In this document: in pieces, positions 1-43,247 of the stretch
Numbering within the stretch: position 1 is the first letter of the stretch
Layout: each line of letters begins with the position of its first letter
Virus record (IMG/VR): IMGVR_UViG_3300021255_004486
Reading direction: 5' to 3' (one strand)
From: an uncultured virus (IMG/VR IMGVR_UViG_3300021255_004486)
Taxonomy: Duplodnaviria; Heunggongvirae; Uroviricota; Caudoviricetes
Length of the DNA stretch: 43,247 bases
The notes under the pieces: model-generated
Databases searched by the model: none
What the model was told of the DNA's origin: nothing
The model's input: the letters and a program-made list of their open reading frames with translations, nothing else
Translations under genes and position numbers: made by a program

Positions 1-32
1 CCGCCTAAAAGACGGAGCTCTTACTGACACAT

Positions 33-503
33 TTATGCTTCCGATTTATTGAGTAATCTTCCACAGAAAGGACAATACTTGATCTTAACATCAGCCGAGA
101 CGATATTGGTTACTTCTGATTCCCAATAATAGCCACGATCAAGCTGTACACTCAAGTTACCCTCATCTGTTACAAAGAGTTCCAATGTACGCATTCCCAT
201 TACACCACAATCAACAGGAAAGAAGTGCACCATCCATGCATTATCCTTATCCTCGTCCATAGCATCGGGATCACAGTATGGACACCCCTCGCCATCATAG
301 AAGAATCTTACATCCTCACAGTCGATCTCAAGAACCCGGATCAAAGCCGCGAGTTCTTCGCTTGTAAACTTCCCGACACCGGTAAATGCATTTTCTATCA
401 TCCCTGCATCAATTCCGGTCTTTGCGGATAAACTCCGGCTGTCCCACCCTTTTTCATTTGCATACTTGATAATAAGTTCAAGTAGCTTCTTGTACTTTAC
501 CAT
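33..503 (-). CDS. XRE-like HTH protein with C-terminal Cys (Zn-binding) motifs
   Basis: N-terminal HTH-like segment (SRSLSAKTGIDAGMIENAFTG); CPYC and KYCPFCGR motifs; GGAG RBS upstream. Confidence 0.6.
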   Translation of the reverse strand: MVKYKKLLELIIKYANEKGWDSRSLSAKTGIDAGMIENAFTGVGKFTSEELAALIRVLEIDCEDVRFFYDGEGCPYCDPDAMDEDKDNAWMVHFFPVDCGVMGMRTLELFVTDEGNLSVQLDRGYYWESEVTNIVSADVKIKYCPFCGRLLNKSEA

Positions 504-513
504 ACTCTACTCC

Positions 514-795
514 TTACCATTTAGTATGAACGGCTATACCATATTCCTCTGAGTTAAGCGCGATCTTGTTGCCCGCCTCAAGTGTTATATAATAGTCAAC
601 CATTCTGACTCCGCCTATCTCGCAAACAACCTTTTCCACATTTGCGACCGGATACATCTGGCCACCGAGCAGTATCGGATCATCATAGTCGTCATTAAGG
701 ACATCATTTGCCCGGTAGACATTTCCGTTACGATCGATATACCCGCCCATGTGTAGAGCTGTATCTGCAAGTAGCCCCGGTTCAAATACCAACAT
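514..795 (-). CDS. hypothetical protein
   Basis: 93-aa ORF with GGAGG RBS, co-directional with neighbours. Confidence 0.6.
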   Translation of the reverse strand: MLVFEPGLLADTALHMGGYIDRNGNVYRANDVLNDDYDDPILLGGQMYPVANVEKVVCEIGGVRMVDYYITLEAGNKIALNSEEYGIAVHTKW

Positions 796-825
796 ATCTA
801 TGCCTCCTCTCCACCGCGATAGTTC

Positions 826-1002
826 TTAGAGTATGTCTTTATATGTTTTACTCGTTTCGATCGCATCAAGTCGCTTACGCATTTCCTTGAGCTCATCAAG
901 GGACTGTGTATCAAGATCAAGAATTTCTACTTCAACATTCTTGTTTCTCGTGTAAACGCCTGTTACCATACCGTCTTCAATAACTACAATCACTTTCGTC
1001 AT
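826..1002 (-). CDS. small hypothetical protein (58 aa, MTKVIVVIEDG...)
   Basis: Manually translated, not in ORF track; AAGGAG RBS; downstream of bipartite motif. Confidence 0.65.
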   Translation of the reverse strand: MTKVIVVIEDGMVTGVYTRNKNVEVEILDLDTQSLDELKEMRKRLDAIETSKTYKDIL

Positions 1003-1037
1003 GTTTATTTCTCCTTATAGAAATTGGTTTCCCTTTA

Positions 1038-1083
1038 ATATAAGTATGTAAGATTTTTGTTTTTGACCGACTTTCTGTACACG
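1038..1083 (-). promoter_or_regulatory. bipartite promoter-like motif copy
   Basis: GTGTACAGAAAG...TCTTACATACTTATAT; second box starts 29 nt after the first. Confidence 0.6.
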
Positions 1084-1270
1084 CATTTTTATGTATTTTC
1101 AAGACTCACTCTCCACGTTTAGTAAATAATATATACCTTCGTTTTTTGAGTACGGGCTCCGAGTGCAGAGGCACATAAATCGCTCATTTTTGCATATCTT
1201 TTGTCATTTTTAATCTCCCACATTTAACTTAAGATGCTATACACACTTATTTATAAATGGAGGTATTAGT

Positions 1271-2095
1271 ATGAATACTACAATTACTATCGACAGAGCC
1301 TATACGGTACTCGTATTTTTGGTCGGATTCCTTATCGCGTCTACTCTGATGCTGATACGGATTGCAATCAGCAAACCAAAGGAAGTGATCAAGCACGATG
1401 ACGACAACGATGACACGGAATTCACCAGAGAGGCCGTCAAAGAGACCAACATTAAGAAGATACAGGGAAGAATAAGAACAACCGATGTGACCGGGCTATC
1501 TAAGTGGGAGAGAAGACGTGCTTTCTACGGATACAATGACCACTACTGCGAATTTAAGGCCGTTCAATGTATGGACTTTGAGACCAGGAACAGTATCCTC
1601 GCATCCATTCTGAGTGCATCTACACGATTTGAGGATTTGATCAAAAAGCCTTCCGATACAGAAGTAGATGATGAACACAACTATTACCAGGACGTAGTAG
1701 ATATAGCAGAAGCAATAGTACCTCCTGGAGAAAAAGCTATACTTACCTCTGCTGCAAAGAGACTTATCGAGGCTTGTATTGTGTATATAGACCTCACATG
1801 TAACAAAGATTACGATAAGAGACTCGACAATGTGCTTGATATGCTTATGTTGACAAAGGTTGATGAGGATGATCGTTCTGCATTTACTCCGCTCGATCTG
1901 TTATTTGACGCATTCGAGAAGGATTACCCCAAGAATCTTGCGGTACTACTGTATAACGAGTATAGACTCTTACATCCCATAGATAGAAGCGCAGCGGCAT
2001 TTATAGCTGCAAGCGCGGTATCCGACATAGTATTTGACCGGGAATCCACGAATATAGACCTTGTTCCAAATGTCACACTCAATGATATTAAGTAA
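1271..2095 (+). CDS. membrane protein carrying an isolated VirD4/TraG-like all-alpha segment
   Basis: N-terminal TM; KRLIEACIVYI...DMLMLTKVDEDD...TPLDLLF...PKNLAVLLYNEY resembles the internal domain of Firmicutes coupling proteins; no Walker motifs. Confidence 0.55.
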   Translation: MNTTITIDRAYTVLVFLVGFLIASTLMLIRIAISKPKEVIKHDDDNDDTEFTREAVKETNIKKIQGRIRTTDVTGLSKWERRRAFYGYNDHYCEFKAVQCMDFETRNSILASILSASTRFEDLIKKPSDTEVDDEHNYYQDVVDIAEAIVPPGEKAILTSAAKRLIEACIVYIDLTCNKDYDKRLDNVLDMLMLTKVDEDDRSAFTPLDLLFDAFEKDYPKNLAVLLYNEYRLLHPIDRSAAAFIAASAVSDIVFDRESTNIDLVPNVTLNDIK

Positions 2096-2206
2096 AGCCA
2101 CACGACTGTAGTGTATGATCGTTTCGTTGTTTATTGATTCGAGGTTCTTCTCTGCCGGAGAACCCGAAAAATAAAGCTATTTTTTGTTCATATAGCTCCT
2201 TTATTC

Positions 2207-2245
2207 TAAAGGCCACCCATTCCATTACGGTTTGAGTGGCCTTTA
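2207..2245. terminator. inverted repeat between convergent genes (putative bidirectional terminator)
   Basis: TAAAGGCCAC...GTGGCCTTTA. Confidence 0.45.
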
Positions 2246-2269
2246 ACCTTATGATATATATGGAATAGT

Positions 2270-2518
2270 TCACAGTAGCTTAAGCTGCCTGTTCAGATAA
2301 TTCGTCACATTACTCTTTCTCTTAGCTGTATAACTGACCGGTTTACCGTCCGCACCCTTGATCGGGTCTAAGTCCTTTATCGGAGTACCGTCAAGCGCAT
2401 CCGAGCGCGGGCTGTTAACTACCTTACCGATTACTGTTCCATCATCGTTATACTGATACACGAGACACAGGTCTGTATTCCTCGGGTGCCTGAGTATCTC
2501 TGTTCTCTGTACACTCAT
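2270..2518 (-). CDS. hypothetical protein
   Basis: 82-aa ORF with AGGAGG RBS. Confidence 0.6.
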   Translation of the reverse strand: MSVQRTEILRHPRNTDLCLVYQYNDDGTVIGKVVNSPRSDALDGTPIKDLDPIKGADGKPVSYTAKRKSNVTNYLNRQLKLL

Positions 2519-2627
2519 TTATTTCTTCCTCCTGCTTTATATTATTGTGCCGGCATACTTTATCGTCACATTCGAGACATTCTGCATACAAAACCTGGCG
2601 ATTAAGCACCGGGCACATCTTAGCCAT
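2448..2627 (-). CDS. small Cys-rich hypothetical protein
   Basis: CPV...CLEC...C motif; overlaps both neighbours. Confidence 0.35.
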   Translation of the reverse strand: MAKMCPVLNRQVLYAECLECDDKVCRHNNIKQEEEINECTENRDTQAPEEYRPVSRVSV

Positions 2628-2907
2628 CGTTTTCACCATCCTTAAGGCTTGCTATATCCTTAACAAGTCTTGTACGTCTTATCTGGATAGAAGATACCGA
2701 GCGTTTAAGTATCTTTCCCAATTCCTCATCCGGGATCTCGTGAGCGAGTACCATACGGTCTTCCTCAATGGTGTATCTTCTATGCAGATCATACTGTCCA
2801 CTCCCGGTACGTTCTCTATACGCCTTCTTATATTTTTCACGCTTCTTGCGGAACGCATCTTTGTCTTTGGCATTCTTAAGTCCCATATCCGCTCCTTTAT
2901 CAGACAT
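2620..2907 (-). CDS. basic HTH-like hypothetical protein
   Basis: YTIEED...EELGKILKRSVSSIQIRR HTH/Myb-like pattern; follows bipartite motif. Confidence 0.55.
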   Translation of the reverse strand: MSDKGADMGLKNAKDKDAFRKKREKYKKAYRERTGSGQYDLHRRYTIEEDRMVLAHEIPDEELGKILKRSVSSIQIRRTRLVKDIASLKDGENDG

Positions 2908-2921
2908 AAACTACATTACAA

Positions 2922-2966
2922 AGTAAGTATGTAAGAAAATTATTCCCCGCCTAATTTCTGTACACG
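2922..2966 (-). promoter_or_regulatory. bipartite promoter-like motif copy
   Basis: GTGTACAGAAAT...TCTTACATACTTAC, 29-nt offset. Confidence 0.6.
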
Positions 2967-3067
2967 GATTTTGTGCGTCCGATAATAAAGTAATAATTTA
3001 TTACAAAATAGTGTTGCCTTTATATTAAGGAAATAATACTCGCCGATCTGAGAATTTAATATTTTTT

Positions 3068-3114
3068 CGTGTACAGAAAACCCACGAAAAACAAGAATCT
3101 TCCACTCTTTATAT
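3068..3114 (+). promoter_or_regulatory. bipartite promoter-like motif copy (divergent from 2922-2966)
   Basis: GTGTACAGAAAA...TCTTCCACTCTTTATAT, 29-nt offset. Confidence 0.6.
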
Positions 3115-3151
3115 GTAACTCAATAAAACACCTTTATAAGGAGGATTAAGA

Positions 3152-3535
3152 ATGAATAAATATGTAGACTTCAAAGCATTTCGTAAAGACGCAGAGGAAG
3201 CACTCGAGGAACTGGGCAAGAGATATGGGCTCGATATCAAGGCCGGCAATATCTCATACGATTCCACCGAGTTCAAGATGCAGCTTGTCTGCACAAGGGC
3301 AGATGTAGATGTCGAGAGACTTAAGTTTGACGAGAACGTCAGATATATGACCGGATTTACCGCTGACGACTACGGCCGTGTAGTTGAGATAAAGAGTGGC
3401 AGGGCTTCCCACAAGTATACGATCAAGGGATTTAAGCCCGGGAATAAGTACAATGTGCTGCTTACAAGAGAAGACGGCGCTGAATACGGATATACGGCAG
3501 AAGCGGTTCTTGCAGCCCTTGGAAGAATATCGTAA
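3152..3535 (+). CDS. hypothetical protein
   Basis: 127-aa ORF with AAGGAGG RBS. Confidence 0.7.
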   Translation: MNKYVDFKAFRKDAEEALEELGKRYGLDIKAGNISYDSTEFKMQLVCTRADVDVERLKFDENVRYMTGFTADDYGRVVEIKSGRASHKYTIKGFKPGNKYNVLLTREDGAEYGYTAEAVLAALGRIS

Positions 3536-3538
3536 AAC

Positions 3539-3990
3539 ATGAAAAAACAGATACCGGGGCAACTCTCGTTGTCCGATTATAGCCACGAAATACTCCATTC
3601 GAATATATCCGAGACGAAGACAGGTACTTCGAGGGAGAAGATCCCTTATGTGGCGACAAAATACATAGTCAGATCTATAAGATACTTCTAAAACACCAAG
3701 GAAGAGAACATTCCATTCCTGCCTGGAAGATATCTCAGATAATGCATTTTCCATCAGAAGACACACAGTCAACCGCCAGGAAGTATATATGGGAGACTGC
3801 AAAGATGTACAACATTCCCCTTGTAGGAGACGCAAACGGCTACTACATCGCAACCAACGAAGAGGAATTAAACGAATACAGCGAATCTATGCATAAAAGA
3901 ATCAATGGAATGCTAAAGACACTGGAAATCACCAGTAAGAATTTTAGAGAGTGGATGTCTCGGGTTAACAATACCCCGAATAGCATTTAA
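3539..3990 (+). pseudogene. frameshifted phage-type winged-helix-like protein
   Basis: ATG at 3539 (MKKQIPGQLSLSDY) continues in another frame (RNTPFEYIRD...LLKHQGREHSIPAWKISQIMHF...GYYIATNEEEL) to 3990; 452 nt implies a 1-nt indel. Confidence 0.55.
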
Positions 3991-4003
3991 CAAGGAGAGT
4001 GTA

Positions 4004-4261
4004 ATGGCAAAGATAACTAAAGTCACATACGTTTGCGATATTTGCAAGAAAGAATTTGAAGAGCCAAGATCAATCGCGCCTGTCCCGGTTATGGGATATG
4101 AGTATGACTGCGAGGGACGCGGGAAATACCCTGCGATCATTAAGACCGAGATGTGCTACCAATGTGCAAAGAGACTGCGCAAGATCACGGAGGAGCATTT
4201 TGCAGTAGTGACATCCGGTTACGGGAACACTTTGACAGTAAAGAGATGCCCGGAAGAATAA
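4004..4261 (+). CDS. Zn-finger-like hypothetical protein
   Basis: CDIC...CYQC; AAGGAG RBS. Confidence 0.65.
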   Translation: MAKITKVTYVCDICKKEFEEPRSIAPVPVMGYEYDCEGRGKYPAIIKTEMCYQCAKRLRKITEEHFAVVTSGYGNTLTVKRCPEE

Positions 4262-4274
4262 GGAGTAACAGGAA

Positions 4275-4634
4275 ATGGGTATGAATAGGAAGTTCACAGA
4301 CCTCACCATAGAAGAGATTAGGTTTATCGTGAATGAAATCTTCTCTCCAAAGAAGATCACAAATATCAAAGTCCATAAGAGAGACGAAGAGATCACCTGC
4401 ACGATCTATACAGAATGGGAAACCACAGATGACGATGGAAAACTTGTCACTGAGGTAATCCCGGATGACCTTATTTTCAGAAACCCTTTCGATTATGGCG
4501 AAGATGCAATATGGGCTGCTTTTTCGTTAACCGCAGATGACTACAACAAGCTAAAGTCATTCTGCTACGCAAAAGGCATCTACGGATTAAGCATTAAGTG
4601 GCTGATACATAATCCGTATATAGAACAGGCATAG
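4275..4634 (+). CDS. hypothetical protein
   Basis: 119-aa ORF in operon-like run. Confidence 0.65.
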   Translation: MGMNRKFTDLTIEEIRFIVNEIFSPKKITNIKVHKRDEEITCTIYTEWETTDDDGKLVTEVIPDDLIFRNPFDYGEDAIWAAFSLTADDYNKLKSFCYAKGIYGLSIKWLIHNPYIEQA

Positions 4635-4657
4635 AACAGGTTAAACGAGGGGGAAAT

Positions 4658-4960
4658 GTGATGATCAACTCAAATATGCAATACTGTTCAAATTGTCGTG
4701 AGCCTTTGCAGGCACGAAAACACTTTACTTTCAGACTTGCAAACTATCCTGGCTACAAATACAACTATGAAAAGTGCCCGAATTGCAACGCGATTCAGTT
4801 TCTCGCGGATAAATTCGATAAGAATGAAGATCCCACAACGGAAGAATTATCTATGCTTCCCAAATGGATACGATTTGATGATACAAATGCGCACGAAGTT
4901 GCTGTTTCAATGAAACTCAATGAGCTGATTAGGAGGTTAACGCACGAATCGCAGCAATAA
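4658..4960 (+). CDS. Zn-finger-like hypothetical protein
   Basis: CSNC...CPNC. Confidence 0.6.
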   Translation: MMINSNMQYCSNCREPLQARKHFTFRLANYPGYKYNYEKCPNCNAIQFLADKFDKNEDPTTEELSMLPKWIRFDDTNAHEVAVSMKLNELIRRLTHESQQ

Positions 4961-5014
4961 TGTCCGGAGAGTATGCAACAAATACACCGTTTGGATTAAA
5001 AACATAACTTTTTT

Positions 5015-5062
5015 CGTGTACAGAAAAGCGGCGAAAACCGCTTTTCTTACATACTTTATATA
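5015..5062 (+). promoter_or_regulatory. bipartite promoter-like motif copy
   Basis: GTGTACAGAAAA...TCTTACATACTTTATAT, 29-nt offset; spacer holds IR AAAAGCGG/CCGCTTTT. Confidence 0.6.
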
Positions 5063-5112
5063 TGAATGCATAGCAGATGCAATATATGAGAGTAACGAGG
5101 GGTATATAAACC

Positions 5113-5379
5113 ATGTTAGATTATACAGATATTTCAAGTAAGGTAGAGGACGTTAAGAACGCCTTGAATAGCTTATACGAACTGGTTTATGGCCAGTATG
5201 ACGGCATTTTTCAGGGCAAAGATGCCAAGAAGTATCAGAGAATGATACAGAGCATCAAGAGTGCAGACAGATGCATGAACGAAGCGAATGATATCAACGA
5301 CAGATTGTCGGATGCATTCGAGATGCAGGTAACCGAGTTTCTTGCAGAAGCAAGAGGATGCGCGGAAAGCGAGGAATAA
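5113..5379 (+). CDS. hypothetical helical protein
   Basis: 88-aa ORF with GAGGGG RBS. Confidence 0.6.
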   Translation: MLDYTDISSKVEDVKNALNSLYELVYGQYDGIFQGKDAKKYQRMIQSIKSADRCMNEANDINDRLSDAFEMQVTEFLAEARGCAESEE

Positions 5380-5486
5380 AAGATGATATTTAACGTAGGC
5401 GATTATATCGGTGACGAAAACGATATGTGTTGGAAAGTAGAATCTGTCACTGAAAAAGAATATGCTAAAGATAGGAGGATTCACGC

Positions 5487-5831
5487 ATGAGTATAGTGAT
5501 TGTAGGCATCGCAATAGCAACGCTCATGCTTGTCGTAACGGTTGCAATAACAATAATACAACCAAACGACGAGAGATATAACTCCGGCAGAAAGCCGAAC
5601 GGGGCAGTCATTATCAGCTACGCCATATATCTTCTCTTTTTAACAGGTTTAATAGGCTACGTAATCATTAGCAACACCGATCCCTATTTGATCGTCGCTC
5701 TTTTAGTTTCCTGGGGAGTATCCATCCTTGTAGGGTACTTCATCGACGTTGCATACATAAGGTACTGGATTAAGAAGAAAAGCAGCTTGGAACTGAGCGA
5801 TACAACGGAGGACGAGAAATGTCAGATGTAG
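5487..5831 (+). CDS. membrane protein (3 TM)
   Basis: three hydrophobic stretches; AGGAGG RBS. Confidence 0.65.
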   Translation: MSIVIVGIAIATLMLVVTVAITIIQPNDERYNSGRKPNGAVIISYAIYLLFLTGLIGYVIISNTDPYLIVALLVSWGVSILVGYFIDVAYIRYWIKKKSSLELSDTTEDEKCQM

Positions 5832-6124
5832 AGTTGGTCATTAAGATACCGGAAGCAGAATATGATTTGATCGTTAATGACGAAGCATGTGGCTTAAATG
5901 TTCTGACAAGAGCAATAGCCCGCGGAACGCTGCTCCCCGAAGGACACGGAAGATTGGGAGATTTGGATGCCCTTGAAGAAGAAATAGTAAACGGCATTAA
6001 AGCAGGGAATTATGAAGAAGGTTATGAAACATTCGCACATATTAACGACATGGACGACTGCGTAGAATGCGTAAAGTGTGCAGACACAATCATACCGGCA
6101 GATAAGGCAGAAGGAGAGAACTGA
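5819..6124 (+). CDS. phage-like hypothetical protein
   Basis: LPEGHGRLGDLDAL...ADTIIPAD pattern typical of clostridial phage small proteins. Confidence 0.65.
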   Translation: MSDVELVIKIPEAEYDLIVNDEACGLNVLTRAIARGTLLPEGHGRLGDLDALEEEIVNGIKAGNYEEGYETFAHINDMDDCVECVKCADTIIPADKAEGEN

Positions 6125-6691
6125 ATGAAATTCATAATCATAGACACAACAACCGGCAGAGAAGTATCTTCCGAGAAAATCGATAAGATAGCCAAGGAAG
6201 GCGGCCTTATGGATATGGATATCGACCAGTTTTTTATCGGAGAAGATGGACAGCTCGCATTGGCAGATGATTGCAACAATCTCGTCTACTGTGATAACGA
6301 ATACTATAAGCTCAGACCCGTATTCGAGGGAAAATATCCGGATCTTGAGTATTTTGAAGCCATTATGCTTGGCAGCGTGCGAAAAATAGTCCCCGATGCA
6401 TTTAAGGACAGCTTTTGGCATCCGCAGGCAGACCTTGAATCAATGTTTCCGCAGACTTGGCCCGATACGGCAGGCGGCTTTTCCCGGCCCGGGATAATAG
6501 CCGGACAGGCGTTTACGACTGAGATCACAACCGTAATGAAAGTGTTCGTTCATGATACAAAGGAAGAGTATTTTGGCGTGTTCTTCGGAAATAAACCCGC
6601 ATATCTTGTAAGCAACGCAAACGAGGTATTCTTTGAGGATCTGCGAAATCGGCAGCTCAAGTCAAAGTACGAGGCAGAAAAGGTGTATTGA
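6125..6691 (+). CDS. hypothetical protein
   Basis: 188-aa ORF abutting upstream stop; AAGGAG RBS. Confidence 0.7.
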   Translation: MKFIIIDTTTGREVSSEKIDKIAKEGGLMDMDIDQFFIGEDGQLALADDCNNLVYCDNEYYKLRPVFEGKYPDLEYFEAIMLGSVRKIVPDAFKDSFWHPQADLESMFPQTWPDTAGGFSRPGIIAGQAFTTEITTVMKVFVHDTKEEYFGVFFGNKPAYLVSNANEVFFEDLRNRQLKSKYEAEKVY

Positions 6692-6692
6692 A

Positions 6693-6899
6693 GTGAAATA
6701 CAAAGAATACAAGCAATCAGAAGACTTTAAGACCGCTGATATTGTAGAGCTTTATGACAAAACCGGAGCTAAAATCGAGATCACCGGCGAAACAAAGCGG
6801 AGAGAGCTAAACAACAAGGCTGTTTTGGACAGGAAACGGCGTACGGAAAACGGGCTGACGATAGATACGGTCGTGTTGGATGTAGAGGGAAAAGGATGA
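6693..6899 (+). CDS. hypothetical protein
   Basis: GTG start just after upstream stop. Confidence 0.5.
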   Translation: MKYKEYKQSEDFKTADIVELYDKTGAKIEITGETKRRELNNKAVLDRKRRTENGLTIDTVVLDVEGKG

Positions 6900-6954
6900 A
6901 CGACGAGTATGAACCTGTATAAAGGCGATTTGTTTGGAGAGATAAGTAATAAGT

Positions 6955-7428
6955 ATGAGCAAACCAATTCTTGATCCTTGTTGTGGAAGCAGGATGTTCT
7001 ATTTTAATAAAGATAATCCCCTGGTGGATTTTCGAGATTGCAGAACTCTTGAGAAAGAACTCTGCGATGGGCGCATTCTGTCCATAGAGCCCGACACCAT
7101 CGGCGACGTAACAAAGATCGATGCTCTGGACGAGTCTTTCAGCCTTGTTATATTCGATCCGCCTCACCTTGATGTTGGCTCCGGTTGGCAGGTAGATAAG
7201 TATGGTAAACTGCCTCCAAATTGGAAAGAATGGATGACAACAGCATTTGGCGAGTGTTGGAGAGTCCTTAAACCCAACGGAACCTTGGTTTTCAAATGGT
7301 ACGAGTACCACATTCCGCTAACAGAAGTGCTGAGTTGTTTTGATCAGAAACCCGTACTTGGCAATCGCAGACCAAAGCAGTCAAAAACACATTGGCTGTT
7401 GTTTTTTAAGGAGGACAGGCGATGCTAA
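6955..7428 (+). CDS. phage-type class I SAM-dependent (DNA) methyltransferase
   Basis: ILDPCCGSRMF SAM-binding motif; FDPPH catalytic-like motif; RVLKPNG. Confidence 0.85.
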   Translation: MSKPILDPCCGSRMFYFNKDNPLVDFRDCRTLEKELCDGRILSIEPDTIGDVTKIDALDESFSLVIFDPPHLDVGSGWQVDKYGKLPPNWKEWMTTAFGECWRVLKPNGTLVFKWYEYHIPLTEVLSCFDQKPVLGNRRPKQSKTHWLLFFKEDRRC

Positions 7429-7727
7429 TACTGCCGATAAAGAGACAATGGTACGACATGATCCTTTCCGGCGAGAAGAAGGAAGAGTATAGGGAGATTA
7501 AGCCGTATTACCGAAGCCGGCTGCACAACGAGGGATTTCTCGACCAATACGGGCTGCCCACTCTTTATCAAGGATTGGTTTTGTTCCGCAACGGATACGC
7601 AGGAAATTCACCGTCGTTTGAGGCGCTTTGTTCTCTTGATATTAAAACCGGCAGGCCCGAATGGGGCGCAGAACCCAGGAAAGAATACTACGTGCTTAAG
7701 ATTTTGGAAGTAAAGCATGACACTTAA
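7422..7727 (+). CDS. ASCH/PUA-like domain protein
   Basis: LPIKRQWYDMILSGEKKEEYREIKPYY signature. Confidence 0.8.
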   Translation: MLILPIKRQWYDMILSGEKKEEYREIKPYYRSRLHNEGFLDQYGLPTLYQGLVLFRNGYAGNSPSFEALCSLDIKTGRPEWGAEPRKEYYVLKILEVKHDT

Positions 7728-7751
7728 TGAAGCTATTAAACATGCGCAGGA

Positions 7752-8246
7752 ATGATGAATAAACCACACTACCTGTACCGTATATACTACGGCGATACAA
7801 TCGTATACCTCGGACGCACGAATCAAAGATTGCAGGATCGAATCAGAGGACACTTATTTAAGAAGCCGATGCACAGGACGATCAGCATAGGCCTTGTTAC
7901 GAAGATAGAGTACGCGGAGTTTTCCTCAGAAGCAGACATGAACGTGTACGAAATCTACTACATCAACAAGTATAAGCCCGCGCTCAACTGCGACGACAAA
8001 GTAAGGGATGAGCTTACAATTACGCTCCCGGAAGTAGAATGGTGCCTGTTTGAAACTCCCTTGTGGGACAAGTGGAAAGAAGAGATACGGGATAAAGACG
8101 AGCTTCACCAGATGCGACAGACAGAAAAGCACGCATACGAGGATACGGTAAGGGAGATGCGCAGGATGTGGCACGAGGGAAAGATTACTGAGGACGAGTA
8201 TTACGCGTTCAAAGAGTCGGGATATAAGAAGGAAAAGTTTATATGA
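7752..8246 (+). CDS. GIY-YIG nuclease family protein
   Basis: YLY...VYLGRT...RIRGH...E.YYINKYKPALN. Confidence 0.8.
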   Translation: MMNKPHYLYRIYYGDTIVYLGRTNQRLQDRIRGHLFKKPMHRTISIGLVTKIEYAEFSSEADMNVYEIYYINKYKPALNCDDKVRDELTITLPEVEWCLFETPLWDKWKEEIRDKDELHQMRQTEKHAYEDTVREMRRMWHEGKITEDEYYAFKESGYKKEKFI

Positions 8247-8285
8247 ACGACACGCACATCATATCGTACGAACTGGAGGTTAAAA

Positions 8286-8693
8286 ATGGGGAAATATATT
8301 GATTTTAAGTTAATCGAACAGTATCCCAACAAGTACAATCTTACCATTAAATCCATCAAAAACTTGGTCATAGCTGACTGGGAAAGGCTCAAGGGAAAAA
8401 CTTGGCATAATGAAGCAATGAAAAAGACCGGAAGTTGGTGGTGCCACATAGAGGGGTGTAATAAAGATGGTCAGCCCCACAACGAGGAAGACGAGTTTTG
8501 GATAGGATTTAGAGAAGACGATAACAAGATAGATTGTCATTTTTCTTCGTATGAAGGAATGTGTGGATATACATTTGACAAATTCTACGCTGCTAAAGAT
8601 ATAGAGAACGAATACGATATGCAGGTGCAGGCAAATGCGATCCGGTGGCTGAACAGCATGATAGATGATGGAGTATTGGCATTACCGGAATAA
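8286..8693 (+). CDS. hypothetical protein
   Basis: 135-aa ORF with GGAGGT RBS. Confidence 0.7.
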   Translation: MGKYIDFKLIEQYPNKYNLTIKSIKNLVIADWERLKGKTWHNEAMKKTGSWWCHIEGCNKDGQPHNEEDEFWIGFREDDNKIDCHFSSYEGMCGYTFDKFYAAKDIENEYDMQVQANAIRWLNSMIDDGVLALPE

Positions 8694-8704
8694 GAGGGCT
8701 AATT

Positions 8705-8935
8705 ATGAGCGTAACAAATCCTATATATGAGCCTATAGCTGTTCACGACACCAAGTCCCGTAAGGAATGGTTTGAAGAAGTTATGGGTGAAATAAAGGAA
8801 CTGGCAGAATTTCACTCAGTCGAAGTCCCTATGGTATATGGAGACGGCGAAGAAACTGTAGACAAGATGATTTCCCTGGAAGAACTCGGTCGAATACTTG
8901 CTGAAATAGAAGATGCTATAGGAAGAGAGCCATGA
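8705..8935 (+). CDS. hypothetical protein
   Basis: ORF in coupled run. Confidence 0.6.
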   Translation: MSVTNPIYEPIAVHDTKSRKEWFEEVMGEIKELAEFHSVEVPMVYGDGEETVDKMISLEELGRILAEIEDAIGREP

Positions 8936-9120
8936 AAAATAACTACGACTGGTCGGGGATGTTCCAGACAATAGCGGCAAAAGTCGCAAAAAGCACGTCC
9001 GAGGAACAGATGTACCGGATGCTAAAGGATTTCAAGGACGAGTTCAATTCAGAGTATGGCAAACTAAGCAGAGCAAAGCGTCTTACTGACGGTTTCAGAG
9101 ATTGGGAGGAAAATACATGA
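8932..9120 (+). CDS. hypothetical protein
   Basis: ATGA overlaps with neighbours. Confidence 0.6.
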   Translation: MKNNYDWSGMFQTIAAKVAKSTSEEQMYRMLKDFKDEFNSEYGKLSRAKRLTDGFRDWEENT

Positions 9121-9719
9121 CAGAATGTCTTATTACATTACAGCAAAAGCCTTTATTCTGGCTTGGAGACAGGTTTTATAAGGTTGAGGTATCAGCTCTC
9201 AACCATGGACGTACATCCAAAATGGAGTTTTCATCAAAGTGCCCTTCCTGCAATGACACAAGGAAGATCACTTATAAAGGCTACAACGGGAGCGATTTTG
9301 AGTGTGAGTGCCCTGTCTGCAAAGGCTCTGTTGGGCATGGATATGGCAATAAGATATGCCTCACCAACTGGGAATTGCACGAATATATCGTTTACAAGAT
9401 AAATGCACAGGGCCCGGAGACTGTAAGCGCATATAAGGACGGCATGGGATATATCGATTCTATGAGTCTGACAGCCTTTTGTAAAATAGGCAGATGCCTG
9501 GACGATTATATCCAGACCAATGTACCATGCGTGGAAAATCGTGTGGATACCGACATCGAATCAATAGATATGGATGCCTATTACTTTAGCCCAAAAGACT
9601 ATGTATTCAGAAAGAAAGCTGACGCAGCCAGATTCTTAGAAGCACTGAAAGAACGTGACAGACAGAAGCTTGCTGAATTTAACAAAACCTATGGAACGGA
9701 GTATGAGTATCCGTTTTAA
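9117..9719 (+). CDS. hypothetical protein with CxxC/CxxCxG Zn motifs
   Basis: CPSC...CPVCKG; GGAGG RBS before ATG 9117. Confidence 0.7.
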   Translation: MTECLITLQQKPLFWLGDRFYKVEVSALNHGRTSKMEFSSKCPSCNDTRKITYKGYNGSDFECECPVCKGSVGHGYGNKICLTNWELHEYIVYKINAQGPETVSAYKDGMGYIDSMSLTAFCKIGRCLDDYIQTNVPCVENRVDTDIESIDMDAYYFSPKDYVFRKKADAARFLEALKERDRQKLAEFNKTYGTEYEYPF

Positions 9720-9770
9720 TGAGAATCGCATATCTTACACACTTTATATATAAGCAGAAAGGAAATACTA

Positions 9771-10007
9771 ATGGCTAAAACATACAGAGAAAAGGGCCTC
9801 ACATTCGGAGACGAGGTTATTTACAAAAACAGACGGTGCGTGGTACTTGAGGCATTCTCAGACGGAAAGATCGACAGATATCACATATACGGCCCCGAGA
9901 CCGGCGTATATACCGCATTTGATGACGAAGTAAGAAAGATAGGACATTTGGCGGAAGCTGATAAGTTGCGCAAGGCTCTATCAACACCAATGGAGAAGAC
10001 GGCATGA
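9771..10007 (+). CDS. hypothetical protein
   Basis: RBS; preceded by half motif TCTTACACACTTTATAT. Confidence 0.6.
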   Translation: MAKTYREKGLTFGDEVIYKNRRCVVLEAFSDGKIDRYHIYGPETGVYTAFDDEVRKIGHLAEADKLRKALSTPMEKTA

Positions 10008-10279
10008 AGGTACTTATAGCACTCGCTGTTGTGGTTATAGCCATAGCAGTCACCAAATCAATCATCAATATCGTTGCTGAGACCGACTTTTCAATCGAGG
10101 AAGAATAGATGGAACATGTTGTAGACATCCACGGTAAATATGCACTTGGAGATACTGGTATGTATGAAATACTCTGCGATATCCAGGCAGAAGATGGGAC
10201 TGTCACTCAGAATGCCATACGGATAGTCTCTGAGAATGATATAGCAAAGTGGATCAAGAAAAGAAGAGAAGTATAGCAA

Positions 10280-10702
10280 ATGGGAATTACCTTGCATGCA
10301 AACAATTCCACATATTCCTTTGATATGGGCGCAGGCTCATTTTTTCATTTAAGGGCCAATATCGCCAAAGTTTGGGATAAGCAGTTTGGCGAGCACTACG
10401 AGAAGCTACTAAACTGTCACAGCAAAGAGGAATACGATGATCACGACCGGATATCGGATGAGATCCTGTCACATCCACGCTTTAGTGAAGACGATGTGGA
10501 TATCGTAGACTTTCTCTACGCATCCGATATTGACGGCAAGATCGGATATAAGACATGCGGAAAGATATATAACCTCATAAAAGACGTAGATTTCGGCAAG
10601 AAATGTATCCGATACGCAGCATATTCACACAATGATTGGGAAGAGTTCAAGGAATTCCTTAAAGAGTGCTATTCCCACAGGAGAACCGCAAGATGGGAAT
10701 AA
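10280..10702 (+). CDS. phage-like hypothetical protein
   Basis: 140-aa ORF, FLYASDIDGKI pattern. Confidence 0.65.
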   Translation: MGITLHANNSTYSFDMGAGSFFHLRANIAKVWDKQFGEHYEKLLNCHSKEEYDDHDRISDEILSHPRFSEDDVDIVDFLYASDIDGKIGYKTCGKIYNLIKDVDFGKKCIRYAAYSHNDWEEFKEFLKECYSHRRTARWE

Positions 10703-12042
10703 TAAGGAATAAACTGATCAAAAAGAAGGATATTTCGCTAAAAGACACACTTATTGTTATCTTAATATTATCTGTCATCACTACCGGAGCCTTATTCTAT
10801 ACTACTTTTAAGACATTTACAGCTTTCGATTCATTGTCAACCGCCACAGATAAGTTTATAAAGCTGCAAGAGACCGCAAATCTGCTGTTGCAGGCATCTG
10901 ACTATCTGACAGAGGAATCACAATGCTACTCGGTAAGCGGAGACAGAAGGCATTTGGATAACTATATCGCCGAGTCAGAGGTATATAAGAACAGAGAAAA
11001 GGCCATAGAGACGATGGAAGAGGTCTTACCCGACTCTGATGCCTTACGTGACTTAAATAAGGCAATGGAAAAGTCCATAAAATTGATGGATAAAGAGTAT
11101 CACTCTATGAGACTGGTTCTTTCCGCATATTCCGATCCCAATATTCCAAAGGCTGTCGAGCAGATCACACTCACTCCCGAAGAAAACCGCATGTCTACAA
11201 TAGATAAGCTGACATTAGCCCGGGATTTAGTCCATAACGATGATTATTATGACCAAAAGAATCTCATCTATGCAGACCTTGAAGAGTGCGTTACAAGCCT
11301 AAAAGATGAAAATTACGTTGTACAGAAAAAATATGAGAGTAAGCTAAGAGAAGTTCTCGTATGGACGTGCGCGCTCATAATCCTCGAATCACTGCTCTTG
11401 ATCACCCTGTTCGTATTTACTATCAAACTTGGCATTAAACCGCTCTTATCAGCCGTAAACAACATCAAAAAAGATGAAAAGATACCGATAGAGGGTGCGC
11501 GAGAGTTTAAGTACCTGGCAAAGACATACAATCAGATGTATGAGGCTGCAAAGGACAATATCCAAAAGCTCTCATTTAAGGCATCTCACGATGAACTTAC
11601 AGGACTTTATAACCGTTCCGGCTTTGATTTTATCATTACGCAGATGCATCCCGAGAATATCGCATTCATCCTCGTAGATACCGATAATTTCAAGGAAGTA
11701 AATGACACATACGGACATGACATGGGAGACAAAGTGCTTAAGAAGATAGCAACTGTCCTCCTTAATAACTTCCGCCCCGAGGATCACATATTCAGAATAG
11801 GCGGTGATGAGTTCGTAGTCCTTATGTCGAACCCGAATAACGCCAAAAACATCATAAGAAGCAAGGTTGAACAGATAAATGCAGCCTTATCAGACGATTC
11901 TGACGGCATTACAAAGACATCTATAAGTGTAGGCATCGCATTCTACAGTAAGGACGATACTTACGAGGAACTGTATCAGAAAGCAGATGAGGCATTATAC
12001 CGGGTAAAAGGTAACGGACGACACGGTTGTGAATTCTATTGA
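10693..12042 (+). CDS. membrane-bound diguanylate cyclase (2 TM, extracellular sensor, GGDEF)
   Basis: DELTGLYNR, DNFKEVNDTYGHDMGD, RIGGDEF, ADEALY. Confidence 0.93.
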   Translation: MGIIRNKLIKKKDISLKDTLIVILILSVITTGALFYTTFKTFTAFDSLSTATDKFIKLQETANLLLQASDYLTEESQCYSVSGDRRHLDNYIAESEVYKNREKAIETMEEVLPDSDALRDLNKAMEKSIKLMDKEYHSMRLVLSAYSDPNIPKAVEQITLTPEENRMSTIDKLTLARDLVHNDDYYDQKNLIYADLEECVTSLKDENYVVQKKYESKLREVLVWTCALIILESLLLITLFVFTIKLGIKPLLSAVNNIKKDEKIPIEGAREFKYLAKTYNQMYEAAKDNIQKLSFKASHDELTGLYNRSGFDFIITQMHPENIAFILVDTDNFKEVNDTYGHDMGDKVLKKIATVLLNNFRPEDHIFRIGGDEFVVLMSNPNNAKNIIRSKVEQINAALSDDSDGITKTSISVGIAFYSKDDTYEELYQKADEALYRVKGNGRHGCEFY

Positions 12043-12108
12043 GGTCTTTTAGATTATGATACAATAGGCATAAGATGCCAAAATACCATCGTTGGCCGAG
12101 TTGGAGAT

Positions 12109-12543
12109 ATGTCTAAACAAAATAAAGAAAAAACAAAAGAGATGCCATTAGAGATATATCGCTGTTTGTATGAATATAAGACAGCAGATATGTTTCGGTC
12201 GGAAATGTCGCACATGTATAAGCGAATGGAGGCTCGTGAGTTCATTGAGACCATCCTTCGTTACGACATGGTACGAAACCTTTGGGCTCAGAACAAATTC
12301 TATTGCGCACTCTTTACTTTGGCATATCTTGATTATGTCTCGGAAGATATTGGACTGGGGCTATTCCCTGTATACGAAAAATACAGGAGTCAAAAGCTCG
12401 ACCATCTTGCCATACCAGGCGATATCATGCTTAAAAGCAAACTTGGCTTGGAAAACGCAATAGAAGACGCAGTTAACGAATGCAAGAACGATCCGTTGGG
12501 CAGATATTTTTATAGATTCAATATCCTATACAAAGAGGAATGA
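12109..12543 (+). CDS. putative partner/antitoxin of downstream nucleotidyltransferase
   Basis: Directly upstream of DUF6036-like gene; LAYLDY...YRSQKL...FNI pattern. Confidence 0.5.
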   Translation: MSKQNKEKTKEMPLEIYRCLYEYKTADMFRSEMSHMYKRMEAREFIETILRYDMVRNLWAQNKFYCALFTLAYLDYVSEDIGLGLFPVYEKYRSQKLDHLAIPGDIMLKSKLGLENAIEDAVNECKNDPLGRYFYRFNILYKEE

Positions 12544-12546
12544 GAT

Positions 12547-13155
12547 ATGGCTGACGCATTCACAAGAAAAGACATAGATCACATGTTATTCCTGGTCGCA
12601 AAAGAATATAAAAAGATGAACAGGCACAATCCAGAAGCGGAGCTGATTCTGGTTGGCGGTTCTTCAGTCATATTAAACTACAATTTTAGAGATGTGACCA
12701 CCGATATTGACACTGTATTTGAGACAACAAGTACCATAAAGGAAATCGTCAGCAGACTTGCTCGTGAAAACGGGTTATCCGATAGATGGCTAAACGATGA
12801 TTTTCGGAAAACCGACTCATTTAGCCAAAAGCTTGCAGAACACAGTAAATTCTACAAGCGATTCTATGATTGCCTCTCAGTGAGAACGGTAGCCGACGAA
12901 TATCTTATCGCTATGAAACTGTGCTCCTCCAGGGATTATAAGCACGACCAATCAGATATTGTGGGCATAATCAAAGAGAGTTACGAGCGGGGATATGAAC
13001 TTTCCACAGAAAAGATAGAAAGGGCATATCAAGACCTCTATGATGCGCCTATTTCCGATAAAACAAGAGCCTTTTTGGATAAAGTGTTCTCGTCGGACAA
13101 CCTGGAAGAACTGTTCTATTCCATATTTGAGGAGAAGAATCCATTTTCCCAATAA
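12547..13155 (+). CDS. DUF6036/AbiEii-like nucleotidyltransferase
   Basis: LILVGGS...TTDID; WLNDD; YLIAMKL..R.YKHD.SDI. Confidence 0.75.
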   Translation: MADAFTRKDIDHMLFLVAKEYKKMNRHNPEAELILVGGSSVILNYNFRDVTTDIDTVFETTSTIKEIVSRLARENGLSDRWLNDDFRKTDSFSQKLAEHSKFYKRFYDCLSVRTVADEYLIAMKLCSSRDYKHDQSDIVGIIKESYERGYELSTEKIERAYQDLYDAPISDKTRAFLDKVFSSDNLEELFYSIFEEKNPFSQ

Positions 13156-13160
13156 ATCTT

Positions 13161-13207
13161 CGTATACAGAATATATACGAAATTCAATAATCTTCCATAC
13201 TTATATA
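13161..13207 (+). promoter_or_regulatory. bipartite promoter-like motif copy upstream of dut
   Basis: GTATACAGAATA...TCTTCCATACTTATAT, 29-nt offset. Confidence 0.6.
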
Positions 13208-13235
13208 AATAACAACACGAAAGGAAGGTTTATTT

Positions 13236-13676
13236 ATGAACGTACAGATCAAGAAAGTATCACAGACAGCAACAATTCCAACAAGAGGCTCTGACGGCGC
13301 AGCCGGATATGACCTCTATGCGGATATCCCCGAGGGCGCGGTAGTTGTAAACCCCGGTGAAACCGCTAAGATATCAAGCGGCGTTGCAATGAATATCCCG
13401 CACGGATACTTCGGTGGAATATATGCTCGAAGCGGGCTGTCCATAAAGAATGGACTGCGTCCTGCAAACTGCACAGGTGTGATCGACGAGGACTACACCG
13501 GGACTATCATCGTAGCGCTTCACAATGATTCAGATGCGCCATACACCGTAGAGCATGGAATGCGCATCGCACAGATCATCTTCCAGAGATACGAGGCTGT
13601 GGACTTTAACATAGTCGAAGAGCTTGACGAGACCGAGCGAGGTTCGGGCGGGTTTGGCAGCACAGGAATAAAATAA
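13236..13676 (+). CDS. dut: trimeric dUTPase
   Basis: All five motifs: AGYDL, ARSGL, GVIDEDYTG, RIAQ, RGSGGFGSTG. Confidence 0.97.
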   Translation: MNVQIKKVSQTATIPTRGSDGAAGYDLYADIPEGAVVVNPGETAKISSGVAMNIPHGYFGGIYARSGLSIKNGLRPANCTGVIDEDYTGTIIVALHNDSDAPYTVEHGMRIAQIIFQRYEAVDFNIVEELDETERGSGGFGSTGIK

Positions 13677-13686
13677 GATCAAAGGA

Positions 13687-13713
13687 GCCGGGGTTACAAG
13701 CCCCGGTTTTCTT
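13687..13713 (+). terminator. rho-independent terminator
   Basis: GCCGGGGTT-ACA-AGCCCCGGT followed by T-rich tail. Confidence 0.8.
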
Positions 13714-13816
13714 ATGTCTAAACTCTCATACTTACTATAGGGGTGAAACAACTGTTCACGGTGAACATTAAATATCGTCACTTTTACAGGCCTTTTCAAT
13801 CCTTTACCATTAAATC

Positions 13817-14686
13817 ATGGAAAGCGGTATGACAGAGTTTAAGGACATAATCAATCGAATAGACGTATATTATCACGAGCAGGGCTATACCAATAATAGC
13901 ATTGCAGAGGGAATCGGCATTGATAAGCGTACTTGGCAAAACTGGAAGAGCGGGAAAAGGCTGCCCGACAAGACCAATCTCGCAGGGTTATGCGACTTCC
14001 TAAACGCTACAGGCGGTTCAAGGTTTGTCAGCCTGCTTAATGGACTTCCGGTAGTGTATGAACGCACATCTGAGCCTATGACCGGTGAGTTCCCGCCAGG
14101 GATTTGTGAAGAAGACAAGAACATGCTTATAGATGCCTTCTTTACTCCCGCAGAGCTTCAGTTTACCTGTGCGATGACAGTCTTTCAGAACAGAGCGCAA
14201 GCCGTTGAATATGTAATGCCCGGAGAACAGATATTTAAGAAAGGCGCATTCATATCGAATTGGCAGTCCGCAATGGATAGGATGCGTAAGATATTTGGCA
14301 TGAACGATATCTATGAGGTAGAAAGCCTTATCATCAGTAACCTTGGCGAGTGTCAGATGCCAAAGAAGAAGGAGAATATCGAGGCAATCGGGCCCAAAGC
14401 CTTGATAAATCTCATCAATGGTTTTCTGTACACGACTTCTGATAAATGTGAGTCAAGAACACCACTTCTTAATGTCTATCAGATCGCCCAGGAGATAGAC
14501 GGTGAGACTGAATTAACGGAAGAAGAGTATAAAAACCTCGTAGATAACGGATATTTCGATGAAAACACGCCATTTGGACGGTTCACGAACGTGATACTGA
14601 GCATAAAGAGCGATAAATCCATTAAACTCTCAACTACCAACGAAACCCATAAGTTTATTGAATGGTGTAGGAGGATGAAGTTATGA
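13817..14686 (+). CDS. XRE-family HTH domain protein
   Basis: N-terminal SIAEGIGIDKRTWQNWKSGKRLP. Confidence 0.75.
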   Translation: MESGMTEFKDIINRIDVYYHEQGYTNNSIAEGIGIDKRTWQNWKSGKRLPDKTNLAGLCDFLNATGGSRFVSLLNGLPVVYERTSEPMTGEFPPGICEEDKNMLIDAFFTPAELQFTCAMTVFQNRAQAVEYVMPGEQIFKKGAFISNWQSAMDRMRKIFGMNDIYEVESLIISNLGECQMPKKKENIEAIGPKALINLINGFLYTTSDKCESRTPLLNVYQIAQEIDGETELTEEEYKNLVDNGYFDENTPFGRFTNVILSIKSDKSIKLSTTNETHKFIEWCRRMKL

Positions 14687-15951
14687 AGATAATAGAGCAT
14701 TTATTCGGGACAAAGAAGAAAAATACGTGTACAGAGAATGCAAAGCCAAAAGAGAATGACATTGCGCTTGGGGAGAATATGACCTGTCCGCAGGATATGA
14801 ATGTTTTGGTAATCGGTTCATCCGGTTCGGGTAAGGGCCCGTGCTTCATAAATCCAAACATTAAGAGATTGTCCAATAAGAAGAATACGAGCGCAGTGAT
14901 CGTTGATCCGAATGGAGAGCTGTGGAGAGAAAACCACAAAGCCCTTGAAGAGGCGGGTTATAGCGTGGAATACTTTAATATCGACGATACTGACAATTCC
15001 GGGCACTTTAACCCATTAAACTATATGTTTAACGAAGAGAAAGCCTCTCAGATTGCTGATACTTTCATTTCGTGCACAGACAGCGGTATGGACGATCCAT
15101 TCTGGCAGAATGCAAGTAAGCAGCTTATGCGCGCCTTAATCCTTTATATGTGCGCCAATGACAATTACACCGGGCGTAACAATATCGAGACACTTATTGA
15201 GCACGCAAGCTCTCTTACCAGTATAAGAGAGGGGATTCTTAAGGATTTCTACGACAAAGCCACTGAACAAGGAGGATACCCGCTGTTTGTAAAAACTTAC
15301 GATGCGCTTTCGCTTCTCCCCGAGAAAACGCTTAAATCCAGTATTGCATCCTTAAATGTCATACTTTCAGCTTATGCCACAAAACAGTTCCTTAAGATGA
15401 CAAGAACAGACGGGATAAAGGTGTATACCCTGTTTAACACACCGACCGTCGTGTTTATAGGCGTTCCACTTTATGATACGAGCTATACATTCCTGTATAA
15501 GATACTCGTAAATGAATGCCAGAATGAGATGCTTAAGCGAAGCAGTGAAGCAAAACAGCCATACAGAGTCGAATTTTACTTCCCCGAATGTGAGAGCGCC
15601 GGCTATATAGACTTAGTCAATGTCGCCAAAAGGAATGGGATGACATTCTGTGCAGCGTTTAAGAGCATCGACCAGTTAAAGCACTTGTATGGGGATAACT
15701 GGGAGAATATCCTGGCAGGTTTTGATGCCATCGTCTTTATGGGCACCGGACGTGATTCAGACATCGCATACATATCGAAGCTATGCGGAACAAAGACCAC
15801 CATAAAAGCCCCGGGAGGCAAGGTAGATGCCTCATCACCCATGACAAAAGAGCCTGTCTTATCAGAAGATGAGATCAGATGGCTATCAATCGATAAGGAA
15901 GTCGTTCTTGTAAAAGGACAAGCCCCCGTTATAGTCAATAAGTTATCATAA
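14683..15951 (+). CDS. degenerate VirD4/TraG-like type IV coupling protein
   Basis: NVLVIGSSGSGKG, VDPNGEL, HFNPL, DPFW, QLKHLYGDNWENI, YISKLCGTKT; Walker B replaced by FYFPE; no TM. Confidence 0.8.
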   Translation: MKIIEHLFGTKKKNTCTENAKPKENDIALGENMTCPQDMNVLVIGSSGSGKGPCFINPNIKRLSNKKNTSAVIVDPNGELWRENHKALEEAGYSVEYFNIDDTDNSGHFNPLNYMFNEEKASQIADTFISCTDSGMDDPFWQNASKQLMRALILYMCANDNYTGRNNIETLIEHASSLTSIREGILKDFYDKATEQGGYPLFVKTYDALSLLPEKTLKSSIASLNVILSAYATKQFLKMTRTDGIKVYTLFNTPTVVFIGVPLYDTSYTFLYKILVNECQNEMLKRSSEAKQPYRVEFYFPECESAGYIDLVNVAKRNGMTFCAAFKSIDQLKHLYGDNWENILAGFDAIVFMGTGRDSDIAYISKLCGTKTTIKAPGGKVDASSPMTKEPVLSEDEIRWLSIDKEVVLVKGQAPVIVNKLS

Positions 15952-16052
15952 TCACGTAGAAAGGCCAGGTTTAATGACGGAGTGAGTTTTCTATTTTTCT
16001 CTATTTTATGCATACTTATAGTAAACATTGCATAAAAAGGAGGAATGCGAAA

Positions 16053-16430
16053 ATGAGTACACGAGCAATAATTGCCCTTCCGACCACCAAAGGATTCATT
16101 ACGTCATGGTGTTGGAATGATGGTAATCCGAGCAACCTTGGTCGTGAGCTACGAGAATACTTTAAGGACGAACGTGACGTAAGACAATTATTAAGTCTTC
16201 ATAGTTTCTCGTCAATTTGGGGGCCTCGGACAATTAACGAAGTTATGTCCGACGGAGATACGGCTGTTGTGTTAAGTAACTTAAGATTCGTTCTTATGCA
16301 TCCCCACAACGGGAAGGTAGTAGCCGGCAAGGGAAAGCACGGATACTTCAGAACTCTTGAGGAAATGCTCGGGCAGGATCTGAACTATGTGTATGTCTTT
16401 GAAGACGGAAAGTGGAAGACATACAAATGA
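16053..16430 (+). CDS. phage-like hypothetical protein
   Basis: MSTRAII...DGNP...YVYVFEDGKW pattern; AGGAGG RBS. Confidence 0.7.
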   Translation: MSTRAIIALPTTKGFITSWCWNDGNPSNLGRELREYFKDERDVRQLLSLHSFSSIWGPRTINEVMSDGDTAVVLSNLRFVLMHPHNGKVVAGKGKHGYFRTLEEMLGQDLNYVYVFEDGKWKTYK

Positions 16431-16447
16431 TATTCAGTGAATCGCAA

Positions 16448-16481
16448 AATGCTCTCAACTTCGGTTGGGAGCATTATTTTT
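16448..16481 (+). terminator. rho-independent terminator
   Basis: AATGCTCTCAAC-TTCG-GTTGGGAGCATT + ATTTTT. Confidence 0.85.
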
Positions 16482-16570
16482 GCCCAATAAATCCGCAAAA
16501 CATAAGAAAAGAGTCGATTTTGATAATCAGCTCTTAATTTAATGGCATTGGTTCAACGCCTGGCCTTTTT

Positions 16571-16617
16571 CGTATACAGAAAACCTCTGAAATGCCTTAA
16601 ACTTCCATACTTATTGT
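16571..16617 (+). promoter_or_regulatory. bipartite promoter-like motif copy
   Basis: GTATACAGAAAA...ACTTCCATACTTATT, 29-nt offset. Confidence 0.6.
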
Positions 16618-16652
16618 AAACGGTTAACAACTCATTAAGGAGGTAGATAGAC

Positions 16653-17903
16653 ATGAGACGCGGTTGGATAGAAAAGAGAATTAACTTTACCAAGGAGGAG
16701 AGAGAAGCTGTACTTAATAAGACAGACTGCAAATGTGCCAGATGCGGTATGGCGCTTGACACAGAGACATTGACAATAGATCACTTTATCCCGCTTTCAA
16801 AAGGCGGTTCTAACATGGCATCAAACTTGATCCCGCTCTGCGAAGAGTGCAATCAGATCAAGGATAATGCAGTTATGCACCCGAGAGACTATATCAAATA
16901 TCTCAAGGATACCCATAAAAAAGAAATAGAGAGTCTCTATAACTGGTATTGTGAGGATTATAAGTGGTATGACCGAAATAATTACACCATAGAAGACCGA
17001 ATGATCATACCATATCCTATATACCTTCAGTCATCCAGGAGTCATAAGAAAAAAGAGAATCGTCCGGTTCTATACGTTGGGAATGCGATACTCGAAAAGC
17101 TCGACTACAGCATGCTCGACGAGGCGTATGAATTTACTTTAAGGTATATGAAGCGGCTTAAGCTGAACACGAGTAATCTCAAAAACACGATGAGCGACAT
17201 TTTCGCTCGCGGATGCATCTATCGAATAAGGAATAATAGTGGACTCATAGCCGTTATTCCCATACAGATCGACAAGACAGACGATTATAAAAAGCCATTC
17301 TATTTCTACAGCTTTGCCGGGATTCCGATACTCTACAATAAGCCCGAGTATAGATCAATCGTGCGTAAAGCCCTCGTATACATCTTAGGCAACCTGTCAA
17401 GGCTTGCATCAAACCACACCGCTGCTTACAGATTTGCAGTCCCCGAAGAAGATCTGTTTCTCTTAAAGACGGTAATACCCTTTGCTGACACGTTCTACCA
17501 CAACAGCAATGAAAACTGGTTGGATGTCGTTGGACATTACACGTTTGACACACTCAATGAATTAGAGATCAATGGACACTTTAGAGACAAAGAAAAAGAT
17601 GAAAAAGGCGAATACAACACCTTTCTCTCAAAAATGGCAAAAAGAGAGGATGCATTCATCTCGGCAGCACTTGAGAATTCCCCGATATTAGAGAGGCTCT
17701 TTGATCTTCCTCCAATAAACAAAGAGGAAAACAACTTCGATATAAGAAAACGCGGAACCGTAGATGAGAAGAAGGCCACAAGGCAGTATCGGAAGAAGCA
17801 GAGATTGCCGGAGAGTATGGTCAAATCAAATAAACAGTACAAACGTACCAAATCAGAGCTTAAATACGGCGACGAAGAGTACGACATAAGGAACTATATC
17901 TGA
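16653..17903 (+). CDS. HNH endonuclease domain protein with long C-terminal extension
   Basis: CARCG...IDHFIPLSKGGSN...NL..LCEECNQIK. Confidence 0.88.
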   Translation: MRRGWIEKRINFTKEEREAVLNKTDCKCARCGMALDTETLTIDHFIPLSKGGSNMASNLIPLCEECNQIKDNAVMHPRDYIKYLKDTHKKEIESLYNWYCEDYKWYDRNNYTIEDRMIIPYPIYLQSSRSHKKKENRPVLYVGNAILEKLDYSMLDEAYEFTLRYMKRLKLNTSNLKNTMSDIFARGCIYRIRNNSGLIAVIPIQIDKTDDYKKPFYFYSFAGIPILYNKPEYRSIVRKALVYILGNLSRLASNHTAAYRFAVPEEDLFLLKTVIPFADTFYHNSNENWLDVVGHYTFDTLNELEINGHFRDKEKDEKGEYNTFLSKMAKREDAFISAALENSPILERLFDLPPINKEENNFDIRKRGTVDEKKATRQYRKKQRLPESMVKSNKQYKRTKSELKYGDEEYDIRNYI

Positions 17904-17911
17904 TACACGTT

Positions 17912-17945
17912 AAAAGGCACCGGTTAATCCCGATGCCTTTTATTT
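17912..17945 (+). terminator. rho-independent terminator
   Basis: AAAAGGCA.CGG...CCG.TGCCTTTT + ATTT. Confidence 0.7.
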
Positions 17946-18243
17946 GATGTTCGAGTGAACTCTTAACCAAAAATCATTATGTACATTTTTCGCTCATGAA
18001 CCTAAATCTAATAATTTAGTTTAGTGGGAATTATGTACATTTTTTCTCATTTTCAAGAAAAATTTTTTTTGGTTTTGAATCGAACCGGGTATCCTTTGTG
18101 ATTTGCCCTTAATCTATACGCTTTCTCAACCCTACATACTAAATATGGTAGATAGCGAGGTCAAAATTGTCAAATCGTGTACACAATTATTTTCCATCTA
18201 AATCATACATATTTAATATAGACGCGCAAATCGAGGTATTTGT

Positions 18244-18534
18244 ATGAGCAACAACTCTCTTATACAGGAATTACATAATTCTCTTAACTCGGGTAACACT
18301 ACTCCACACAACTACAGGTTTAACAATAAAACAGGCGTTGTGGAGGATATGTGCGACACGTTAACCATAAAATCCAAGGATATCACAGATTATTTTACCG
18401 CCGAGGCAACGCTTTACTGGGCGGCGGCAAGATCTTCAACGACTAAAGCCGGCAGGCGCGAATACGAAAACAAGGCAAGATACAGCGAGATAGCAGCGGA
18501 AGCAATAAGGAGGTTCACAGATAATCGTGAATAA
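18244..18534 (+). CDS. hypothetical protein
   Basis: GAGGT RBS; overlaps serpin start. Confidence 0.65.
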   Translation: MSNNSLIQELHNSLNSGNTTPHNYRFNNKTGVVEDMCDTLTIKSKDITDYFTAEATLYWAAARSSTTKAGRREYENKARYSEIAAEAIRRFTDNRE

Positions 18535-19717
18535 GAAGATAGCAGAAAAGATAGAAGAATTCATCGTTAAGCATGTAATCGCACTAAGTATTGGTGTTCT
18601 ATCCGCAACAATCTTAGTCACTACACTTTACGGAATCTCTCTATATCTCCAGAACAAGGAAATAATGGAGGAAGAAGCTGCGAAAACAGAAATATATGAT
18701 GCACAGACTACACCGATCGGCAAAAACGTAAACACATACATCCACGCACTGCTTGATTCAACCGATGACAACATTGTCTTTTCCCCGGAGAGTATGAATG
18801 CAGCCTTGGATATCTACTCGGAGCTCCTTGTTGATGAAGATAAATCCCTGTACACGGAATTTATAAGTAACAGAGATTACACACGATATAACAGCGCAAG
18901 CGGACTTGAACTCGTAAATCGCGTTTGGATCAACAAGAACGCGGACATCCATATCGGCAAGGATATAGACATCTATAAAAAGGGATATATCAAGATGCTT
19001 GATATGAAGAACTCAAGTAAAGCCACCAAGATAAAGGACGACTACGTATCCGAACATACACACGGATTTATCACATCCACACCAACCGTATTTAATAACG
19101 AAACCATATTTGACGTTATGAGCGTCGCTTACTTTAAGGATATATGGAAAGCCTCTGGTGGATTTAATGAAAAAACCATCAATTTTAAGAATGAAGATGG
19201 CTCCATAGTAGAAACTGATGGATTCTATACAACGCGAGCCTGGTATATAGAGACAGACCAGGGTGTGTCTACGGAGATCCCATATCAAAACGGCTTCACA
19301 TTTGGCGTGATACTCCCATACGACGATGTAGAACTTAAAGATGTAGACATCACAGCCTTTATCGATAAGGAAAACACGATCGAAAGAGAAGCGTATGTAG
19401 AGATACCCGAGTTCGAAGTTGAGAATACGCACAAATCCCTGCTGAATTCATTAGGTCTTAAACCGGGCAAGATCCGTGAAGACATTACCAAAGAGGGCGG
19501 AAGCACAAATGTATCACAGGTTGCAAAAATCGTCGTAGACAGAACCGGCACCGAAGCCGCAGCGGTAAGCGAGGCACATTTCACGGTTGGATGTGTATAT
19601 ATCCCCGAAGATAAGGATGAGCCGGTCAGAATTATCTGCGACAGGCCATTTGCTTTCTATATATATGACACAGTCAACAATGACGTAGCATTCATTGGAG
19701 CAATAAGGAACTTTTAG
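18527..19717 (+). CDS. membrane-anchored serpin (serine protease inhibitor)
   Basis: NIVFSP, YFKDIW, IPEFEVE, hinge GTEAAAVS, DRPFAFYI...FIGAIRN; N-terminal TM. Confidence 0.9.
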   Translation: MNKKIAEKIEEFIVKHVIALSIGVLSATILVTTLYGISLYLQNKEIMEEEAAKTEIYDAQTTPIGKNVNTYIHALLDSTDDNIVFSPESMNAALDIYSELLVDEDKSLYTEFISNRDYTRYNSASGLELVNRVWINKNADIHIGKDIDIYKKGYIKMLDMKNSSKATKIKDDYVSEHTHGFITSTPTVFNNETIFDVMSVAYFKDIWKASGGFNEKTINFKNEDGSIVETDGFYTTRAWYIETDQGVSTEIPYQNGFTFGVILPYDDVELKDVDITAFIDKENTIEREAYVEIPEFEVENTHKSLLNSLGLKPGKIREDITKEGGSTNVSQVAKIVVDRTGTEAAAVSEAHFTVGCVYIPEDKDEPVRIICDRPFAFYIYDTVNNDVAFIGAIRNF

Positions 19718-19728
19718 GAGGAATAACT

Positions 19729-20007
19729 ATGAACGAAGAGATCATGACAGAAAACACTGATGAAGCAGCAGAGGAGGCAAGCCGCCCCGGAGAGAGTAAG
19801 CAGGAGAAGTTCTTGCGCCTTGCCCCACCAAGGATCAATAAAGTGCTTCATAGTATCGAGTCTTTAGGTAAGCTCTCGGGTTCATCGTATGAATACACCC
19901 CGGAGCAGATCGAGAAGATGCTCGGAGCAATAGATAAAGCCGTCGAAGACTTGCGCGGAAAATTCGTAAAATCCAAGGCAAAGGAAGACGAGCCGTTTTC
20001 ATTTTAA
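19729..20007 (+). CDS. conserved hypothetical protein
   Basis: KFLRLA..RINKVL...LGKLS...YEYTPEQIEKM pattern; AGGAGG RBS. Confidence 0.75.
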   Translation: MNEEIMTENTDEAAEEASRPGESKQEKFLRLAPPRINKVLHSIESLGKLSGSSYEYTPEQIEKMLGAIDKAVEDLRGKFVKSKAKEDEPFSF

Positions 20008-20134
20008 GGAGAGTACAAAATGGATAAACAAGTGATAACACCCATTGAAGCAGCGGTAGTTGTACTTGGAGTAGCAGTTATCTGCGTGTGCGGTGCATAT
20101 ATTCTGTACACGGAAAAAATAAGTGAGGGGCTCA

Positions 20135-21136
20135 ATGAATATGAAACTGAATAAGAACACCAGGTTTTTACTTAAGATTGCGCTCATTATGAGTGCAATT
20201 ATGCTCTGTATAGTCGGATGTGGAAGTCACAATGCCGTAGAGAGTAATTCTTCGTACTCCGCCGGCAACACGCGCATGTCAAGCACTATGCTTGCTATGC
20301 CGGAGACTGAATCCGACACATACACGTTTACAGCCGATTATATCGATGAAGATGGCACCGCAGTCATCACATCGCTTGATAGTGGCATGGTAAAGGCAAG
20401 TATAGAGCCCGTAATCATAAGAAATGCCGATATTACGGCTGAAGTAGAAAGCCTTGAAGAGTTTAACGACAGCCTTGAAATGAGCATTGTCGAGCATAAA
20501 GGTTATATAGAGTCTGTGTCTGAGGAGTACGAGGAATCAACCGGCGTAAGAAGCTGCTATTACAGCATTCGGATCTATTCGACATATTTAGACGACTTCT
20601 TATCTGTAATCGAGAATGGAGCGACCGTTAAGAGTAAGTATATATCATCTAACGATGTCACAACGGAATATATTGACGTAAAAGAACATATCAAGGCACT
20701 CGAATCCGAACGTGAAACACTTAATGGCCTTTTGGAGCAGGCAGACAGCGTTACGGAGGTCGTAGAACTTTACGATCGCATTACCAATATAAACTACGAG
20801 CTCGACAGCTTAAATAGCAGTAGAGAGTATCTTGAGAGCAGATCCGAATATAGCACCGTAAATATCACCGTATCAGAGCCCTGTGATAACTCTGTTTCTT
20901 TTGGAGAGACAATTAAGAATCTGGCCAATTCCATCATGTTCATTATGGGATTGGCTGCTATCCTGGTATTCTTGTGGCTCGTTCTTATGTGTATATCGTT
21001 GCTCATTAAGAAATTCCCTGTACACCAAAAAGAAACAAACAAACCTGTAGAGGCGACACCCGCCCCACCAAAGCCCGAACCATCCGTAAGCGTCAATGAG
21101 ACCAATAAACCCTTTAAGGACTTAAATGAGAGTTGA
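20135..21136 (+). CDS. DUF4349-family lipoprotein
   Basis: lipobox-like IVGC; IIRNADI, DVTTEYID, YSTVNI; C-terminal TM. Confidence 0.82.
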   Translation: MNMKLNKNTRFLLKIALIMSAIMLCIVGCGSHNAVESNSSYSAGNTRMSSTMLAMPETESDTYTFTADYIDEDGTAVITSLDSGMVKASIEPVIIRNADITAEVESLEEFNDSLEMSIVEHKGYIESVSEEYEESTGVRSCYYSIRIYSTYLDDFLSVIENGATVKSKYISSNDVTTEYIDVKEHIKALESERETLNGLLEQADSVTEVVELYDRITNINYELDSLNSSREYLESRSEYSTVNITVSEPCDNSVSFGETIKNLANSIMFIMGLAAILVFLWLVLMCISLLIKKFPVHQKETNKPVEATPAPPKPEPSVSVNETNKPFKDLNES

Positions 21137-21390
21137 AGGTCTACATTATCAAGTATGCACTAACAAAAGGCATATTCGAGGCGGAAGCAGAGCCAGGGCC
21201 GTTTGATGGGTGTGTTACGGTTGGCAAAACAATGTACAACCGCAGCGATTGGGCAGGGAGCGCCACTGAGGCACGTATAAGAGCTGAACAGATGAAGCAA
21301 CAAAAGATACGCATGCTTGAAAAGCGCGTAGATAAGCTAAAGACAACCGATTTCGTTACCATACGAGATTATAAGTATTTGAAAGTATGA
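21133..21390 (+). CDS. phage-like hypothetical protein
   Basis: VYIIKYALTKGIFE pattern. Confidence 0.65.
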   Translation: MKVYIIKYALTKGIFEAEAEPGPFDGCVTVGKTMYNRSDWAGSATEARIRAEQMKQQKIRMLEKRVDKLKTTDFVTIRDYKYLKV

Positions 21391-21400
21391 GGAAAATAGC

Positions 21401-21607
21401 ATGAATGGTACAACAAAATGGTTTAACAGAGTAAAAGGATTCGGATTTATTACCGGGGAGGACGGCGTTGATTACTTCGCACACTATTCCCGCATCAATA
21501 TGGAGGGCTATAAGCGCTTAAGTGACGGACAGAAAGTCACATTCGATGTTGCCGACTCTGATAAGGGCCCGATGGCAGAGAACATAAATATAGTCGATCA
21601 GCCGTAA
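21401..21607 (+). CDS. cspA: cold-shock protein (CspA family)
   Basis: GTTKWFN..KGFGFI (RNP1), FAHYS (RNP2), KGPMAENI. Confidence 0.93.
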   Translation: MNGTTKWFNRVKGFGFITGEDGVDYFAHYSRINMEGYKRLSDGQKVTFDVADSDKGPMAENINIVDQP

Positions 21608-21621
21608 GATAAACAAATTTT

Positions 21622-21668
21622 CGTGTACAGAAACCAAACGAAAATGCGCTATCTTACATATTTATATT
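21622..21668 (+). promoter_or_regulatory. bipartite promoter-like motif copy
   Basis: GTGTACAGAAAC...TCTTACATATTTATAT, 29-nt offset. Confidence 0.6.
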
Positions 21669-21678
21669 GGAGAAGCAA

Positions 21679-21921
21679 ATGAGAAGTATAAAGCTAAGCG
21701 CCACCGTTAAGGATGGCATCACATCAAAATCCATAAACACGAGTTCCGTCAGAGGAAGCACGATCGGCTCGCTTGCACAGTTTTACCATAAGCCTTATGC
21801 AAACGACTGGGATACATCAAGACAAAAGGCGATGGAAAAGTTAAAGAAGCACCCCGAGTACGATGCTCCGCTCTCGGAAAAGAAACCAAAGAAGAAAAAG
21901 GAGACTGACGACGATGAGTAA
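21679..21921 (+). CDS. basic hypothetical protein
   Basis: GGAG RBS before ATG 21679. Confidence 0.55.
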   Translation: MRSIKLSATVKDGITSKSINTSSVRGSTIGSLAQFYHKPYANDWDTSRQKAMEKLKKHPEYDAPLSEKKPKKKKETDDDE

Positions 21922-22066
21922 GTACATCACCGCCGCGATCGCGATAACAGCAGCATTCATAGCCGGTATAGGCAAGATGATATTCGGCAGGACTCGCAAG
22001 TACCAGAATAGCCACTACGCCGAGATAATACAGTCCGATGCAAGACCACATTATCTTAAGTGGTGA
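21914..22066 (+). CDS. small membrane protein
   Basis: hydrophobic N-terminus; coupled to neighbours. Confidence 0.45.
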   Translation: MSKYITAAIAITAAFIAGIGKMIFGRTRKYQNSHYAEIIQSDARPHYLKW

Positions 22067-22242
22067 TGATCATGAAGGATATCAACGAAGTATATAAAGC
22101 GTTAACAGAATTACAAAACGGTTTTAGAAAAGACTTAAGGGACATAAAGAAGCCCGATCACGATACGGAGCTGATACTTAAAGCGAAGATAGTAGCAATC
22201 GAGCAGGCCCTTAATGAACTCGGATATGAGGATAAGTCGTAA
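22060..22242 (+). CDS. small hypothetical protein
   Basis: coupled ORF. Confidence 0.5.
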   Translation: MVMIMKDINEVYKALTELQNGFRKDLRDIKKPDHDTELILKAKIVAIEQALNELGYEDKS

Positions 22243-22323
22243 TGTTCACAGTATTGATTGTTCTTGTAGTTGCACTAATGATTGCCGGGTTATGGTCAAT
22301 TCTCTCATGAAAGGAGTCTCATA

Positions 22324-22947
22324 TTGAAACTGTACATTGATCCGAACAAGAGCATCCAGACGATGATTCTGGAAAACATAGCAGAAAAGACAAGAACCTT
22401 AATCAAGATATATCTACTGCTTTATCTGTTTTCTGTGGTTAATTTTGTACTTACGATATTCCTTTTGGTATCCGGGGCAAACATTATATGCCTCGGCATT
22501 ACCCTGTCCGCAGGGCTTATTCTTTTTATCATATCGGGGCTTGTAAAAAGGAAAGCTATCAATCTGTTAGCTGTACAGGAATCCATCAAAGATGGAAATA
22601 TAGATGTAACCCTTACAGAAGTCGGAGAAGATGGAAAAGTGCTTAAAACAATAAATGGCGATAGCGCAAGAGAGATGTTTGAGCATATTTCCACAAAAAC
22701 AGAAGACAAGTTCGAATATTCCGCTGACGAAAAATTTAAGGTTGTTGTGAACAATGTGATACCGACAGCCATTGTGTCTATAGAAGAAAGCCTTGAAAAG
22801 AACGAGATAAATCTGATCAACAAGTCATCGTCAGCCTTAAATAAGACGATCACGCTGTTATTTAGCGAGCTTAACGAAGCAAAGGCTGCAAGGAACGTCC
22901 TGGATGCAGCAGGATACAGCGTTGGACACGCAGAAGCAGTGGGGTGA
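22324..22947 (+). CDS. membrane protein (2 TM)
   Basis: AAGGAG RBS before TTG 22324; two hydrophobic helices. Confidence 0.6.
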   Translation: MKLYIDPNKSIQTMILENIAEKTRTLIKIYLLLYLFSVVNFVLTIFLLVSGANIICLGITLSAGLILFIISGLVKRKAINLLAVQESIKDGNIDVTLTEVGEDGKVLKTINGDSAREMFEHISTKTEDKFEYSADEKFKVVVNNVIPTAIVSIEESLEKNEINLINKSSSALNKTITLLFSELNEAKAARNVLDAAGYSVGHAEAVG

Positions 22948-22951
22948 AGAC

Positions 22952-23173
22952 ATGTCATACGTAGAATGCACAAATGTTGATTACATCATCCATTCCTTTA
23001 CACACAGCGATATCGACTTAGAAGAAGCCATCAGCAGATGTGAGAACTCAGACGAAGTTATTGAACTGGCTCAGAAACTCGGTATGCATGAAATTATCTC
23101 GGCAAAAGAGTGGGAGGATACCATAGAACGCATGACCGAGAGTGGTAAGCTCGACAGGTTCATAGAAGCGTAA
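22952..23173 (+). CDS. hypothetical protein
   Basis: GGGGTG RBS before ATG 22952. Confidence 0.55.
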   Translation: MSYVECTNVDYIIHSFTHSDIDLEEAISRCENSDEVIELAQKLGMHEIISAKEWEDTIERMTESGKLDRFIEA

Positions 23174-23174
23174 A

Positions 23175-23940
23175 CAGTGCCTACAGGGCATTAAATAATT
23201 CGACCAAAGAAGGTGAAGAGTCGTTAAAAGCAACCCTTGCATCTTTATGGCGGCCGATTCCCGAGACCGGAGAACATGCCGGGAGCCACCGAATAAGACC
23301 TCACCATGTTCGCATGGGAGATACTGTCGGCGTGGGCTGAGTCGAGTGCGCACGAAGCCGCCATAAGATACGGCGAATGAGGCACGTTGTTTGCTTGCAA
23401 ATGGCGAAAAATCTGTTGATTGCTTCGCAATCGGCAAGTGCTTCTCGCCTAATTCTTTCACAAACTTTGCCGGCCGGGAAATTTACGCGCAAGCGGTTTA
23501 TATCGGTCGGAGATGCGGTGGCGGAACGAGGTAGACGCTTAACAGGGAGAACAAGGCGACGTAGTAATAGCGTGACTATTACCATAGAAATGCGTGAAGC
23601 GAACAGCCTGTAATGCTTGTTCATGTGAGGTTCAAGTCCTCACCCGCATCATTGGGCGAAATGGGCGCGACAGACTCATAAGACCTTCGGGCAGAGCCAT
23701 TATAATCAGAGACACCAACAAATGCGAAGCGTTTGGTGCGGTAGCCCAAATAACAAGACTCCACCTTTGAGGCAATATACCTGCGGTTGGTCGGTGAACG
23801 TTGGAAAGTTTGTGTGTCGCCCGAGGGCGCAACGGCAAATGCATTGGCGAAATCCGATGGGGATAAAGGCTAATAACTTCCCAAAACCTCATAAAATACG
23901 GCGCGTGCAGAGCTTGGCTGCACAGTGAATATAGCAAAGT
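23175..23940 (+). ncRNA. putative large structured ncRNA (~770 nt)
   Basis: No credible ORF; GC-richer than flanks; many nested stems with TTCG/GNRA loops (see findings). Confidence 0.65.
23512..23651 (+). ncRNA. tRNA-like domain with expanded anticodon region
   Basis: Acceptor GATGCGG/CCGCATC-A; Leu-type D arm TGGCGGAACGAGGTAGACGC; T arm GTGAGG-TTCAAGT-CCTCAC; ~85-nt central insert. Confidence 0.65.
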
Positions 23941-23952
23941 AGGAGGAACACC

Positions 23953-24264
23953 ATGGATTACAAAGACATCATAAGCAGATCAGACAGATACAAGGATTTT
24001 ACACTGCTCCCGGATAACGAGCCACAAAAGCTTGCGCACTTTTTAGACGGGATAGATGTCGATTGTGTCCAGGTGCATTCCACTCAGATAATCGGAGACG
24101 GGCATCTCGTCGGGTTCTGTGGACAATTTGCATGGAAAAACAACGAGCTGATTTCTCTTGATGACGATACGTACAACAGGGATATGTTCGTTTTGGGATA
24201 CAAATGGTGGTCAAACGACGAGGTTAAGGTAGGGCTTGATATTCTCGTCGGAGAGGACTGGTAA
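23953..24264 (+). CDS. hypothetical protein (paralog-like to 31040-31351)
   Basis: AGGAGG RBS; FCGQF...ISLDDDTY. Confidence 0.7.
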   Translation: MDYKDIISRSDRYKDFTLLPDNEPQKLAHFLDGIDVDCVQVHSTQIIGDGHLVGFCGQFAWKNNELISLDDDTYNRDMFVLGYKWWSNDEVKVGLDILVGEDW

Positions 24265-24737
24265 CCATGAGTACAGGCGGAACAACACTGTTTTAATATT
24301 AACGTCTGATGCGGGCGTTGATATATGACTCCTTGCTTATCGCTTGTGAGTTATCAAGGCTTCGGGTACTGAGCCAGGTTAATCAGTGCCCATCACCCCT
24401 AACATAAGAGAGTTACGCATGAGAATCATAATCTTCACAATAATCATCTTTGCAATCATTGGATTCTTGGGATTGTCTTGCAGCTTTGAGATGGATACAG
24501 ATATGGATGTATCAAGCATTCCGTATAGGAAAAACAAACATAATAAAGGAGGCGCAAGCCGATGACCGATGAGACTTTAATGCTCAAGGAAAGGCAATGC
24601 AGAGCCTTATCTGAGATAGTTGATAAACAGACCGCGCTGATAGAAGAGCAAAAGCAAGTAATTAAAGAGCTATCGAATGCGGTAACCAGTTATCAGAACA
24701 CTATAGATATATACGAAGACATCATAAGGAGAGCTAT

Positions 24738-25229
24738 ATGAAATACATATTTACAGACATTGACGGCGTACTCAATAACGCGCATTCCAGGGAAGATAAG
24801 AGCACTCCTTGTTGCATAGATAACGACAATCTCCATAACTTCGCAGAATATGTCCGTTGGTGCCACGAAAAGTTTGGAGAAGATAATGTAAGAATAGTTC
24901 TCACGGCATCTTGGCGTAAATCCGGTCTTAAGGATGAATGCGCACGGAAAGTCCTTGACGAGTACATTGAAAACCAGGAAGGGTTAAAGATTGACGATGA
25001 GACAGAGCACGGCGCAGATGGAAGAGGCTTGGAGATCATCAGATACCTTAATGAGAAAAACGACTGTACAGGATATGTGGTACTCGACGATGTTCTGTAC
25101 ACGGATTTTAAGCCACTTCGGATCACGTCCCACCTGGTTCAGACAGCGGATGAACCGCAAAACGGCAGAGGCGGATTAAGAGATAGACACTTAAAGCGCG
25201 CAAAAGAGATCATAGAGCGGGCCATTTAG
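24738..25229 (+). CDS. HAD-superfamily phosphatase (Swiss-Army-knife RNA-repair-like HAD)
   Basis: FTDIDGVLN, IVLTASWR, RGLEI, YVVLDD. Confidence 0.85.
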   Translation: MKYIFTDIDGVLNNAHSREDKSTPCCIDNDNLHNFAEYVRWCHEKFGEDNVRIVLTASWRKSGLKDECARKVLDEYIENQEGLKIDDETEHGADGRGLEIIRYLNEKNDCTGYVVLDDVLYTDFKPLRITSHLVQTADEPQNGRGGLRDRHLKRAKEIIERAI

Positions 25230-25237
25230 GAGGAAAT

Positions 25238-25414
25238 ATGTTTAACATAGACGATTACACAGAAATATATCTGGATAAGGATGATGTAGCCCTTATCGAT
25301 AAGAGCGGAGAAAAGATAAAGCGCTCTATCTACACAGACGACGAACACCGGAATTATTTCTTATATGACGGAGAGAGGCGTTACTTCTCCATCAATATGA
25401 CAGCAGACAACTGA
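25238..25414 (+). CDS. small hypothetical protein (58 aa)
   Basis: Manually translated; AGGAGG RBS. Confidence 0.55.
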   Translation: MFNIDDYTEIYLDKDDVALIDKSGEKIKRSIYTDDEHRNYFLYDGERRYFSINMTADN

Positions 25415-25597
25415 TTCACAGGCGGCTAAGATGACGAGTTCCCGGACTCGCAAAACACCGGGAGAACTATCAACCGACAATAAGAACGACAGACAATCAC
25501 AAACGTATAAAGCATACCCATCTTGGCCGCTTTGAATATATATATAACGACTAAAGAGCAAGGCACAATCGTGCATTCTGTATAGGAGGAAATAACC

Positions 25598-27610
25598 TTG
25601 AACAAGAAGAGAAAATCACTAAAAACGATACTGTTAACCGAAGTTTCCATCTTTGTTGCGATTATCATTGCTGTGATAACGATCATAAACGTACAGATGC
25701 AGTCTAAAGATATCATAGACTTATCTTCATCTGTTATCTCAAAGGAATCCGTGTCCTATGCGAGCGAAGTTTATAACTGGTGGAGCGCAATAGAGAGTAG
25801 GGTGTCTCAGACGGCAAACATTATTAAGAGTCAGCCTAATCAGTCAAACGAAGATTTACAGGCTATGCTTATGAGCATCACCGAACTTGATCCCGATTCC
25901 CAGGATGTCTATGTGGCAATTAAGGAAGGTAATGTATTCCTCGATGGTACAGGATGGATTCCCGGTGATGATTTTGATTTTACGACAAGAGGTTGGTATA
26001 CAGGAGCAATAGATAAAAAGGGCGCTCTTTATACCGCAGAACCTTATGTAGATGCCATTACCGGAAAGACGTGCTTCTCATGTGCGGTAATGTTAAGCGA
26101 TGGCGTGGTACTTAGCTCTGACATCGTGTTTGATAAGGTTGCAGAGAAACTGAATGAATTCAAATCCTCTGCTGACGGAGCTGTATTTTATATCGTGAAT
26201 AAGAACACCAAGGATATTCTTGTAAGCAGTAACGCCGATGTCGTAGGCATGACTGTTACCGAAGCAGAAGATGTCATTGTAAAGGGCCTCGGGGCAGTTG
26301 TTGACAGCTTAAATACCGAAAACTCTATCGAAGTCGATAAGGTCAAGATAGCAGAAACATCTGCCGGCAAGTATATGTACGCAGCAACAGACATCACAGA
26401 CACATCCTGGATGGTCGTAAGCGCAGTTCCTTATACATTCGTAAGCAATTCAATAAAGAATACCGTTACCGTAACGGTTGTGGCATCCATAATCCTGTTG
26501 CTTCTTCTTGCAGTAGTGCTGTATCTGATCATAGCAAGGCACTTAAATCCTGTATCTGAAATGACAGACAAGATTACTGATGTATCAGAAGGCGACTTTA
26601 CGGTATCAATAGAGCCTAAAGGTAATGACGAGATTACTACTCTCGGCGAGCGGTTAGGCGACTACATTGTCGGCATGAGAGGAACGCTGTCTGAGATGGC
26701 AGAGATTTCCGGGAATATGGCAAGCAGCTCAGAAGAGTGTAAGAGTATTTCGGAGACACTGGCTTCCTCCAATCAGAATCAGAACGAGTCTATCGAAGGC
26801 CTTAACAATACTTTGGCAGCTATGAGCGACTCTATTGAGTCTATCGCCCAGGATGCAACAAACCTTGCCACCACGTCTACATCCCTTGCAGAAAACGCCG
26901 AGAATATAAAGAACCTTTGCGATGAAACCATCGAATCATCTGCATCCGGTAAGGAAAACATGCAGAACATGACCAAGAACGTAGACATTCTCAATGAGAC
27001 CATCAAGTCCCTTGCTGATGTCATTGGGGCTACCGCAAAGTCGATCGAAGAGATCACCGGCATTACAGATACTATAAACGCAATATCGGATCAGACAAAC
27101 CTTCTGTCACTCAATGCTTCTATCGAGGCGGCAAGAGCAGGAGAGCAGGGTAAAGGCTTTGCCGTCGTAGCGTCAGAGGTTGGAAACCTCGCAAAGCAGT
27201 CTTCTGAGGCAACAGAGACCATTCGTCAGCTCATATCGGGTATCACAGAGAATATAGAAGATATCCATACGAAATCTGACAAGTGCCTAAAGGACATGGA
27301 AACCTGCATGGTGGGCGTATCGGGAGCTAACGAGTCATTCAACATGATCTATGAAGACCTTATTAAGGCCACAGATGGCATCACGAGCATAGCAAGTGGA
27401 ATAGAGTCCATAAACGATATTGCTACAAATAACGCTGCCACAACAGAAGAGCAGGCTTCCACGATCCAGGAGATCCTTTCCTTAAGCGATGTGATACTTA
27501 CCGAAAGCAACAAACTCTCCGAGCAGACCAGTAAGATTGCAAGCGTATCCGAAAGTCTCAACAAGTATTCAGATGAGATCAAAGATAACTTAGGGAAATA
27601 CAGAGTATAG
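25598..27610 (+). CDS. methyl-accepting chemotaxis protein (dCache, HAMP, MCP signal)
   Basis: 2 TM; RGWY...EPYVDA dCache motif; [30 protein letters not shown]. Confidence 0.96.
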
Positions 27611-27617
27611 CGAGGTA

Positions 27618-28046
27618 GTGCCTATGAAGGAGATAGAATTCCTTGAGATGATAGTTTCCGGGCAGAGTTTTGGCGTGGAGATTGATGCTGTAAGAGAACT
27701 CTCAGATGCATTAACCACAACGCCTGTTCCCAACTCTCATCCCAGTGTAGAAGGTGTTTATGAACGCAGAGGCGAGACCATAGCGGTCATTAACTTACGA
27801 AATTGCCTTGGATTTAGCGCCGATTACCCCGAAAAAGGCGAGCATATCGTCATTCAGAATAATGACTCCATAGTTGCTCTTCATGTTGACAGCGTAGAGA
27901 GCATACATAGAGTCCTTGAGAATAAGGTACTCCCCGCAGGAAAGGTAAGCAACAGCGAGATAACCAAGGGGATCGTCAAGATACAGGACAGACTCATCAC
28001 TATTCTCGATGTACAGAAGATAATAGACGAAATTACAGCCAGTTAA
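27618..28046 (+). CDS. cheW: chemotaxis coupling protein CheW
   Basis: [35 protein letters not shown]. Confidence 0.88.
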
Positions 28047-28081
28047 CAGCACAACACACACATAAAAGAAAGGTCAAAACT

Positions 28082-29755
28082 ATGAAAAAGAAACTCACAC
28101 TCAAATCAATGCTACTGTTGTTCGCTATGGTTCCGCTGATATGTACAACAATCGCGCTTACTATCATGGGATCAAGGATGACCGTAACCAACCTTGAGAA
28201 GAATACCAAGGACGAGCTTAAGCTTGCGACTGCGTCCCTCCGGGAATACTACGAGTACGACATTATCAACGGGATCGACCTCGTGGATGGCTTCTGTGAA
28301 TACGATACCGAGTACATCGACAAGATGGGCTCCGTAACCGGAATAGACTTTACTTTGTTTAAGGATAACGTAAGGTTCATGACTACCATTAAGGATGACT
28401 CCGGTAAGCGTATAGAGGGTACAACCGCATCCGACGCAGTATGGGCCGCAGTATCCAAAGGTGAGGACTACTACTCTGACGACGTGGTTATAAACGGCAT
28501 AGATTACTATGTATACTATATGCCTCTCACAGACGGTAAGAACGTATATGGCATGGCCTTCTCCGGCAAACCTGCAACACAGATTAAAGCTGCAGAAAGA
28601 ACATCTGTTATAGGCACAGTAGGCGTATCTGTATTTTTTACGATTGTATTCGTATTCGTGGCTCTGTTCTTTGTTAAGAAGGTGGCAACGCCTATCAAGG
28701 CAGTGGCAGAGAACATCAGAGAGCTGTCAGAAGGTAACGTGAATGTAGATGTAAACGCCCACTCAACCGTGGAAGAGACGATCACGCTTATCGAGTCTAC
28801 GAAGACTTTGAGGGACAAGCTTTCAGAGATAGTAGGGGAAATACAGGTGTCTATGGGTTCCTTGTCAGAGATCATCGATACCACTACGAGCCTATCATCC
28901 GAGGCATCTGATTCAACAACTCAGATATCTGATGCAATGAATGACCTGGCAAATTCGACAGACATGATGGCCACATCCGTGCAGGATATCAATACGAATG
29001 TGATCGAGATGGGTAACATCGTTGAAAACGCCCAGTCAACAACGAGTACCCTCGCAGATTCCTCAAAGGCAATGGAAAATGCAAATAAGGATGCCTTAAA
29101 CTGCATTAACGACATCTCGGTTTCATCAAATAAGTCTGCCGAAGCAGTAAACAGCATAGCTGAGAGCATTCACAATACGAATGAAGCCGTAAACAAGATA
29201 ACCGACATGGTAAACCTTATATCATCTATTGCAAGCCAGACAAACCTCCTTGCACTTAACGCATCTATAGAAGCTGCAAGAGCAGGTGAAGCCGGCAAGG
29301 GCTTTGCGGTGGTAGCAGATAACATCAAGACGCTCGCAGCACAGTCCAATGACTCCGCAGAAGAGATCAAGGTAGTGGTAAGCGAGATAAGCAAGCTCTC
29401 AAATGAGTGTGTTGACCAGGCCGATTCGGTAAAACAAATGCTCATAGAGGAGCAGGAACTCTTAAACAAGGCAAGGGATCAGTTTGGAACCCTTGATAAT
29501 GAGATAAATTCTTCTGTACAGAACATTTCCACAGTAGAAGACATCACGAACCAGTTGGGAATGATCAAGGACACCATAATCAATGCAGTTTCAGACCTTT
29601 CAGCCGTTTCGGAGGAAACCTCTGCGACAAATGAGGAGGTAACCGCATCTGCGACCGTGGTTGCGAATAACGTAAGTAACGTATCGGCATCCATGGGGGA
29701 TGTAAGCAACCTGTCGGATCAGCTTAAGGAAGCTGTTGGATTCTTCAAGATATAA
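28082..29755 (+). CDS. methyl-accepting chemotaxis protein (single Cache)
   Basis: 2 [29 protein letters not shown]. Confidence 0.96.
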
Positions 29756-29768
29756 GCCGGTAGGCTTA

Positions 29769-29832
29769 GACGCGATAGGTATAAGCTCGTTATTTAAGCG
29801 TGTATGCGGGGTTCGATTCCCCGCTCGCGTCA
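29769..29832 (+). ncRNA. minimal tRNA-like element (acceptor + T arm only)
   Basis: GACGCGA/TCGCGTC-A acceptor; GCGGGG-TTCGATT-CCCCGC T arm; 30-nt middle without D or anticodon arms. Confidence 0.55.
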
Positions 29833-29846
29833 TATATAGGATTATT

Positions 29847-29891
29847 CGTATACAGAAAGAAATAGAAGAATGGGAATCATACATACTTATT
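29847..29891 (+). promoter_or_regulatory. bipartite promoter-like motif copy
   Basis: GTATACAGAAAG...TCATACATACTTATT, 29-nt offset, directly before ATG 29892. Confidence 0.55.
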
Positions 29892-30143
29892 ATGAGCAGG
29901 GAAATTCTTTTACGGCAGCTAAATATGGGAATGCAATTCCTATCATACCAGGAGAAGATCGTGCTTCAGCTCGTCTACTACGAGGATCTGACCGACGATG
30001 AGGTATGTGAGGTTATGGATATCTCGCTCGATAAGATGGGAATGTTGTTATGCAGTGCAAGACTAAAAATGCGTTCCTTTACGTCCATCTTCGATGATAT
30101 TGATAATATGGGCAGAACCGGAATAAAAATAATGAATAGTTGA
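29892..30143 (+). CDS. stand-alone sigma-70 region 4 (FliA/SigD-like) HTH protein
   Basis: LSYQEKIVLQLVYYEDLTDDEVCEVMDIS...SARLKMR. Confidence 0.7.
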   Translation: MSREILLRQLNMGMQFLSYQEKIVLQLVYYEDLTDDEVCEVMDISLDKMGMLLCSARLKMRSFTSIFDDIDNMGRTGIKIMNS

Positions 30144-30625
30144 GGTTATTCATGGAATACAAGGAAGAAATACGGGATTTGTTCTCGATAAACGAAGAAA
30201 CCGAGCAAAGACCTTTCTGCTATGTTCAGTGCATATCAGCAGACTTCGCTATGGGCAAGGGAATTGCGGTTGAGTTTAACCGACGATTTAACACCAAGAC
30301 AGCCCTAATCTGCGAGGAAGGCAAGAACGTATTGGATAGATGGGACAATACAGCTCCCGATAAGCAAGGGATGTGCCTTAAGACATACAATACGTTTAAT
30401 CTTGTCACTAAACGCAACTACTATTACAAACCCACATACATAACCATGCAAAACGCATTGTGGGCGCTTAAGGATAAACTCAAGGAAAATCCGGATATCA
30501 AAGTGCTTGCAATGCCTCTGATCGGGTGTGGACTGGACAAACTTAAATGGGAGAAGGTGTCGGAAATGATTCAAGACACATTCTTTGATACGAACATAGA
30601 CATAATTGTGTGTAAACAAAGATAA
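30140..30625 (+). CDS. macrodomain protein (Poa1p/TARG1/DarG-like ADP-ribose hydrolase)
   Basis: CISADFAMGKGIA, NLVTK, AMPLIGCGLDKLKW. Confidence 0.88.
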   Translation: MRLFMEYKEEIRDLFSINEETEQRPFCYVQCISADFAMGKGIAVEFNRRFNTKTALICEEGKNVLDRWDNTAPDKQGMCLKTYNTFNLVTKRNYYYKPTYITMQNALWALKDKLKENPDIKVLAMPLIGCGLDKLKWEKVSEMIQDTFFDTNIDIIVCKQR

Positions 30626-31039
30626 CCGATACTTGGCATACTTTGTTGATACATTTACCCAATGAAAACAAGGTGGTTGATGTTACACGAGGTATAACAT
30701 GATTTATCTGGTCACATATACAGTTAAAGATCCGGACGGAGTGGAAAGAACCCATCACGATAAGTACGACGAATCCGTGCCTATAAAAGTGATTAAGGAT
30801 TCTCTTAAGCACCGTGGGGCAACAAATGTCAGTATAAACGTATTAAAGGAAGGTAAAGTCCGTGCATAACTGTGAAAACTGTTGGCGATGCAGGCTTAAT
30901 GATGATAACACATACAGATGCAACCTTCGTGAGAGAACAATGCGCGCAAAACCGAAGGTTGTAACGTCACACCCAAGACTCAGAGGTCTATTATGCCGGC
31001 ACTTCAAGTGGGTAGGAGCACCCAAGTAGGAGGTCAGCC

Positions 31040-31351
31040 ATGAAACTGAGTGAAATCCTTAAAGATAAAGAATATCCGCTCATAGAGGAACGTATTATAG
31101 GAAAACTCCCGGATGGTACGGATTACGACACGTTTAGCGGACAGTTCGGATATATAGGTGGCGAGATAATCCCCTGGGACGGCGATGCATATTCAATGAG
31201 TTATGACTACGAGAAGTTCGAGGAATTCACTATCGATAAAAATATAACTCTCTGTACACCGATATTTTACAAAGATAAGCACGAAATGACGGTTCCTGCG
31301 GGAACTAAATGCTTGACCGTGTGGTATAGAGCTGATAATGAGGAAGAATGA
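31040..31351 (+). CDS. hypothetical protein
   Basis: AGGAGG RBS; FSGQF...IPWDGDAY. Confidence 0.7.
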   Translation: MKLSEILKDKEYPLIEERIIGKLPDGTDYDTFSGQFGYIGGEIIPWDGDAYSMSYDYEKFEEFTIDKNITLCTPIFYKDKHEMTVPAGTKCLTVWYRADNEEE

Positions 31352-31635
31352 CAAACATCAAGTTTTTAGCAGAACAATATAATAAGCTGCTCATAGATAT
31401 CGAAAAACTGAAGAAAGACGAGATAGGCAAAGATGTCATTGCAGATTTGAATAAGACAGTGGACATAATTAAAGCATTCAAAGAGACACTTATGCAGATT
31501 GAAGATAATGTCACATCACTTGATGACCGCTTAACGAAGGAGCCCGATGTAGTATCTTACATAGGAACACAAGCTAAACGCTCCGGGTATATCGAGGTAC
31601 TCACGATCATAGATTCACAATTATCGGAGGTTTGA
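31348..31635 (+). CDS. helical hypothetical protein
   Basis: ATGA coupling. Confidence 0.6.
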   Translation: MTNIKFLAEQYNKLLIDIEKLKKDEIGKDVIADLNKTVDIIKAFKETLMQIEDNVTSLDDRLTKEPDVVSYIGTQAKRSGYIEVLTIIDSQLSEV

Positions 31636-31636
31636 T

Positions 31637-32119
31637 ATGGAAAAGAGATTACGTTCGATAGAACTTGTTTTTGAGAACTGCGAAGTTATTTCTATCCCCG
31701 CAGAACACATTAAATCACTATATATCGGGAAAACACATAGGCAGTTATTCGGTGCACAAATGTTTGGCAGCGAGAACTCACCATTGCCATTATATATGAG
31801 AGACGGAATCATAGCCGACGATATCAGACTGATCCTTAATCCCGAAGGCAACGTAAAATATACAACCCCCTGGAACGAAACAAGTCGTGTTTTTGACCGG
31901 CTCACAAAATGGAATGACATCACGGGCATAGATTTATGCTTTAGTGATGACACATCTGAATCATTTACAGCCTTATGGGAAGATTCAAACGAAAACGGCG
32001 AAGAGAATGTTTATCAGCGTTCTCTTATCGATAGTGGCAGGAAGTATCCTTCCGATAAAGGGTTATTGATCCTTGTCATATCAAAAGACAACATGTCAGA
32101 ACTCATGGGTGAAAAATAA
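31637..32119 (+). CDS. phage-like hypothetical protein
   Basis: IELVFENCEVISIP...RL..WNDITGI pattern; GGAGG RBS. Confidence 0.7.
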   Translation: MEKRLRSIELVFENCEVISIPAEHIKSLYIGKTHRQLFGAQMFGSENSPLPLYMRDGIIADDIRLILNPEGNVKYTTPWNETSRVFDRLTKWNDITGIDLCFSDDTSESFTALWEDSNENGEENVYQRSLIDSGRKYPSDKGLLILVISKDNMSELMGEK

Positions 32120-32466
32120 TGGGAAGGCCAATCATACCCCCAAAAGGATATAGGACTCTGTCTCCGCACGATTTTGAGGATGACATAATCATAAATGCCA
32201 CATATATCGGCAAGAGTGACTGTTTGGATACCGGTAAGACTTATACCGTTCAGTATATAAGAAAGCGCAACAGACTGTCCGTGCCGGTATCGCTCAATCC
32301 CGATATCGAGCCAAATTACGGCAGGGAGTTCACGCTTGGCAGCTTTGCAGTAGAAGACGAATCAGTAAGGTTTAGAGATGCACTTGATGGCATCCTTGCA
32401 GATTTGAACGCCCTGGGTAACACAGAGGCGATCAATGTTATCAATAAGCACTTAAAGACGGCGTAA
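32119..32466 (+). CDS. hypothetical protein
   Basis: TAATG coupling. Confidence 0.6.
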   Translation: MGRPIIPPKGYRTLSPHDFEDDIIINATYIGKSDCLDTGKTYTVQYIRKRNRLSVPVSLNPDIEPNYGREFTLGSFAVEDESVRFRDALDGILADLNALGNTEAINVINKHLKTA

Positions 32467-32613
32467 TAAATGGAGATTTGTTTTTATGAATAAGGATAAG
32501 ACGAAGTGTTGCAATATCATCTGTGAAGAATGCTATGAAAGACAGTGCCTTGCAGGCGAAAAGGTAAGAGAGTCCTGTAAAAACTGCGTAGTTCCCAGTA
32601 AGGAGAGCGACAA

Positions 32614-32898
32614 GTGACTAAATATATAGATGTTGAGCAGTTAGAAGACGCTCTCGATCCTCAAACATCGTATACAGGAAGCGAAGTGGTCAAGATAGCA
32701 TATTCGCTTGATGCACCCGATGTGATAGTTCCTGTACACGCAAAATGGATTCACAAATACTCCCGTCCCGGCGTGTATGCGGACTTAAGATGGTACTGTT
32801 CAGCGTGTGATAAGCCTTGCAGAGATAGTTGGGCTAACCTGTATGAGTTTTGCCCGCATTGTCAGGCGATAATGGATGAAAAAGACGAAGAATCATAG
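32614..32898 (+). CDS. phage-type Zn-finger protein
   Basis: KYID...VHAKWI...CSAC...FCPHCQAIMD. Confidence 0.7.
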   Translation: MTKYIDVEQLEDALDPQTSYTGSEVVKIAYSLDAPDVIVPVHAKWIHKYSRPGVYADLRWYCSACDKPCRDSWANLYEFCPHCQAIMDEKDEES

Positions 32899-32933
32899 AA
32901 TATAGCCCACAACCTCAGTATTTTACGAAATTT

Positions 32934-32980
32934 GGTGTACAGAATAATTCTGTGCACCTTTTCTTCCATTTTTATTATAG
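32934..32980 (+). promoter_or_regulatory. variant bipartite motif with palindromic double box
   Basis: GGTGTACAGAA-TAA-TTCTGTGCACC then TCTTCCATTTTTATTAT. Confidence 0.5.
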
Positions 32981-33009
32981 AGAGTAAAAAAAAAGAGAGA
33001 GAGAATATT

Positions 33010-33267
33010 ATGAAAAGAGAAGATGCGATCATCTTATCAAAGATTTATAAGATACAAAAGGAACACGACAGAGATTTTTATCCCGGGGATATCGCAAATG
33101 CGCAGATACTCCCTAAATCGAAATGCCAGACCAAGGTAGAAGAGTTAAGGGATAAAGGATTTTTGATCGAGACCGTTAATCGTGGTGCAAATCAGTACAA
33201 AGTCAGCCCCAAAGGTATCGAGCAGATGTGTGCATACAGGGACATTAAGCTCGAACTCGCAATGTAA
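33010..33267 (+). CDS. winged-helix-like DNA-binding protein
   Basis: DIA...KVEELRDKGFL...YKVSPKG. Confidence 0.6.
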   Translation: MKREDAIILSKIYKIQKEHDRDFYPGDIANAQILPKSKCQTKVEELRDKGFLIETVNRGANQYKVSPKGIEQMCAYRDIKLELAM

Positions 33268-33269
33268 AT

Positions 33270-33548
33270 ATGTTTAACGAAGATATCATCACAGTAAGAA
33301 ACCTCATACGAGGCGGCAAGATAGAACCGATGATATGTGGGAATTCCTTGTATTTATGCGATAAGGAATCCAACCTTGATTATCGGATCAGTGAAGTAAA
33401 GAGAAGAAAACCGTTTCGCATTCCTTCTATAATAGAGAGACTTAATCCAAAAGCAGCAGGAGTATGCCCTGTATGCGGACAACCGGTAGAAGACTCTGAC
33501 AATTACTGTTCAAAGTGCGGAACTCACCTTGATTGGGGATGGGAGTAA
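33270..33548 (+). CDS. zinc-ribbon protein
   Basis: CPVCG...YCSKCGTHLDW. Confidence 0.7.
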   Translation: MFNEDIITVRNLIRGGKIEPMICGNSLYLCDKESNLDYRISEVKRRKPFRIPSIIERLNPKAAGVCPVCGQPVEDSDNYCSKCGTHLDWGWE

Positions 33549-33551
33549 TAT

Positions 33552-33914
33552 ATGGCAAAGGTACTTATAGTAGACGATGCAGCATTCATGAGAATGATGC
33601 TTAAGGACATTCTTGTTAAGAATGGATATGAAGTCGCCGGCGAAGCTGAAAATGGGCAGATGGCGATCGATAAATACGCAGAACTTAAGCCCGACATAGT
33701 AACTATGGACATCACGATGCCGGACGTAGATGGTATACAGGCCTTAAAGCAGATAAAATCATCAGATCCGTCTGCAAAAGTCATCATGTGTTCAGCAATG
33801 GGACAGCAGGCGATGGTGCTTGAAGCTATCCAGGGCGGAGCAAGAGATTTTATAGTAAAGCCTTTCCAACCCGAGAGAGTTCTTGAGGCTATTGGCAAGG
33901 CAGCAGAAGCATAG
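33552..33914 (+). CDS. cheY: chemotaxis response regulator CheY
   Basis: VLIVDDAAFMRMMLKDIL, DITMP, CSAMGQQAMV, FIVKPF: Firmicutes CheY. Confidence 0.95.
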   Translation: MAKVLIVDDAAFMRMMLKDILVKNGYEVAGEAENGQMAIDKYAELKPDIVTMDITMPDVDGIQALKQIKSSDPSAKVIMCSAMGQQAMVLEAIQGGARDFIVKPFQPERVLEAIGKAAEA

Positions 33915-34226
33915 ATGGGAGCAGATATGGCAGACAAGGATCAGCTTATAAGAGACCTCGCGTCATCTTTCGGGATGAATGACGTTCATGTCACAAAATA
34001 CGGCGATTCAAAGTACGATGCATCAACCGGGACGCTGTATTGTGACGGAATAACAATCCCGAGATCCACGATAGACCAGGCAAAACAGTATTTTTCAATG
34101 CAGATGGACTACTTTAAGTCCCGTGCAAATCAGAATGCGGACTCTATGACACAGTATTTAATAAATACAGTCGCATTCAACGCAATATGTATGCTCAAGG
34201 ATAACATCAAGGACGGAGAAGCTTAA
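33915..34226 (+). CDS. hypothetical protein
   Basis: coupled ORF. Confidence 0.65.
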   Translation: MGADMADKDQLIRDLASSFGMNDVHVTKYGDSKYDASTGTLYCDGITIPRSTIDQAKQYFSMQMDYFKSRANQNADSMTQYLINTVAFNAICMLKDNIKDGEA

Positions 34227-34227
34227 A

Positions 34228-34596
34228 ATGAACTGTTTCGGGATAGACGAGAATAATCTTCATATAGAGGTAAAGAAGCGGTTTCCTTTTATCTTTAAGC
34301 CACTTCCTGTACACGCAAATTCCTTTGCGTATGTGGATTACGTACCCAAAGGAGACGGCAATCTGCTTATCCTGCCGACATTACTTAAGCGTCCATACAG
34401 TGTTAAATACGATATCTTTAGCAATACAGAGTACCCCAAGATTGCGATTGTATGTGTCCAGGTCGAAAAGTGCGGTGAAGAGAGCACTCTTCTTATGATA
34501 GACAATATCCCGCAGAAGATAAGAGTGCTGTATGGCGAAGAAGCGCTTATTGAGTATTTTAACTTAATAGAGCAGAGTATGAGAGGTAACGCATGA
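34228..34596 (+). CDS. hypothetical protein
   Basis: coupled ORF. Confidence 0.6.
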   Translation: MNCFGIDENNLHIEVKKRFPFIFKPLPVHANSFAYVDYVPKGDGNLLILPTLLKRPYSVKYDIFSNTEYPKIAIVCVQVEKCGEESTLLMIDNIPQKIRVLYGEEALIEYFNLIEQSMRGNA

Positions 34597-35078
34597 CTTA
34601 TATACCGACTACGAGAAATCAGTATAGAGACGAGCTTATAGCAGGAAAAGATAAGAACGGAAAGGCTGAAAGGAACTACTACTGGCAGGGCTACCTAAAC
34701 AAGGCGGACGCAAATCACGTTACAGGCTTTGATGAGGCTTCCGAATGTCTGACCGAGTGCTTATTCCACAATACAGACCTATACGAAGACATACTCTACC
34801 TTGCCGGTATTGATATAGAAGAAAACCCTGTAGATGAAGATGTCTTATTCTCGGACAAGTTCTTAGAAGAATATACACCCGAGGAAATAGATAAACTCAC
34901 ATCAAGCACGCGCATATTAAAAGCCATTCGCGAAATCCTAATGGATTATTCAGAGATGGAGCGCGATGAAATGATCGTGAGCATGATAGAGTCTATGGAC
35001 GATAAGGAATACGAAGAGATAAAAGAAAAGGCTGATACCGGAGAATATGTAAATTCCGTTATACGATATAACCAATAA
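34593..35078 (+). CDS. acidic hypothetical protein
   Basis: ATGA coupling, GAGGT RBS. Confidence 0.7.
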   Translation: MTYIPTTRNQYRDELIAGKDKNGKAERNYYWQGYLNKADANHVTGFDEASECLTECLFHNTDLYEDILYLAGIDIEENPVDEDVLFSDKFLEEYTPEEIDKLTSSTRILKAIREILMDYSEMERDEMIVSMIESMDDKEYEEIKEKADTGEYVNSVIRYNQ

Positions 35079-35102
35079 CTCTTATTCAAGACTCCTTTGC
35101 GT

Positions 35103-35130
35103 GTGCCTCGGTGATAAACCGGGGCATTTC
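35103..35130 (+). terminator. putative terminator
   Basis: TGCCTCGGT-GATAA-ACCGGGGCA + TTT. Confidence 0.6.
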
Positions 35131-35204
35131 GCATTTTTGACCTCACAAACTCACATATTTAATGTAGTGAGGTTATTATCACCAAATAATAAGGAGTTGC
35201 TACT

Positions 35205-36539
35205 ATGAAAAAGAGAATTTTGGGAATTATACTTTCATTCTTTGTTGTGTCGAGCCTTACACTTTCTGTATGCGCAAAAGAGGCGGATACAGACAAAAGT
35301 GATAAAAAGGCAACAGAAGAGTCAGCAGAAGAATCAAAAGAAGAGGAGACTGATGCAGAAGGCGAAGCTGAATCTGAGACAGAAGAGGTTGATCCTGCCG
35401 ATGTCGAAGACATGACACTTGAAGAATTACAGGAGTTCATGTCTCAGTCCTTGGAGGAAGAGGAAGTTCCGGCTGAAGAAGATGATGTCATATCGAAAAT
35501 AGAGCTTGAGCCTAAAGTAGAAGAGCCCGAGCCCGCATCAACAGTAGATATGACCAGATGGATACCCGATGTTGACAGAACCTTGACTATGCAGCTCGAT
35601 ATTCCATCAAGTACCACAAGGTTTGAGATATTCTACACCGCAACAATGGAAGAGCCGGTAGTAACATTTAAGTCTACCACAGACAATCTTACCGTATATA
35701 AAGCCGGTGAAGACGTGTACAGAGATGATGGATTCATTTTTATGACGCGCAGTGGACTTAAAGTAGAAGGCTATGACAATCTCCGCTATATGGCGGTTTA
35801 TATATCAAACACTCCCGATCCCGGTAAATGGACAATGTCAATCTATGCACCCGATGCTATAACTGAACTGTTTATGGTATCAACAGATATCTACGCAGGA
35901 TGGCAGTCGCTCGTACAGGACTACAAGATGCCTCCGCTTGGGCTTATCTTCTGGTATGTAGACGATAAATCCGTGTACAGAGACACTCCTGTAGATATGA
36001 TAAATACCGTCATTATTGACGAGCCCATTCCCGAGGTAAATCACGTAAGTGATATTACTCCCGAAGAACCGGATCAGACACCGAAGTTAATGATGATGTG
36101 CATAGTTCTCACGGTAATACTGCTTGCATTCATAGGTTTTATCGCATATCACACGCAGAAAGCAAAGCAGGAGCGCGAAAAAGAGCGCAGGCAGGCAATC
36201 GTTAATCGTGAGAATGACAAGCTGCAAAGGAAGAAAGCACAGATCAACGCTGAACTCGACAGAGTATTGGATGATTTCGGTGATGATTATATAGATGACG
36301 ATGAGTTTGGCAGCTATCTTGAAGATGAAAGCACATCAAATTCGGCAAACAAGGTCATTACCGCAGAATCATTAGGCATAGATATTGAGCCCGACGAAAC
36401 TTCTGTACACGAAAAAACAGAAGAAGATAAACCCAAGGAAGAACCGGTAGACAACACAAAACCGCTGTTTATGCGGCAAAACACAACTCCTTCTTGGGCA
36501 GTAGAAAGCGGAAATTCATCCGGCAACGGATTCTTCTAA
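35205..36539 (+). CDS. exported single-pass membrane protein with acidic cytoplasmic tail
   Basis: Signal peptide, acidic linker, beta-rich domain, TM, coiled coil and acidic tail. Confidence 0.8.
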   Translation: MKKRILGIILSFFVVSSLTLSVCAKEADTDKSDKKATEESAEESKEEETDAEGEAESETEEVDPADVEDMTLEELQEFMSQSLEEEEVPAEEDDVISKIELEPKVEEPEPASTVDMTRWIPDVDRTLTMQLDIPSSTTRFEIFYTATMEEPVVTFKSTTDNLTVYKAGEDVYRDDGFIFMTRSGLKVEGYDNLRYMAVYISNTPDPGKWTMSIYAPDAITELFMVSTDIYAGWQSLVQDYKMPPLGLIFWYVDDKSVYRDTPVDMINTVIIDEPIPEVNHVSDITPEEPDQTPKLMMMCIVLTVILLAFIGFIAYHTQKAKQEREKERRQAIVNRENDKLQRKKAQINAELDRVLDDFGDDYIDDDEFGSYLEDESTSNSANKVITAESLGIDIEPDETSVHEKTEEDKPKEEPVDNTKPLFMRQNTTPSWAVESGNSSGNGFF

Positions 36540-36608
36540 AGATTATGTTCTCCCAAAACTACCATACTTAATTTGTATGGTGGTGATGGGAGAAGCACAG
36601 GTATCAAT

Positions 36609-37001
36609 GTGGCAGAGAAAGATTTACAAAACGAAGTACAAAAGAAACGTCCTTTTAAGTTAGTCCAGAGATGTCAGATATTATCTACACAGATTGTATC
36701 GGCAACGGCTAACGCTCCGAAAGAGTATCGTTTGAGTATATGTAAGGAAGTTCAGAACTTATCCTATGAGCTTATCCACACAATACGACTTGCGAACAGT
36801 TTCCCTTTTGGAGAGGACAGACAATCTACTCAGAAGACGGCGCAGGAGAACATCGAAAGAATAAACGATCTGATTCCGGTAGCAAAAAGATGCAGATGTA
36901 TCACACCGGAGCAGGAAGAAGAGATTATTAAGACGATCAATTTAATCCGTTCAAATTTTATTAACTGGGTAGAGTCAAGCGACGAGGACGATAGCATATA
37001 A
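36609..37001 (+). CDS. four-helix bundle protein, Avd (DGR accessory)-like
   Basis: APKEYRLSI...IRLANS...RQSTQ..A...I...I...Q......I....INW pattern; likely GTG start at 36609. Confidence 0.65.
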   Translation: MAEKDLQNEVQKKRPFKLVQRCQILSTQIVSATANAPKEYRLSICKEVQNLSYELIHTIRLANSFPFGEDRQSTQKTAQENIERINDLIPVAKRCRCITPEQEEEIIKTINLIRSNFINWVESSDEDDSI

Positions 37002-37175
37002 CCACCACCAAAGAATAATTCAACAATTAAATATGGTTTACGGACTATATTTTTGATTGAATTCATCTTAATCGGGTATATCCCAATCAAATCGTGTGTA
37101 CATGCACACATCAAATCCAACTATATTGTGGCACGAAGCCAAAGCATTATTTTCCAATATAGGAGGAGAAACCCC

Positions 37176-38942
37176 ATGAAAAACAAGGTATTTAGACGTA
37201 TCACCCAGGTAGCGGGAGCACTTTGCATATCCGGCAGTCTCATTATGAGCTCTGTCAGCATTGCATGTGCAGCCGAGACCGACAAAGAAGCGGTAGAAGC
37301 CGAGGCCAAAGAGACCAAGGAAGCAGACAAGTCTGAGTCAGAAAAAGACATTGACGAGATGATGGATGAGTTTGCAGAGTTTGAAACCGCAACAGATGAG
37401 GCAACAGATGAAGTAACAGCCACACCCGCAGTAAGCGACGCGGATCTGTTTGAGAACTATGAATCATCCTCAAGCATGTCAGTAGTAAAAGATACTACGC
37501 CCGCAGCGCAAGATGCAACCGAGTTTAACTTCGGTGGTTCAGCAAACCCGACAGTCGGAAGTATGGATATTGCTCCGTTAGAGGGAATGGATGAGGCTGA
37601 ATACACACAGACGCAGGCACAGACCACAGCTCCGGCAGTTGAGACTAAGTCAAGCCTTCCTTTTGATTCCACATATCTTATGTATGGACTCATCGGACTG
37701 GTTGGAACATTAGCCTTGATCGGTGCAGTGACAGCAGCCGTAATCATAGGTAAAAAGAAGGCATCCGCAAAGAATACACCGGCGGTCGCAAAGCCTGTAC
37801 AGAGACAGTCAGCCTTTAATGCAGATTTGGACGACGATTTTGATGAATTTAGCGAGGATACAACTATGAACTATGAAGACACAAACGAGGCAACAGTAAA
37901 TGACGTTGACTTCGACGAAACCGACGAATACATGGACGACTACGACGAGGACGATTTCTACGAGGAAGAAAACGGCGGGTTCTTACAGAACATCAAGAAC
38001 GCTACCCAGGGAAAACTTCCTTATATAGTTGCAGGACTTGGAGTAGTGGCCGCTTGTGTTATTGTTCTTGTAACACTTGGCAAGAAGTCCGCAGCAGCAG
38101 ATACAGAGTCTACCTCAATGGAGATGGCATCTGTGGGTGAAGAAGGCGATGCAGATGATGATTACACCCGTGGTACTGTTTATGCAAACTCCAAAGAGTA
38201 TCTTGCAGAGACACTTGGAGAAGACGGCGAAGTAGTCGATCCGGTAAACCTTACCGATGCACAGCTCTCTGACCTTGTAAAGAAAGTTCAGAGCGAACTC
38301 TTAAAGAGTGATGCAACGCTTTCCGCATCTGATGTTCAGCTCATCTCCGAAGGCGTAGTAGAGAAGATCCTTTCAGAGCAGGGCGGAGCAACAGGAGGTA
38401 TGTCAAGTGCCGAAATGCAGCAGTTACTTAACCGCGTAAAGACGCTTGAAAGTGAAAATAAGGACACTATCACCGCCCTTAAGGCTGTATCAGCAACCAA
38501 GGGAGAGAAAGGTGATAAAGGCGATAAAGGTGATACCGGTGCCCGCGGTGCGCAGGGCGAGCGCGGTGCGCAGGGTGAGCGCGGAGCCACAGGTGCCCAG
38601 GGAGCCCAGGGAATCCAGGGAATCCAGGGTGTGAAAGGCGAAAAAGGTGACACAGGTGCCACAGGTGCCCGCGGTTTACAGGGTGAGCAGGGTATCCAGG
38701 GTATCCAGGGTGAGAAAGGCGCAGCCGGACAGGACGGTAAGACCAGTTTCCTTATGTACTCGGCAAACGCAGACGGCTCTGGTATGACACAGACTATCGA
38801 GTCTACATCTAAGTACATCGGTACATACTTTGGCGACTCAACAACCGCACCTACCGATCCTTCAGCCTATACTTGGACAGAAATGAGAGATTACGTGATT
38901 TCTTACGATTCGAGCTCAAATACCGTAGTCATTGCAAACTAA
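37176..38942 (+). CDS. membrane-anchored collagen-like surface protein
   Basis: Signal peptide, two TM, Gly-X-Y run, C-terminal [10 protein letters not shown]...YIGTY...TDPSAYTW phage-antireceptor-like domain; AGGAGG RBS before ATG 37176. Confidence 0.85.
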
Positions 38943-38969
38943 CCGCAATCAGATGAAAGAGGTATTGTT

Positions 38970-40841
38970 ATGAAATTACCAGAGATAGACGAATCAAACG
39001 AGCAGATCGGCTTTGATTTCGAAGAAGAACCAATCGATATGGATGATGTCCCCGGGACTAAAACAAGTCTCGGGAAGGCACTTCCTTTCCTTATCGGTGG
39101 CACAGCAGTAGCAATAATCGCTACAGTTGGCCTTATCGCAGCCGCGGTAAACAGTAAAAATAAAGCCACTGAAACGGTCACACCGTCTGATGCGATGCAC
39201 GCTGAGTCAGTAACCGCAGAAGAGGAAGAGTATCTGATGGGTACTACTTATCAGAACGCCCGCGGATACATAGAAAGGAATCTCACAGATGAAAACGGAA
39301 ATGTGGATTTCTCAACCCTCTCAGACGAGCAGTTGGATACTCTCACAAAAGAGATTCGAAGTGAGCTTATAAAGAACAACGATATGCTCACTCCATCCGA
39401 TGTTCAGACTATATCAAGCGCAGTATTTGACCAGTTGATCAAGGATTACAGCTCCAAGGGGATGTCTGATGAAGACACAAAGAGCTTAATGGATAGGATC
39501 GAGGCACTTGAGACTGATAACGCAGACATCACCACAGCCTTGAAAGCTGTAAGGACTGTTAAGGGCGAAAAAGGCGACAAGGGCGACAAGGGTGACCGTG
39601 GCGAGCCCGGTGTTAAAGGCGACAAGGGTGACCGAGGCGATACGGGTGCACGAGGCGACAAAGGTGACCAGGGTATACAGGGTATAGCAGGCCAGGATGG
39701 TAGAGACGGCGTAGGTATTGTTGGAATATCAAAGACCGGCACCGCAGGGCTTGTAGATACATACACAATAACCCGTACCGACGGCAACACATCAATCTTT
39801 GAAGTAGTAAACGGAGAAGTTGGTGCAGATGGTGCAGGCATTGAGAATATCCAGAAAACCGCTACAAACGGACTTCTCGATGAATATACCATAACCTATG
39901 CCGGCGGGAAAAAGACCACCTTTAACGTGACAAACGGCTTAGATGGTATAGATGTAACCGGAATAACCTTTAAGGAATCCGATGCGACCGGGCTTCACGA
40001 TACATACACAGTTAATTACTCAAATGGCGCATCCGACACGATAACTGTTACAAACGGAAAGCAGATCGCGGACATTCAGAAGACCAATACATCATCGAAC
40101 GGCCTTATTGATACCTGGACTATCACTTATAATGATTCATCCACGGATGAACTTGTTATTTCAAACGGTGTTGGCATCAAGGGAATAAATAAGACCGGCA
40201 CATCAGATCTTACCGATACATACACGATCACGTATGCAGATGATACAACAGACGTGTTCACGGTTAAGAATGGTGAAAAAGGTGAAAAAGGTGATACCGG
40301 TAATGGCATCGCATCAATAGAAAGAACAAACAGAAATGCTCTTACCGACACATATACTATCACCTACACAGACGGCAATACAAGCACTTATGACGTTGTA
40401 AACGGTGCAACCGGTACTGGTATCCGTAACATTGCCAAAACAAGCACAGAAGGTGTTACAGACACCTACACGATCACAATGACGGACGATTCAACAATTC
40501 CGTTTACCGTTACAAACGGCGTATCCGTGACCGGAACAGAAAAGACTGGAACGGCAGGGCTTGTAGATACATACACGATGTCATACTCAAACGGAACCAC
40601 ATCAAACTTCACTGTCACCAATGGTGAAAAGGGTGATACCGGTTCGGGTTCATTCATCAGATATGCAGATGATGCAAGCGGTAGCAATATGCAGTCTGCT
40701 CCGACATCAACATCAGCATACTTTGGCGTGTACATCGGTGATTCTGCATCAGATAATCCGAGTGATTACACTTGGATGAAATTTAGAGATTACACCGCTG
40801 AGTTTAGCGGAGATACAGTGACATTCACTATAGTCAATTAA
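38970..40841 (+). CDS. membrane-anchored collagen-like protein with 8 DTYTITY repeats
   Basis: N-terminal TM, Gly-X-Y run, eight ~36-aa GI..I.KT...GL.DTYTITY.DG....F.VTNG repeats, C-terminal RYADDASG...DNPSDYTW domain. Confidence 0.85.
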   Translation: MKLPEIDESNEQIGFDFEEEPIDMDDVPGTKTSLGKALPFLIGGTAVAIIATVGLIAAAVNSKNKATETVTPSDAMHAESVTAEEEEYLMGTTYQNARGYIERNLTDENGNVDFSTLSDEQLDTLTKEIRSELIKNNDMLTPSDVQTISSAVFDQLIKDYSSKGMSDEDTKSLMDRIEALETDNADITTALKAVRTVKGEKGDKGDKGDRGEPGVKGDKGDRGDTGARGDKGDQGIQGIAGQDGRDGVGIVGISKTGTAGLVDTYTITRTDGNTSIFEVVNGEVGADGAGIENIQKTATNGLLDEYTITYAGGKKTTFNVTNGLDGIDVTGITFKESDATGLHDTYTVNYSNGASDTITVTNGKQIADIQKTNTSSNGLIDTWTITYNDSSTDELVISNGVGIKGINKTGTSDLTDTYTITYADDTTDVFTVKNGEKGEKGDTGNGIASIERTNRNALTDTYTITYTDGNTSTYDVVNGATGTGIRNIAKTSTEGVTDTYTITMTDDSTIPFTVTNGVSVTGTEKTGTAGLVDTYTMSYSNGTTSNFTVTNGEKGDTGSGSFIRYADDASGSNMQSAPTSTSAYFGVYIGDSASDNPSDYTWMKFRDYTAEFSGDTVTFTIVN

Positions 40842-40853
40842 GGAGGGCCAACA

Positions 40854-41117
40854 ATGAAAAGAAAGGTTTTGGCGTTAGCCGGTGTCATTACGGCGGGTGC
40901 AATAGCGATATCTCCGTTGGCAATATACGCAGCGGGTTCGAATGTAGGCACTATATCCGTAATGAACGAAGGAGTGGAGACAATCCACATCGTAGCATCT
41001 GATTTTGACAATATCGATTCATGGAAGACCGATATGGACGCTCATGAGAATATCATCGATCAGAAGATGGAAGAAATCAGAGCAAAAGCACAGATAATTG
41101 AGTCAGTAACACCTTAA
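40854..41117 (+). CDS. small secreted protein, similar to N-terminus of downstream gene
   Basis: Signal peptide; GVETIHIVASDF vs GVTKVRIDANDL; C-terminal coiled coil. Confidence 0.75.
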   Translation: MKRKVLALAGVITAGAIAISPLAIYAAGSNVGTISVMNEGVETIHIVASDFDNIDSWKTDMDAHENIIDQKMEEIRAKAQIIESVTP

Positions 41118-41132
41118 TCGGAGGGTAAACAG

Positions 41133-42116
41133 ATGAAAAAGAAACTTATCGCTTTAATATCAGCAGCAGCAATAGCAATCGCAGCCATTCCTGTCGGCGT
41201 ATCAGCCGTAGGCGCAAGAGAGGGCTCTATATCGTCATTTGGTGTATTTGAATACAAAGATGGCGGCGTAACAAAGGTTAGGATCGATGCTAACGACTTA
41301 AAGACAGTCGCAGGCGGTATCGACACTGTAGAAGCAAAGATGGATTCCATCTATGATCCCGATGGCGGCCCTGGAGGAACACCTTCCGGTGAGCTTGCAG
41401 AGATAGGACAAACTGTATCAGATCTGGCAGATGCAGTATCTCTTAGCTCATCCGAGGCAGCCGCTCCGGCAAACGTGCTGTCCGGCAAAAAGTACATCAC
41501 AAAGGGTACAGACGGCAAGTTAACGGTTGAAACCGGTACTATGACCAGTTACAAGAATACAACAAGCACTACAGGCGCAACAACTTCCGCAGATCCGACA
41601 GAGAGTGGCACTCCTGGCGATCCCGGTTTCACGTCCGCAGCTGTCGTAAATCTCCCCGCAGGATATTATGACGGTAACACTCCTATCGATGTATCATCCA
41701 TCGCTAATCACTATTATGACGACGGGGTAGCTGCCGGAAAGGCATCTGCGACATTTAATGCTTCTGCGACAAATATAGGAGATGTTTCAGACTGGTCAGG
41801 GCATGGAAAATACTACATTACAACCGTTACATCAAGTACGCCGATCAACATTTCGTACATCCCTGGATATAAGAATTTAACCAACGATAATTTCTATTAT
41901 GTAGTAAGCAGTTATAATCTGCCCGGTGGTGCATTATCAAATCACATAGATACCTCGCAAATAAGCTATGTTGCAGCTTCCGTTAGTTACGATAGTTCAA
42001 ATGGTGTTTTGACTGTTACCCCTGCGGCTCTGTATTTTTATACGAATTGGGATGGCGGTGAAATGTCTGCTCGTAGACAAACCACAATAAGCACATATGT
42101 CTATCTGATTAAATAG
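41133..42116 (+). CDS. secreted fibre/adhesin-like protein with shufflon-variable C-terminus
   Basis: Signal peptide; phage-fibre-like ANVLSGKKY...GTM and LPAGYYDG motifs; last 75 codons start at site TTTCTATTATGT (41891). Confidence 0.85.
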   Translation: MKKKLIALISAAAIAIAAIPVGVSAVGAREGSISSFGVFEYKDGGVTKVRIDANDLKTVAGGIDTVEAKMDSIYDPDGGPGGTPSGELAEIGQTVSDLADAVSLSSSEAAAPANVLSGKKYITKGTDGKLTVETGTMTSYKNTTSTTGATTSADPTESGTPGDPGFTSAAVVNLPAGYYDGNTPIDVSSIANHYYDDGVAAGKASATFNASATNIGDVSDWSGHGKYYITTVTSSTPINISYIPGYKNLTNDNFYYVVSSYNLPGGALSNHIDTSQISYVAASVSYDSSNGVLTVTPAALYFYTNWDGGEMSARRQTTISTYVYLIK

Positions 42117-42350
42117 ACAATAGTGGTGATATTGCTTGATGAGGATGTCCCTCGTTCAGCTCCATAGACATAAGCCCCACCATAAGAAGCTACTCTTGCG
42201 GGGGTTACGGTTAAAATCCCGGCATCCGCGTCATAGCTTATGGATGGATTGTAATAATATCCGTAAGCCCAACAGTTCGAACAACTTCCTGAAAACACCA
42301 GTAACAGGAACATTTGAGGTAGATGTTCCATTGGATAATGCATAATAGAA
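42101..42350 (-). pseudogene. shufflon cassette 2 (silent; 1-nt frameshift)
   Basis: FYYALSNGTSTSNVPVTGV / SGSCSNCW...SISYDADAGILTVTP...IVYLIR*; 250 nt, extra base probably in A4 run 42292-42295. Confidence 0.75.
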
Positions 42351-42363
42351 ACGTATTTCGGTT

Positions 42364-42573
42364 TTCTATTATGTGGAATCAACTGCCAGTCAGTCCCGAA
42401 CTTCAATGTCGTGGTATAGTTGCACATACTATCCACCGGACTTGTCGTACAACCCAACTACCGGAGTTCTTACAATTTCCCCAAGCCATGAGACACTTGG
42501 TATTACTAATGGCTCATACGGCGTTGGTGCAGACACACTTGTCCATTCTGTCAGTGTTTACTTAATCAAATAG
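42364..42573 (+). other. shufflon cassette 3 (silent C-terminal ORF)
   Basis: FYYVESTAS...LSYNPTTGVLTISP...SVYLIK*, 210 nt in frame. Confidence 0.85.
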
Positions 42574-42791
42574 ACTATCGTAGACAGAACGGCTGTCTGA
42601 GTCTTTGTTTGACCAGTGCCCAGATTTTTGTAATACGCAGTTAACGATCCGGGGCTGACCGTAAGAACGCCCGTGGATGCGTTATAAGATACGGAGGGCA
42701 TTGATACGGAAGCCCAATAACCAATACTACCAACAGGGGCGTATCCAGCACTGGAATTCGGGGTTGTGGCAGACGAGGCAACATAATAGAA
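42558..42791 (-). other. shufflon cassette 4 (silent C-terminal ORF)
   Basis: FYYVASSAT...VSYNASTGVLTVSP...IVYLIK*, 234 nt in frame. Confidence 0.85.
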
Positions 42792-42805
42792 ACCATATAA
42801 GAGAT

Positions 42806-43030
42806 TTCTATTATGTCGTATCGAGTTATTCGGGCGATTATAAGGAGTCCAATCAAAATGCACACCACCACCCATTTTCATACGCCCAACCATCTATTTC
42901 ATACAATGCAAGTACGGGAGTTTTAACAGTTAGCCCTGCGTGTATAACACTTACATTTGCGTATAGCGGTGAAAGTAGTGGTTGGAGTCAAAAGTTCTAC
43001 CCCTCAACTGCCGTTTACTTAATCAAGTAG
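42806..43030 (+). other. shufflon cassette 5 (silent C-terminal ORF)
   Basis: FYYVVSSYS...ISYNASTGVLTVSP...AVYLIK*, 225 nt in frame. Confidence 0.85.
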
Positions 43031-43242
43031 ACTGCTGTCGAGATAGTGTAAGTCTTTCCATTACCCCATCCGCCACCATTTACATAATACTGATCTAACC
43101 TCATGGTGGCAGGGGTTACGCTTAGAGTTCCAGTAGAAGCAGCATACGAAATACTTGGAACTGTAAATGTACCGGCAGGATAATTTGCAGTCTCATTTGC
43201 GTTATAAAGTGTCTGTGATGTGCTTGATAATACATAATAGAA
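43015..43242 (-). other. shufflon cassette 6 (silent C-terminal ORF, not in ORF track)
   Basis: Manual translation FYYVLSSTSQT...ISYAASTGTLSVTPATMRL...AVYLIK*, 228 nt in frame. Confidence 0.85.
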
Positions 43243-43247
43243 ATTAT

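Follow-up and report, generated by a model that had tools for sequence, protein, structure and literature searches.

Organization of the cassette array

The window, i.e. the whole stretch of 43,247 nucleotides analysed here, belongs to a mobile element or phage of the gut that has not been cultured. Its right-hand end carries an ORF (41133–42116) in which a constant 5′ part is fused to the first of six C-terminal cassettes (Table 1). The start of this target gene is preceded by a GGAGG motif located 8 nt upstream. The sequence TTTCTATTATG(T/C) is present in six exact 12-bp copies of strictly alternating orientation, which bound three segments (A, 41891–42351; B, 42363–42792; and a third, 42805–43243). 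The site positions, the segments, and the 11- and 12-nt spacers given in the earlier note were all reproduced. When one mismatch was allowed, seven matches were found in place of the 0.97 expected, a count reached by 0 of 100 shuffled sequences; the seventh, at 28060, is mismatched and lies within an unrelated gene. In the oriented alignment of the sites, inspected by eye, the conserved stretch is restricted to 12 nt, and no dyad symmetry is seen in the sites and their flanks. FYY is encoded from the second base of the site, in the frame of the target ORF. The back-to-back site pattern had no match in IMG/VR and was found at 19 loci in metagenome contigs, one of which (L014) has an extra site copy 6 kb away; as these are single pairs without a cassette array, they were taken as chance hairpins.

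Each segment is made up of two 3′ cassettes that are convergent, lack a start, and encode FYY in the frame set by their site. In five of the six, the frame runs without interruption from FYY to a stop codon following VYLIK. In cassette 2, translation from the site meets a stop after 39 aa, and a homologous tail with the ending VYLIR is found in another frame. The earlier description of 69–82-aa cassettes therefore holds for these five (69–77 aa), whereas its upper figure of 82 aa is reached only if the A4 run of cassette 2 is one base shorter than in the present assembly, which would leave that cassette intact. Two public ORFs, P0013 and P0014, look like this intact form. Pairwise identity between cassettes is 30–48%, and a conserved scaffold, as had been claimed, is apparent in their alignment (A5), with F1, S35, Y36, G41, L43, P47, G58, and V73–I76 invariant. 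Also in line with the earlier description of silent cassettes lacking a ribosome-binding site and a start, no Shine-Dalgarno core was found 5′ of cassettes 2–5, the four silent cassettes with upstream sequence in the window. Quasi-palindromes equivalent to that in the middle of segment A are present at 42556–42576 and 43013–43033, with a spacing of 457 nt in both cases.

Table 1. Coordinates of the features at the right-hand end of the window
Feature	Position	Strand	Remarks
Two collagen-repeat proteins with hydrophobic membrane-spanning stretches	37053–40841	+	directly upstream; Pfam Collagen, 3.6e-14 and 7.3e-9
87-aa exported protein	40854–41117	+	paralogue of the target N-terminal domain, by eye
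Constant 5′ part, aa 1–252	41133–41890	+	signal peptide, N-terminal domain, low-complexity linker, first two tip strands
Site 1 (TTTCTATTATGT)	41891–41902	+	exact match, inside the expressed gene; X1 contigs branch and X2 and X3 joints fall here
Cassette 1	41892–42116	+	74 aa + stop; tip now joined to the constant part
Quasi-palindrome, segment A centre	42099–42119		overlap of convergent cassettes; VYLI(K/R)-stop on both strands; family D1
Cassette 2	42101–42350	-	frameshifted in the present assembly at the A4 run 42292–42295
Site 2 (TTTCTATTATGC)	42340–42351	-	exact match
Spacer, back-to-back sites 2/3	42352–42362		11 nt
Site 3	42363–42374	+	exact match; X3 joint; another X3 contig ends at 42374
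Cassette 3	42364–42573	+	69 aa + stop
Cassette 4	42558–42791	-	77 aa + stop
Site 4	42781–42792	-	exact match
Spacer, back-to-back sites 4/5	42793–42804		12 nt; inverted between cassettes 6 and 1 in P0003
Site 5	42805–42816	+	exact match; X2 joint
Cassette 5	42806–43030	+	74 aa + stop
Cassette 6	43015–43242	-	75 aa + stop
Site 6	43232–43243	-	exact match; X1 contig 8 ends here

The target protein, its tip, and the neighbouring genes

A Sec-type signal peptide is predicted for residues 1–25 of the target (41133–41207); the hydrophobic N-terminus with V-x-A ahead of the cleavage point is kept in the relatives P0006, P0007, and P0010. The protein matches no Pfam family at E ≤ 0.01 and no NCBIfam family, and a sequence-profile search of the PDB gave no match. 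The model of the whole protein has a pLDDT of 52, too poor for the N-terminal part, and reached a best Z of only 4.6 in a fold search. That of the tip has a pLDDT of 76.7; it gave no Foldseek match at E ≤ 0.001 and a best structural Z of 5.3, with the distal domain of the Pam1 tailspike, which is not significant, and the ESM Atlas scores of 0.79–0.80 are at chance level. Since all the fold-search scores are below a meaningful level, we name no fold for the target or its tip. In the predicted model, the exchanged region makes up the greater part of a small β-sandwich of ~100 aa, and the site is located inside a β-strand: the constant part would supply the first two strands of the tip, and the cassette the site strand and six further ones.

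Profile comparison with hhalign aligned the tip with the C-terminus of a 352-aa tail-module protein of the viral contig L101 (95.2%, E = 2.6e-8) and with a 138-aa protein adjoining an endolysin on L100 (96.2%, E = 2.2e-9). By this comparison, the tip shows distant homology to those found at the C-terminal end of tail-module proteins from two viral contigs. It is a putative ligand-binding head, an assignment based on this distant homology and on gene position, as no structure matches its model significantly. Ten relatives were found among 1.84 billion representatives, all on contigs of 1.0–7.8 kb, including a related pair (P0006 and P0007) on one contig of 7,802 nt; such short contigs are expected if loci of this kind break assemblies. 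Whole-protein relatives were not found in phage records, in plasmid records, or, at near length, in a 90%-cluster protein set, and five pattern matches in IMG/VR gave no confirmed one. Likewise, none was confirmed among the pattern matches obtained in GTDB species genomes with the tip alignment (82) or the N-terminal alignment (40), or in IMG/VR with the latter (70), and P0010 had no match in phage records.

The 87-aa exported protein encoded just upstream probably belongs to the module of the target. The two collagen-repeat proteins, whose hydrophobic stretches were spotted by eye in the translations, are a possible stalk or partner of this module; their tail-fibre PHROG matches span the collagen part only, and the collagen-like character is confined to these neighbours, so that 'fibre', as the earlier note called the target, is for that protein a putative name. 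A gene for a VirD4-like coupling protein is present, and its Firmicutes-type best matches, together with the use of Shine-Dalgarno sequences, suggest a Gram-positive host. The PHROG search revealed no virion gene in the 43-kb window, no type IV pilus gene is present among its ORFs, and Rfam and tRNA scans of the window found nothing. Promoter and terminator signals in 36400–43247 are at background level. Used as baits, a 444-aa ORF gave no confirmed match and a collagen-repeat ORF gave 350, of which 80 were retained; the target, its cassettes, and the other baits are absent from all 99 loci examined.

Rearranged junctions at the crossover sites

The evidence for rearrangement consists of assembled contigs (Logan contigs and one NCBI contig), not raw reads. 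X1 is a run of the probable source sample, X3 a second run of that sample, and X2 comes from another sample; parts of the stretch without cover in X2, X3, and X4 were not counted as absence. In X1, each Logan contig shares 30 nt with the next, as would fit a graph with k = 31, and the contig breaks fall exactly at sites 1 and 6. Contig 6 covers 41706–41903 at a depth of 13.7, contig 7 (41874–41920, depth 7.4) spans the junction between the constant part and cassette 1, and contig 8 (depth 11.7) extends exactly from 41891 to 43243. Contig 6 goes one base beyond the site, to an A that is common to cassettes 1 and 6 only, which points to a form with the constant part joined to cassette 6 at about half of the depth. 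In an X3 contig, 41890 is joined to 42363, so that cassette 3 follows the constant part and 12 nt are common at the joint, and in an X2 contig 41889 is joined to 42804, so that cassette 5 follows it, with 13 nt in common; the depths are 3.1–3.4. Another X3 contig (depth 2.9), thus from the same sample as X1, lacks one A at 42292, the form that restores cassette 2. Finally, a public ORF of 104 aa on a single contig of 1,021 nt, P0003, corresponds at 103 of 104 residues to the translation of 43167–43243, the reverse complement of 42793–42804, and 41891–42116. Cassettes 6 and 1 are both inverted relative to the spacer in this junction, which needs at least two inversions and cannot be made by deletion. 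Altogether, breakpoints are observed at sites 1, 3, 5, and 6 across the contig sets. Alternative junctions at the sites, which the earlier note had proposed to look for in reads, are present in contigs of X2 and X3 and in P0003, and are indicated by the contig breaks in X1.

We consider, with a probability of roughly 0.8, that the locus is an active multiple-inversion system, or shufflon. A site-specific recombinase encoded outside the window would pair oppositely oriented 12-bp sites and invert a single segment or a block of segments, and the FYY codons would provide the in-frame junction between the constant part and any of the six cassettes (69–82 aa, one of them frameshifted in the present assembly). 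From the present order, one inversion would bring cassette 2, 4, or 6 to the expressed position and two would bring cassette 3 or 5, in agreement with what had been deduced earlier. Each exchange would replace the whole binding face while the fold is retained. The most likely outcome would be a change in what an exported or surface-exposed binding protein recognizes, as suggested by the Sec signal peptide and by the homology of the tip to those of viral tail modules. The location of the rearranged junctions, exactly at the sites, upholds the previous proposal that multiple inversions exchange the C-terminus of a secreted protein.

Two of the rearranged junctions could be accounted for otherwise. 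Among the Logan joints listed in the region, none switches strand: those of X2 and X3 are same-strand skips, which deletion between direct sites would produce as well. Moreover, in X2, where segments A and B have no cover, the contig retains the letters of the window past site 6, so that a model with inversions only needs an extra segment beyond 43247, failing which this junction is a deletion. Together with the broken cassette 2, these features would suit a static array of paralogous 3′ pseudo-cassettes, in which the junctions are strain differences created by rare deletion or illegitimate recombination at short repeats. We find such an array improbable, since every rearranged junction lies exactly within the 12-nt site, that of P0003 takes two inversions to form, sites 1 and 6 are branch points of the X1 contig graph, and two runs of one sample differ in the cassette joined to the constant part (1 in X1, 3 in X3). 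In addition, homologous recombination needs more than the 12 nt available here, and alternating, in-frame sites are a known shufflon design. Because all the evidence comes from contigs, and three of the variant records combine a short length with a low depth, the junctions might also be assembly chimeras formed at a short repeat of a single fixed arrangement. This is very unlikely: in a 31-mer graph, a repeat of 12–13 nt alone cannot cause a branch or join unrelated paths without spanning reads, and the independent X1, X2, X3, and NCBI contigs place their breakpoints at the same sites. Least plausible of all is the diversification of the tips by a diversity-generating retroelement. An ORF located upstream (36573–37001) does match the Avd protein of these elements (PHROG, 6e-13; NCBIfam, 2.2e-8, below the cut-off), but Pfam finds no reverse transcriptase in the 61 larger and 26 smaller ORFs of the window that it covered, the cassettes differ throughout and not at adenine-templated positions, and the rearrangements fall at the sites; the search for template and variable repeats was confined to 41000–43247.

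If the locus is an inversion system, a dedicated recombinase probably lies just past the contig end. None was found in the 43-kb window by Pfam (61 of the 72 ORFs of at least 100 aa, plus 26 smaller ones), and, with only 4 nt of the window left beyond site 6, the gene cannot be placed. We favour a tyrosine recombinase resembling Rci and Rin. It is less likely that the switch, though real, depends on a serine invertase (Hin/Gin/Cin/Min type) like that of the p15B Min system. Min-type systems also exchange tail-fibre C-termini through several crossover sites located within the gene, as far as the excerpts of PMC6109161 describe them, and no recombinase is visible in the window to fix the class. 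On the other hand, Hin-family sites are 26-bp imperfect palindromes, whereas only 12 nt are conserved here and no dyad symmetry is discerned by inspection. Furthermore, the sole related tip-domain shufflon that we found, L101, carries a tyrosine recombinase.

Comparison with characterized shufflons

The principle at work is known already from R64, p15B Min, and Rin of Gram-positive prophages; what is new here is the site, the target family, and the export signal of the target. The shufflon of R64 and of IncI1–IncI2 plasmids (Rci recombinase, asymmetric sfx sites, PilV tip adhesin), described in part in PMC11852207 and PMC9881135, likewise has a single constant 5′ gene part. It also has invertible segments separated by short spacers, most of them with two convergent, start-less C-terminal cassettes, and short, asymmetric, in-frame sites in alternating orientation, at which single segments or blocks invert. 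Such short asymmetric sites go with a tyrosine recombinase in R64 (PMC11852207, excerpt). In contrast, the present target is devoid of a PilV/prepilin domain (PF04917), the window has no type IV pilus genes, and the host of the element appears to be of the Firmicutes type. The site found here is presumably unlike the sfx consensus.

Prophages of Bifidobacterium and Eggerthella carry the Rin shufflon (PMC6109161, PMC8778435, excerpts), a closer analogue than R64 and a precedent for a shufflon in a Gram-positive element. Rin and the present locus both belong to a mobile element of Gram-positive bacteria (probably so here), have strongly diverged cassettes and variants that coexist in sequencing data (for Rin, PMC6109161 and PMC8778435), and use a short asymmetric site (11 bp in Rin and 12 bp here) that opens every variable C-terminal cassette, in a protein of the receptor-binding type in Rin and in a putative one here. 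They differ in several respects: as described in the same excerpts, the Rin cassettes are mostly in tandem, within a recognizable tail module and flanked by the rin tyrosine recombinase gene, whereas the present ones converge in pairs whose palindromic ends overlap, the target carries a signal peptide, and neither a virion gene nor a recombinase was found in the 43 kb. The sites differ too, TTTCTATTATGT here against the 11-bp rix TTCCCTAACCC on which the tyrosine recombinase Rin acts (PMC6109161, excerpt). In p15B Min, and in the simpler Gin and Cin systems, multiple inversions likewise place alternative tail-fibre C-termini on one constant part; these systems combine serine invertases with dyad-symmetric sites (summarized in PMC6109161), and no such symmetry is seen by eye here.

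In gut metagenomes, differing tips on one gene, both within and between samples, would represent a programmed specificity switch. The locus adds a new crossover site and an otherwise unannotated target family, now tied to phage receptor-binding tips, to the few characterized shufflons. Its recombinase, if recovered, would join the compact enzymes that invert DNA at multiple sites, in this case with a 12-bp core; enzymes of this kind are sought as tools for synthetic biology (PMC11852207, excerpt). That every relative lies on a 1–8 kb contig suggests that assembly from short reads systematically loses or truncates loci of this type. A rather doubtful reading is that the target is not a virion protein and serves a Firmicutes mobile element as an exported adhesin. 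A tip derived from phage receptor-binding proteins would then be borne by a protein exported through Sec, with collagen-like stalks anchored in the membrane beside it. In that case, the shufflon would switch which cell or host surface the carrier of the element binds and, with the VirD4-like coupling protein aboard, would be a Gram-positive functional counterpart of the switching of recipient specificity by PilV.

The shufflon of the IMG/VR contig L101 resembles the present multiple-inversion locus in that its variable C-termini include the homologous tip domain and its alternative ends are inverted. It differs in having a target without signal peptide and a recombinase gene embedded in the array (Pfam Phage_integrase, 9.2e-32). 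Its crossover region is also much longer, a 97–141-nt inverted repeat located 5′ of the tip domain with a perfect core of 19 nt.

Crossover sites and alternative C-terminal ends

The 12-nt site TTTCTATTATG(T/C) is present in six exact copies in the window, with alternating orientations, and bounds three segments. Spacers of 11 and 12 nt keep the segments apart, and all of these elements lie where the earlier note had placed them. When one mismatch is tolerated, the window contains seven matches against 0.97 expected, a count that was reached in 0 of 100 shuffles. The ORF 41133-42116, encoding the target protein of 327 aa, crosses site 1, where F-Y-Y is read in its frame, beginning with base 2 of the site. 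The gene carries a GGAGG 8 nt upstream of its ATG, and the assertion that the silent cassettes have no ribosome-binding site is borne out, with a Shine-Dalgarno core at 0 of the four whose upstream sequence lies in the window.

Cassettes 1 and 3 to 6 open in frame at their own sites, in agreement with the proposed series of FYY-opened cassettes of 69-82 aa, and cassette 2 departs from it: read from its own site it meets a stop after 39 aa, and its homologous tail, with a VYLIR end, lies in a different frame. Removal of one base from the A4 run at 42292-42295 restores an intact cassette of 82 aa, and the restoring A3 variant is found in one low-depth contig of the gut-metagenome run X3, from the same sample as run X1. 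The frameshift could be an error, a polymorphism, slippage or a sign of a decaying cassette. The pairwise identity among cassettes is 30-48%, with F1, S35, Y36, G41, L43, P47, G58 and V73-I76 invariant in the cassette alignment. In every segment, the two convergent cassettes overlap in a quasi-palindrome of 18-21 nt, where VYLI(K/R)-stop is coded on both strands. The segments look like diverged inverted duplications centred on this quasi-palindrome.

Features of the array, of the genes preceding it, of the X1 contigs and of the viral contig L101
Sequence	Feature	Position	Strand	Remarks
Window	Collagen-repeat protein	37053-38942		hydrophobic spans; directly upstream of target
Window	Collagen-repeat protein	38970-40841		hydrophobic spans; directly upstream of target
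Window	Exported protein	40854-41117		87 aa; resembles target's N-terminal domain by eye
Window	Site 1	41891	+	
Window	Site 2	42340	-	
Window	Site 3	42363	+	
Window	Site 4	42781	-	
Window	Site 5	42805	+	
Window	Site 6	43232	-	
Window	First segment	41891-42351		461 nt
Window	Second segment	42363-42792		430 nt
Window	Third segment	42805-43243		439 nt
Window	Cassette 1			opened by site 1; 74 aa
Window	Cassette 3			opened by site 3, same reading; 69 aa, VYLIK-stop
Window	Cassette 4			opened by site 4, same reading; 77 aa, VYLIK-stop
Window	Cassette 5			opened by site 5, same reading; 74 aa, VYLIK-stop
Window	Cassette 6			opened by site 6, same reading; 75 aa, VYLIK-stop
Window	Quasi-palindrome, segment centre	42099-42119		
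Window	Quasi-palindrome, segment centre	42556-42576		457 nt from preceding
Window	Quasi-palindrome, segment centre	43013-43033		457 nt from preceding
X1	Contig 6	41706-41903		depth 13.7
X1	Junction contig	41874-41920		47 nt; depth 7.4
X1	Contig 8	41891-43243		site 1 first base to site 6 last base; depth 11.7
L101	Inverted alternative C-terminus	10390-10959	-	behind 352-aa ORF
L101	Tyrosine recombinase	10785-11816		Pfam Phage_integrase 9.2e-32 and SAM-like N-terminal domain
L101	Further tip cassette	12031-12297		
L101	Second inverted C-terminus	12331-12762		

Rearranged forms of the array

Among 1.84 billion representative proteins, HMMER (E<=0.001) retrieved 10 clusters of relatives of the target, each with 1-2 members, encoded on contigs of 1,021-7,802 nt. 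One of them, P0003 (104 aa, on an NCBI contig of 1,021 nt), displays cassette 1 behind 29 other residues, which are the plus-strand reading of cassette 6 antisense, site 6, the reverse-complemented spacer 42793-42804 and a site; when 43167-43243 is joined in silico to reverse-complemented 42793-42804 and then to 41891-42116, the translation agrees with P0003 at all but 1 of 104 residues. The window has cassette 1 upstream of this spacer, on the same strand, and cassette 6, its site pointing away, downstream; relative to the spacer, P0003 shows both in inverted orientation. At least two inversions are needed for this junction according to a breadth-first search that covered all block inversions, and it is beyond the reach of any deletion. 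P0003 is the strongest single evidence for inversion, with one short contig behind it.

Five public gut-metagenome runs match parts of the window, of which X1, holding 98% of the sampled words, may be its source, and Logan contigs from four of them (X1-X4) were placed on 39500-43247. Neighbouring X1 contigs (4/5, 5/6, 6/7 and 7/8) overlap by exactly 30 nt, as testifies to a 31-mer graph in which a repeat of 12-13 nt is by itself unable to create a branch. The X1 contigs break at the outer sites 1 and 6, and the depth of the junction contig relative to that of contig 6 indicates that cassette 1 stands behind only about half of the constant-part molecules. Contig 6 reaches one base beyond site 1, an A common to cassettes 1 and 6 only. 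From the depths and this shared base, the other half would most simply be the constant part joined to cassette 6, with the whole array inverted between sites 1 and 6; neither a constant-to-cassette-6 junction contig nor a strand-switching joint appears among the X1-X4 contigs shown for 39500-43247.

The alternative junctions sought at the sites are found in two runs. In X3, a contig of 242 nt (depth 3.4) joins 41890 to 42363, that is, the constant part to cassette 3, and a second contig ends at 42374, the final base of site 3; in X2, from a different sample in the same study, a contig of 616 nt (depth 3.1) joins 41889 to 42804, leading to cassette 5, and continues to 43247 and 6 nt further. 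Both joints are same-strand skips that take two inversions each in an inversion-only system, the number given by the breadth-first search and in line with the double inversion predicted for these cassettes. Deletion between two direct sites would leave an identical trace, and the right-hand letters retained after site 6 in the X2 contig would fit one; to accommodate this flank, an inversion-only model requires at least one further segment to the right of 43247. The swapping of the tip by inversion is upheld by the P0003 junction and, at contig level, by the rearranged joints at the sites, and the array is a real and almost certainly active shufflon.

A second variable zone is seen in the target gene at about 41580-41725: agreement with the window ends at about residue 150 in the relative P0002 and run X4 and starts only at about residue 193 in P0001 and in the contigs of X2 and X3, with further branching of the X1 contigs at 41690-41735. 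Strains seem to vary in the low-complexity linker that connects the N-terminal domain to the tip.

The target protein and its exchangeable tip

The target has no family match in Pfam, PHROGs or NCBIfam and none among PDB sequences. Its N-terminus is a typical Sec signal peptide, with three lysines, a hydrophobic stretch and V-S-A before the predicted cleavage, and this layout, including P20, A25 and G27, is kept in P0006, P0007 and P0010. Two relatives, P0001 and P0002, are strain variants (97% and 90% identity). In P0007 and P0010 the similarity to the target is confined to the N-terminal domain, and the C-terminal region is Cys-rich; P0004, P0005, P0008, P0009 and P0013-P0018 share only the C-terminal domain, marked by (L/I)T-x-DNF(Y/F)Y, S-Y-N-A-S-T-G-V-L-T-V and a terminal Y-L-I-K. 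P0009 (282 aa) carries a tandem pair of tip domains with LTNDNFY before each, so FYY belongs to the domain's structure and is more than a recombination site. P0013 and P0014, metagenome ORFs like an intact cassette 2, start with ..IIKGQN(Y/S)FYY; such starts resemble read-through out of an adjacent inverted site with its spacer, and suggest related shufflons with a slightly different site.

The tip was modelled on residues 200-327 with an alignment of 17 rows (mean pLDDT 76.7). The model has nine strands: two from the constant part, the FYYVV strand coded at the site, and six deeper in the cassette, so that, within one small beta-sandwich of nine strands, the swap is predicted to replace seven rather than a separate whole domain. 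Foldseek returned nothing for it at E<=0.001. The best VIA match, the distal domain of the cyanophage Pam1 tailspike (Z 5.3, rmsd 3.0, 66 residues aligned), and the next ones, lectins and fibre tips with Z 4.0-4.5, are within the tool's stated noise level.

Scanned with the tip alignment, IMG/VR yielded two confirmed loci, on the viral contigs L100 and L101. On L101, the tip profile matches the final 100 residues of a 352-aa tail-module protein (hhalign 95.2%, E 2.6e-8), whose ORF comes after one of 780 aa and two others. Its shufflon region (9266-12764) contains at least three further C-terminal cassettes, two of them inverted, with the recombinase gene within the array, and the cassettes are connected by inverted repeats, 97-141 nt long, that have a perfect core of 19 nt; L101 is a separate shufflon on a related tip. 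L100 encodes a 138-aa protein with the tip domain (96.2%, E 2.2e-9), two genes ahead of an endolysin (Pfam Glucosaminidase 2.3e-28). By position, the long upstream ORFs would be tape-measure and baseplate genes. Given the L100 and L101 matches, binding of a receptor or ligand is the most likely role of the target tip, as judged from sequence.

Recombinase, precedents and genomic context

No tyrosine or serine recombinase and no transposase was recognized by Pfam in 61 of the 72 ORFs of at least 100 aa and 26 smaller plus-strand ORFs of the window, the other 11 being antisense ORFs within larger genes or cassette ORFs. The enzyme is probably a tyrosine recombinase, since the conserved core resembles sfx and rix in being short and asymmetric, the oriented sites show no visible dyad symmetry, and L101 provides a precedent. 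The final 4 nt of the window, all that it has beyond site 6 (43244-43247, TTAT), are the reverse complement of 41887-41890, just before site 1, giving a terminal inverted repeat of 20 nt (95%); on this match of 4 nt, the window may close on a constant-to-cassette-6 junction in reverse reading, with the true right flank outside it.

The overall design is that of the R64 shufflon, as the earlier note had correctly read it. It is not the first case in Gram-positive elements, as the Rin shufflon is already known: PMC6109161 describes, in Bifidobacterium prophages, asymmetric 11-bp rix sites, a XerD-like tyrosine recombinase and variable C-termini of receptor-binding proteins whose variants coexist in reads, and PMC8778435 reports the Rin system in Eggerthella prophages too. 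According to a systematic survey (PMC9881135), gene-altering inversions hit phage tail, PilV, HsdS, SusC and other targets, with Firmicutes among the phyla. No description of the TTTCTATTATG(T/C) site or of the target family was found in the literature searched. New here are the 12-bp site and the orphan target family with its signal peptide, and the array combines a phage-type tip with convergent cassettes having overlapping palindromic ends.

All but one of the 46 larger ORFs are on the plus strand, and a Shine-Dalgarno core is present at 28 of 46 plus-strand starts against 6.2 at random positions. The genes encode a DNA methyltransferase, GIY-YIG and HNH endonucleases, a dUTPase, a GGDEF protein, a serpin, a DUF4349 protein, two methyl-accepting chemotaxis proteins, CheW, a CheY-like receiver, a sigma-70 region 4 protein, a cold-shock protein, an Avd-like protein and a VirD4-like coupling protein, whose best plasmid matches (25-28% identity) are all from Firmicutes and which also matches unannotated gut phage records. 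Neither virion nor conjugation-channel genes were recognized in the window, which yielded no capsid, portal, large terminase subunit, tail, relaxase or VirB4 gene, and the element is a large phage, a plasmid or an island. It is co-directional and ORFan-rich, with GGDEF cyclase, serpin and chemotaxis genes in the stretches 10666-12042, 18527-19717, 25598-29755 and 33552-33914, and with homing endonuclease, dUTPase and VirD4-like ATPase genes besides. An ORF-poor stretch of about 0.8 kb (23170-23950) is richer in G+C (0.49) than its surroundings (about 0.42); Rfam gave no match for it at E<=1, and its fold z-score, -1.0, is non-significant.

The Avd-like four-helix protein (36573-37001; PHROG 'Avd protein of DGR' 6e-13, NCBIfam below cut-off) is encoded just upstream of the collagen-repeat genes, and no reverse transcriptase is found in the window. 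The collagen-repeat proteins (620-630 aa) join hydrophobic membrane spans and a coiled-coil-like stretch to Gly-X-Y repeats and a C-terminal domain; their tail-fibre PHROG matches cover the collagen part only, and the second one contains about ten repeats of a TDTYTITY-DG-x-F-V-NG-like motif. P0006 and P0007 form a pair on one contig, in the same arrangement as the 87-aa exported protein and the target.
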